From Candidatus Jordarchaeales archaeon (GTDB lineage: Archaea > Asgardarchaeota > Jordiarchaeia > Jordiarchaeales > Freyrarchaeaceae): a stretch of DNA of 32,000 nt. The DNA is taken from contig JAWAHN010000003.1 of assembly GCA_038889235.1 (NCBI GenBank), forward strand, positions 143,703-175,702. Reading direction: 5' to 3'. The translations under genes and the position numbers were made by a program. Of the stretch, positions 1 through 32,000 are shown piece after piece. The number at the start of each line of letters is the position of its first letter. Position 1 is the first letter of the stretch. Under the pieces are notes generated by a model, which saw nothing but the letters and a program-made list of their open reading frames with translations, was not told the origin of the DNA and did no database searches.

Positions 1-1
1 C

Positions 2-652
2 GTGGCTGACGTTGTGGAAGGACCTTTCTGCATCGATGGCACCACGGCTGACGTTAGGATAGCGGGAGCGAGGTATGTTATGGAGGTTGGCTTGTCGAAC
101 CGTGTCATATACAACTCCATAAGCCCAGACGTGAAGGATGCTGAGCTTCAAGCAATCAAGGACGCTGGAATTAAGTCCGCGGTGCTGCTGCTCCTCAACG
201 TTAGAAATCCGCTTATCAGTGGAAAATTCGAGGTAATCGATGAACTATTGCGAAAGGCTTCGACCGCAGGCGTGGAAAACGTCCTCATAGATACTGCTAC
301 CATAGACATATTAGACCCCGGCCCCGTATCTAAAGCGATTTACTTGGTGAAAGAGAGGTATGGCTACCCGGCAGGTTGCGGCGCGCACAACGCCATCGAC
401 ATATGGCGTAAGCGCACGAAGCTGAGCCCAGGCGTAAAGTTCTCAGGGACCATTCTGGCAAACGTCCTACCCGTGGTCATGGGGGCAGACTTCCTCCTCT
501 ATGGACCCATAGAAAACGCGGCAAAAATATACCCTCCAGTGGCGCTTGCAAATGCGTACGCGGCGTACACTTTGTGGCAGGAGTACGGTGTAAAGCCCCC
601 GGCGGGGAACCACCCGTTTTACAACCTTAGCAAAATAGCTGCCATAGAGTAG
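2..652 (+). CDS. mtrH: MtrH/MtgA-like methyl-corrinoid:tetrahydropterin methyltransferase (5'-truncated by window edge)
   Basis: Motifs PFCIDGT, VIYNSI, LIDTA, YGYPAGCGAHNA and MGADFLLYGPIENA match the C-terminal two-thirds of the MtrH family. The frame is open from the window start. Confidence 0.88.
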   Translation: MADVVEGPFCIDGTTADVRIAGARYVMEVGLSNRVIYNSISPDVKDAELQAIKDAGIKSAVLLLLNVRNPLISGKFEVIDELLRKASTAGVENVLIDTATIDILDPGPVSKAIYLVKERYGYPAGCGAHNAIDIWRKRTKLSPGVKFSGTILANVLPVVMGADFLLYGPIENAAKIYPPVALANAYAAYTLWQEYGVKPPAGNHPFYNLSKIAAIE

Positions 653-666
653 AAACAGCTATCTCT

Positions 667-2415
667 ATGAAGCATCCAACTCTCTTCGAGGGAGTGGACG
701 TGGAGCTGGGTGGCGGGCTAGCTCATGTTCTTTCTAAGGCTTACAGTAGGCTGGATGACGTCAGGAAAACGAACATTGCAGTCGCAGTGGTTATCTCTGA
801 GATTTTGAAGACGATGATTGGTCCTAAAGGAATGAGTAAGATGCTGGTTACTGAGACCGGAGACGTGCTAGTGACTAGTAGTGGCAGGGCTATGCTGGAG
901 AGGCTGAGGGTTTCCCACCCTGTTGCTAGAGGCTTGGTGGATGTTGCTAGGGTCCAGGGCGAGCTCACCGGCGATGGAACGAAAACGGCAGTGGTGGTTG
1001 CAGGGGCGCTGCTGAGGGAGGCGGAGAAGCTCATGGATCAGAAGGTTCACGTTACAACCATAATTGAGGGCTACAGGAAGGCGGCTGTCAAAGCCGTGGA
1101 AGTTCTAGAAAGGCTTGCAATTAGAACGTCTGCTGAAAATGAGGAGGTTATAAGGAGTGTCGCAAGAACGTTCCTTAGAGGACGTTTTAATGAGGACGTC
1201 CAGGACCATGTTGCCGACCTGATGCTAAAAGCGGTCCTTCTCACCCACAAAGGGGGGAAAGATGCATCCATTGAAGATGAAGTCTGCTTCGTCAAAAAAG
1301 CCGGTTCAGACGTGAGCGCTTCCGAATTGATTCGCGGCGTTGTTATATGCAGGGAGAAACCTCACCCGAGGATGCCCAGCAAGATGACTAATGTTAAAGT
1401 TGCACTGCTGAACTGTTCGCTTCAACCCTTCCTGCGTAAAAGCGAAGAGTGGAAGAAGGAGTACTTGATTGGCGAGGAAGGTCGACTGGCGGCTTTCATA
1501 AAAGGTGAAAGCGAGATTTACAGGGAAATTGTGGGGCGGGTTAAGCGAGTGGGTGTGTCCGCCGTCTTTTGCCGCAAAAGAATTAGTGAGAAACTGGTTA
1601 GTTGCTTCGCGAGCGAGGGCCTCCTAGCCTTTGAACTTGTTTCGGAGGAGGACATTGCTAGGCTTACGAGGGCAACCAGGGGGCGGGTGGTTTCGTACGT
1701 AAATGACTTGACAGAGAGAGACTTAGGTGTAGCGAGACTCGTGGAGTTCCGGAAAATCGCTGGTGACGAAGTCTTGGTCGTAGAGGGGGGTGAGGGGTCT
1801 ACCGCTGTTACACTGCTCCTGAGAGGGGGAACTACGGAAGCTGTTGAAGAGCTTGAGAGAATGACGAGAAACGGGCTTAAAGCCTTGTCTCTCGCCCTTA
1901 AGGATGGAAGAATCTTGCCGGGCGGTGGGGCTACAGAGGTCGAGGTCTCTAGGGAGTTGAGAAGTTTTTCGAGAGCATTTACCGGCAAGGAGCAACTAGC
2001 CATAGAGGCTTTTGCAAAAGCCATTGAAACAATTCCGAGGATCATCGCGGAGAACGCTGGACTCAAAGCCAGCGACGTTCTACCGGATCTATACGCTAAG
2101 CACGCCGCCGGCGGCAGGAATTTCGGGGTGGACGTTGTCAAGCGCGAGGTCGTCGACACAGTTAAAGCCGGATTGTTCGACGTGTTTGAAGTTAAGAGAC
2201 GCGCAATTCTAGCAGCCTACGAGTTCGCTACGATGATCCTCCGCGTGGACGACGCTGTTGTCGCGAAGACGAGTGAATTGAGGAAAATGGAGGAAGAGAA
2301 GGTGAAGGAAAGGAAGAGGTTTCTCGACGAGAAAATCAGGAAGGTGCTAGGAAAGGACGAGGAGCTAATGAAAGTGAGCAAAAAACTTACAAGCTTAAGC
2401 CCAGCGTTGGACTAA
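667..2415 (+). CDS. Divergent group II chaperonin (thermosome-like subunit) with degenerate ATPase site
   Basis: Colinear with thermosome subunits: IGPKGMSKML, GDGTKTAVVVAG, ELIRGVV, VALLNC, LLRGGT, PGGGATEVE, IAENAG and LRVDDAV. An alternative GTG start at 700 follows a GAGGGAG SD-like motif. Confidence 0.92.
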   Translation: MKHPTLFEGVDVELGGGLAHVLSKAYSRLDDVRKTNIAVAVVISEILKTMIGPKGMSKMLVTETGDVLVTSSGRAMLERLRVSHPVARGLVDVARVQGELTGDGTKTAVVVAGALLREAEKLMDQKVHVTTIIEGYRKAAVKAVEVLERLAIRTSAENEEVIRSVARTFLRGRFNEDVQDHVADLMLKAVLLTHKGGKDASIEDEVCFVKKAGSDVSASELIRGVVICREKPHPRMPSKMTNVKVALLNCSLQPFLRKSEEWKKEYLIGEEGRLAAFIKGESEIYREIVGRVKRVGVSAVFCRKRISEKLVSCFASEGLLAFELVSEEDIARLTRATRGRVVSYVNDLTERDLGVARLVEFRKIAGDEVLVVEGGEGSTAVTLLLRGGTTEAVEELERMTRNGLKALSLALKDGRILPGGGATEVEVSRELRSFSRAFTGKEQLAIEAFAKAIETIPRIIAENAGLKASDVLPDLYAKHAAGGRNFGVDVVKREVVDTVKAGLFDVFEVKRRAILAAYEFATMILRVDDAVVAKTSELRKMEEEKVKERKRFLDEKIRKVLGKDEELMKVSKKLTSLSPALD

Positions 2416-2440
2416 AAAATGATTTTGGGACTGGGGAACT

Positions 2441-3130
2441 TCACTTTTTACCTGTCGCCGGCTTACCCTTTTTTCGCTCTGCGAGAAGTTTTTTCGCCTT
2501 TTCGAGGGCTATCATCACGTCGGTAGCGTAGTCGTCGGCTCCGCACTCCCTACACCACTCTTCACCAGGGAAAGCACCGCCACCAACCATGTAAATGTAC
2601 TTGTCTCTGAGCCCCCTCTTCTTCAAGGCTTCTCCTAGGAACTTTTGCTGTTGAAGCGTATTGCTCATGAGTGCGGAGGCACCAATAATGTCCGCGTTGA
2701 CTTCTTCAGCCTTCTTTATGAAGTTTTCCACAGGCTGATCTACGCCTATATTGTACACCTTGAAGCCCGCTGCAGTAAACACGGCGGTGACGATGTTAAT
2801 GCCAAGACTGTGAATGTCACCCTCAACCGTCCCTATAACCATCACGCCAAGGGGCTCCGGCCTCTTGTCCTCGGGTATGTATTTGAGAAGTTCGTTCGTC
2901 GCTTTCTCCATGACTTGCGCTGCCAGCATTAGGAAGGGTAACGGGATCTCACCTCTACCAAACTTGTCGCCGACTTCCTTTATCCCGGCTGTAAGCCCCT
3001 TAGTGATGGCTTCTACAGGGTCTATCTGGGCTGATATCGCCTCTTTCACTGCAGCCATGGCGGCTGCCTCGTCGAAGTTTACGACAGCCTCGGCCAGCCT
3101 CTTTAGTATCGCTTCTTTCTTGGCGCTCAT
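2441..3130 (-). CDS. Methyltransferase cognate corrinoid protein (MttC/MtbC/MtaC-like; cap domain plus B12-binding domain)
   Basis: N-terminal four-helix cap (GL..GIKEVGDKF..GEI.LP.LMLAA..M), B12 motif GTVEGDIHSLG (DxHxxG), GASALM, VGGG and GADDY. ATGA overlap with the upstream mttB-like stop at 3127-3130. Confidence 0.93.
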   Translation of the reverse strand: MSAKKEAILKRLAEAVVNFDEAAAMAAVKEAISAQIDPVEAITKGLTAGIKEVGDKFGRGEIPLPFLMLAAQVMEKATNELLKYIPEDKRPEPLGVMVIGTVEGDIHSLGINIVTAVFTAAGFKVYNIGVDQPVENFIKKAEEVNADIIGASALMSNTLQQQKFLGEALKKRGLRDKYIYMVGGGAFPGEEWCRECGADDYATDVMIALEKAKKLLAERKKGKPATGKK

Positions 3131-4632
3131 CCCACCCTCACCCTTAACTTTTCGTTCCCCTCCTTAACTATCGCGTTCATCCGCTCAACAACGTCTTTCG
3201 GCAGCGGTTTCGGCTCGTGCTTCTCCAGCTCCTTCAACTTTTCCCTGCAGAGATCGTAAACCCATGAGCGCGCCCCTTTGTTAAGCCACGTGTCAAAGGC
3301 GTCGGTGTCCAGGCAGAAACCTCTAGGGAACATGTTTAAGCGGTCAAGGTTGTACTTATGTGTCATCCACCTCTCGCCCTTGGCGCCAACCTCTTTTATA
3401 ACGTCGAGGGCAAGGTTTTCAGGGGTCGGGTAGATCTGGTGGAAGGTGGACATAAGGGTCCTACCCATCCTTGCTATCTCGGCGCAGATAGGTATTAACG
3501 CTGGGTCGAAGGCTTCTCCTCCACACTGCTCGAATATGAAGTCCGTCCCAGAAATTATTTGTAGCGTCAGATACCTTGCAAGGTTGAATGCTTGCTGATC
3601 AAGACTCGCGGCGAAAGTTCCACCGTACTGCGCTGTTGGCAGCCCGTAGAGCTCATGCCAAAGCTGGTTCATGGCACACGTCCCCAGCATGAAGTGGGGG
3701 ACGTGCGCTCCTCCCCTTCCCGTCATGGGGTCTAAGCTGAAAACTATGTTGTTCGGGACCACCGCGGCTCCGGGGTCGTGAAACTGCTTGAGAGCGGTCA
3801 GGAAGAGTATTCCCGCATGTGAAATGGCAGTGTTTCCGGCAGCCATAGCCGGCCCCATAAGGGGCGCCGCGGCTGTTACAGCAGGCATAATAGGCCAGTG
3901 GTATTTCACGGAGGCTCGGAACAGCCAGCTGTTAAACCTGTTCAGCTGCAATGTGCCGATATAGTTGTAAACTGTCCAGAAAAGCGGCCTCTTCCTCAGC
4001 TCTTCCTCTCCTCCAGCAACTATGGCAGCCAGCCTCTCCACGTAATCGTACTCCTCTATAGTCGAGACCGTTGTGCAGAGGTGGCCCGCCCACTTAGTGG
4101 TGCCCTGGAACATTGCGTTCATCTTGTTGAGCTCTGATGGTAACCCCTGGTGTCCTTCCTCTGCCGCGTCGTATATGTAGACGTTTACGTCGAAGTCGTC
4201 TATTCCGTCCACTATCTTGGCGGCGTATAGCGTGTCCTTCGAGCTCGCCCTCCTACGATAGTACTTTTTGCTTTTCTCGTCCCAGACGAGGACGTCCGTT
4301 GCGCCGCTCTCCGGGGCCCAGTACTGCCTGCGCGCCGGTCCTTCAACCTCGACATCCCACTCAGGCTCCCTTCCAGCTAGGAGGAAGCTCCTAGGCGCCT
4401 TGCGAACTTGCTCCCTGACAACGTGCTCCGGTACATCTGTGACCAGTTTCGTTTCGTAGTTGACGCTGCACCCCATTTCCTCCGCCATCTTTAGCATTTC
4501 TTTGTCGTCTATGAAGACGCCGACATCCTTCAGTATCTTGTAAGCCGCGTTGTCAATTATTTCCAGCTCCTCCCGGTCCAGCACCCTCCATAGGCGACTT
4601 TTAGGCGGTAAAGGAACACCTGTTTTGGGCAA
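3127..4632 (-). CDS. mttB: MttB-superfamily (trimethylamine methyltransferase family) methyltransferase without pyrrolysine
   Basis: The N-terminus (LDREELEIIDNAAYKILKDVGV...APRSFLLAGREP) and the GLPT...DQQA segment are typical of the family. There is no in-frame TAG. TTG start at 4632 preceded by GGTGAGGAGGG. Coupled to the corrinoid gene. Confidence 0.85.
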   Translation of the reverse strand: MPKTGVPLPPKSRLWRVLDREELEIIDNAAYKILKDVGVFIDDKEMLKMAEEMGCSVNYETKLVTDVPEHVVREQVRKAPRSFLLAGREPEWDVEVEGPARRQYWAPESGATDVLVWDEKSKKYYRRRASSKDTLYAAKIVDGIDDFDVNVYIYDAAEEGHQGLPSELNKMNAMFQGTTKWAGHLCTTVSTIEEYDYVERLAAIVAGGEEELRKRPLFWTVYNYIGTLQLNRFNSWLFRASVKYHWPIMPAVTAAAPLMGPAMAAGNTAISHAGILFLTALKQFHDPGAAVVPNNIVFSLDPMTGRGGAHVPHFMLGTCAMNQLWHELYGLPTAQYGGTFAASLDQQAFNLARYLTLQIISGTDFIFEQCGGEAFDPALIPICAEIARMGRTLMSTFHQIYPTPENLALDVIKEVGAKGERWMTHKYNLDRLNMFPRGFCLDTDAFDTWLNKGARSWVYDLCREKLKELEKHEPKPLPKDVVERMNAIVKEGNEKLRVRVG

Positions 4633-4660
4633 CCCTCCTCACCCACCAATTTTTTGGTTT

Positions 4661-4680
4661 TTTAAGTATAAAATAATTTG
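4661..4680 (-). promoter_or_regulatory. Probable TATA box of the mttB-corrinoid operon, within the divergent mttB/RACo control region
   Basis: The minus strand reads caaattaTTTTATACttaaa, about 30-40 nt upstream of the SD and TTG. Confidence 0.4.
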
Positions 4681-4829
4681 TTTCACGAAGTTACAACATA
4701 GTGATTCATGTTGGTAGCTTTGGCCGAGAAATAACGCAACTTTATGCATAAACGTCCGTTTTACTCGAACCTACTCTTAAAAAAGGATAAGGTTGAAATC
4801 ACTATGTATAGTGGACGCCGGTGAAGTGG

Positions 4830-6755
4830 ATGAGCGGAGATGTAACCGTTGTTTTTCAGCCTGAAGGAAAGCGTGTCACAGTGAAGCCTGGGGGGAACCT
4901 GCTGGAGATAGCTAAGCTTGTAGGCGTAGACATCACCTCGGTGTGTGGTGGTAGAGGGACTTGTGGCAAGTGTAAGGTGGTGATCGAGGAGAACAGGGGG
5001 AATGTTTCCCCGCTGACTGCAAAGGAGGGGAAAATCCTGTCCCCCAGCGAGGTTGCTAAAGGGTATAGGCTGGCATGTTGCACGTTCGTTGGTGGCCAAG
5101 TCGTCGTTAAGGTGCCCGAGGAAAGTAGGACGGGGCGGCAGCGGCTTCAAGTTGAGGGAGTAGAAACACCTGTGGCTTTGAATCCACCTGTGTGCAAATA
5201 CTTTTTGAAGCTGCCTAAGCCGTCCCTCAGCGATCCTAAGCCTGACGCCGAGATACTACTCGGCGAGCTGAGACGCCAGGGTGTGGGACGAGATGTGGAA
5301 ATAGACTTTCACGTGCTGCAGACTTTGCCGGTAGCTCTCAGGAAGAAAGATTGGAGTGTAACTGTCGTCATGTGGAATGGCAGGGTCATAGGTGTGGAGC
5401 CCGGTGATACGACTAGGAGAGCGTTCGGCTACGCTGTCGATATAGGGACGACGAAGCTTGCCGGTTACTTGCTCGACCTCTTAACCGGGAAGGTTGTCGC
5501 CGTGGAGTCAATGATGAACCCGCAGATATCTTACGGCGAGGACGTCATAGCCAGGATCACGTACGCGTCTAAGGGGTTAAGGGAGCAGAGGAGACTTCAA
5601 AAAGTTGTCATAAGCGCCATAAACAAGATGCTCGACTCGCTCCTTAATAAGACTGGCGTGAAGAGGGGGGAGGTTTACGAGATGGTTGCCGTTGGCAACA
5701 CCGCAATGCACCACCTCGCTCTGGGCATATGTCCAAAGTATTTAGCCCTGTCACCCTATACGCCAGCCAACAGGAGGGGGGTAAACGTCGCCGCCCGCAA
5801 TCTCGGTGTGAGGATAAACCCGAATGGTAACGTCTACTTTCTCCCCATTATAGGTGGCTTCGTGGGCGCTGACACCATGGGCGTACTTTTAGCGACGGGA
5901 ATGTACAAAAGGGATGAAATGTGCCTAGCGATAGATATTGGGACCAATACGGAAGTCCTTTTGGGAAACAAGGACGAAATATTGGCGTGCTCCTGTGCGT
6001 CGGGCCCGGCTTTTGAGGGGGCACACATAAAACACGGAATGAGGGCGGCCACTGGCGCCATCGAGAAGATAAAGATAGATGAGAAGTTTGAAGTTAAATA
6101 TGAGACCATAGACGGCGAGAAGCCTCGCGGGATATGCGGCTCAGCTATGATAGATTTTCTGGCGGAAGCGCTAAAGGCGGGGTTAATTGACTTCACCGGC
6201 GTTTTCAATAGGGAAATAAGCTCGGACAGGCTGCGCAGCGGGGAAAGAGGACTTGAATTCGTAGTGGCATGGGGAGAGGAAACGTTTACAGGTGAGGACA
6301 TAGTTATAACTCAAAATGACATTAAGGAGATCTTGCTGGCTAAAGCAGCGATACACACGGGGATCAGCATCCTTATGAAGAAGAAGGGTTTAACTGAGAG
6401 GGACATCGACGTCTTCTTCGTCGCCGGAGCATTCGGCTCATACATAAACCCGGAGAACGCTAGGATAATAGGAATGTACCCCGAGCTGCCGTTGGAGAGA
6501 GTACGCGTAGTGGGTAATGCTGCCGGTACTGGTGCTCGCATGGCCCTCTGTTCCAGAGACGTAAGGGAGACCGCCGAAACCCTTGTAGGAAAGGTGAAAT
6601 ATGTTGAGCTCGCCGCGGAGGCGGGCTTTCAAGCGGAGTTCCTTAACTCGTACTTCCTGCCTCACGCTGACCTCTCAAGATATCCTGAAACAAGTGATCT
6701 TCTCAGAAAGCTGGGTAGATACCCCAAAAGGCCTCCAGTATGCTTCCCAACCTGA
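4830..6755 (+). CDS. RACo/DUF4445 (ASKHA) ATP-dependent reductive activator of corrinoid proteins with N-terminal [2Fe-2S] domain
   Basis: N-terminal CGGRGTCGKC...RLAC ferredoxin domain, ASKHA motifs AVDIGTT and IDIGTNTE, plus YGEDVIARI, CASGPAFEG and AGAFGSY. ATG at 4830 follows GGTGA (the ORF track starts at GTG 4821). Confidence 0.92.
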   Translation: MSGDVTVVFQPEGKRVTVKPGGNLLEIAKLVGVDITSVCGGRGTCGKCKVVIEENRGNVSPLTAKEGKILSPSEVAKGYRLACCTFVGGQVVVKVPEESRTGRQRLQVEGVETPVALNPPVCKYFLKLPKPSLSDPKPDAEILLGELRRQGVGRDVEIDFHVLQTLPVALRKKDWSVTVVMWNGRVIGVEPGDTTRRAFGYAVDIGTTKLAGYLLDLLTGKVVAVESMMNPQISYGEDVIARITYASKGLREQRRLQKVVISAINKMLDSLLNKTGVKRGEVYEMVAVGNTAMHHLALGICPKYLALSPYTPANRRGVNVAARNLGVRINPNGNVYFLPIIGGFVGADTMGVLLATGMYKRDEMCLAIDIGTNTEVLLGNKDEILACSCASGPAFEGAHIKHGMRAATGAIEKIKIDEKFEVKYETIDGEKPRGICGSAMIDFLAEALKAGLIDFTGVFNREISSDRLRSGERGLEFVVAWGEETFTGEDIVITQNDIKEILLAKAAIHTGISILMKKKGLTERDIDVFFVAGAFGSYINPENARIIGMYPELPLERVRVVGNAAGTGARMALCSRDVRETAETLVGKVKYVELAAEAGFQAEFLNSYFLPHADLSRYPETSDLLRKLGRYPKRPPVCFPT

Positions 6756-6846
6756 AGGGAACGGAACTGGTGGTATGTCGCGGGATTGGTTATAGCGTTT
6801 TTTGGTAGTTTAAGGTTTCCTTCCAGGAGTGCTGGTGGGCTGGTGA

Positions 6847-7452
6847 TTGGAGGTGGTTAGCGATAGGCTGAGGAGGGTTGTAGAGTTCCTTCAGACTGTT
6901 CAAGGTGTGAGGAAAGTAATAGTTCTAGGTAACGTTGAGCGTGAAGCCCTTCTTCAAGCCGAGTTAAGGGGCGAGAAAAGCGTCATAGGAGGGCAGGGGT
7001 TCAATGAAGGGGTGAGGGAAGCACTTTCCAGGGAGTTTGTTGTCGCATGCTCCACTGATAAACGCTTTAAGTGGCCTAAGGGGCCTTACGTCGTCCTAAA
7101 GAGCGGGGACACTGTTGTCGGCTTCATAACGGATGACGTTGAAAACATAAAGCGACAGTGTAACGAAGAGACTTACGTTTTCGGGGGTAGCTTGATACTC
7201 TTCCCAGACAGAATTAGGAAGTTGAAGGATAAGGAGAAGGCCACGATTTTCGTCTATAAGGGGTTTAAAATGGAGGCGCTTGAGGCAGAAGCGGATGTGA
7301 AGGACGCGGTTTTAGCTTTCTGCACGCGGGCCGGTGACGCGTATCTAAAAAGGCTGCTTGGTGAAAGTGAAGATGCGAGCATCGGGACAATAGTAGTAGG
7401 TTTTAACCTTGAAAAAAGAGGAGAGGACAAAGAGTTGGAGGGAAAGTGTTAG
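6847..7452 (+). CDS. Hypothetical protein (about 200 aa) downstream of RACo
   Basis: Long ORF with gene-like composition, 91 bp after RACo on the same strand. TTG 6847 or GTG 6853 start with a GGTGA/GGAGG SD. No function recognised. Confidence 0.75.
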   Translation: MEVVSDRLRRVVEFLQTVQGVRKVIVLGNVEREALLQAELRGEKSVIGGQGFNEGVREALSREFVVACSTDKRFKWPKGPYVVLKSGDTVVGFITDDVENIKRQCNEETYVFGGSLILFPDRIRKLKDKEKATIFVYKGFKMEALEAEADVKDAVLAFCTRAGDAYLKRLLGESEDASIGTIVVGFNLEKRGEDKELEGKC

Positions 7453-7453
7453 T

Positions 7454-8683
7454 TTAGTACTTGTAGAAGCCTTTTCCAGTCTTTCTTCCCAGCTCGCCCT
7501 TAGCGACCATCTCTTTGAGCAGTGGGTGTGGTGTGAGCAAGGCTTTGAGGTTGTCTATGTGTCCATACTTCTTCGCTAGTTCTTCTAGCTGCTGGACTAC
7601 GACATCTATTCCAAAGCTGTCAGCCAGCTCAAGCACGCCAAACGGCATGTTGAATCCTAATTTCACGGCCTTGTCGACATCTTCTGGTGTTGCAACCTTG
7701 TTGGCGACGAGCTCGGCTGCTATGTTTATCGAGAGGTATATCCCCCAGAATGGCTGGAACTTCTGCTCGGCGGCCTTAGCCGTGCTTTCATTCCACACAG
7801 ATGGAACTTGCCACTTCTTCTCAGGGTACTTGTAGAAGCCCTCCCCCGTCTTAACGCCAAGCTTACCCTCCTTAAAGAGCTTCTCAATTATCGGCGGCAC
7901 CTTGAACTTGCTTGGCTCACGCTCCTCAAAGAACTTCATAACGTGGTAGTTCGTGTCTATACCAGTGTAGTCCATAAGGCCTAGAGCGCCCATCGGCTGA
8001 CCAGCTCTCAAGTGGAGAACCGAGTCTATCTCCTCAGGCTTGAGAATCCCTTCACTTATAAGCCAGCAGAAGAATATCCCGGGCGGAGTCATAACCCTGT
8101 TAGCTATGAAGCCGGGTACATCCTTCTTGCAGTATACCGGGTCCTTGCCCAGCTTCTTCGCAAGATCGTACGTCACTTTGGCTGTCTCATCACTAGTTTT
8201 TTCGCCGTATATGACCTCGACCAGCCTCATCAGCTGCGGCGGGTTGAAGAAGTGCATCCCCACAACTTTGTCCGGCCTCTTCGTCGCCTTAGCAATCTCA
8301 GTTATCGAAAGCGAGCTCGTGTTAGACGCGAGTATGGCGTGAGGCGGGCATATTTTGTCTAGCTCTTTGAATGTCTCCTGCTTAAGGCTCATGACTTCGG
8401 GTATCGCCTCTATTACGAAGTCCGCCTCTTTGGCCGCCTCCTTGAGGTCTAGCGTTGTAGATATCCTTCCCAGCGTGGCTTTAGCGTCAGCCTCGGAAAT
8501 CTTCTGCTTCTCCACAAGTTTGCTGAGACTCCACTGAATCTTCTGCATTCCCGAGTCGAGAAACTCCTGCTTTATGTCACGCAGCCAGACCTTGTAACCG
8601 GCCATGGCGCAGATCTGGGCTATACCGTGACCCATCAGGCCTGCGCCTAGAACTGTTATAGTCTTGATATCCTCAACTTTCAT
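7454..8683 (-). CDS. 3-hydroxyacyl-CoA dehydrogenase (NAD-binding domain plus two C-terminal domains)
   Basis: GAGLMGHGIAQ, EAIPE, ASNTSSL, GMHFFNPP and GFIANR. The C-terminal domain is duplicated and each copy ends in G.KTG.GFYKY. SD GGAGG present. Confidence 0.95.
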   Translation of the reverse strand: MKVEDIKTITVLGAGLMGHGIAQICAMAGYKVWLRDIKQEFLDSGMQKIQWSLSKLVEKQKISEADAKATLGRISTTLDLKEAAKEADFVIEAIPEVMSLKQETFKELDKICPPHAILASNTSSLSITEIAKATKRPDKVVGMHFFNPPQLMRLVEVIYGEKTSDETAKVTYDLAKKLGKDPVYCKKDVPGFIANRVMTPPGIFFCWLISEGILKPEEIDSVLHLRAGQPMGALGLMDYTGIDTNYHVMKFFEEREPSKFKVPPIIEKLFKEGKLGVKTGEGFYKYPEKKWQVPSVWNESTAKAAEQKFQPFWGIYLSINIAAELVANKVATPEDVDKAVKLGFNMPFGVLELADSFGIDVVVQQLEELAKKYGHIDNLKALLTPHPLLKEMVAKGELGRKTGKGFYKY

Positions 8684-8747
8684 TTCACACCATCCTCCAA
8701 CACGCTCGTCCAGCTAGAGATTGAAACTCTCTATTAAGTCTTTCCCT

Positions 8748-9794
8748 CTACCCCTGGAAGGCTGGAGCTATTTTCTCCATATATGTTTTAAGCACGTACT
8801 TTGGATCTGGCCCGATGTTTATGAGGAGGAAGTGTCTGACGCCAGCTTTCCTGAACTCCTCTATCTTTTCTATGCAGTCTTTCGGTGTTCCGACTATGAA
8901 GAAGTCTGTGAGCATTTCGTCTGTAACTTGCTCTGAGAGTTTAACCAGTTGCGTGAGCATTTCGTTTTCCACAAGCAACTCCTCGAAGTAATACCTCTTG
9001 GAGAACTCCTCGGGGATGTTTAAAGTGTACCCTGCCTGCTCGACTTTCTCCACGGTTGATATCAGCATTCCTTTGTAGAGGCGGGCCCTTTCCAAGGCCT
9101 TCTCGTAGCTTTCGTCAACCGCCGTGTACACTTGGAGAGAAGTGTCTATGTCTCTTATGCTCCGGCCAGCCCTCTCCGCCCCCCTCTTAACATCCTCCAA
9201 GTTTTCCCTGTACGTTTTCGGCGTCTCGGTTATGGGCATCCACCCCTCGCAAAGCTCCCCGGCGAGCTCCCTCGTCTTTGGACCATTTGCACCGAGGTAT
9301 ATCGGTATGGTCTTCTGGACAGGTGTGATCTGGAGGAAGGCGTTCCTAAACTTGAAGTACGTTCCATTGTAGGAGAACTTCTCACCTGACCAAAGCTTCT
9401 TCAGAACCTCCACACCTTCTCTAAGTCTCGTGTAAGGGCGCCCCCATTCTATGCCGAAAGGTTTAATGTTCATCGCCTCTCCCGCTCCCAAGCCAAGGAA
9501 GGCCCTACCACCAGACAAATGGTCGATAGTAGCCATAACTTGAGCGAGGACGGACGGGTGATACCTTACCACGTCTGAAACTCCGGTTCCAAGTCTCACC
9601 CTCTTAGTTGTCATCGAGAGCGCCGACATAAGGCTCAGTGCGTTCGGCGTGAAGCCGGGAGGCACCATCAGCGTGTGATCCGGGATAATCAGCGAGAAGT
9701 AGCCTGCCTCGTCAATCATCCCAGCGATTTTCAAAATCTTGTCCATAGGAGGTAGAGGAGGAGGCAAAAGCATACCGAACTTCACTTCAGACAA
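8748..9794 (-). CDS. Luciferase-like (LLM) oxidoreductase, probably F420-dependent
   Basis: IPDH, LGTGV...RYHP..LAQ..AT.D.LSGGR..LG.GAGE..N and IPIYLGANGPK. TTG start with GGAGGGG SD. Confidence 0.88.
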   Translation of the reverse strand: MSEVKFGMLLPPPLPPMDKILKIAGMIDEAGYFSLIIPDHTLMVPPGFTPNALSLMSALSMTTKRVRLGTGVSDVVRYHPSVLAQVMATIDHLSGGRAFLGLGAGEAMNIKPFGIEWGRPYTRLREGVEVLKKLWSGEKFSYNGTYFKFRNAFLQITPVQKTIPIYLGANGPKTRELAGELCEGWMPITETPKTYRENLEDVKRGAERAGRSIRDIDTSLQVYTAVDESYEKALERARLYKGMLISTVEKVEQAGYTLNIPEEFSKRYYFEELLVENEMLTQLVKLSEQVTDEMLTDFFIVGTPKDCIEKIEEFRKAGVRHFLLINIGPDPKYVLKTYMEKIAPAFQG

Positions 9795-9938
9795 GCTAAC
9801 CCCTCCAACTGGAAAACACTCCTATTCACTGAAATTAAAAGCTTTGCTCGCAAAACACATGTCGAAAGCCCAAGTAGCCTTCACAAAGCTAAACCCCACC
9901 AAGCGAAGATGCCAAGTGGGCGCCAAAACAGCAACCGT

Positions 9939-10173
9939 TTAGGCAGACTCAACAGAGTGCAACACCACCCGCAAGATTCCCCGGCTAGCCAGAAGACAAG
10001 ACACCCTCTCCAAGAACCCGTGAACACACGCCAGAGCCCACCCAGGCCACGACCCACCAAACGAGAGTATAGGACAACTCTCTGAAGGAAAGAACAGCAA
10101 AGCCAGCTTACCCAAGGCCAAAAATCACCGGCTCCTCCAAAACTTCAAAACCCTCAATCGGTGACGCACTCAC
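9939..10173 (-). pseudogene. Possible frameshifted small gene upstream of the LLM gene
   Basis: GTG at 10173 after GAGAGGGTGA opens a 21-codon frame. Removing one T from the T5 run at 10120-10124 joins it to the 9939-10121 ORF. Strong G/T strand skew. Product not recognised. Confidence 0.25.
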
Positions 10174-10232
10174 CCTCTCTTAAATAACCCACCAGCCAAA
10201 CTAAATATCAATATTATTTTAATTTAGTAATG

Positions 10233-10240
10233 TTTATAAT
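10233..10240 (+). promoter_or_regulatory. TATA box of a probably leaderless acyl-CoA dehydrogenase transcript
   Basis: TTTATAAT lies 24 nt upstream of ATG 10264, which lacks an SD. Confidence 0.45.
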
Positions 10241-10263
10241 GTAGCTTAGGTCGGACTTCTCTG

Positions 10264-11520
10264 ATGGTGGTCGGTTTGTTTGACATTGTTTTGAGTGAAG
10301 AGGAGAAAAGGATTAGGGATGAGGTTAGGGAGTTCGTTAGGCGCGAGATAACCAGTGAGTATCTTAACATGCTTGACAGGGATGAGCTCGACTTCCCCTT
10401 GGAAGTTTACAGGAAGTTTGGTGAGAGAAACCTTCTTGGGATCAGGTTTCCGAGGGAGTATGGTGGGCGTGGGAGTACTTGGGTGGCTGAGTGCGCTGCT
10501 GTCGAAGAGGTTGGTGTCGTCGGCTCAGCTATAGGGTGCGCTTACTCCATGCCCAGCATTGTTGGTGAGGCGCTTTACCACTTTGGGACTGAGGAGCAGA
10601 AGAGGAAGTACCTTGTGCCCATGCTTAAGGGGAAACTGGTTTCGGCTGAGGCGCTGACGGAGCCCCGCGGGGGCGGTGGCTCAGACTTCTTTGGAACGAC
10701 GACCGTTGCCCGGAAGGAAGGCGAGTATTATATCCTCAATGGGGAGAAGAGGTTTATAGCTGGAGGCAAGACAGCGGACTTCATACTGGTTTACGCTAGG
10801 ACGAACCTCGACCCCAGTGTTCCCGGCCATAGGGCTATAAGTGCCTTCATAGTTGAAAGGAACATGGGTGTCGAAGTCGCATACTCCTACAAGCTCCTCG
10901 GCTTTAGAGGGATGGGGACCTCGCGGCTGGTTTTCAAGGATGTTCAAGTTCCAGCCGAGAACCTCCTCGGAAGGGAGAACGAGGGAGCGGCTATATTCAA
11001 CAAGATGATGGTGCCGGAGAGGCTTACGTCCGCCGCTGGGGCGATAGGTGGCGGCCGGGCGGCACTAGATGTCGCGATAAGGTATAGCATTCTGAGGAAA
11101 GCCTTCGGTAGACCTATAAGGGACTTTCAAGGGGTGAGCTTCAAGGTTGCTGACAGCGTGATGAAACTTGACGCGGCGAGGGCTCTGACGTATATGGCTG
11201 CTAGGACAGCTGACCTTGGGCTTGACGCTAGGAGGCTTGTTGCTGAGGCTAAGGCGTTTGCCACAGAGGCGGCATGGGAGGCTGTGAACAACGCCATGCA
11301 AATACTAGGAGGGATAGGATACACCACTGTTTACCCGGTGGAAAGGGCGCTCAGAGACGCGCGCTTGGGCCTCATATGGACTGGGTCGAACGAAGTCATG
11401 AGGATGATAATACAGCACGAGGTTTACAAAGAGTACTTGAAAGGGGAAAGGCCGCCTGTCAGGGACGTAGAGGAAGACGCCGCGGACGCCGACAAGACAG
11501 AGGAGAAGAGGTATGAGTGA
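10264..11520 (+). CDS. Acyl-CoA dehydrogenase
   Basis: ALTEP...GSD, NGEKRFI, LGFRG, R.AFGRPI.DFQGV, QILGGIGY and GSNEVMR. Confidence 0.95.
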   Translation: MVVGLFDIVLSEEEKRIRDEVREFVRREITSEYLNMLDRDELDFPLEVYRKFGERNLLGIRFPREYGGRGSTWVAECAAVEEVGVVGSAIGCAYSMPSIVGEALYHFGTEEQKRKYLVPMLKGKLVSAEALTEPRGGGGSDFFGTTTVARKEGEYYILNGEKRFIAGGKTADFILVYARTNLDPSVPGHRAISAFIVERNMGVEVAYSYKLLGFRGMGTSRLVFKDVQVPAENLLGRENEGAAIFNKMMVPERLTSAAGAIGGGRAALDVAIRYSILRKAFGRPIRDFQGVSFKVADSVMKLDAARALTYMAARTADLGLDARRLVAEAKAFATEAAWEAVNNAMQILGGIGYTTVYPVERALRDARLGLIWTGSNEVMRMIIQHEVYKEYLKGERPPVRDVEEDAADADKTEEKRYE

Positions 11521-11629
11521 GCCAAGCGTTGTAAAGGTTAGCTTTGACGCGCAAATCAAATAGTTTTTAGGGAAGTGAGACAATACAATTAGTCTGTGTT
11601 CTCTCGTACTGGGTGAGAGGTGTTTCGTT

Positions 11630-12853
11630 TTGAAGGCGTGCGTTTTAGGTTGCGGCACTGTTGGTGGAACGGCCGCGATGATCCTGGGCGGCAGCGAGCT
11701 GTTCGACGAAATAGTCTTGGGAGATATTCGAGTGGAAGCTGCGAAGAGGATAGTCCCGTTCTGCAAGTGCAAGACTGAGGCTAAGCGTGTAGACGTGAAC
11801 AACAAGAACAGTTTGAAGAAGTTTATGAGAGGCGCGGACGTCATATTAAACTGTACGGGTCCGTTCTACGAGTATGGACCAAAGGTTTTAAGGGCCGCGA
11901 TAGAGGCCGGGGTAAACTATGTTGACGTATGCGACGACTTGGACGCGACGCTTGAGCAGCTGAAAATGGACGAGGACGCGAAGAAAGCGGGTGTGACCGC
12001 GCTCATAGGCATGGGCAGCTCGCCTGGTCTCGCCAACGTGATAGCGAAGTACTGCGCTGAGAACCTCTTGGACGAAACAGAGGCCATAGACATACTCCAC
12101 GTTCACGGAGGGGAGGCGAGTGAGGGAGCTGCTGTGATAAAGCACAGGATACACTCGATGATGATGGACATACCAATGTTCCTAGACGGGAAAATGGTGA
12201 CAGTTAGGCTTTTCGAGGAGAGTGGGAGGGCCCTTGAGACGGACGTGGAGTTCCCGGAAATCGGAACATACCGTGTCCACGCGTACCCCCACCCTGAAAC
12301 GATAACCCTGCCAAAGTACATCAAGGGAGTTAAGAGGGTGACAAACCTCGGCACGGTTGCGCCTCCAAAGTACATTAACCTCATAAAGGACGTAGTCAGG
12401 CTCGGGATGACCAGCGAGGAGCCCATAGAAGTGCAGGGGCGAAAGGTCGTCCCGCTGGAGTTCGCGGTCGCTTTCATACTCTCGCAGAGAGAAAAGATAC
12501 TCAAGGAGGCCGGCATGACTCAAGCCATGGGGTGTCTCAAGATAGACGTTAAGGGGAAGAAGAAGGGGGAAGAAGTAACATACTCGTTCTCCTTCACATC
12601 TAAAGGGGCGGGGATGGGTGAAGGAACAGGGATACCAGCAGCAATAGGAACAATATTAATGGCGCAGGGGAAAGTCCACGGGAAAGGTGTGCTCCCACCG
12701 GAGGCTTGCCTAGACCCAATGGATGTCCTAAAGTTGGCACAAGAGATCCTCAAGCGCATGGGGGCTAAAGGCATACCCCTCATAGTGGAGATCACAGACA
12801 AGAAGGGCAAGAGAAGGGTTAAACTAGAAGAAGTCATACCCGGGCTAGCCTAA
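11630..12853 (+). CDS. Saccharopine dehydrogenase-like NAD(P)-dependent oxidoreductase (paralog 1)
   Basis: LGCGTVG Rossmann motif, NCTGPFY, YVDVCDD, GMGSSPGL, HPETITLP and GTGIPAAIG. TTG start with GGTGAGAGGTG SD. Confidence 0.85.
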   Translation: MKACVLGCGTVGGTAAMILGGSELFDEIVLGDIRVEAAKRIVPFCKCKTEAKRVDVNNKNSLKKFMRGADVILNCTGPFYEYGPKVLRAAIEAGVNYVDVCDDLDATLEQLKMDEDAKKAGVTALIGMGSSPGLANVIAKYCAENLLDETEAIDILHVHGGEASEGAAVIKHRIHSMMMDIPMFLDGKMVTVRLFEESGRALETDVEFPEIGTYRVHAYPHPETITLPKYIKGVKRVTNLGTVAPPKYINLIKDVVRLGMTSEEPIEVQGRKVVPLEFAVAFILSQREKILKEAGMTQAMGCLKIDVKGKKKGEEVTYSFSFTSKGAGMGEGTGIPAAIGTILMAQGKVHGKGVLPPEACLDPMDVLKLAQEILKRMGAKGIPLIVEITDKKGKRRVKLEEVIPGLA

Positions 12854-12870
12854 ACCCCCCTTTTTCCCTC
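12854..12870 (+). terminator. Pyrimidine/oligo-T tract after the saccharopine dehydrogenase-like gene
   Basis: A C-run then a T-run follow the stop codon directly, as in archaeal intrinsic terminators. Confidence 0.35.
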
Positions 12871-13088
12871 TGACTCCACTAACCTGCATGTTGAAAACCC
12901 ATAGTATGCGACTTTTACTCGTCCAACTAAAACTTGAAAAGAGAAAGATGTTCTATTAGACGATTAATAGAAGAGCTATGCAGATGAGAAGCAAGGTTGG
13001 CTGGAGAGATGCTCTCCCCTCATTAGGGAACGTGAAATTTAACTCATCTTCGTTGCAGGCTTCATTGTAGAAAAAAGGGTGTTCCGCC

Positions 13089-13934
13089 TTGGAGGCTGCT
13101 TTACTTGTTTTTGGTGACAAGTACGATAGGTTGAGGAGGTTCATCCTTGATAAGGGGAGAAATGGTGTTGTCGTCGCCTTTTCCGGCGGTGTTGATAGTT
13201 CCACACTGGCCGCTGTATGTCGCAGACTGCTGGGGGACAAGGCTGCCGCGGTAACCGTGGTTTCGCCACTCCACCCTCCCGAGGAGGTCGAAGAGGCGTG
13301 CAGGGTCGCGCGTGAGATAGGTGTGAGACACCTTCTTGTTGAGGGTGACCAGCTTTCAGATGAGAACTTTGTCCGGAACATGGAGGACAGGTGTTACCAC
13401 TGCAAGAAGGGTATGTTGAAGACGCTGAGGAAGGTTGCAGACGAACTCGGGTTTGAGGCGATTTTCGAGGGGACGAGCTTCTCGGATTTGGGGGGTCATA
13501 GGCCTGGGTGGAAGGCTGTCATTGAAGTGGACCGTGTTTACAGCCCGTGGGTTGAAGCGAGGTTCACGAAGGACGAAATTAGGGCGTTTGCCAGGGCGCT
13601 GGGTCTCTCGGTGCACGACAAGCCCTCAACAGCGTGCCTAGCAACGCGCATACCCTTTAATGAAAGGATAACAGTCGAGAAGCTTGTAAGGGTAGGTAGG
13701 GCTGAAAGCGTCGTGAAGCGCATAGCAGGGGTAAGGCAGGTTAGGGTGAGAGATCACTGCGGATTGGCGAGGATAGAGGTTAGCAGGAGTGAGCTCGAAA
13801 GGATGCTCAGCTTAGAAGTGTTGGACTCCGTTGCTAGGGAACTTAAAAAACTCGGTTTCAACTATGTCACCTTAGACTTGGAGGGGTATAGGGAGGGGAG
13901 CATGCTTCTAACGGCCAGAGGCTCTGGTAGCTAG
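13089..13934 (+). CDS. larE: LarE-family ATP-dependent sulfur transferase (PP-loop)
   Basis: AFSGGVDS PP-loop, RCYHCK, HRPG, PSTACLATRIP, VRVRDH..LARIEV and GFNYVTLDLEGYREGS. Confidence 0.9.
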   Translation: MEAALLVFGDKYDRLRRFILDKGRNGVVVAFSGGVDSSTLAAVCRRLLGDKAAAVTVVSPLHPPEEVEEACRVAREIGVRHLLVEGDQLSDENFVRNMEDRCYHCKKGMLKTLRKVADELGFEAIFEGTSFSDLGGHRPGWKAVIEVDRVYSPWVEARFTKDEIRAFARALGLSVHDKPSTACLATRIPFNERITVEKLVRVGRAESVVKRIAGVRQVRVRDHCGLARIEVSRSELERMLSLEVLDSVARELKKLGFNYVTLDLEGYREGSMLLTARGSGS

Positions 13935-14021
13935 CCTGAAAGCTGGTGGTAAGCTTTGGGAGCAACGTTGAGAAAAGTGTTCTCGAAGCACAGAGTATTT
14001 GTCCACTCTTCTTAGGGGTTT

Positions 14022-14396
14022 TCAGCACTTGAAGAAGAGCCAGCCGTCTTTCACTTTTTCAAACCTTATCAGGCAGTATCGTCCCCTCAGTTTTTCCCCC
14101 TTCATGTAGACGACTATCTCCTTGTCGGTCCACTTCTCCTCCTCGTAAACCCCCCGGTCCCATATTTCCACTTTCCCCGCTCCATACTCCCCTTCGGGGA
14201 TTATCCCTTCGAAGGACGCGTAGTCTAATGGGTGGTCTGCTACGGCTACAGCGAGCCTTTTCACGCCCCTTGTAGTCGGCGGCTCTTTGGGTACCGCCCA
14301 GCTTTTAAGAACACCGTCTTTCTCCAGTCTTAAATCCCAGTGCAGGTGGCTGGCGTAATGCTTCTGGATAACATAAATTCTTTCAGAACTCTTCAC
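14022..14396 (-). CDS. Stand-alone LigD-type DNA 3'-phosphoesterase (PE domain)
   Basis: [32 protein letters not shown]...[27 protein letters not shown] 14396 is preferred because it sits about 26 nt below a TTTTTATT box; the ORF-track ATG is at 14441. Confidence 0.92.
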
Positions 14397-14565
14397 GAGA
14401 TAATTGAAGCCTAGTGCTCCCAATAAAAATTTAACTTTCATGGGTCGGCGCCGGTTCCTTCCCTTGGAAAACTCTAAACATTTAAGCCCACAAGCAGCGT
14501 TTGAGAATGAGAAAAGTAAATAAGCCAGGTGGAATGAGAGTTGGCTCGCAAGGGAGGGGAATAGT

Positions 14566-15741
14566 ATGTGGAATGTTGTTATCGCTGGTTACTTGAGGAC
14601 GCCCATCTCCCGTTCTCGGCCAAGAGAGCCTGAAAAAGATGTGTTTAACAGTTTGAGGGCGGACGAGCTAGCTGCGATAGTTGTCAGAGAACTCGTGGAG
14701 CGGTCTGGGATAGACAAGAAGGACATTGACCACTGCATAATGGGGTGTGCCAACCAGTCTGGGGAACAGTTCAACTATGGTGGAAGGCTGATAAGCCTCC
14801 AGGCTGGGCTGGAGTTTGAGACACCGGCTCTCGGCGTTGAACGACAATGCGGCTCAGCAATGACTGCGATCGGGATAGGGGCAATGGAGATAGAGACAGG
14901 GGTCTCCGAAGTAGTCATAGCAGGCGGCTACGAGCACATGACTCACGTTCCCATGGGTGCAAACGTGAACCCCAACCCGGAGTACATAAAGAGGGAGAAG
15001 AGGTTCGACTGGATGATAGCGTTCAACATGGGCTTAACGGCGGAAAAGCTCGCTGAAGAGTCAGGCATAACAAAACAGGAAATGGACGAGTGGTCCCTGA
15101 GAAGCCACCAGCTCGCCGCTAAAGCGTACAGGGAGGGCTACTTCAAAGGCGAAATCCTCCCGATAGAGGTCACATTGCCAGACGGCAAGAAAACGGTGAT
15201 AGACCGGGATCAGAGTATTAGGGAGGACACGACGCTCGAAAAGATTGCCAGTCTACCTCCGGCGTTCAAGCCGGGTGGCGTAATAACTGCTGGCAACTCG
15301 TCCCCCCTAAACGCCGGCGCTGGTGCAGTCCTCTTGATGAGCGAAAGGAAGGCTAAAGAGTACGGCATTGAGCCTATGGCATACGTGAGGTACGCTGCCT
15401 GGGCCGGAGTAGACCCAAGCGTTATGGGCAAGGGCCCCGTCCCGGCCTCAAGGAAAATATTGAAGAAGGCTAACCTCAAGGTGAGCGACATAGACTTCTG
15501 GGAGATAAACGAGGCGTTCGCCGTCGTGACACTTTACTGCATAAAAGAGCTCGGCATAAACCCGGACATCGTAAACGTTAAGGGCGGAGCGATAGCCATC
15601 GGCCACCCGCTGGGCATGACTGGAGCAAGACTGACGGGAACGCTAGCGAGAATACTAAACCTCATGGATGGCAGGTATGGCATCGCGACAATGTGCTGTG
15701 GCGGAGGACAGGGAACGGCAGTCCTAATAGAAAGACCGTGA
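14566..15741 (+). CDS. Acetyl-CoA C-acyltransferase (classical thiolase)
   Basis: ERQCGS (nucleophilic Cys), [27 protein letters not shown] and [18 protein letters not shown]. Confidence 0.95.
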
Positions 15742-16299
15742 ACACCCCTCCCCCTATTTTGATTTTTAGAGGAAAGAAAGAGGCAGGGATGTGAACCTGG
15801 CTACCGCTAGTTGCAACGTGAAACTCTTAGAAGCTTAGGGGAGGCTTGCCAACCCCTCGTTAAAGCATCCCGTCTGCGGCCAGGGATGGTGAGGGGGGAG
15901 ATTTTTTAGACGAAAAGAGGCTACGTTAATGTTCCACGTTGCTGTGCTCCGTCCCGGGACACTAAATAGCCGACTGCGCTGTTAATAGTTCAGCGTTATA
16001 ACGGCGAGCCACGGTTAATGATCGTTACCTAATACGAACCCCCCTTTTCAGCCTTCTAAGGGAAACCGGCTGGAGTGCGTAGAATGCAATGTAGAGCCCC
16101 CTCTTGGGGTCAACGAACCCGGTTGGGATTCAAGCGTCATGTGGAGTTGGGGCTTAACACCTGCAATCGAAGCCCTCAGAGTTTGAGCGCTTTGGTTTCA
16201 ACTGTGTTGCGACAGGTGCGTTTACGCCTAGGGTGCCGTTGATCTTGTGCCGCAAAAGAGTTACATTTTTGCCAGTGTTATTGGCATTTAGCGGCTTAC

Positions 16300-16344
16300 T
16301 TGGCTAAAGTTAGGATCGACAGGTTTGGGAGGATATTGATACCA
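16300..16344 (+). pseudogene. Remnant of an AbrB/MazE/SpoVT-type DNA-binding (antitoxin-like) gene
   Basis: MAKVRIDRFGRILIP matches the AbrB N-terminal signature (V.VD..GRI.IP). Similarity stops abruptly after IP. Confidence 0.45.
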
Positions 16345-16409
16345 AGAACATGCTCTCCTCGGGGGAAGTTTAAAAAAAGAAAGGTCAAAAAAGGGAGGTG
16401 GATTCTCTC

Positions 16410-17219
16410 TTATTCTCCCTTGAACTGTGGTGCCCGCTTTTCTAGGAAGGCCATAACTCCTTCCATGGCGTCTTTGCTCGCGCTCGCTATGGATGCTAGG
16501 GCGCCCTCAAGGATTAATCCGCTACTTATTGGAGCTTCTGCTCCGAAGTTGAGCGCGTACTTCGTTACACGCTGGGCTATAGGCGGTCCCTGTGCGAGCT
16601 TCATAGCGAAGGCTCTAACCTCTTCCTCAAACTTCTCCCGCGGCACCACTTTGTTGACGAGACCTATCCTGTAGGCTTCCTGGGCGCTTATCGGCTCAGC
16701 TATCAGGCAGAGCTCCTTAGCCTTTGCTAGGCCGACGAGACGTACCAGTCTCTGTGTTCCACCCCACCCTGGGATGATGCCTCTTTGAAGCTCGGGCTGA
16801 CCTATTTGGGCATCCTCAACAGCTATCCTGAAGTCACATGCCAGTGCGAGCTCGCACCCTCCTCCCAGGGCGAACCCGTTTATGGCCGCTATAACTATCT
16901 TGGGGAACCTTTCAATCTTCTGCGTCACTTTCGCCATGTACATTGCCGTCTCAAGCATGCCTACAACTTGCGCAGTTCCTTTCGTCTGCATAAGCGTCAG
17001 CGGCAATGGCTCCTTTAAGTCTGCCCCAGCCGAGAAGAACCTGTCACCGGACCCGGTTATTATCACGACGCGCGTGTCCTTGTCAAACCAGAGCTCGTCG
17101 AGCGCCTTGTCAAGCTCGTCTATGAGCTTCTGGTTTATCGCGTTAGCCTTAGGCCTGTTAAGTATTATCCATGCTAGTGGCGGCTCTTTCTTTAAAATTA
17201 TGGTCTCGTATGTGGACAA
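16410..17219 (-). CDS. Enoyl-CoA hydratase (crotonase family)
   Basis: FFSAGADL, NGFALGGGCELALACDFR and QPELQRGIIPGWGGTQRL, with both catalytic Glu positions present. TTG start with GGAGGGTG SD. Confidence 0.94.
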   Translation of the reverse strand: MSTYETIILKKEPPLAWIILNRPKANAINQKLIDELDKALDELWFDKDTRVVIITGSGDRFFSAGADLKEPLPLTLMQTKGTAQVVGMLETAMYMAKVTQKIERFPKIVIAAINGFALGGGCELALACDFRIAVEDAQIGQPELQRGIIPGWGGTQRLVRLVGLAKAKELCLIAEPISAQEAYRIGLVNKVVPREKFEEEVRAFAMKLAQGPPIAQRVTKYALNFGAEAPISSGLILEGALASIASASKDAMEGVMAFLEKRAPQFKGE

Positions 17220-17430
17220 GACACACCCTCCTTCGGCTTACAAGTTAGGTGGAACTGCAACTGACTTATAAGTTTTGCCGAACACACGCGTCTATCGAAG
17301 CTCTGAAACACCTTAAGCAGCGCTTTACATGCCCCTCTTAGAAAGAAATAAGTGTGTTCGCAGAAAGGTAATCTTGAGTGCTGTCCTTCTTCTAGCTGTG
17401 GTTGGTTCTGAATTTTCGGAGGGAGGCGAG

Positions 17431-18237
17431 TTGGAGGCTGAAAGCGAGTTAATTAGGGAGGCGGCAAGGGTTCTCTCGAGGTCCAGGTATGCGGTGGCAC
17501 TTACAGGTGCCGGGGTTTCAACTGAGTCGGGGATCCCGGATTTCAGGGGGCCATCCGGGGTATGGACGAAGAATCCTGAAGCAGAGAGGAAAGCCTACGA
17601 GGTTTATGAGAAGTTTCTTAGGGATCCGAAGGCATACTGGGAGGATGTGTTGAGGGGGCCTTCACTCTTAGGTGATATTTGGAAGGCGCAGCCGAACCCT
17701 TCGCACTACGCGCTGGCGGAGTTGGAGCAGATGGGGATTCTCAAGTGCGTTATCACGCAAAACATTGACAACTTACACCAGAAGGCTGGTAGTAGAAACG
17801 TCTTAGACTTCCACGGGAACATCTTCAAGCTCAGGTGCGTGAGCTGTGGTACGAGGTACGAACGGGTCAACTTCAACGTGGCTGAGGTCTTGTCGAGAGG
17901 CGACGTCCCTAGGTGTAGTAGGTGCAATTACCCGTTAAAATCGGACGTCGTCTACTTTGGCGAGCCGATTCCGGGCGACGTTTACGAGAAAAGCTTGGAG
18001 GAAGTTAGAAGGTGTGATGTTATGATTGTCGCTGGGACCTCGGCTGTTGTGTACCCAGCGGCATACCTTCCAAGGTTAGCGAAGTTCAAGCCGAACCCAG
18101 CGGTGATCATTGAAGTTAACGCCCAGCCTACGCCGCTGACGGAAGAAGTGACAGACTACTTCATTCAGGGCTTAACCGGAAAAATACTCCCAAAAATAGT
18201 TGAAGAAGTTAAGCGATTGAGGGAAGGGCACGCGTGA
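17431..18237 (+). CDS. cobB: NAD-dependent protein deacylase (sirtuin, Sir2/CobB family)
   Basis: LTGAGVSTESGIPDFRG, TQNIDNLH, FHGN, CVSC/CSRC zinc site, GTSAVVYPAA and VN. TTG 17431 after GGAGGGAGG is preferred to ATG 17329. Confidence 0.93.
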   Translation: MEAESELIREAARVLSRSRYAVALTGAGVSTESGIPDFRGPSGVWTKNPEAERKAYEVYEKFLRDPKAYWEDVLRGPSLLGDIWKAQPNPSHYALAELEQMGILKCVITQNIDNLHQKAGSRNVLDFHGNIFKLRCVSCGTRYERVNFNVAEVLSRGDVPRCSRCNYPLKSDVVYFGEPIPGDVYEKSLEEVRRCDVMIVAGTSAVVYPAAYLPRLAKFKPNPAVIIEVNAQPTPLTEEVTDYFIQGLTGKILPKIVEEVKRLREGHA

Positions 18238-18361
18238 AGCTGGGGGATTAATGAGCTGAAGTACACGTGCTTGAAGGATTTTGGTTCCAAAGGACGCTGA
18301 CATGCTAGGCGTGTTCCCGGTGATCCCTGCGGCTTCTGCGGGGGGTGCAGCGGTGTCACCT

Positions 18362-18757
18362 TCACACTACTTCCTTTAAGCTCAGCGCACTCACGTAGCT
18401 CCCAACTTTCATTTTGAGTTTCTCGTCCTCCGTCACCAGTGTGAAGTTGTTGCTTTTTGCCGCGAAAACGTAGGAGGCGTCATAGAACGTGATGCCCAGC
18501 TTAACTGCAATGTCAATCACCTCCTGCTCATGGCAGCTCACATCAACTTTCTTGAGCAACTTGAACACTCTTTTAACTAAAGCTGTCAGTCGGATAGCCT
18601 CCTCGTAACCGACATCCCTTAGCAAGGACACCCTTTTCCACAGAACGTTCCCCACTTCGTATACAGCTAAGTCCAGAGTATAGTTTCCATACAGGACCCC
18701 CACTTTCCTCTCCACCAGAGCTTTAAATATCGATGAGGCATCGAAAAGGAGGCTCAT
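18362..18757 (-). CDS. vapC: VapC PIN-domain toxin
   Basis: LLFDASSI, YEVGNVLWK, ITFYDASYV and LVTEDEKL carry the acidic PIN tetrad. ATGA overlap with the upstream gene. Confidence 0.9.
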   Translation of the reverse strand: MSLLFDASSIFKALVERKVGVLYGNYTLDLAVYEVGNVLWKRVSLLRDVGYEEAIRLTALVKRVFKLLKKVDVSCHEQEVIDIAVKLGITFYDASYVFAAKSNNFTLVTEDEKLKMKVGSYVSALSLKEVV

Positions 18758-18984
18758 CTAAAACCCCTATCCTCCCTCACACTCTTCACCACGAAATCAT
18801 CTGAAAACTTTTCTAGGACGGTGCCAAGCTCATCTAGTTCGCTTTCAATCTCCTCTAACTCCCTCCTCCTCAACTCTTCCTCTATAGCTTTCCTAAGCAA
18901 GTCTGATGGCTTGATGCCGAGCTCTTCGAGTCGCCTCTTCACCTCCAATGGCACCTTCACAGACACCGTTACATATTTACCCAT
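18754..18984 (-). CDS. vapB: VapB-type antitoxin (ribbon-helix-helix-like)
   Basis: TVSVKVPLEVKRRLEELGIKPSDLLRKAIEEEL N-terminus, acidic C-terminus, coupled to the PIN gene. ATG 18984 preferred. Confidence 0.85.
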   Translation of the reverse strand: MGKYVTVSVKVPLEVKRRLEELGIKPSDLLRKAIEEELRRRELEEIESELDELGTVLEKFSDDFVVKSVREDRGFR

Positions 18985-19208
18985 TATAACCACCAATAGT
19001 TACTACATTAATGTAGACATTTAAGGTTTACCTCGCAGCACGGATGGTTCAGAGGTCTGTCCGGAAAGGCGGCGGTAAAGGGTTCCCGGTAGGAGGGACG
19101 AAAAGCTCGTGAAGGGAATGCGGAATTTTGCGGGCTCGTTCACGAAGTCTTAATAAACAGACGTAAACCTAATAGAGTGGTTGTAGTGTTTAGCGGGAGG
19201 AGTTATAC

Positions 19209-20345
19209 GTGCGTTTTGTGTTGCTTGGTGCAGGTGGTATGGGGGAACTTGCCCTAAAAGACCTTGTTGAAAGTGGTGTCGAAAAAATCGTTGTTGCCGA
19301 CTACGATGTAGGGAAGGCGGAGGCCTTAGCGAGGAAATATGGCGGGAGGGTGCACGTTTCAGCCGAATTCGTTGACGCCAATGACCGCAACTCCATGTTG
19401 AGAGTTATGGATGGCGCCGACGTCGTAGCGAGCACTATTGGCCCGTTCAGTGATTATGGTGTTAAAGTTCTTGAGGCGGCGATAGAAGCTGGAGTGAACT
19501 TCGTCGACATATGCGATGATCCACAACCGACTGTCGATGAGCTTAACTTGCACGGCGAAGCTAAGCGGGCGGGTATAACCGCGGTCATAGGTATGGGCAA
19601 CAACCCAGGAGTGGGAAACTTGTGTGCCAGGTACGGCGCGCAGAAGCTGGATGAAGTTGAAGAAATCAAGCTAATCTGGGTTCACCCGGCAATTTCACGA
19701 ACAGGGGAAGCAGCCTTGCTACACGCAATTAGCGCCTTTTCCGGAATGGTCCCCTCTTACCGCGATGGTCAATGGGTTTACGTTGCTGCTGGATCAGAGA
19801 AGGAGGAGGTTGAGTTCCCTGACCCCGTGGGGAAGGTCGAAGTGTACCACTCCGGGCACCCTGAACCCTTAACCATACCAAGGTATATCCATGTCAGAAA
19901 CGTGTCCTGTAAGGGCGGTATTGTCCCAACATGGACTGGGCAGGAATTCATAAAACTCCTCTCCTACGGACTGGGAGATGTAGAGCCCGTCGAGGTTAGG
20001 GGGGTGAAAGTAGTTCCCAGAGAGTTCACGGCATCCCTCCTCAAAAAGGTTGTCCGCAACTTGGGTGGCAGTCTAACTATTGGAGGAAGCGTCAAGGCTT
20101 CGCGCGTGATAGTTAAAGGCAGGAAGGGTGGGGACAAGGTTACTTATACTTACGATAGGATAGGCAATGAGTGGGAGGCGGGAGTCGCACTATCCATAGG
20201 AGCCCAAATGGTTGCTAGAGGCGAAGTCAAGGAGAAAGGCGTTTTTCCACCTGAAGGCTGCATTGAACCTCAAAAGTTCTTTGAAGAACTGAGGAAGAGA
20301 GGGTTAAGGATCGTGGAAAGGATCATCATAGAACACGAGCTTTGA
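19209..20345 (+). CDS. Saccharopine dehydrogenase-like NAD(P)-dependent oxidoreductase (paralog 2)
   Basis: LGAGGMG, STIGPF, FVDICDD, GMGNNPG, GHPEPLTIP and GVFPPEG. GTG start with GGGAGGAG SD. Confidence 0.85.
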   Translation: MRFVLLGAGGMGELALKDLVESGVEKIVVADYDVGKAEALARKYGGRVHVSAEFVDANDRNSMLRVMDGADVVASTIGPFSDYGVKVLEAAIEAGVNFVDICDDPQPTVDELNLHGEAKRAGITAVIGMGNNPGVGNLCARYGAQKLDEVEEIKLIWVHPAISRTGEAALLHAISAFSGMVPSYRDGQWVYVAAGSEKEEVEFPDPVGKVEVYHSGHPEPLTIPRYIHVRNVSCKGGIVPTWTGQEFIKLLSYGLGDVEPVEVRGVKVVPREFTASLLKKVVRNLGGSLTIGGSVKASRVIVKGRKGGDKVTYTYDRIGNEWEAGVALSIGAQMVARGEVKEKGVFPPEGCIEPQKFFEELRKRGLRIVERIIIEHEL

Positions 20346-20639
20346 ACGATTTAAGGCCAAAGAGCCTGTCACCCAGTATATGGCAACCCGTAGAAAGGGT
20401 GCGGCGGCTAAAATACTTCACAGTAAACCTCCAGCGCACAGTAGCCAACCGTCTACTGAGCCCTCTCTGCTTTAGCCCCGACCACGGGGAAGAAAGGCCC
20501 TAAAAAGGTCGTCTCAAAACAGGGGAAAACAAGCGTCCGTGACGGGGGTTTCAGCTAACAAGTAAAAACAGGGTATGAATTTAAGGCTTGCTCCACGTTT
20601 TTCAGTCAAATTCACCGGACAACCGTGCTCTCGAGCCTC

Positions 20640-22487
20640 CTAGTGGAGGGACAGCGGGTTAAGGTTTGGGCCGTGGTCCTGTATGTAGCGTCTCAGTCTC
20701 GAAAGCTGCTCTTTAAGCGTGGTGAAGACCTCAGCTGGGGTTTCAGGAATCTCACTGTATATTTTGAGCATTCTTTCGAATTTCTCAGCGTACTTTTCCA
20801 GCCTTATCGTGAACTGCTTCTTGTATGTCTCTACATCGTACTCTTTGTTTAGCGTTTCCTTAAACAGCTTTTTAAGGTCGCTGTACGTAGGTATGTAGCC
20901 TATCGGCGTGGTCAGTGCTTCTGCCTCTCCTTCCACCCTGCACGCCATCCACTTCAGCCACACTCTCTTGTCCTCCCTGTCAGTCAAGTACCTCCCATTC
21001 TCGCTGAGGAAGTAATTCACCCCGTATATCTTAGGTGGCCTCTTCAGCTTCCGCCCAAACTCTATGTGGTTCCTAATGTATACACCCAGGTTTATGGACA
21101 TGAAGTCTAGGTTAGCGAAGGGGTTAAACTCCAGCTCACCAGGCTTACCTAGGACCGCTGTAGTCCTCTCAGTCTCCATAGAAGCGCCTATGGTGACCAC
21201 GCCGTGAAGCCAGTCGAATGCCTCAACAAGCGGGATCACGTACGTAGAATCCCTAACACCGTAAATTATGGCGCTCACAATGACGCCTTCAGGGTCATCG
21301 TACTTGGGATCTAAGTTGGGGAACGACGAAAGTGGGACAGTGAAGCGAGCATTCGGGTGCGATGCCGGCACAGGGTTACCTTTCTCGTCCTTCATTCCGG
21401 GGAACCATTCGCCGAGGTAATTTCTCCCCTTGTTGGGCAGGTTCTTCTTTGAACCGTTCCAGTAAACTTCTTTGTCCTCCCCTAGAAGGACGTTTGAGAA
21501 TATGACTTCTCCGGGTTTGTTGAGTACATCCCATATCACCGGGTCGTCTTTTGCGTTTATACCGTCAATTATGCCAAATATGCCGATTTCGGGGTTGACC
21601 GCCCTAGCCTCCCCGTCAATCGCCCTGATGAACGCTATGTCGTCGCCAATGATCTTTCCAACCATGCACGTGGAAGTCTTACCCGAAGCAGATGGAAAGG
21701 CGCCGGTGAAGTACAGTAAACCTTTCCGTCCTTCGACCCCTATCACGAACATGTGTTCTGCTAGCCAGCCCTCCCTCAATGCCCTACAAATCGTCAGCCT
21801 TAAAGACAGCTTCTTGAGACCAATGCTATTGCCACCGTACTGCGTGTTGACACTGTAAACGGTTTCAGACGCGAGGTCAATGTATATCCTCCGCTTGCTA
21901 ACGTTCTTACTTCTACAACACTCGTCAAGCTCACCTTGAGAGTGGATAAACTTAAGGAAACTTGCACTCTCGCCCAGCCTAACGAACTCGTCGTAAGCGC
22001 TCCTGTAGAGTATGTTCTCACTGTGGAGGACATAGTATGAATCTGTGACCTGCACCGCCAGAACCTGGAAGGGTGACTTTTTGGGGCCTAAGGAGTAGAA
22101 CCCCACGAGCATCTCCCTGCCCTTCATCGAACCCCTTAGAAGACCGACTATCTCTTCTAAGCCCTCGCGGCGCGGCTTCGTGTTGATAAATGGAATCTTC
22201 TCGTCAGTTAGGATGAAAGTGTCCCCACGAGCCCTAGCCTGATCAAGTGGGCTGTCGAAGTGCACGGTGTGGCCTAGGATCCTCGCGGGCAGCTCCTCAC
22301 CGTTCTCAAGCGCCTTCCTCCTAACGTATTCGTAGTCCTCGCGGCTTCCCGTAGAGATGAAAACGCTTGACGGGTCACAGAGAGATATAACTTCACTTAG
22401 GAAGGCGTGGAGCTCCCTGTTGTTTATCCGTTTAACTCTCTCGAACATCTCCTTGCTCAATCTTTCTTCAAGGTACTCTAAGCCCAT
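20640..22487 (-). CDS. pckG: Phosphoenolpyruvate carboxykinase (GTP)
   Basis: [48 protein letters not shown] and NPFAN. SD GAGGAG. Confidence 0.95.
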
Positions 22488-22546
22488 GTTAGCACAGACT
22501 CCTCAAACGGTTTTCAAGCCACACTTAGGCATATGTAAAGATGCAA

Positions 22547-22561
22547 TTTGTCATAAACAAA
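22547..22561. promoter_or_regulatory. Candidate transcription-factor dyad TTTGT-N5-ACAAA (copy 1)
   Basis: TTTGTCATAAACAAA lies 60-74 nt upstream of pckG. An identical 15-mer occurs at 29642-29656. Confidence 0.35.
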
Positions 22562-22909
22562 GATGCATAAGACTTGGGTCCTATATTTTAAGATTCCTCT
22601 ATAAATTTTACTCCTCAAAATCTTCCTTTCGAAGCGTGAACATTAAGCACTCTTAAGTTTCAACGCTAAGCCGAGATTTGCTTGCAATAAACCTGTTAAT
22701 CTAAGCTTCGAAATGCCCCTCACCTTTAAACAAAATCGAGCACACGTTTCGGTGGTTCACAGCGTGCACAAAAAGGTACCAATAATTCCTGAACAACTTC
22801 TTAAAGCCACTAATCTTCTCCTTCGAGCTGTGAAGAGAAAAAATTTAATATTCTTGCCTTTCTAATAAGGGAATTGTTAAATAAAGGCTTCCCGGAGGGA
22901 GAGAGGGTC

Positions 22910-23416
22910 TTGGCATTAAGAGAGTGGAGCTACCACCAGCCTATCAAGGGGAAAGCGAACATTGACGCATACCTTTCCACGCATTATGCAATGATAGACT
23001 ACTTAATAGAGAAGGACGGAAACATTACTGCAGCTATTAAGGACGGGTGGGAATTGGGAAGAAAAGCAGGGACGCGGTTTTTCGTCAGGTTTTCCGATAA
23101 AATTAAGAAGTACGGCAGGAATCTAGAAGGAGTCGCAAAGGTTCTAAACGAAATCTATGAGTCGATTACCGGAAAAAAGTTTGACGAAATAGAAGTTGGG
23201 GAGAAAACCATAGTATTCGAAGATTACAAGTGCCCACTCTGCGAGGACTATGTTTTCCCCGACGAGTTCAAGAAAGAGGGAAGAGCCTGCATAGCAATTT
23301 CAGGCGTTTTCACAGAAGTGTGCAACCTAGCCGGGCTTAAGGTAAAATGCTGGGAGACCAAGTGCAAGGCTGCGGGAGACGACTGCTGCAGACACGAGCT
23401 TGAGATAACCAAGTAA
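22910..23416 (+). CDS. V4R (4-vinyl reductase)/Bet3-like domain protein 1
   Basis: G.ELGRKAG helix, CPLC, C...SG.F..V and WETKCKAAGDDCCRHEL. TTG 22910 follows GGAGGGAG (the ORF track starts at 22874). Confidence 0.82.
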   Translation: MALREWSYHQPIKGKANIDAYLSTHYAMIDYLIEKDGNITAAIKDGWELGRKAGTRFFVRFSDKIKKYGRNLEGVAKVLNEIYESITGKKFDEIEVGEKTIVFEDYKCPLCEDYVFPDEFKKEGRACIAISGVFTEVCNLAGLKVKCWETKCKAAGDDCCRHELEITK

Positions 23417-23466
23417 AATCCACTTAAAATTTTGAAAAACTTTTTGAGGGTTGGAGGTGTGTTCGC

Positions 23467-23979
23467 TTGGGGTTGAAGGGGTGGATTGCATGGCACGCTG
23501 TGGCTAAAAAAATCGATTTAGAAGCCCTAATCTCGATGACACTTGCAACATATATGACCCTCCTAGAGAAAGAGGGGGATGCCGAAAAAGCTACACGTAT
23601 GCTCTGGAATATCGGAAGGAAGGCTGGAGCCAGAATGCTTGCGAAATATGCTGAGCACGTAGGTAAGCATGCCGTTGAGTTTTACGAGTTCTCCAAAACC
23701 TATAACTTCGCGTACTACTTCTACCTAGGAAAAACGTACGACAAAATATACATAATCCCCGAGGAGAAGAAAATAGTATTCGAAGATTACAATTGCCCCC
23801 TCTGCAAAGGAATACTCGCTCCAAAGGAAATAAGGGATAAAGTCAGGCTATGTGTAATAGTAGACGGCATTTACACCGAAGTGTGCAAGCTTAGAGGCTT
23901 TAATGCTGAAAGCTGGGAGACCAAGTGCAAGGCTGCAGGGGACGAGTGTTGTAGGCATGAGCTGAAACTCATAGAGTGA
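23467..23979 (+). CDS. V4R/Bet3-like domain protein 2 (tandem paralog)
   Basis: IGRKAG, CPLC, C.IVDGIY.EV and WETKCKAAGDECCRHEL. TTG start with GGAGGTG SD. Confidence 0.82.
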   Translation: MGLKGWIAWHAVAKKIDLEALISMTLATYMTLLEKEGDAEKATRMLWNIGRKAGARMLAKYAEHVGKHAVEFYEFSKTYNFAYYFYLGKTYDKIYIIPEEKKIVFEDYNCPLCKGILAPKEIRDKVRLCVIVDGIYTEVCKLRGFNAESWETKCKAAGDECCRHELKLIE

Positions 23980-24020
23980 GGAGAAACATTTTCTCCTCTC
24001 TTCTATTTTAATGACTTTTT
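23978..24020 (+). terminator. Hairpin plus T-rich terminator after the V4R pair
   Basis: Perfect 9-bp stem GAGGAGAAA-cat-TTTCTCCTC at 23978-23998, followed by tcttctattttaatgactttttt. Confidence 0.6.
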
Positions 24021-24422
24021 TCCCTTATTTCTGCTTGCAGTGTCTCCTTCAAGATGGAGGCTTCATAACGTTTCAGAAAGTGTTTTGTCTAGACACGTAG
24101 TAAAGCATGAGAAGTAAAGGTGACTGGGCCCACGTTGCCCGGTGGTGGTCGCGGCGTCGAGCTTAAAAATTGCAGCGTGGTTGCTGGGAGTGCTAGAAGC
24201 CAGGCCACTAAGGGGGCTGACGAAAAAGGGATGCAGGAAGTTGAACAAAGCTTAACGCTAAGAAAATGATAACAGTAAGAGAGTTAACGGGAAAGGTGGC
24301 GTTTTCGAATGATGTTTCTCTTTCACCTATACTCTGTTCTCCTTTTGCCCGGTCTGTGGGAGAAAAGTTAAATGTCAGCTTGTGATTATGACGCTTGGTT
24401 TTCGCCTTGGAGGGTGGGGAGG

Positions 24423-25616
24423 ATGAAGGTTGAGGACGTAAAGAATGTTGCTGTCATCGGAGCGGGCATTATGGGCCACGGAATAGCGCAGCTAGCTGCC
24501 CAATCTGGCTATGAGGTCACGCTTATGGATTTAAAGCAGGAAATACTTGACAGAGCGCTTGAAAAAATAAGGTGGAGCTTGGGTAAGCTCGTCGATAAAG
24601 GCGTTATTCCGAGGGAAAAAGCGGGTGAAATTGCCGGCAGAATAAGGACGACGACAAGTTTAGAGGAAGCGGTTAAGGAAGCAGACTTTGTTGTGGAAGC
24701 TGTAGTGGAAGACGTAAATGTAAAAAAAGACGTTTTTAGAAGAGTGGATGAGCATGCTCCCAAACACGCTGTTCTTGCGTCTAACACAAGCACGCTCCCC
24801 ATAACCGAGATAGCTTCTGCGACTTCTAGGCCCAGCAGGGTTGTCGGAATGCACTTCTTCGCCCCTCCAGTCGTAATGTCTCTAGTTGAAGTTGTGAAAG
24901 GCGGTAAAACGAGTAAGGAGACCTTGCAGCTAGCAGTTGAACTAGCTAGAAGACTGGGAAAAACCGTGATAGTGTGTAGGAAGGACGTCGCCGGCTTTAT
25001 AGTGAACAGGGTCCTAGGGCCCATTCTTCACGAAGCCGCCTGGACTGTTTACAGAGGGGGGGCGACAGTCGAAGAGGTTGACTCAGCCATGGTTCACAAG
25101 GTGGGGCTACCAATAGGCGCCTTTAGGCTGGCAGACTACATTGGAATAGATACCGTGTACATGGCCGGGAAGGCTGTAAGTGAGAGAGACCCCGCCGCGT
25201 TAATGCCATGCCCCATTTTCGAGGAGTACTATAGGAGAGGGTGGCTTGGGCAGAAGACGGGGAGAGGCTTCTATGAGTGGAAGGAGGGGGGCGCGCCCAT
25301 CGTAGCTAGGGAGGTAGGAGAGCGGCTTGACCCGGTGCCCATAATGGCTCCAGCGGTCAACGCTGCCGCATGGCTTGTGAGGAACAAAATAGCAACCGTG
25401 AAAGACGTGGATCTGGGTGTCAGACTTGGGCTTGGGTACCCAAAGGGAATACTCGAGTTAGCCGACACATGGGGGCTTGACAAAGTGGTGTCAACGCTGG
25501 AAGAGAAAAGGAGAATATACGGCGACTACTATACCCCAGACCCTCTCCTGGTGAGAAAGATTAACGAGGGAAAAACAGGTGTCAAAGCTGGAGAGGGATT
25601 CTACAAGTACAAATGA
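24423..25616 (+). CDS. 3-hydroxyacyl-CoA dehydrogenase (paralog 2, two C-terminal domains)
   Basis: GAGIMGHGIAQ, EAVVE, ASNTSTL, GMHFFAPP, GFIVNR, GQKTGRGFY and GVKAGEGFY. ATG 24423 after GGGGAGG gives MKVED, the same start as paralog 1. Confidence 0.94.
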   Translation: MKVEDVKNVAVIGAGIMGHGIAQLAAQSGYEVTLMDLKQEILDRALEKIRWSLGKLVDKGVIPREKAGEIAGRIRTTTSLEEAVKEADFVVEAVVEDVNVKKDVFRRVDEHAPKHAVLASNTSTLPITEIASATSRPSRVVGMHFFAPPVVMSLVEVVKGGKTSKETLQLAVELARRLGKTVIVCRKDVAGFIVNRVLGPILHEAAWTVYRGGATVEEVDSAMVHKVGLPIGAFRLADYIGIDTVYMAGKAVSERDPAALMPCPIFEEYYRRGWLGQKTGRGFYEWKEGGAPIVAREVGERLDPVPIMAPAVNAAAWLVRNKIATVKDVDLGVRLGLGYPKGILELADTWGLDKVVSTLEEKRRIYGDYYTPDPLLVRKINEGKTGVKAGEGFYKYK

Positions 25617-26136
25617 GTACGCTTAACAGTTTTGAGGATAGGAAAAAATCGCAGCGAAACCGGTCCCTTTCAACTATTGGTGGCTGACAAACTTTCGGGA
25701 AAACGAAAATGGGACCACGCTTTTCCGGAATCTTCTCATTCCTTGAAAGTGCTTGTTCATCTCCCGCGCGGAGGAATAAGTGTCGACTGGTGGAGCCAAC
25801 ACCGAAAATCCCGAGGAGTTCCTGCGAGGCAGCTCCAGTTGGAAAGCAAGCATTAACAGAAGACGCAGGTCTGCCTCGCTGCAAAGAAAAAACCCTTTCA
25901 AGCTTCAAGCCCCATCGACGGAGCCCACTAGCGATGCGCTCGTTTACAAACGCGGGGACGTGAATAGCGCTTCCTACGCTTCAGAAAGACACGCGAAGAG
26001 CCTTCCAAGAACGGCGATGCTAAAAGTGACACTAACCCACATTTAACACGTTCAATGAGCTTGCGAAATCCCTTTGGAGGAAGCGATGGAAACTCAACCA
26101 CAAGAAAGAAATTCAAGTTGAACACTATATCTCTGA

Positions 26137-27582
26137 ATGGGAGAGGAGAAGTTGGTTGGTGTCATCTCTTATGGCGCCTATATACCCCTGCATGCTTTAA
26201 GCAGGGAGCTCATTGCTAAAGCATGGGACTTCCCCTTTGTTCCCGGAACTAAAAGCGTCGCCAACGCAGATGAGGACAGCGTGACCATGGCTGTTGAGGC
26301 CTCAATGGACTGCCTTACGGGGCTTGAGCCGCAAAGCGTCGACGGCGTCTTTTTCGCGACAACAACACCCCCTTATGCCGAGAAGATGAGCGCGCCCACA
26401 ATAGCTTGGGCTCTCGACATGAGGAGAGACGTGATGACCATAGACTTCACAGGCTCGCTTAGAGCTGGCACAACAGCGCTGATCGCAGCATACAACACCA
26501 TCAAAAGTGGGGCAGCAAAGAGGATTCTTGTCGCTGCAGCCGACTGCAGGATACCTGAACCGGAAAGCATGTACGAGTTCCAGTTTGGAGACGGAGCAGC
26601 GGCAGTTCTACTCGGAAACGAGGACGGAGCAGCCAGAATAGTGGACTACTACACGGTGAGCGACGAGTTCGTCGGCCCCTGGAGGAAGAGCGGAGACGTT
26701 TGGGTTAGAGAGTTCGAGGCTAGGCACGACGTGATCTATGGTTACGGAAAGAACGCAATCGACGCCATCGCCGGGCTCATGGCTAAGACGGGCGTTAATG
26801 CGAGTGACATATCGAAGCTCGTCCTCTACGCTCCTGAGCCTAGAAGCCACATGACCGTCGCCCAGATGCTCGGCTTCAAGTTCGAGCAACTGCAAGACAC
26901 GTTCTTCTTCTCGCTGGGCGTGACAGGGGCACCTCACCCCCTCATAATGTTAGCCTCAGCGCTAGAAGCCGCGAAGCCCGGCGACAGGATCATTGTGGCA
27001 GGTGCAGGCGATGGAGGGGACGCGATACTCCTAGAGGTCGAAGAGGGGATAAAAGAGGTTAACAAGGTCCCGAGGAGAGGGGTGAAGGGAAACCTTGAGA
27101 CGATGAAGACCCTCAAGAACTATAACGACTACATAAGGTTCAGGAACCTGTTGGGCAAGCAGAGGTTCACGCGGAAGACCTCCACGGTAACCTACTGGAG
27201 GGACAGGAAGGAGATACTCCCCCTCAAGGGGGTTAGATGCAGGAACTGTGGAACCGTCCAGTACCCGATCGTTAGGGTGTGCTACGAGTGCGGGTCAAAG
27301 GACAACTTTGACGAGGTTAGGCTGGCTAAAAGGGGGGTTGTCTACACTTTCACGCTAGACCACCTGGTTGGAGGCGAGTACTACACCACTCCCGTCCCGC
27401 GCGTCGTAGTCGAACTTGAAGGCGGAGGGCGGGTTTTCGTCGAAATGACTGATTGTGAACCCGGCGAGGTGAAGATCGGCATGCCCGTCGAGTTAACGTT
27501 CAGAATAATACATGAGAGCGAAGGCTTCTACCACTACTACTGGAAGGCTAGACCTGTTAGGGAGAAAAGAAGGGAGGGGTGA
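26137..27582 (+). CDS. Non-catalytic HMG-CoA synthase-like domain fused to DUF35 (Zn-ribbon plus OB-fold)
   Basis: YGAYIP, ANADEDSVTMAVEA and GDGAAAVLL give the HMGS fold, but the catalytic Cys position reads SLRAGT. The C-terminus has CRNC...CYEC followed by GVVYTFT/VVELEGG/GMPVELTFR. Confidence 0.88.
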   Translation: MGEEKLVGVISYGAYIPLHALSRELIAKAWDFPFVPGTKSVANADEDSVTMAVEASMDCLTGLEPQSVDGVFFATTTPPYAEKMSAPTIAWALDMRRDVMTIDFTGSLRAGTTALIAAYNTIKSGAAKRILVAAADCRIPEPESMYEFQFGDGAAAVLLGNEDGAARIVDYYTVSDEFVGPWRKSGDVWVREFEARHDVIYGYGKNAIDAIAGLMAKTGVNASDISKLVLYAPEPRSHMTVAQMLGFKFEQLQDTFFFSLGVTGAPHPLIMLASALEAAKPGDRIIVAGAGDGGDAILLEVEEGIKEVNKVPRRGVKGNLETMKTLKNYNDYIRFRNLLGKQRFTRKTSTVTYWRDRKEILPLKGVRCRNCGTVQYPIVRVCYECGSKDNFDEVRLAKRGVVYTFTLDHLVGGEYYTTPVPRVVVELEGGGRVFVEMTDCEPGEVKIGMPVELTFRIIHESEGFYHYYWKARPVREKRREG

Positions 27583-27585
27583 TAG

Positions 27586-28749
27586 TTGAGAGGTAGAATT
27601 AAGGATAAGGTGGCCATAATAGGGGTTGGATGCACGAAGTTCGGCGAGCTCTGGGAGAAGGACATGGAGGACCTCCTCGTCGAGGCCTCATACGAGGCAT
27701 TCGAGGACGCTGGAATAGAGCCGCGCGACGTCGACGCCATATGGTGCGGCATATTCTACTACTTCACGGGGCTTGCAGGCGTCTCAGCAGCTGAGCCACT
27801 CAAGCTGTACGGCAAGCCGGTGACTAGGGTTGAGAACTTCTGCGCCTCTGGGATGGACGCCTTCAGGAACGCCTGCTTCGCCGTAGCGTCAGGGGCATAC
27901 GACATAGTCATGGCTTGCGGTGTCGAGAAGCTAATGGACCAGGGGTCGAGGGGGCTACCCGGGCTAACGGAGTTCGGTCACCCGTTCTACGGCCAGATAT
28001 CCGCCCCCGGAATGTTCGCTCTGGCTGCAACCCGCTGCTTCCACGAGTACGGCTGGACTAAGGAGGATCTGGCGCTAGTAGCCGTGAAGAACCATTACAA
28101 CGGGGCAGCACATCCTAAAGCCCACTTCAGGCGCCAAGTGACCGTCGACGAGGTTCTTAAAGCCCCTATGATTGCTTGGCCCCTCGGGAGATACGACTGT
28201 TGCGCTATGTCCGACGGCGCCGCTGCAGTGATAATAACTAGGCCGGAGATAGCCAAACAGTACAGAGATGACTATGTCTTGGTAAAGGGGAACGGTTTAG
28301 CGGTCGAAACCGTGTACCCGTTCTTTAAGCCGTCATTCGACTTTCTAGGTTTCCCCGCCACCAGGAAGGCGGCTGAGGAAGCATACAAGGAGGCCGGTAT
28401 AGAGAACCCGCGCAAGGAAATAGACTTCGCCGAGGTGCACGACTGCTTCACGATAACCGAGCTGCTCAACTACCAGGACCTAGGCTTCTGCGAGAGGGGG
28501 CAGGGGGCGAGCCTGATACGTGAAGGCATCACGTCGATAGAAGGCGAGCTACCCGTCAACCCGTCAGGTGGGCTCAAGTGCTTCGGGCACCCAATAGGGG
28601 CTACAGGGTGCAGGATGATATATGAAGTGACAAAGCAGCTCCAGGGGAGAGCTGATGGGAGACAAGTGGAGGACCCGGAGATCGGGCTTGCGCACAACCT
28701 TGGAGGACCGGCAAGCGTTGCTTCAGTGACTATACTGGGGCGAAGATAG
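27586..28749 (+). CDS. Thiolase-family protein, archaeal/SCP2-thiolase/PhlC type (HDCF motif)
   Basis: ENFCASG (Cys86), DGAAAVI, EVHDCFTITE, NPSGGL..GHPIGATG and HNLGG. TTG start 3 nt after the upstream stop, with GGAGGGGTGA SD. Confidence 0.93.
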   Translation: MRGRIKDKVAIIGVGCTKFGELWEKDMEDLLVEASYEAFEDAGIEPRDVDAIWCGIFYYFTGLAGVSAAEPLKLYGKPVTRVENFCASGMDAFRNACFAVASGAYDIVMACGVEKLMDQGSRGLPGLTEFGHPFYGQISAPGMFALAATRCFHEYGWTKEDLALVAVKNHYNGAAHPKAHFRRQVTVDEVLKAPMIAWPLGRYDCCAMSDGAAAVIITRPEIAKQYRDDYVLVKGNGLAVETVYPFFKPSFDFLGFPATRKAAEEAYKEAGIENPRKEIDFAEVHDCFTITELLNYQDLGFCERGQGASLIREGITSIEGELPVNPSGGLKCFGHPIGATGCRMIYEVTKQLQGRADGRQVEDPEIGLAHNLGGPASVASVTILGRR

Positions 28750-28888
28750 ATGGTTGCAAGGGTAGCATTGGTTGAGGACGGCTACTGACAGCTAATTTTG
28801 ACGCTGCACAGAGCTAAGTTTTCTCGGGAGCCCCGTACGATGAGGTTTTATATGCCCTGCCACCATTTTTTTCCCTGAGGTGGGCTAG

Positions 28889-29041
28889 TTGAAGTATTGG
28901 GTGTCAAAGAGCCTGATCGAGAGGTTACGTGACGGTAAGGTTAAGCTTAGCTCTAAGAGGATCAAGCTCGGAAGGTACCTTATTAAGAGAAAGGTGGGCG
29001 TGTTGAGGTTTTATGGTAGTGAGAGTAAAAGTGAAGATTAA
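28889..29041 (+). CDS. Putative small basic protein (50 aa), below the ORF-track cut-off
   Basis: TTG at 28889, preceded by GAGGTG and a TTTTATAT box near 28845, encodes MKYWVSKSLIERLRDGKVKLSSKRIKLGRYLIKRKVGVLRFYGSESKSED. It overlaps the next gene by 29 nt. Confidence 0.3.
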   Translation: MKYWVSKSLIERLRDGKVKLSSKRIKLGRYLIKRKVGVLRFYGSESKSED

Positions 29042-29435
29042 GTCTCTGTCAACTGGCAAATCTAAGGATGAAGTTGTGCTTGTGAATAGTGGCGCTGAGA
29101 GTGAGGAGCCTGTAGTTGTGGTTGATGAAGCTGTGGCTAAGGAGCTGGGTGTTTGGCCCCCTGAAAATGCCGAGGTCGTGGAAGTTGAGGAGGCTTCCAC
29201 CCGCGGGCAGGCATACATTCTACCTTATGCTGTTGACCTTCAACTTCTGGGGGAGAAGGGAATTCTGTCTAGCGTAAGGGCGCACCTGGTCATCCAAGAA
29301 GGCTTGAATGAGCCGTTAATAACCGACGTTACAATAGATGCTTTGGGTATACAAGTGATAAGTTTTGGTGAGGGATTATGGAAGCACAAGCTGGATCCAC
29401 CCGGCGTTGTTAGGAGAAGCGAGAAGGTGAAGTAG
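29013..29435 (+). CDS. Retropepsin-like (clan AA aspartic protease fold) protein with Asn at the catalytic Asp position
   Basis: VRVKVKI...VVLVNSGAE..PVVVVDEAVAKELG and a C-terminal EPLITD..IDALGI follow the single-domain retropepsin pattern (hhD[ST]G here as VNSG). Confidence 0.7.
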   Translation: MVVRVKVKIKSLSTGKSKDEVVLVNSGAESEEPVVVVDEAVAKELGVWPPENAEVVEVEEASTRGQAYILPYAVDLQLLGEKGILSSVRAHLVIQEGLNEPLITDVTIDALGIQVISFGEGLWKHKLDPPGVVRRSEKVK

Positions 29436-29641
29436 CGGGTTCGTTCAGCACGTAGAACGTTTTCAACCCAAACGATTACCAATTACTCTCAACTTTTAGC
29501 CATTTCTAGGCGAAAGCGTAATTACCCGGTAGAAAGAAGATTCAAAATTCCCTATCTGGGCGCTGGAAAATGTAGCGAGACTAAGAAGGGTATAACGGCA
29601 TTAGCCTTCTTTTAGCTCTCTTAACAGGAAGAGAGTATACG

Positions 29642-29656
29642 TTTGTCATAAACAAA
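29642..29656. promoter_or_regulatory. Candidate transcription-factor dyad TTTGT-N5-ACAAA (copy 2)
   Basis: TTTGTCATAAACAAA lies just upstream of a TTATAATT box (about 29668) and 56-70 nt before ATG 29712. Confidence 0.35.
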
Positions 29657-29711
29657 AGAATGAAGAATTATAATTTTTCTAGAAGTGCCGTTTTATCGTC
29701 GGAGGATTTTT

Positions 29712-31385
29712 ATGAGGGGAGGAGTTAATGTATTTTTACTGTTATTTCCGCTTTTACTCGTTGTGGTTTTCGCAACTTGTTCTGTAGCTCACGATCAGCT
29801 GGTGCCGCTGCCAACGTTTCACTCCAGTGTTGTTCGTCTCCAGTTTCAGTTAGAAGTGAAGGAAATTAACATGACCGGGCCTTGGGAGGTATGGAACCGA
29901 GAAGTACCTGGACAAGGTAATAATTCTAGATGGGAGTTTGGTGGTTAAAGGTGGAGGTAGCTTCACTCTCACCAATGTGACGCTTAATGTTTGGAAGGAG
30001 ATATCAGTGTAGAAGTAGGAGTCTCACTTATCCTGAACTCACCATAAGCATTGGTTGTTACTTTAATGGGGAGCACCGGATAGATGGTTTATGGCGCGTT
30101 TAACGCTATTAATGGTTCAAGCATTCTCCTCTTTCAACAAAGCTTTCCTCCTCACTATTCATGAGGAGGCCAGCGTCTACATTGCCAACACAAGCATAAG
30201 TAAATGCGGCTACTATTTACAGGCATTGGGGGAAACCGTGTTTCAAACGTTTCTGAGGGCGGGCTGCTTGTTAAATCAAGCAATACTGACATAATTGCTT
30301 GCACCTTTACATACTGCTATGCCGGGGGTTATAGTTACCGCGAGCGGAGTCCTCATTGATGGCGTCCTCTTTAAAGACTGTGTGTATGGGGTAGTGACGA
30401 AGGAGGGATGGTTAACCTGAAGGGTTGCAGTGTTGTGAACTGCAGCTATAGCTTTCATCTGTTTTCCTCCCAGAATACTGTTAAGGGGTGTGTCGTTGAG
30501 GCGGCAAACGAAGGCATTGCACTGTACGAATCAGGTAACAGGATTTCCAGGTGCAACTTTTCACGCTGCAACCGCGCTGTGACCGCGTGTATGGCAGCGA
30601 AAACCGCGTGGAGGGCAACAAAGTCTCGGAGGCAGACGTAGGATTCACGACTGTTGGAAAGAAGAGTGAGGTTACCGGTAACTTTGCAGAGAAGTGTAAC
30701 CATTCTTCCTATGTAGTAAAATCAACAGACGGATTTTTGCGAGTAACAGTGTTGAGGGAGGAACGCATGGATTCTTGGTTGTGTTCTTCAGCCGGGAACT
30801 CCAGCAACGTTGTTAGGGTGCATGCTACGGTTTCTTTTTTGTCGAGTCCTAAGGGGCGACTGTTGTTGGCAACGAAATCTCCGACTGCGAGTACGCGGTA
30901 TTCTCATGGTTTTCGGAAGCTGAAACAAGCAACAACGCGTTCACATACAATATCTAAACATTTCTAATTTCACTCCTTACTTTAACCAGCTGGTCCAATC
31001 AGGCAATGTTCAACCAGACAGCCATCATGGCGCCTATCTTCTTCGCGGCTTTCATAGTCTACATGAGAGTGAAAGAGCACGTTGAGAGACGATGCAGAAC
31101 GCTCGGCACTACGGGAGCACTATTCTTTGCAGTAGCTGTAATCTCCTTCAACTCTGCATTATGGAGAGCGCGCGCCGGATTTAATTTGTCATTATTTTTC
31201 ATGTTCTACTTTGCTCAGTCAGCGCCTCCCTAACATCCAACCTTTATCCGACACCAGCAACGTACTTCGCTTACTACTATTATTGTTACATGTTCATATA
31301 CATGCCTTCCTTGTTTTACTACGTGAGAGTTGAGGCTTACTTTAAGTACGCCTTACTGACCGCGGCTTTCCTTTCAGCAAGATAA
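29712..31385 (+). pseudogene. Degraded secreted/membrane-anchored parallel beta-helix (NosD/CASH-like) protein
   Basis: Joining frames gives a signal peptide (MRGGVNVFLLLFPLLLVVVFATCSVA), then IILDGSLVVKGGGSFTLTNVTL, then repeated strands (SVYIANTSISKCG, LLVKSSNTDII, NTVKGCVVEAANEGIALY, NRVEGNKV, TVVGNEISDCEYAV), then a hydrophobic C-terminus. At least six frame switches plus in-frame TAA at 30850 and 30955. Confidence 0.75.
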
Positions 31386-31627
31386 GCTTTCTCGGCACGA
31401 GCTGGATGAACTTCTTACACCCGGAAAGAGACATGCCAGGTACGGCAGAATTAACAACGCCCTTTATTTTGGTGATAAAGTACACTTTATTGACAACAGG
31501 ATTTATAAAGTTTGAAGGAGGCGGAGGGGGCTGTTGAGCGTAAGGAGACCGAGCTCGCCACTAAACCCAAAAAAATGGAAAGGAGACCATGTTTACGGTA
31601 ATGCGAAAACACTTAACAACAAAAAAT

Positions 31628-31672
31628 TTATATCAATTATATCAATTTATTTTAGTCAAAAAGTTTTAAATA
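31628..31672 (+). promoter_or_regulatory. Promoter of the terminal ORF: tandem TTATATCAA x2 followed by BRE/TATA
   Basis: TTATATCAA at 31628-31636 and 31637-31645, CAAAAAG at 31657-31663, TTTTAAATA at 31664-31672. Confidence 0.5.
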
Positions 31673-31713
31673 TGAATGGAGGGTGAAGTAGGGCTTGTCT
31701 GGAGGGGGAAACA

Positions 31714-32000
31714 GTGGAGGTTGAAGTCACTAGGAGAGTTGCCGTGGATGCGGACTGGCTTTTGCTGGGTGGCCTAGGGGTGCTGGGGATAGCTGCCGTG
31801 AGCACTTTAACCCTCGCGTTATCCGTGCTACTCTACTCTTCTTCGCCCTTCACGATGGTCTACCCTAAGTTTCCATGGTACCTATACGTGGTTTTCCCAG
31901 TAATGCAGGACTACCTTAACATGTTGTGGCTTCTCTACGCGTCGTCGCCGCTCGCACCACTCTACGTTAGAGTGATGCAGGACTACCTTAACCTGGCGTG
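31714..32000 (+). CDS. Hydrophobic, internally repetitive membrane protein (3'-truncated by window edge; absent from the ORF track)
   Basis: GTG 31714 after GGAGGGGG opens a frame with no stop to 32000: MEVEVTRRVAVDADWLLLGGLGVLGIAAVSTLTLALSVLLYSSSPFTMVYPKFPWYLYVVFPVMQDYLNMLWLLYASSPLAPLYVRVMQDYLNLA. Confidence 0.7.
   Translation, partial: MEVEVTRRVAVDADWLLLGGLGVLGIAAVSTLTLALSVLLYSSSPFTMVYPKFPWYLYVVFPVMQDYLNMLWLLYASSPLAPLYVRVMQDYLNLA
31903..31992 (+). repeat. 18-bp exact direct repeat ATGCAGGACTACCTTAAC with 72-bp period (in-frame MQDYLN)
   Basis: Copies at 31903-31920 and 31975-31992. Confidence 0.85.

Follow-up and report, generated by a model that had tools for sequence, protein, structure and literature searches.

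Why a chaperonin gene should lie among the genes of a corrinoid-dependent methyl-transfer system was the question raised by this locus of a Jordarchaeia (Asgard) archaeon, which we analysed in a window of 32,000 nucleotides. The thermosomes of archaea are usually seen as all-purpose folding machines, and group II paralogs that specialise on particular clients have been described chiefly from eukaryotes (CCT subunits and BBS proteins). The preliminary description of the locus had suggested that the chaperonin serves the methyltransferases as a dedicated chaperone. Our analysis favors, with a probability of roughly 0.55, the view that it is a specialised group II paralog that is co-inherited and co-located with MttB systems and would most likely act as a helper in their assembly or folding.

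The module genes in the window encode an MtrH-like methyltransferase (MT2), the divergent chaperonin, a corrinoid protein, MttB, and RACo. The 3' two-thirds of the plus-strand gene for the MtrH-like methyl-corrinoid:pterin methyltransferase occupy positions 2-652 (PF02007 MtrH, 155 bits). The full gene of 311 aa (L004 15420-16355) begins 284 nt before the window and reaches 276 bits with PF02007; matches to the NCBIfam MtrH family and MtgA-like models are below the cut-offs. A short spacer (653-699) separates it from the thermosome-like chaperonin gene (700-2415, plus strand; PF00118 Cpn60_TCP1). The convergent spacer that follows (2416-2440) contains short T/A tracts (A6, T4) that could end transcripts arriving from either side. 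Beyond it, the minus strand encodes an MtbC/MtgC-like corrinoid (B12-binding) protein (2441-3130; PF02310 and PF02607), whose DxHxxG motif reads DIHSLG (residues 105-110), and an MttB-superfamily methyltransferase (MT1; 3127-4632; PF06253, 120 bits). The latter is of the non-pyrrolysine type, as its reading frame contains no in-frame stop, and it is the sole MttB homolog found in the host genome (G000). An AT-rich divergent intergenic region with TATA-like boxes (4633-4820) probably holds the promoters of the MttB-corrinoid protein pair and of RACo, the reductive activator of corrinoid proteins with 2Fe-2S and ASKHA ATPase parts (4821-6755, plus strand; PF14574, PF17651, PF17650, and PF00111).

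The chaperonin gene can be read from ATG 667 or from GTG 700, which are 14 nt and 47 nt behind the MtrH stop at 652, and its own stop at 2415 is 25 nt away from the corrinoid gene at 2441; all three distances agree with those given in the preliminary description. GTG 700 is the likelier start, as the ATG codons of two congeners align with it at the DNA level and a purine-rich SD-like box (GAGGGAG) is found at 688-694. In the congeners, the spacers upstream of the chaperonin are 55-60 nt long and contain T-rich tracts and a conserved purine-rich box preceding the ATG. The 47-nt gap, the SD-like box, and the absence of an AT-rich box from the spacer at 653-699, unlike the region 4633-4820, would suit a co-transcription of mtrH and the chaperonin gene, which we infer as likely. 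The gene was also correctly described as lying away from a housekeeping locus: both canonical thermosome genes of the host (681 and 667 Pfam bits) are on another contig.

The encoded protein is a full-length member of the chaperonin family that matches PF00118 with 468 bits over profile positions 1-489 of 490. Its AF2 model shows a complete fold (pLDDT 80), its best PDB matches are thermosomes, and the equatorial, intermediate, and apical domain architecture is kept. The helical-protrusion (lid) segment is present and aligned, with a predicted helix at 271-295 and low confidence for residues 257-264. In its full-length Cpn60_TCP1 domain and its predicted helical protrusion, the protein resembles archaeal thermosomes (Mm-cpn, Thermococcus, and Thermoplasma alpha/beta; PDB 3j3x, 1q3r, and 1a6d), from which it is set apart by its position inside a corrinoid methyltransferase cluster and by several sequence features. 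It is 38-41% identical to canonical subunits, and it scores 476.6 bits with the NCBIfam model TIGR02339 thermosome_arch, below the curated cut-off of 671, and just above the cut-off of the looser thermosome_alpha model (477.5 vs 450). The nucleotide-binding loop GDGTT[TS] is replaced by GDGTKT, which is invariant in a 22-row alignment of the clade described below, whereas GDGTTT is retained in the host's canonical subunits. At the lid base, three residues are inserted and another conserved motif (SLDPF.RK..DW.KEY) is found, and the Gly/Met-rich tail of thermosomes gives way to a charged, helical C-terminal stretch of some 50 residues (about 536-582 in the 582-aa form) that is conserved in the clade.

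This methyltransferase-linked clade is set apart, with a support of 100, from every canonical thermosome sampled and is marked by GDGTKT, FC(R/Q)KR(I/V)S, the altered lid base, and the charged tail. GDGTKT was rejected as a clade-defining mark, since GDGxKx recurs in other divergent paralogs. A clade profile applied to 400 Asgard genomes gave 850-1005 bits for members and at most 643 bits for every other chaperonin; the next-best match (G036, 643 bits) was not accepted as a member, since it has the GDGTTT and TNDGATIL of a canonical subunit. Members from the Thermoproteota side nest inside the clade, which is a rare family with Asgard and Thermoproteota-side representatives. A search of genome contigs with the single window protein returned only canonical thermosomes, at no more than 40% identity. 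Clade members made up only 3 of the 80 loci of a metagenome scan, in which a generic search pattern had let canonical thermosomes predominate.

The neighbourhood census that had been proposed as a check gave a positive result: in 12 of the 16 contexts counted at species level, a clade chaperonin adjoins genes for MttB, a corrinoid protein, RACo/RamA, or MT2, a count that leaves out the metagenomic clade members P0005-P0020, P0022, and P0133. The linked contexts span the Jordarchaeia, another Asgard family, and one Thermoproteota-side order, and thus two phyla, and they show five gene orders: MtrH-Cpn-Corr-MttB-RACo in four congeners, Cpn-Corr-MttB-RACo in Freyarchaeum G006, UROD-Cpn-RACo-MttB-Corr on contig L078, MttB-Corr-SCP2-UROD-MoxR-VWA-Corr2-Cpn-MttB2/RamA in five Thermoproteota-side species, and MttB-Corr-SCP2-Cpn in Asgard genome G141, where the chaperonin copy is only 28% identical. 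RACo or RamA is present in every cluster seen, and MoxR-VWA in the Thermoproteota-side clusters. As none of 91 canonical thermosome loci (1.0 Mb) held a corrinoid-protein, MttB, or URO-D gene, the linkage of the clade chaperonin to methyltransferase genes is far above chance. The exceptions are four Freyarchaeum species (G007-G010), in which the chaperonin lies between HCDH and ACAD genes and an MttB-Corr-RACo-MtrH operon without chaperonin is found elsewhere. Orthologs in unrelated contexts, which the preliminary description had named as refuting a dedicated role, hence occur in these four species, and the linkage, which stands in the other 12 contexts, is strong but not obligatory. Related genomes are not independent, and some five ancestral events, in part transfers of whole islands, could account for the entire pattern.

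The phyletic distribution follows that of MttB in one direction. MttB was found in every chaperonin-bearing genome where it was searchable, although in G010 (87% complete) only as a 29%-identical paralog. Among 33 genomes of the Thermoproteota-side order, MttB is limited to the five chaperonin-bearing genomes and a sixth in which the contig is cut just before the expected chaperonin position, and MoxR-VWA-Corr modules without MttB are also without the chaperonin. The one chaperonin-less genome of the Jordarchaeia (G004, 94% complete) has no MttB either. The reverse relation fails, as many MttB-bearing archaea have no clade chaperonin. In other Asgard lineages, MttB-like genes are widespread (PMC11291895). 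Among the 400 Asgard genomes sampled, the clade profile found no member outside the genomes named here, so that the chaperonin is to be seen as an accessory that MttB systems do not require.

Thermosomes built from several subunits, some of them dispensable, are known, and with this precedent the chaperonin could also be a general third subunit of the housekeeping ring, like Sulfolobus gamma or Haloferax CCT3, whose linkage reflects only island co-transfer or shared regulation. This would suit the position of the gene away from the module in four Freyarchaeum species, the nesting of the Thermoproteota-side members, which is consistent with whole-island transfer, and the recurrence of GDGxKx in further divergent paralogs that lack the charged tail. 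We nevertheless regard it as rather unlikely, because a passively riding gene should have become separated or lost, whereas the linkage outlasts five gene orders, 28-50% sequence divergence, and a swap of the MT2 (MtrH vs URO-D). In addition, the chaperonin family is missing from genomes without MttB, and canonical subunits never show the linkage (0/91 loci).

With respect to the mechanism of a specialised helper, the catalytic residues are informative. In a gap-free HMMER alignment to 3j3x_A, D60 and D386 of Mm-cpn, the catalytic aspartate pair equivalent to GroEL D52 and D398, correspond to S72 and N402 of the window chaperonin, and residue counting against Mm-cpn showed that the ERAxxDA stretch holds the catalytic Asp position. 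As both aspartates are absent, the window protein, judged by its sequence, cannot alone be an ordinary ATP-cycling folding cage. The catalytic positions vary across the clade, and as several members retain both aspartates together with a normal GGGAxE region, hydrolysis has not been lost clade-wide; the copy of Freyarchaeum deiterrae is one that retains both aspartates. Their loss in the host genus and retention in some members argue against a uniform ATP-driven folding mechanism. The dedicated chaperone of the preliminary description is supported by the linkage (12/16 vs 0/91) and the co-occurrence with MttB, with the qualifications that the linkage has exceptions, that both aspartates are lost in the host protein, and that any chaperone activity and its clients are putative.

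Candidate clients of such a helper would be MttB, a TIM barrel of 55 kDa, and/or the corrinoid protein that has yet to be loaded with cobamide. The chaperonin may form a thermosome-like ring by itself or join the housekeeping ThsA/ThsB ring as a specialised subunit, and clients could be recognised via the diverged lid base and the conserved charged helical C-terminal tail. In the host-genus protein, ATP is perhaps still bound and hydrolysis is hardly expected, so that this protein would be a holdase or an adaptor, or would depend on partner subunits for cycling.

The loss of both catalytic aspartates in the host genus, and often elsewhere in the clade, could also mean that the protein is no chaperone at all and instead forms a ring-shaped scaffold or a nucleotide-sensing regulator that organises or gates a complex of MT1, corrinoid protein, MT2, and activase. 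The conserved charged helical tail, which is absent from folding-active thermosomes, would agree with such a role, as would the presence of other remodelers, MoxR-VWA and RamA, in the Thermoproteota-side clusters. However, the clade members with both aspartates and a normal GGGAxE region, as well as the retention of the whole equatorial, intermediate, and apical architecture, make this improbable, and we know of no precedent for a chaperonin-derived scaffold or regulator of such a complex.

The chaperonin evolves 2-5 times faster than its neighbour genes, with dN values of 0.16-0.32 vs 0.03-0.07 for neighbours and canonical thermosomes, yet it is under purifying selection, as dN/dS is about 0.08-0.12, ratios that are rough because dS is saturated. 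A decaying duplicate without function, to which the fast evolution and the lost catalytic residues might point, was rejected as hardly credible, as it is contradicted by intact reading frames in every genome, the low dN/dS of about 0.1 (rough, with dS saturated), and the conservation of clade-specific motifs and tail across two phyla.

Among known systems, BBS6/MKKS, BBS10, and BBS12 are diverged group II paralogs with degenerate ATPase motifs that, instead of folding proteins at large, assemble one specific complex alongside the CCT ring. The window protein is likewise a diverged group II paralog with degenerate ATPase motifs; the BBS proteins differ in being eukaryotic, in having the BBSome as client, and in having no operon context. 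Direct descent is not implied by this likeness, as the window protein scores closer to thermosome models (477 bits) than to any CCT subunit (at most 302 bits). Extra pathway-associated chaperonins are also represented by the nif-linked groESL of rhizobia, mycobacterial GroEL1, and the bacterial thermosome-like "group III" chaperonins in dnaK operons. These share with the present case an extra copy that belongs to one pathway or chaperone operon by position or by co-regulation, but they are group I or Hsp70-linked, none is known to be tied to corrinoid enzymes, and to our knowledge they keep the catalytic residues. Accessory proteins encoded beside B12 enzymes are known with the RACo/RamA activases, the MeaB-type G-protein chaperones, and the MoxR-VWA pairs, all of which use ATP or GTP and differ from the chaperonin by their unrelated folds and known chemistry (Co(II) reduction, cofactor delivery); the chaperonin would add a distinct function of the protein-folding or assembly type.

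The preliminary description knew of no described system in which a chaperonin is tied to corrinoid methyltransferases, and our search of the literature on thermosomes and chaperonins in connection with corrinoid, MttB, Asgard, Bathyarchaeia, or GDGTKT likewise found no description. That we are dealing with an undescribed chaperonin-like family that is an integral accessory of one class of archaeal MttB corrinoid systems, being an Asgard family that spread with the cluster to another phylum and, as a functional parallel to the BBS proteins, an often hydrolysis-dead paralog by which one specific set of clients is delivered or assembled, appears to us an evenly balanced proposition. If a dedicated helper is indeed encoded here, it would be the first pathway-dedicated thermosome, and its dedication to a single metabolic module in Asgard relatives of eukaryotes would show that such specialisation arose in archaea. 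With one operon and few candidate clients, it would also offer a simple system for studying substrate recognition by a diverged, partly ATPase-dead subunit. For the MttB-type methyltransferases of archaea that have not been cultured, whose substrates are unknown and whose expression may be difficult, co-expression of the chaperonin could open the way to assays, provided that they depend on such a helper.

Two further genes of the window may be related to the module. An F420-dependent, luciferase-like oxidoreductase resembling Mer (8748-9794, minus strand; PF00296) scores 190 bits with TIGR03555 F420_mer, below the cut-off of 349, and is a possible next step for methyl-H4MPT, although its membership in the system is uncertain. 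Pfam contained no family for two conserved hypothetical proteins of 201 and 238 aa. The 201-aa protein (6847-7452, plus strand) travels with the module in the Jordarchaeia, in Freyarchaeum, and on contig L078, with homologs adjoining the module in L032, L038, L039, L041, and L078.

The window opens with five genes in 6.8 kb. First comes an MtrH-like methyltransferase (2-652, +), the full gene of which (311 aa) begins 284 nt before the window does. It is followed by a group II chaperonin that matches PF00118 over its full length with 468 bits (667-2415, +), a corrinoid protein (2441-3130, -) with DxHxxG at residues 105-110, a non-pyrrolysine methyltransferase of the MttB superfamily (3127-4632, -) without an internal stop, and a reductive activase of the RACo type (4821-6755, +). 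The placement of the chaperonin inside the methyltransferase cluster is confirmed, and its distances to the neighbors in the preliminary description were exact. As the ATG of two congeners aligns to GTG 700 and a conserved purine-rich sequence (GAGGGAG, 688-694) precedes this codon, the chaperonin probably starts at 700, leaving a gap of 47 nt to mtrH. Sequence inspection revealed no AT-rich box in the mtrH-chaperonin spacer, while clear TATA-like stretches are present in the divergent region between MttB and RACo (4633-4820), which makes co-transcription of the chaperonin with mtrH likely.

The protein has the fold of a group II chaperonin, which is complete in its AlphaFold2 model (22 relatives as input; pLDDT 80). 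It shares 38-41% identity with canonical thermosomes and scores 477 bits with NCBIfam thermosome_arch, hence below the cut-off of 671. In a gap-free HMMER alignment to the archaeal thermosome Mm-cpn (3j3x_A), the catalytic aspartates D60 and D386 correspond to S72 and N402, respectively; the PDB structure entitled 'Lidless D386A Mm-cpn variant' is mutated at D386. The phosphate loop is GDGTKT, the sensing-loop lysine is replaced by arginine, and three residues are inserted in the lid base, which also has a new conserved motif (SLDPF.RK..DW.KEY). Working thermosomes differ from this protein in three sequence aspects, namely GDGTT[TS], the catalytic Asp pair, and a score above the NCBIfam subfamily cut-off. 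Within the genus, the chaperonin has evolved 2-5x faster than its neighbors and the canonical thermosomes, with a dN of 0.16-0.32 in comparison to 0.03-0.04 for MttB and 0.07 for canonical thermosomes. Its dN/dS of about 0.08-0.12, a rough ratio due to saturated dS, indicates that it is still under purifying selection.

The host is an Asgard archaeon of the Jordarchaeales/Freyarchaeota, judging by the source names of the closest homologs. Its genome (2.14 Mb, 8 contigs, 95% complete) encodes two canonical thermosome subunits with GDGTTT and TNDGATIL on another contig, which score 681 and 667 bits with Pfam, and the chaperonin of the window is a third, divergent copy. In trees, support of 100 separates its clade from the other divergent Freyarchaeum paralogs and from every canonical thermosome, whether of Euryarchaeota, TACK, or Asgard origin. 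In 400 Asgard genomes, the clade profile gave 850-1005 bits for members, which were confined to the class Jordarchaeia, and at most 643 bits for all other chaperonins. A fast-evolving offshoot in a genome of a different Asgard family (G141; 28% identity to the window chaperonin, GDGTKS, charged tail) has a long branch and joins the clade with support 100. The catalytic aspartates vary across the clade: both are lost in the genus of the window, and both are kept in several members, including Freyarchaeum deiterrae and the metagenome contig L078. When 1.84 billion cluster representatives were searched with a profile, about five clusters combined FC(R/Q)KR with the charged tail, the marks of the family. 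GDGxKx alone was rejected as a mark of the clade, as it recurs in other divergent paralogs.

Freyarchaeum genomes contain 7-9 chaperonin-like matches in all. In Freyarchaeum deiterrae, a 1087-aa open frame (L044:4504-7767, +; G006:C1, about 3110503-3113766) encodes two tandem chaperonin units head to tail. The fused double chaperonin is also found in G008-G010 (frames of 1072-1083 aa, some matches crossing TGA or TAA), and the cluster representatives P0129 and P0131 (1057 and 1047 aa) have the same architecture.

Three congeners (G001-G003) share the gene arrangement of the window, and, in the sister genus Freyarchaeum, the closed genome G006 shows Cpn-Corr-MttB-RACo with unchanged order and orientation after two HCDH genes and a DUF4139 gene. 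Three further clade members from a metagenome scan all lie within corrinoid clusters (3/3), and contig L078 has the order UROD(MT2)-Cpn-RACo-MttB-Corr. Among 401 Thermoproteota-side genomes, sampled from the GTDB phylum containing a Bathyarchaeia MAG, the sister group of the clade was found in five species, two of which are represented by two of the metagenome contigs. The cluster MttB-Corr-SCP2-like-UROD-MoxR(AAA_5)-VWA-Corr2-Cpn-(MttB2)-RamA is conserved in 5/5 of them, and the G141 operon is MttB-Corr-SCP2-Cpn-DHH. Altogether, the chaperonin is linked to the module in 12 of 16 species-level contexts, with five gene orders and two MT2 types, a count in which related genomes are non-independent and which may rest on about five ancestral events. 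In the control, genes for corrinoid proteins, MttB, or URO-D were absent from all 91 canonical thermosome loci (1.0 Mb, same scans), one of which gave a RACo-like match. The proposed linkage of this clade to methyltransferase and corrinoid genes thus holds for most contexts but not for the Freyarchaeum genomes G007-G010, in which the chaperonin is embedded in HCDH-HCDH-Cpn-ACAD and the orthologous module, which lacks a chaperonin, is encoded on a different contig as a compact MttB-Corr-RACo-MtrH operon.

In the Thermoproteota-side clusters and in G141, MttB-Corr is directly followed by a small SCP2-like protein of 111-134 aa (L123:3820-4224, +; L174:3252-3587, -; homolog on L078:11069-11428, -). 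PF02036 matched with E=4.8e-8 in G141 and weakly in L123, and the protein may carry substrates or cofactors for these methyltransferase systems. The MoxR-type AAA_5 ATPase and VWA genes between the URO-D-type MT2 and the second corrinoid protein (L165-L169, e.g., L168:6507-8374) recall CobS/CobT and CoxD/CoxE-type cofactor-insertion machines.

The only one of 11 Jordarchaeia genomes that lacks the chaperonin, G004 (94% complete), also lacks an MttB homolog. The five Thermoproteota-side hosts belong to one order of 33 genomes, and MttB-family genes are present there in these hosts and in G802, but in no others; in G802, a bin of 0.7 Mb, the contig with the cluster stops inside the VWA gene, just short of the expected Corr2-Cpn position. 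As relatives with MoxR-VWA(-Corr) (G548 and G508) have neither MttB nor the chaperonin, the chaperonin seems to be tied to MttB rather than to corrinoid proteins in general. MttB-like genes are reportedly widespread across other Asgard lineages (PMC11291895), and the clade-profile search of the 400 Asgard genomes found the clade in none of the others sampled, so the chaperonin is accessory. The MttB ortholog of congener G002 (L031:6347-7845, G002:C75) matched in two parts that overlap (residues 1-187 and 175-500), each in an open frame of its own (202 and 332 aa); the gene could be frameshifted or broken, or the assembly could be in error.

Linkage that, judged from these gene comparisons, has lasted through rearrangement and down to 28% identity under purifying selection is the usual signature of functional coupling. 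At the comparative-genomics level, this supports the earlier suggestion of a pathway-dedicated chaperonin, with the mechanism being inferred, and we assign a probability of roughly 0.55 to the window chaperonin being a dedicated chaperonin or assembly factor of the MttB-corrinoid system. The Thermoproteota-side group nests within the clade in the tree, which suggests that a whole gene island was transferred; that the protein is a general third thermosome subunit, merely travelling or co-regulated with the island, is an unlikely but serious alternative. As ATP hydrolysis is probably dead in the genus of the window, a dedicated chaperonin would serve as a holdase, an adaptor, or a specialized subunit of the ThsA/ThsB ring. 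A non-chaperone scaffold or regulator appears distinctly less probable than a general third subunit. A decaying chaperonin copy is contradicted by the purifying selection and is highly improbable.

The closest functional parallel is provided by the eukaryotic chaperonin-like proteins BBS6/10/12, which are diverged, have a degenerate ATPase, and work with CCT in assembling a single complex; the resemblance to bacterial pathway-linked GroEL paralogs is looser. Full-text literature searches yielded no description that links a thermosome or chaperonin to corrinoid, MttB, Bathyarchaeia, or GDGTKT. The methyltransferase module of MttB-like, MtbC-like, and MtrH proteins has been published for Freyarchaeia and Atabeyarchaeia in a paper that does not mention a chaperonin (PMC11291895).

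In Jordarchaeia, the module is flanked by two conserved hypothetical proteins of 201 aa (window 6847-7452, +) and 238 aa (L004:14493-15209, +, on the window's own contig), neither of which has a Pfam family or TM segments. Both recur near the module in Freyarchaeum (L039, L041), and the 201-aa protein is also encoded on L078. The methyltransferase module borders on a stretch densely packed with acyl-CoA metabolism genes (window 7454-28749), with two 3-hydroxyacyl-CoA dehydrogenases, an acyl-CoA dehydrogenase, an enoyl-CoA hydratase, thiolases, a ChsH2-OB fused ketoacyl-synthase-III-like gene, PEPCK, and Sir2. The HCDH and ACAD of the window have weak NCBIfam similarity to carnitine-pathway enzymes, with every score below the cut-off, and the Freyarchaeum chaperonin is likewise flanked by HCDH and ACAD genes. 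About 2 kb past RACo, an F420-dependent luciferase-like oxidoreductase (window 8748-9794, -) has methylene-H4MPT reductase (Mer) as its top NCBIfam match (190 bits vs. a cut-off of 349), and it could process methyl-H4MPT from the MtrH-like enzyme.

Follow-up and report, generated by a model that had tools for sequence, protein, structure and literature searches.

Why would an archaeon keep, among genes for corrinoid-dependent methyl transfer, a group II chaperonin whose two catalytic aspartates are gone? Archaeal group II chaperonins are treated as general ATP-driven folding machines, and client-specialised or ATP-silent paralogs are, to our knowledge, known mainly from eukaryotes (CCT subunits, BBS6/10/12). 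The gene in question lies in a 32,000-nt window, the whole stretch of DNA analysed here, on contig JAWAHN010000003.1 of Candidatus Jordarchaeales archaeon.

A thermosome paralog in a corrinoid methyltransferase cluster

The ORF (Table 1), whose product is referred to as P0001, had been described in a first-pass annotation as intact and colinear with thermosomes. This holds: its PF00118 match runs from end to end (profile positions 1–489 of 490), and it is colinear with solved thermosomes over about 505 residues at 37–44% identity. Among the NCBIfam models, thermosome_alpha gave 477.5 bits, above its cut-off of 450, TIGR02339 (thermosome_arch) gave 476.6 bits, below its curated cut-off of 671, and the CCT models gave 266–302 bits, far below their own cut-offs and lower than the thermosome models. 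The AF2 model (pLDDT 82.9, pTM 0.75) has the three-domain fold with equatorial, intermediate and apical domains and a built-in helical lid; Foldseek matched this model to Mm-cpn, KS-1 and the Thermoplasma acidophilum thermosome with TM(target) values of 0.85–0.92. By descent and fold P0001 is a group II chaperonin; it is not a canonical ATPase. The alignment also indicates that the segments xILxKG near the N-terminus and ILRIDD near the C-terminus are kept, which we take to be the segments that join neighbouring ring subunits in solved thermosomes.

Translation probably starts at GTG 700 and not at 667. The sequence GAGGGAG, which resembles a Shine-Dalgarno site, precedes this GTG, and the product would then have 571 aa, like orthologs of 572 aa. 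The canonical thermosome that the annotation had suggested looking for elsewhere in the genome exists in two copies, both fully canonical with all motifs intact, which scored 681 and 667 bits on PF00118, the model on which they were compared with P0001.

In the window the genes are ordered mtrH, chaperonin, corrinoid protein, mttB and RACo. The mtrH-like gene directly precedes the chaperonin, in the same orientation, and is truncated at its 5' end by the edge of the window; a full-length ortholog (locus L004) scored 305 bits with the NCBIfam model MtrH and 261 bits with MtgA. The corrinoid protein scored 195 bits with MtbC and 180 bits with MtgC, both below the cut-offs, the MttB-family protein 190 bits with TIGR02369 against a cut-off of 525, and the RACo-like protein 529 bits with AcsV. 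The MttB-family gene, two genes from the chaperonin, is the single MTTB gene in the whole 2.14-Mb genome. A 201-aa protein with no Pfam or NCBIfam match is encoded directly after RACo in all Jordarchaeales loci, with homologs at the same place in L004–L007, L016 and L018. The corrinoid methyltransferase setting of the gene and of its clade, which is absent from the first-pass annotation, is the strongest clue to function.

Table 1 Coordinates of genes and chaperonin features in the window.
Feature	Position (nt)	Strand	Basis
3' part of mtrH/MtgA-like MT2 methyltransferase gene (methyl-corrinoid to pterin)	2..652	+	PF02007, 155 bits
Thermosome paralog P0001	667..2415	+	582 aa as ORF; PF00118, 468 bits
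S71-S72 in place of N-D of TNDG (VTSSG, residues 69–73)	877..882	+	Alignment
P-loop GDGTKT (residues 102–107)	970..987	+	Alignment
Altered lid tip, CSL.PF.RK..W.KEY type	1414..1464	+	Alignment; P254 and Y266 clade-invariant
Clade signature FCRKRIS, in place of canonical FCQKGID	1567..1587	+	Alignment
N402 in place of the catalytic Asp of ER...DA (RMTRNG, residues 398–403)	1870..1872	+	Alignment
Nucleotide-binding loop GGGATE, retained	1921..1938	+	Alignment
47-residue Lys/Arg/Glu-rich C-terminal extension	2272..2412	+	Alignment, composition, AF2
Corrinoid (B12-binding) protein, MtbC/MtgC-like, D-x-H-x-x-G	2441..3130	-	PF02310 + PF02607
MttB-family MT1 methyltransferase, without in-frame stop	3127..4632	-	PF06253, 120 bits
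RACo/AcsV-like reductive activator of corrinoid proteins	4821..6755	+	Fer2 + RACo linker, middle and C-terminal domains
Conserved 201-aa protein without known family	6847..7452	+	Position after RACo

Metatranscriptome contigs from a relative with 95–99% identity cover parts of mtrH, the chaperonin, the corrinoid protein gene and mttB, and one of them (533–712) crosses the junction between mtrH and the chaperonin. These RNA-library contigs are a weak sign of maintenance, since DNA carry-over is not excluded. The contigs of library X4 leave positions 751–1750 uncovered and run X7 gave nothing on the stretch, neither of which is evidence of absence.

A chaperonin clade that travels with methyltransferase genes

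P0001 belongs to a group of 29 sequences that form one split against 61 others (SH-aLRT 100) and whose hosts are Jord- and Freyarchaeia, Methanomethylicia and one Promethearchaeia MAG. More than 25 intact clade homologs were found. With a clade profile every member scored 208 bits or more, and canonical copies did not exceed 148 bits. A sample of 140 other Asgard genomes, the majority with two canonical-type matches, yielded no copy of the paralog. Two tandem proteins of about 1050 aa (P0124 and P0126) were considered as members and rejected, as the tree places both halves of each outside the clade. No description of the clade was found in the literature searched on archaeal and Asgard chaperonins or on corrinoid methyltransferases.

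Residues common to the clade are K106, P254, Y266, R305, S307 and, in the C-terminal extension, the invariant E548, R551 and E555. P0001 has all the features by which we delimit the clade: K106, the motif FC[RQ]KR[IVM]S, a longer lid tip and a charged C-terminal tail of 45–60 residues. Compared with the canonical CPLEIEKTE.DA.I, its lid tip has three more residues and conserved aromatics; residues 257–264 of the tip were modelled at pLDDT below 50. The string FCRKRIS, used as a search pattern over GTDB genomes, recovered clade members only. The core of the C-terminal extension, ERKR...EK.R...EEL, is conserved throughout the clade, in contrast to the short tail of canonical thermosomes, and AF2 predicts helices up to residue 575 (pLDDT about 72–74 at 540–560).

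Could the gene be a duplicate on its way to becoming a pseudogene? Its missing catalytic residues and its thermosome_arch score (477 against a cut-off of 671) would fit such decay. Against it are intact ORFs in more than 25 genomes, the clade-specific invariant residues and conserved novel tail, the presence of the gene in an RNA library, and dN/dS values of 0.08–0.18 among Jordarchaeales orthologs, which indicate purifying selection. These values come from closer pairs, dS being saturated beyond the Jordarchaeales; two pairs with identical coding sequences (L004 and L005, L006 and L007) are uninformative. Because the orthologs share the aspartate losses (Asp-to-Ser/Asn and Asp-to-Asn in Jordarchaeales) and evolve under this constraint, the gene is maintained, as the annotation had proposed, and is not decaying; the conservation data refute the pseudogene reading, which is almost certainly wrong.

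At 16 of 20 distinct loci the clade gene has corrinoid methyltransferase genes no more than about 8 kb away, and such neighbours were found at none of 11 canonical thermosome loci. The neighbours in the linked loci are an MttB-like MT1, a corrinoid protein, an MtrH- or MtaA-like MT2 and RACo, in at least four different gene orders over three lineages. RACo is the most constant of them, directly upstream of the chaperonin at L010 and L029 and adjacent to it in most other loci. In Methanomethylicia the upstream corrinoid-protein gene reaches so close to the start of the chaperonin gene that the two overlap or almost touch, and a MoxR (AAA_5) and VWA pair is encoded within the same operon. Four Freyarchaeia-type loci (L019, L020, L022 and L023) are unlinked; an MttB ortholog is encoded elsewhere in those genomes. 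Within the order, eight genomes have both the chaperonin and the MttB ortholog, and one 94%-complete genome (G075) has neither; the two discordant cases are assemblies of 540–640 contigs. The gene neighbourhood shows functional coupling, not its nature. Given this setting, the clade chaperonin is probably a private helper for the pathway.

Alternatively, P0001 could be a third, silent subunit in the hetero-ring of the housekeeping thermosome, generic and without pathway specificity, and its neighbourhood inherited synteny. The terminal segments, whose pairing between subunits we take as given, are conserved in sequence as this would require, and hetero-oligomeric thermosomes tolerate hydrolysis-blocked subunits (PMC5983026, PMC5413064). 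We nevertheless regard this as very unlikely. Against it stand a linkage that survives at least four gene orders across three distant lineages and is seen at none of the 11 canonical loci, the joint absence of paralog and MttB ortholog in G075, and the 140 other sampled Asgard genomes, most with two canonical-type matches, in which no such paralog was found.

Catalytic aspartates and nucleotide-binding loops

The first-pass annotation had called the ATPase site systematically degenerate. The residues on which it relied (TMIGP, GMSKM, VTSSG, GDGTKT, R173 and RMTRNG) were all found where it had placed them, with TMIGP at residues 49–53 (M50 at nt 814), GMSKM at 55–59 and R173 at nt 1183. Its central claim, that both catalytic carboxylates are absent, was borne out by alignment: S72 occupies the position of GroEL D52 and Mm-cpn D60, and N402 that of GroEL D398 and Mm-cpn D386. 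The Mm-cpn numbers are those used in that annotation, which we assume to be correct; an offset of 12 obtained in a short-segment search agrees with S72 being equivalent to D60, and the mapping of N402 onto GroEL D398 is based on the aligned motif E-x-x-x-D-A-L.

All tabulated canonical thermosome homologs have the Asp of the TNDG/TSDG type and the Asp of xDA. The D60-equivalent Asp is present in 12/29 clade members versus 45/46 non-clade sequences, and the D386-equivalent in only 7/29 versus 43/46, the 46 having been deliberately enriched for divergent proteins; both occur together in only six of the 29. The residues at the D386 position across the clade include A, G, S, F, H, Q and N. At each Asp position the full tree of 75 sequences, with the 46 non-clade rows among them, needs at least 6–7 state changes; three of those at the D386 position may fall outside the clade. 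Both carboxylates are missing in all four Jordarchaeales lineages. Judged by these alignments, the catalytic-site substitutions of P0001 are far from chance expectation.

The nucleotide-binding loops do not fit the description of systematic degeneracy. The LGP.G, GDGT.T and GGGA.E loops are all found in P0001 and are invariant or nearly so throughout the clade; GDG, GGGA and E424 are kept in 28–29 of 29 members, with G419, G421, A422 and E424 (near-)invariant. Neither can GDGTKT be counted as degeneracy, as the annotation had done, for the same motif is found in L034 and L035, two Thermoproteota thermosomes that are otherwise fully canonical and keep all catalytic residues; the string appeared in no paper of the literature searched. 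Its Lys, K106, is present in 29/29 clade members and aligns with T. acidophilum T97-alpha, a residue that forms a hydrogen bond with the gamma-phosphate (PMC5983026). The sensing-loop Arg, also read as degenerate, is a conservative change from Lys and the clade norm (18/29), and three of the four Jordarchaeales lineages have neither Lys nor Arg there (F, S and Y).

On this evidence the loops that bind nucleotide are kept in the clade and the catalytic Asp positions are free to vary, and P0001 very probably cannot run the canonical hydrolysis step. With M50 for the Thr of TTLGP and S57 for the Asp of GMDKM, it may not bind nucleotide at all. The six members that keep both Asp suggest that the ancestral clade protein was probably an active ATPase, and some of them may still be cycling.

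A divergent yet active chaperonin, in which other residues or a neighbouring subunit supply the base and a normal, perhaps slow, ATP cycle serves methyltransferase clients, would account for the strict conservation of the binding loops, for the six members with both Asp and for the occurrence of GDGTKT in canonical thermosomes; K106 could moreover contact the gamma-phosphate (PMC5983026). We consider it rather unlikely, as both water-activating carboxylates are gone in all four Jordarchaeales lineages, three of which also lack the sensing-loop Lys or Arg, as the assortment of residues at the D386 position does not look like a conserved alternative catalytic residue, and as Mm-cpn D386A serves as a hydrolysis-dead mutant.

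Proposed role and comparison with known systems

The reading we favour, and think fairly probable, is that P0001 is a pathway-dedicated chaperonin ('MT-linked chaperonin') that binds nucleotide and hydrolyses it poorly or not at all. Its clade, old and monophyletic, travels with corrinoid-dependent methyltransferase modules. P0001 would still bind nucleotide, and its hydrolysis would be very slow or nil, so that alone it would be unable to drive normal, hydrolysis-triggered lid closure. Its task would be that of a dedicated holdase or assembly chaperone working on components of the methyltransferase system; it might form a ring of its own, or mix with the two housekeeping thermosome subunits and recruit substrates. 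Likely clients would be two TIM-barrel enzymes, MttB and MtrH/MtaA, together with the corrinoid protein while it folds, is loaded with cobamide or is repaired by RACo.

A different function would be that of a nucleotide-gated cage or scaffold, not a folding chaperone, that houses or shields the Co(I) corrinoid protein, sensitive as it is to oxygen and oxidation, while methyl groups are transferred or RACo reactivates it. The constancy of RACo as a neighbour, the MoxR-VWA remodelling pairs in the same operons in Methanomethylicia, and the changed lid together with the long charged C-terminal helix, which presumably would project into the cavity floor as known thermosome architecture suggests, are consistent with it. 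No precedent for it is known, and the group II chaperonin cavity is small for MttB oligomers; we think it quite unlikely.

The pathway-dedicated chaperonin can be put more boldly, as a possibility that we hold only tentatively. Corrinoid methyltransferase systems of several archaeal lineages might need a private chaperonin-derived cage in which nucleotide is a conformational switch and hydrolysis has been given up, and which matures, cobamide-loads or protects the corrinoid protein and the TIM-barrel methyltransferases; Freyarchaeia might have expanded this to seven chaperonin units per genome, two of them fused in tandem within a second methyltransferase cluster. If true, chaperonin subunits of archaea would have diversified under the influence of their clients, in parallel with the way CCT arose in the Asgard-eukaryote lineage.

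The clade offers a natural, conserved and operon-encoded archaeal paralog in which the catalytic Asp was repeatedly dropped and the nucleotide pocket kept, and so a ready system for asking what nucleotide binding does in a chaperonin without hydrolysis. It would also be a hitherto overlooked accessory to the corrinoid methyltransferase pathways that are important in methylotrophic methanogenesis and Asgard C1 metabolism, and could explain trouble with the heterologous expression of these enzymes. Jord- and Freyarchaeia further provide a view of chaperonin gene-family expansion in archaeal relatives of eukaryotes. Should P0001 prove to be no more than an ordinary thermosome subunit with slow turnover, all this would shrink to an annotation note.

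Archaeal thermosomes (Mm-cpn, T. acidophilum alpha/beta and Thermococcus KS-1) are of the same family and have in common with P0001 the three-domain fold, the built-in lid segment, the P-loop GDG, the GGGA.E loop and the terminal strands. Unlike them, P0001 has lost both catalytic Asp, has three additional residues and aromatics at the lid tip, carries FCRKRIS and a 47-residue charged helical tail, and is encoded in a metabolic operon and not by a stand-alone heat-shock gene. MoxR-VWA pairs (NorQ/NorD, CbbQ/CbbO) are pathway-private remodelling chaperones encoded beside their metalloenzyme. They and the MT-linked chaperonin are both found in the operon of a cofactor-dependent enzyme, but MoxR-VWA belongs to another protein family with another mechanism, and the likeness is one of logic only.

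The methylotrophic Methanosarcina acetivorans has extra divergent thermosome subunits 4 and 5 (Maeder et al. 2005, as cited in PMC6420498), which are supernumerary divergent group II paralogs like the MT-linked chaperonin. They are probably not of its clade, as the clade-specific pattern scan of GTDB genomes returned no Methanosarcina locus.

CCT3/6/8 and BBS6, BBS10 and BBS12 are specialised group II paralogs that cycle ATP little or not at all and serve particular clients or assembly processes (PMC5413064, PMC2846930). The likeness to CCT subunits that the first-pass annotation had drawn is a loose one. All eight CCT subunits had a conserved catalytic Asp that could be replaced in the work of PMC5413064, whereas it was lost repeatedly in the MT-linked clade, which is archaeal and operon-encoded.

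The engineered mutants Mm-cpn D386A and the CCT 'HYD' series lack the same carboxylate as P0001. By their entry titles, PDB 3j02 and 3izh represent Mm-cpn D386A in a pre-hydrolysis, ATP-bound state, and PMC5413064 reports that Asp-to-Ala changes at the D386-type residue gave ATPase-deficient CCT subunits that still assembled into double rings; such mutants still bind ATP and form double rings (PDB 3j02, 3izh and 5w74; PMC5413064). Unlike theirs, the loss in P0001 is natural and under purifying selection, and it is accompanied by the loss of a second Asp and by new conserved features.

Loss of the catalytic pair in a maintained chaperonin

P0001, the chaperonin of the window, is a stop-free translation of 582 amino acids that Pfam Cpn60_TCP1 covers from end to end (468 bits), and it aligns colinearly with solved thermosomes over ~505 residues (37-44% identity). 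Its AlphaFold2 model is a confident thermosome fold (pLDDT 82.9), with a Foldseek TM of up to 0.92 against Mm-cpn. Since orthologs start ~11 residues downstream of the ORF start, and an SD-like GAGGGAG stands 5' of a GTG at 700, this GTG is the likelier start codon.

The substitutions listed in the first-pass annotation (TMIGP, GMSKM, VTSSG, GDGTKT, R173 and RMTRNG) were all found at their codons. E397...N402-G-L aligns with the ER...D-A-L motif, whose Asp corresponds to GroEL D398 (Mm-cpn D386). The Asp of TNDG, the counterpart of GroEL D52 (Mm-cpn D60), aligns to S72, and the offset of 12 to the Mm-cpn numbering agrees with this assignment. By descent and fold P0001 is a group II chaperonin, but it lacks the catalytic pair, and it scores below the NCBIfam cut-off for housekeeping thermosomes.

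The genome (2.14 Mb, 95% complete) includes three PF00118 genes. The other two (681 and 667 bits) are canonical thermosomes with every canonical motif present: TNDG, GDGTTT, ER..(H/N)DA and GGGA.E are all intact. Close orthologs of P0001 in Candidatus Jordarchaeales (72-74% and 58% identity) share its losses: the first site reads Ser/Asn or Ala/Asn in them, and the second reads Asn. Among the Jordarchaeales orthologs dN/dS is 0.08-0.18 (Nei-Gojobori; dS 0.76 to ~2, partly saturated), indicating purifying selection. The shared losses and this ratio rule out gene decay. Contigs of a relative 95-99% identical were present in a sediment metatranscriptome library and span parts of mtrH, the mtrH/chaperonin junction (533-712), the 3' third of the chaperonin gene, the corrinoid-protein gene and mttB; they hint only weakly at expression, because carried-over DNA could be their source.

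A distinct clade with a conserved binding pocket

Homologs were pooled from a word-indexed search, a profile search (1.84 billion representatives) and a scan in which two peptide patterns specific to the clade were run against GTDB genomes. A single branch (SH-aLRT 100) separates 29 sequences, including P0001, from 61 canonical and divergent thermosome-like proteins, which take in canonical copies from the same Asgard and Methanomethylicia genomes. Members with a named source belong to Ca. Jordarchaeales, Jordarchaeum, Jordarchaeia and Freyarchaeota, to Methanomethylicaceae, Ca. Methanomethylicus mesodigestus and MAGs related to these, or to one Promethearchaeia MAG. Only nine of 151 sampled genomes of the window's phylum, all in its order, reached 208 bits or more with a clade-specific profile, on which canonical copies scored at most 148 bits.

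In the alignment, the clade is marked by Lys as the middle residue of the P-loop, a lid tip that has three additional residues and in which Pro, Trp and Tyr are conserved, FC(R/Q)KR(I/V/M)S where canonical proteins have FCQKGID, and a Lys/Arg/Glu-rich C-terminal extension of 45-60 residues in which E548, R551 and E555 are invariant. The extension is modelled by AlphaFold2 as a long helix with moderate confidence. Thermosome-like metagenome representatives (P0127-P0271) are hugely diverse and have altered P-loops, lids and catalytic residues; some, P0152 and P0142 among them, contain inteins or long insertions.

The nucleotide-holding loops are nearly invariant in the 29 members (G102-D103-G104, T105, T107, G419-G421, A422, E424), but the catalytic positions are variable. 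At the D60-equivalent, 12 members have D, 5 have E, 4 each have S and N, 2 have K, and G and H occur once each; at the D386-equivalent, 7 have D, 6 have A, 4 each have N and S, 3 have G, 2 have E, and H, F and Q occur once each. Both Asp are kept in only six members, whereas a non-clade set picked to include many divergent sequences has Asp in 45/46 and 43/46, respectively. On the whole 75-sequence tree, these 46 counted in, each position requires at least 6-7 state changes; three non-clade Asn may explain up to three of the seven at D386. Reduction goes furthest in the four Jordarchaeales lineages, with neither Asp left and the GMDKM Asp replaced by Ser; three of the four have also lost the sensing-loop Lys/Arg. 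A conserved pocket with variable catalytic carboxylates argues that nucleotide binding still matters to the function of the clade and that hydrolysis is dispensable for it. According to PMC5413064 and PDB titles 3j02, 3izh and 5w74, engineered removal of the same Asp yields hydrolysis-dead chaperonins that keep ATP binding and assembly.

GDGTKT, read at first as part of the degeneration, cannot be counted as such, because two fully canonical Thermoproteota thermosomes (L034 and L035) carry it; Lys at this P-loop position is thus normal variation within some of the family. In the T. acidophilum alpha subunit the residue here, T97, forms a hydrogen bond with the gamma-phosphate, and T97V has no detectable ATPase (PMC5983026).

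Linkage to corrinoid methyltransferase genes

The neighbours of all fetched loci were mapped from Pfam calls computed beforehand and by screening with the window proteins in phmmer. All Jordarchaeales loci are arranged as in the window. The order in Freyarchaeum is chaperonin, corrinoid protein, MttB and RACo; in one Methanomethylicia locus and the Promethearchaeia MAG, RACo is followed by the chaperonin, and another locus reads RACo, MtaA-like, chaperonin, MttB, corrinoid protein. A conserved Methanomethylicia operon comprises MttB, corrinoid protein, a small SCP2-like protein, MtaA-like MT2, MoxR AAA+, VWA, a second corrinoid protein and the chaperonin, whose start abuts or overlaps the preceding gene.

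Features of the window and of the compared loci (MT1, MttB-like methyltransferase; MT2, MtrH/MtgA- or MtaA-like; RACo, reductive activator of corrinoid proteins)
Feature	Location	Coordinates	Strand	Remark
mtrH/MtgA-like MT2	window	2-652	+	
Chaperonin (P0001)	window	667-2415	+	between MT2 and corrinoid-protein genes
Corrinoid protein	window	2441-3130	-	
MttB-family MT1	window	3127-4632	-	sole MttB gene of the genome
RACo/AcsV-like reductive activator	window	4821-6755	+	
Conserved gene, 201-aa product	window	6847-7452	+	without Pfam or NCBIfam match
Second RACo homolog	own genome, outside window	G000:C1:162634-163377		one in-frame TAG
MoxR (AAA_5) and VWA pair	L011, L014, L015, L024-L028	e.g. 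L014 3442-5294		
130-aa SCP2-like protein	L014; L008; L011; L013; L015; L040	1851-2243; 4620-4994; 1943-2335; 2575-2967; 11909-12301; 15945-16340		
Split MttB gene	L004/L005; L017	8438-9942; 6344-7878		
Canonical thermosome with GDGTKT for GDGTTT	L034	123-1850	-	Thermoproteota
Canonical thermosome with GDGTKT for GDGTTT	L035	171-1820	-	Thermoproteota
Second corrinoid module	L040 (G005:C1:3100000-3119999)	4417-14513		complete Freyarchaeum chromosome CP147778

Sixteen of 20 distinct loci are linked to corrinoid methyltransferase genes. The other four form one Freyarchaeia-type subclade, which has its MttB ortholog on another contig and retains upstream the 3-hydroxyacyl-CoA dehydrogenase pair of the linked Freyarchaeum locus. 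As a control, 11 canonical thermosome loci of these genomes were compared, and no module gene lay within 8 kb of any of them. In the order to which the window belongs, eight genomes carry both the chaperonin and the MttB ortholog, and one that is 94% complete lacks both; the two that break this pattern are assembled in 540-640 contigs. As the association persists though gene order differs between lineages, it is reasonable to conclude that the chaperonin is functionally coupled to the methyltransferase module.

Several further features of these loci were observed. The 201-aa protein lies 3' of RACo in every Jordarchaeales locus and may be a further module component. For the TAG in the second RACo homolog, a pyrrolysine codon, a pseudogene and an assembly error are the candidate explanations. 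All Methanomethylicia operons have the MoxR-type ATPase and VWA protein directly upstream of the chaperonin, between the MtaA-like MT2 and the second corrinoid protein. In many modules, at both Methanomethylicia and Asgard loci, the corrinoid protein adjoins a conserved 130-aa protein that weakly resembles SCP2. In the species with ortholog P0003, the MttB gene adjoining an intact chaperonin gene is split into two overlapping ORFs, identically in three independent assemblies, so the frameshift is fixed or programmed.

Freyarchaeia genomes have seven chaperonin units. The second Freyarchaeum module encodes RACo, MtrH, a corrinoid protein, three DsrE/F/H-like proteins, a divergent 569-aa chaperonin and two units fused in tandem into a protein of 1081 aa, whose C-terminal half is without the D386-equivalent. 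These units fall outside the clade in the tree, so divergent paralogs were probably recruited to corrinoid modules more than once.

Proposed role and known systems

The first-pass annotation described a subunit that is maintained but cannot run the canonical ATP cycle. Maintenance and the loss of the catalytic pair are borne out, and from its residues we infer that P0001 binds ATP and barely hydrolyses it. In group II chaperonins hydrolysis precedes lid closure, and D386A structures are consistent with this order, so a P0001 homo-oligomer would stay open and might hold clients or be a platform for their assembly. If it shares a ring with housekeeping subunits, P0001 would be a non-hydrolysing, substrate-recruiting subunit. 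Its likely clients would be proteins of the methyltransferase pathway itself. MttB, MtrH and the MtaA-type enzymes have the TIM-barrel fold, a class that depends heavily on chaperonins in bacteria; the corrinoid protein, which needs cobamide loading and repair by RACo, may be another client. Both termini line the cavity floor in thermosome structures, and eight or nine charged helices of 47 residues would substantially alter the chamber there.

Our literature searches found no account of the clade, nor of a chaperonin inside corrinoid methyltransferase operons. The suggested resemblance to CCT subunits is loose, and P0001 differs from them: PMC5413064 replaced a conserved catalytic Asp in all eight. 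The resemblance to specialised eukaryotic paralogs such as BBS6/10/12 stands by analogy, and in its behaviour P0001 may be likened to engineered D386A-type mutants.

Follow-up and report, generated by a model that had tools for sequence, protein, structure and literature searches.

Within the 32,000-nucleotide stretch of the Candidatus Jordarchaeales genome analysed here (‘the window’), two adjacent forward-strand genes encode what is probably a degradative thiolase for acetoacetyl-CoA or short 3-oxoacyl-CoAs, together with a pseudo-enzyme partner that would serve as its scaffold and probably contribute half of the CoA pocket. The domain layout, the state of the key residues, synteny, purifying selection and the presence of a canonical paralogous trio elsewhere in the genome were all computed, and the activity of a Pseudomonas homologue and the shared CoA chamber are taken from the literature; complex formation in this archaeon, the substrate, the physiological direction and the role of the dead domain at the CoA pocket are what we infer.

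The first gene, ORF A (26137..27582, + strand, 481 aa), encodes a pseudo-HMG-CoA-synthase fused to DUF35, in which a complete HMG-CoA-synthase (HMGCS) fold is joined head-to-tail to a complete DUF35 unit consisting of a Zn ribbon and an OB fold (Pfam ACP_syn_III/ACP_syn_III_C, zf-ChsH2 at residues 363-389 and OB_ChsH2_C at 393-456). Its true start is probably the TTG at 26152, as homologues start with MVGI, which would shift the numbering used here by -5. ORF B (27586..28749, + strand, 387 aa; Pfam Thiolase_N/Thiolase_C_1) starts with a TTG 3 nt past the stop codon of ORF A and has a GGAGG motif 8 nt upstream of its start. On the same strand, and 520 nt upstream of ORF A, lies a gene for a 3-hydroxyacyl-CoA dehydrogenase (24372..25616; PF02737 and PF00725); no RNA or tRNA genes were found in the window, including the 520-nt gap.

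The preliminary description of this locus had proposed that the catalytic positions of the HMGS-like domain (residues 5-337, nt 26149..27147) are lost, and this is borne out. A script places the relevant motifs at residues 75 (TTTPPY), 106 (GSLRAGT) and 230 (LYAPE), and the Glu/Cys/His/Asn tetrad is replaced by T76/L108/Y231/V262, with L108 at nt 26458. Alignments made with HMMER against the solved HMGCS of M. thermolithotrophicus (6ESQ), with MAFFT against the genome’s own canonical HMGCS, and by fold matching of an AF2 model all agree on the changes of E to T76, C to L108 and H to Y231, and none of them reveals an intact triad. The model itself (pLDDT 81.7, pTM 0.85) matches 6ESQ chain I at a TM-score of 0.86, with HMGCS residues 2-345 mapping to ORF A residues 5-337 in the PDB alignment, and has the 6ESQ HMGCS, PhlA and MucA as its nearest folds. 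Both NCBIfam HMGCS equivalog models score beneath their cut-offs (NF003274, 201 vs 244 bits; TIGR00748, 145 vs 353 bits). In all 76 orthologues examined, Thr occupies the Glu site and L, I, T or V the Cys site, and none has His at the His site. The dead domain is under strong purifying selection, with a dN/dS of 0.06-0.08 against two Jordarchaeia relatives; the thiolase gives 0.02-0.03 in the same comparison.

Pfam and PDB alignments also agree on the fusion to a Zn ribbon and OB fold from nt 27238, as first described. The rubredoxin-like ribbon (PF12172, residues 363-389, nt 27223..27303) presents C368/C371/C382/C385 in the motifs CRNC (residue 368, nt 27238) and CYEC (residue 382), and these four cysteines are invariant in 76/76 orthologues. 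It leads into the OB-fold domain (PF01796, E 2e-14; residues 393-456, nt 27313..27504), a region that aligns to 6ESQ chain E, the DUF35 part of ChsH2, BbsA and PhlB; overall, residues 3-130 of the 6ESQ DUF35 protein align to ORF A residues 351-476. The junction between the two units (residues 338-360, nt 27148..27216) corresponds to DUF35's N-terminal arm, and is of low confidence in the monomer model (pLDDT <50), yet it is strictly conserved: there are zero non-synonymous differences from either of the related loci L010 and L011, and S349, V351, R355 and D356 are nearly invariant across the family.

Judged by its sequence, ORF B is a thiolase of the SCP2/archaeal type, with an HDCF loop in place of the C-terminal CxG; it clears the cut-off of NF004810 (560.6 vs 403 bits) and matches PF22691 (E 9e-45). 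The motifs initially reported could all be located, namely CASG at residue 86 (C86, nt 27841), HDCF at 285 (H285-D-C287-F, nt 28438-28449) and GHP at 334 (G334-H-P, nt 28585-28593), and the Cys, HDCF and GH elements are in register with those of the 6ESQ thiolase. A lack of the CxG motif had also been remarked upon; the motif is indeed absent, with NLGG in its place, but this is no oddity, being normal for SCP2-type thiolases. Among partner thiolases of the family the catalytic triad is intact in 66/69, as is HDxF. An additional GHP at residue 131 of ORF B is irrelevant.

The closest characterised counterpart is a complex from Pseudomonas fluorescens (PfACAT/HMGS-DUF35), made up of an HMGS-DUF35 fusion chain plus a thiolase, that has been expressed and assayed (Nat Commun 2026;17:2196, PMC12960953). 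It made neither HMG-CoA nor a condensation product, cleaved acetoacetyl-CoA thiolytically, and lost nearly all thiolysis when the motif His was mutated (H294Y). That system and ours share a single HMGS-like and DUF35 polypeptide devoid of the E-C-H-N tetrad, an adjacent thiolase with Cys, HDxF and GHx, and surroundings free of PKS/NRPS genes; they differ in that ours resides in a member of the Jordarchaeia (Asgard), alongside a canonical mevalonate trio. On these shared defining features, and through one Pseudomonadota MAG (L050) that the family takes in, we consider the pair to be an archaeal, and largely ordinary, member of the widespread fused dead-HMGS-DUF35/ACAT type. The best solved-structure match is the archaeal thiolase/HMGCS/DUF35 complex, 6ESQ, which consists of these same modules (111 bits for the HMGS-like part and 72 bits for DUF35, with 230 bits for its thiolase against ORF B), but there HMGCS is active and DUF35 a separate chain; with a dead HMGS, channelling to HMG-CoA would be impossible.

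Taken together, these observations suggest a model in which the two ORFs share a transcript and are coupled in translation, and their products assemble much like the archaeal thiolase/HMGCS/DUF35 machine, with a thiolase dimer clamped via DUF35 to a dimer of the HMGS fold. The thiolase would be the sole catalytic part, C86 serving as nucleophile, base and second cysteine both coming from the H285-D-C287-F loop, and the GHP motif taking part in the oxyanion hole through H335. The dead HMGS-DUF35 chain would keep the assembly together, so that the scaffolded thiolase envisaged in the preliminary description remains the most plausible role for the partner, and it would probably also give the half of the CoA chamber that HMGCS supplies in the canonical complex. 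The predicted reaction is ordinary thiolysis of acetoacetyl-CoA, or of a short 3-oxoacyl-CoA, to acetyl-CoA: it would be the final step of beta-oxidation or of a 3-hydroxybutyryl-CoA route, in whose remaining genes the window is rich. Genes of beta-oxidation type are found there for 3-hydroxyacyl-CoA dehydrogenases (HCDH, at 24372 and 7454), ECH (16410), ACAD (10264) and, as reported at the outset, a classical thiolase (14566-15741; NF005033, 597 bits vs a cut-off of 511). Across the whole genome there are two thiolases of the classical kind and, besides ORF B, three that are paired with DUF35; thiolases of SCP2 type number five.

Running the pair in the biosynthetic direction, as a condensation of acetyl-CoA (plus acyl-CoA) pulled by a coupled reductase in butyrate-type fermentation, reverse beta-oxidation or ACP-independent archaeal fatty-acid synthesis, appears unlikely to us, though there is precedent for it. 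Ketothiolase (KT)/DUF35 pairs belong to a proposed fatty-acid synthase complex of S. acidocaldarius, DUF35-paired thiolases can work biosynthetically in Sulfolobus, and Asgard archaea are particularly rich in such pairs, with several per genome (bioRxiv 10.1101/2024.07.05.601840). Like ORF B, those ketothiolases are of the archaeal SCP2 type, and they depend on their DUF35 partner; that DUF35 protein stands alone, however, with no HMGS-like domain, and the reductase is NADPH-dependent and (R)-specific (same source). A dehydrogenase does sit just upstream of ORF A, but it is of the NAD-type 3HCDH family of beta-oxidation rather than the (R)-specific SDR of the archaeal synthase. Moreover, the assayed fused complex made no acetoacetyl-CoA from acetyl-CoA (PMC12960953), and a dead HMGS, unlike that of the canonical complex, would be unable to pull the endergonic condensation. 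We regard as more doubtful still an unusual substrate (a branched, aromatic or dicarboxylic 3-oxoacyl-CoA, as for BbsAB) or a retro-aldol reaction of the Ltp2/Sal type, both of which the preliminary description had entertained. BbsAB (7PXP), ChsH2-Ltp2 (6OK1) and Shy-Sal do share a DUF35 Zn-ribbon/OB module flanking a thiolase-fold dimer, and five SCP2-type thiolases in one genome imply some division of labour. An HMGS-like partner, present in our pair, is missing from those systems; scores against the equivalog models for BbsA and BbsB lie far beneath the cut-offs (42.9 vs 250 and 202.5 vs 750 bits), and in the Ltp2 and Sal aldolases the motif opens with Tyr (YDHF/YDCY; PMC12329534), where ORF B has H285. 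The assayed homologue accepts plain acetoacetyl-CoA, the context is one of beta-oxidation, and the thiolases of Asgard archaea and Dehalococcoidia are 65-74% identical with no specialised neighbourhood in common, a level of identity between archaea and bacteria that points to a universal substrate.

The two remaining alternatives are weaker. It is very improbable that the pair is a Friedel-Crafts C-acyltransferase of PhlABC/MucABC type compressed into two genes, as had first been proposed. The modules are indeed the same three, since PhlABC (5M3K/5MG5) and MucABC (9VBO/9VBT) combine a catalytic subunit of thiolase fold with a DUF35 clamp and an HMGS-like subunit that is dead, and both PhlA and MucA rank with the nearest solved structures in fold and in sequence; in both respects, however, archaeal HMGCS is matched as well as PhlA or slightly better. 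Each of the known acyltransferases takes up three genes, which lie next to genes for PKS or NRPS; we found none of the latter (type III PKS or NRPS-PKS domains) among the scanned window ORFs of at least 100 aa, and PhlC and MucB have lost both HDxF, intact in ORF B, and the ability to thiolyse acetoacetyl-CoA (PMC12960953). The Phl and Muc complexes do still keep the interfacial CoA chamber (PMC12960953), a feature that our preferred reading of a scaffolded degradative thiolase would share. The idea that the two genes make HMG-CoA for mevalonate, as a true but diverged HMG-CoA synthase and its thiolase, is almost certainly wrong, even though the top NCBIfam match of ORF A is an archaeal HMGCS model and JGI labels many homologues as HMG-CoA synthase. 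All four tetrad residues are replaced, the corresponding quadruple mutant of an archaeal HMGCS is inactive (PMC12960953), and the equivalog scores given above fall short. The preliminary description had already discounted a role in mevalonate synthesis and looked to an intact HMGCS elsewhere in the genome; one is present at C1:561058-562089 (553 bits vs a cut-off of 244, E/C/H/N intact), together with its own thiolase and DUF35 in a trio at C1:559.4-562.1 kb, and this mevalonate thiolase shares only 38% identity with ORF B.

Relatives of the pair occur in at least 588 species genomes, with an orthologue in 70/301 Asgard genomes. Eighty related loci, spanning Asgard archaea, Bathyarchaeota, Chloroflexota, Deltaproteobacteria and Binatia, were compared, and the order of fusion followed by thiolase holds in 79 of them. 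Archaeal copies of the fused pair form a single clade. An attempt to root the family tree used the genome’s own HMGCS, a lone outgroup on a long branch, and the basal fork lacks support, for which reasons we make no claim as to the direction of transfer between archaea and bacteria.

Mining of bacterial genomes, to which the published survey was limited, had returned approximately 1,000 ‘minimal’ HMGS-ACAT-DUF35 loci, and the fused complex was interpreted there as an ‘evolutionary intermediate’ that the MEP pathway had freed (PMC12960953). The conservation seen here argues instead for a stable, selected module, and coexistence with a canonical complex is a poor fit to the idea of the MEP pathway ‘freeing’ the complex to decay. 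We would tentatively go further, and speculate that this pseudo-enzyme complex is ancient and under stable selection, kept by Asgard archaea beside their mevalonate trio rather than being a transient bacterial intermediate, in which the dead domain is retained since the SCP2-type thiolase would be unable to bind CoA productively if the HMGS half of the shared pocket were missing, and which may stem from duplication of an archaeal trio and have spread later to bacteria. What we add to the published type, a single archaeal clade and coexistence with the canonical trio, is modest in both parts, although it extends to archaea a kind of complex assayed only in Pseudomonas. It also corrects a likely mis-annotation, homologues being named ‘HMG-CoA synthase’ or ‘OB-fold protein’, such that a non-existent second entry point to mevalonate could find its way into reconstructions of Asgard metabolism. 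The pair offers a clean system in which to ask why a thiolase retains a dead partner under strong selection; otherwise, it is one further thiolase of beta-oxidation type.

Beyond the genus, the neighbourhood of the pair is not conserved, and only the fusion and thiolase genes are universal to all 80 loci. The Jordarchaeales locus L010 has an 83%-identical 3-hydroxyacyl-CoA dehydrogenase at the equivalent relative position. Acetoacetate decarboxylase was considered as a general neighbour and rejected: its gene lies 3' of the thiolase in one Freyarchaeota locus (L013), in no other of the 80, and is absent from this genome, so there is no general link to acetoacetate. Loki-type genomes carry genes for an unknown 350-aa protein and a GNAT upstream of the pair; in some Dehalococcoidia, genes for ACAD or ECH lie nearby, along with tandem duplicates of the pair itself.

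The fused gene ORF A (26137-27582, + strand, 481 aa) and the thiolase gene ORF B (27586-28749, same strand, 387 aa, TTG start) are separated by only 3 nt from stop to start, with a GGAGG motif 8 nt upstream of the second start, such that the two are almost certainly co-transcribed and translationally coupled. Pfam places two FabH/HMGS-type halves in ORF A (PF08545 and PF08541), then a ChsH2-type Zn ribbon (residues 363-389) and a ChsH2 OB fold (residues 393-456). Residues 5-337 align with 2-345 of the 349-residue M. thermolithotrophicus HMGCS in the solved HMGCS/thiolase/DUF35 complex (6ESQ chain I, E 4.5e-31), and residues 351-476 with 3-130 of its 130-residue DUF35 chain (E 2.6e-19); judged by these near full-length alignments, ORF A consists of an entire HMGCS followed in one chain by an entire DUF35. 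Next among the solved-structure sequence matches are PhlA and MucA, and an AF2 model (23-sequence alignment; pLDDT 81.7, pTM 0.85) has 6ESQ HMGCS (TM 0.86), PhlA (0.85) and MucA (0.81) as its best fold matches. The junction (residues 338-360), predicted with low confidence yet showing zero amino-acid changes against two Jordarchaeia relatives, matches the N-terminal arm of free DUF35, and is therefore likely to be an interface element.

The true start of ORF A is probably a TTG at 26152, rather than the annotated ATG at 26137, which would shift its residue numbers by -5; homologues start MVGI. A TATAT at 26126-26130, ~24 nt upstream of this TTG, would suit a leaderless archaeal transcript.

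Archaeal HMGS relies on the tetrad E82/C114/H238/N270, the quadruple mutant being inactive (PMC12960953). The corresponding sites in ORF A are T76, L108, Y231 and V262, with HMMER against 6ESQ and MAFFT against the genome's own HMGCS (all four residues intact) in agreement; both alignments, and a check of motif positions, thus uphold the loss of catalytic residues reported in the preliminary description, coordinates included. Both NCBIfam HMGCS equivalogs fall under cut-off (201 vs 244 bits; 145 vs 353 bits). Across 76 orthologues from 80 fetched loci, the Glu site is invariably Thr (76/76), the Cys site is L, I, T or V and never Cys, and none has His at the His site; the four Zn-ribbon cysteines are invariant. 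The recurrence of the same loss indicates, at the level of sequence, a fixed trait of the family and not recent decay. Nei-Gojobori dN/dS against two Jordarchaeia relatives is 0.06-0.08 for the dead HMGS-like domain, about 0.06 for DUF35 and 0.02-0.03 for the thiolase, figures that are rough with dS near 1, although pN lies far below pS nonetheless.

ORF B belongs to the SCP2/archaeal-type thiolases (PF22691, E 9e-45; NF004810, 560.6 bits vs a cut-off of 403), and its C86, H285-D-C287-F and G334-H-P line up with the matching motifs of the 6ESQ thiolase, 7YVY and BbsB; Cys, HDCF and GHP are kept in 66 of 69 partner thiolases. The C-terminal CxG noted earlier as missing is indeed absent, but this is the norm for the class, which has the HDCF loop instead.

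This architecture has been described in a single paper located by literature search (Nat Commun 2026;17:2196, PMC12960953), along with 1,030 co-localised HMGS/ACAT/DUF35 loci mined from bacterial genomes, 1,001 of them without secondary-metabolism neighbours. The P. fluorescens representative expressed in that study has, like the window pair, a fused HMGS-DUF35 without E-C-H-N and an ACAT with Cys, HDxF and GHx; it made neither HMG-CoA nor acetoacetyl-CoA from acetyl-CoA, yet cleaved acetoacetyl-CoA thiolytically, and H294Y in HDxF nearly abolished this (PMC12960953). By the published motif discriminators, we would place the window pair with this Pseudomonas type. The PhlABC-like acyltransferase proposed in the preliminary description does not fit, since ORF B keeps HDxF, whereas the Friedel-Crafts enzymes PhlC and MucB lack it and show no thiolysis (PMC12960953). 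The retro-aldolases Ltp2 and Sal, with Tyr at the position of the motif His (PMC12329534) where ORF B has H285, do not fit either, nor does a BbsAB type, Bbs equivalogs scoring far under their cut-offs.

We suggest that ORF A and ORF B would form a complex in which the thiolase is the only catalytic unit and the dead HMGS-DUF35 chain a structural partner, one that would probably also contribute to the CoA pocket; in all of the published complexes the HMGS-like and thiolase units keep a CoA chamber at their interface (PMC12960953). The pair most likely serves to cleave acetoacetyl-CoA or a short 3-oxoacyl-CoA by thiolysis, as judged from the assayed homologue, from the thermodynamics of a thiolase with no HMGS to pull it, and from the surrounding beta-oxidation genes. 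The main rival, that the pair runs in the biosynthetic direction, draws on DUF35-paired ketothiolases reported at work in an archaeal fatty-acid synthase. As to the genes around the pair, an NAD-type 3-hydroxyacyl-CoA dehydrogenase (24372-25616, +), a neighbour conserved in the Jordarchaeales locus L010, lies 520 nt upstream of ORF A; a second (7454-8683, -) is 48% identical to it, and with an acyl-CoA dehydrogenase (10264-11520), a classical thiolase (14566-15741) and an enoyl-CoA hydratase (16410-17219, -) they form a dense beta-oxidation set over 7454-25616, interspersed with GTP-PEPCK (20640-22487, -), two saccharopine-dehydrogenase-like genes, Sir2, a LigD phosphoesterase domain and a PIN protein.

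The initial proposal that the pair does not serve mevalonate synthesis is borne out by the source genome (2.14 Mb, 95% complete), where an intact HMGCS, sought as a check, lies on another contig (C1:561058-562089; 553 bits vs a cut-off of 244), all four tetrad residues kept, with genes in the same orientation behind it for a 384-aa thiolase, only 38% identical to ORF B, and a 140-aa DUF35. The genome also carries three further DUF35-thiolase pairs, two classical thiolases, four 3-hydroxyacyl-CoA dehydrogenases, five enoyl-CoA hydratases and four acyl-CoA dehydrogenases.

The window spans C3:143703-175702 of the source genome, and its best protein and locus matches come from Candidatus Jordarchaeales/Jordarchaeia (Asgard archaea). 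More than 4,300 cluster representatives match ORF A (protein search, E <= 1e-10), the best 120 all having the fused domain set, and at least 588 stretches encode a relative in a scan of one-genome-per-species contigs. Those listed belong to Jord-, Frey-, Prometh-, Odin-, Hod-, Hermod- and Helarchaeota, to Bathyarchaeota and one Halobacteriota MAG, and to bacteria (many Dehalococcoidia, Deltaproteobacteria/Myxococcota, Binatia, Actinobacteria, Ammonifex and one Pseudomonadota MAG). The fusion has an SCP2-type thiolase downstream in the same orientation in 79 of the best 80 of these loci, the sole exception being interrupted by a contig end, and a hydratase gene intervenes in two; between archaea and bacteria the thiolase (65-74% identity) is better conserved than the fusion (45-55%). 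Of 301 Asgard genomes with a completeness of 70% or more, 70 have an orthologue (E <= 1e-80): 4/4 in the window's own family (source genome not counted), 6/6 in its sister family and 52/69 in family f9, with 0/77 in f7 and 0/31 in f5. A quick ML tree, its root unsettled, gathers all 36 archaeal sequences into one clade (SH-aLRT 99) adjoining a Dehalococcoidia/Binatia clade. Whilst the architecture and its activity are already published, our modest additions (a module common in Asgard, archaeal copies in one clade, coexistence with the canonical trio and strong purifying selection) lead us to argue that it is more than a mere evolutionary intermediate.

Four Dehalococcoidia/Chloroflexota loci (L057, L067, L068 and L070) carry two tandem fusion-thiolase pairs on a single contig; since the copies group in separate tree clades, they are old paralogous duplicates, possibly with different substrates. 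In the Freyarchaeota locus L013 (chromosome CP147778.1), an acetoacetate-decarboxylase-family gene (L013:7795-8487) lies behind the thiolase in the same orientation; none was found in the source genome or in the other 79 of 80 loci. In 21-22 Loki-type loci (L038:3160-4760 and about 20 others of Promethearchaeota type), the genes upstream of the fusion, in its orientation, encode a 350-aa protein without a Pfam match and a 160-aa GNAT acetyltransferase. An enolase-superfamily gene and one for a beta-eliminating lyase are often close by, which might point to a role in amino-acid catabolism in that lineage.

Within the 520-nt gap upstream of ORF A, window positions 25780-26046 (+) can be aligned with L010:3359-3838 (+), where a small zinc-ribbon protein (CPRC...CDTC) is encoded; the matching frame in the window keeps the flanking residues PEEF, FKLQ and LVY, but 1-nt gaps and a 12-nt deletion have removed all four cysteines, which suggests the remains of a small zinc-ribbon gene. 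At the start of the window, a corrinoid methyltransferase set (2-6755) comprises an MtrH-like fragment (2-652), a B12-binding protein (2441-3130, -), an MttB-family methyltransferase (3127-4632, -) and a RACo-type corrinoid activase (4821-6755), with a thermosome subunit (667-2415) inside it: a methyl-transfer module in an Asgard genome.
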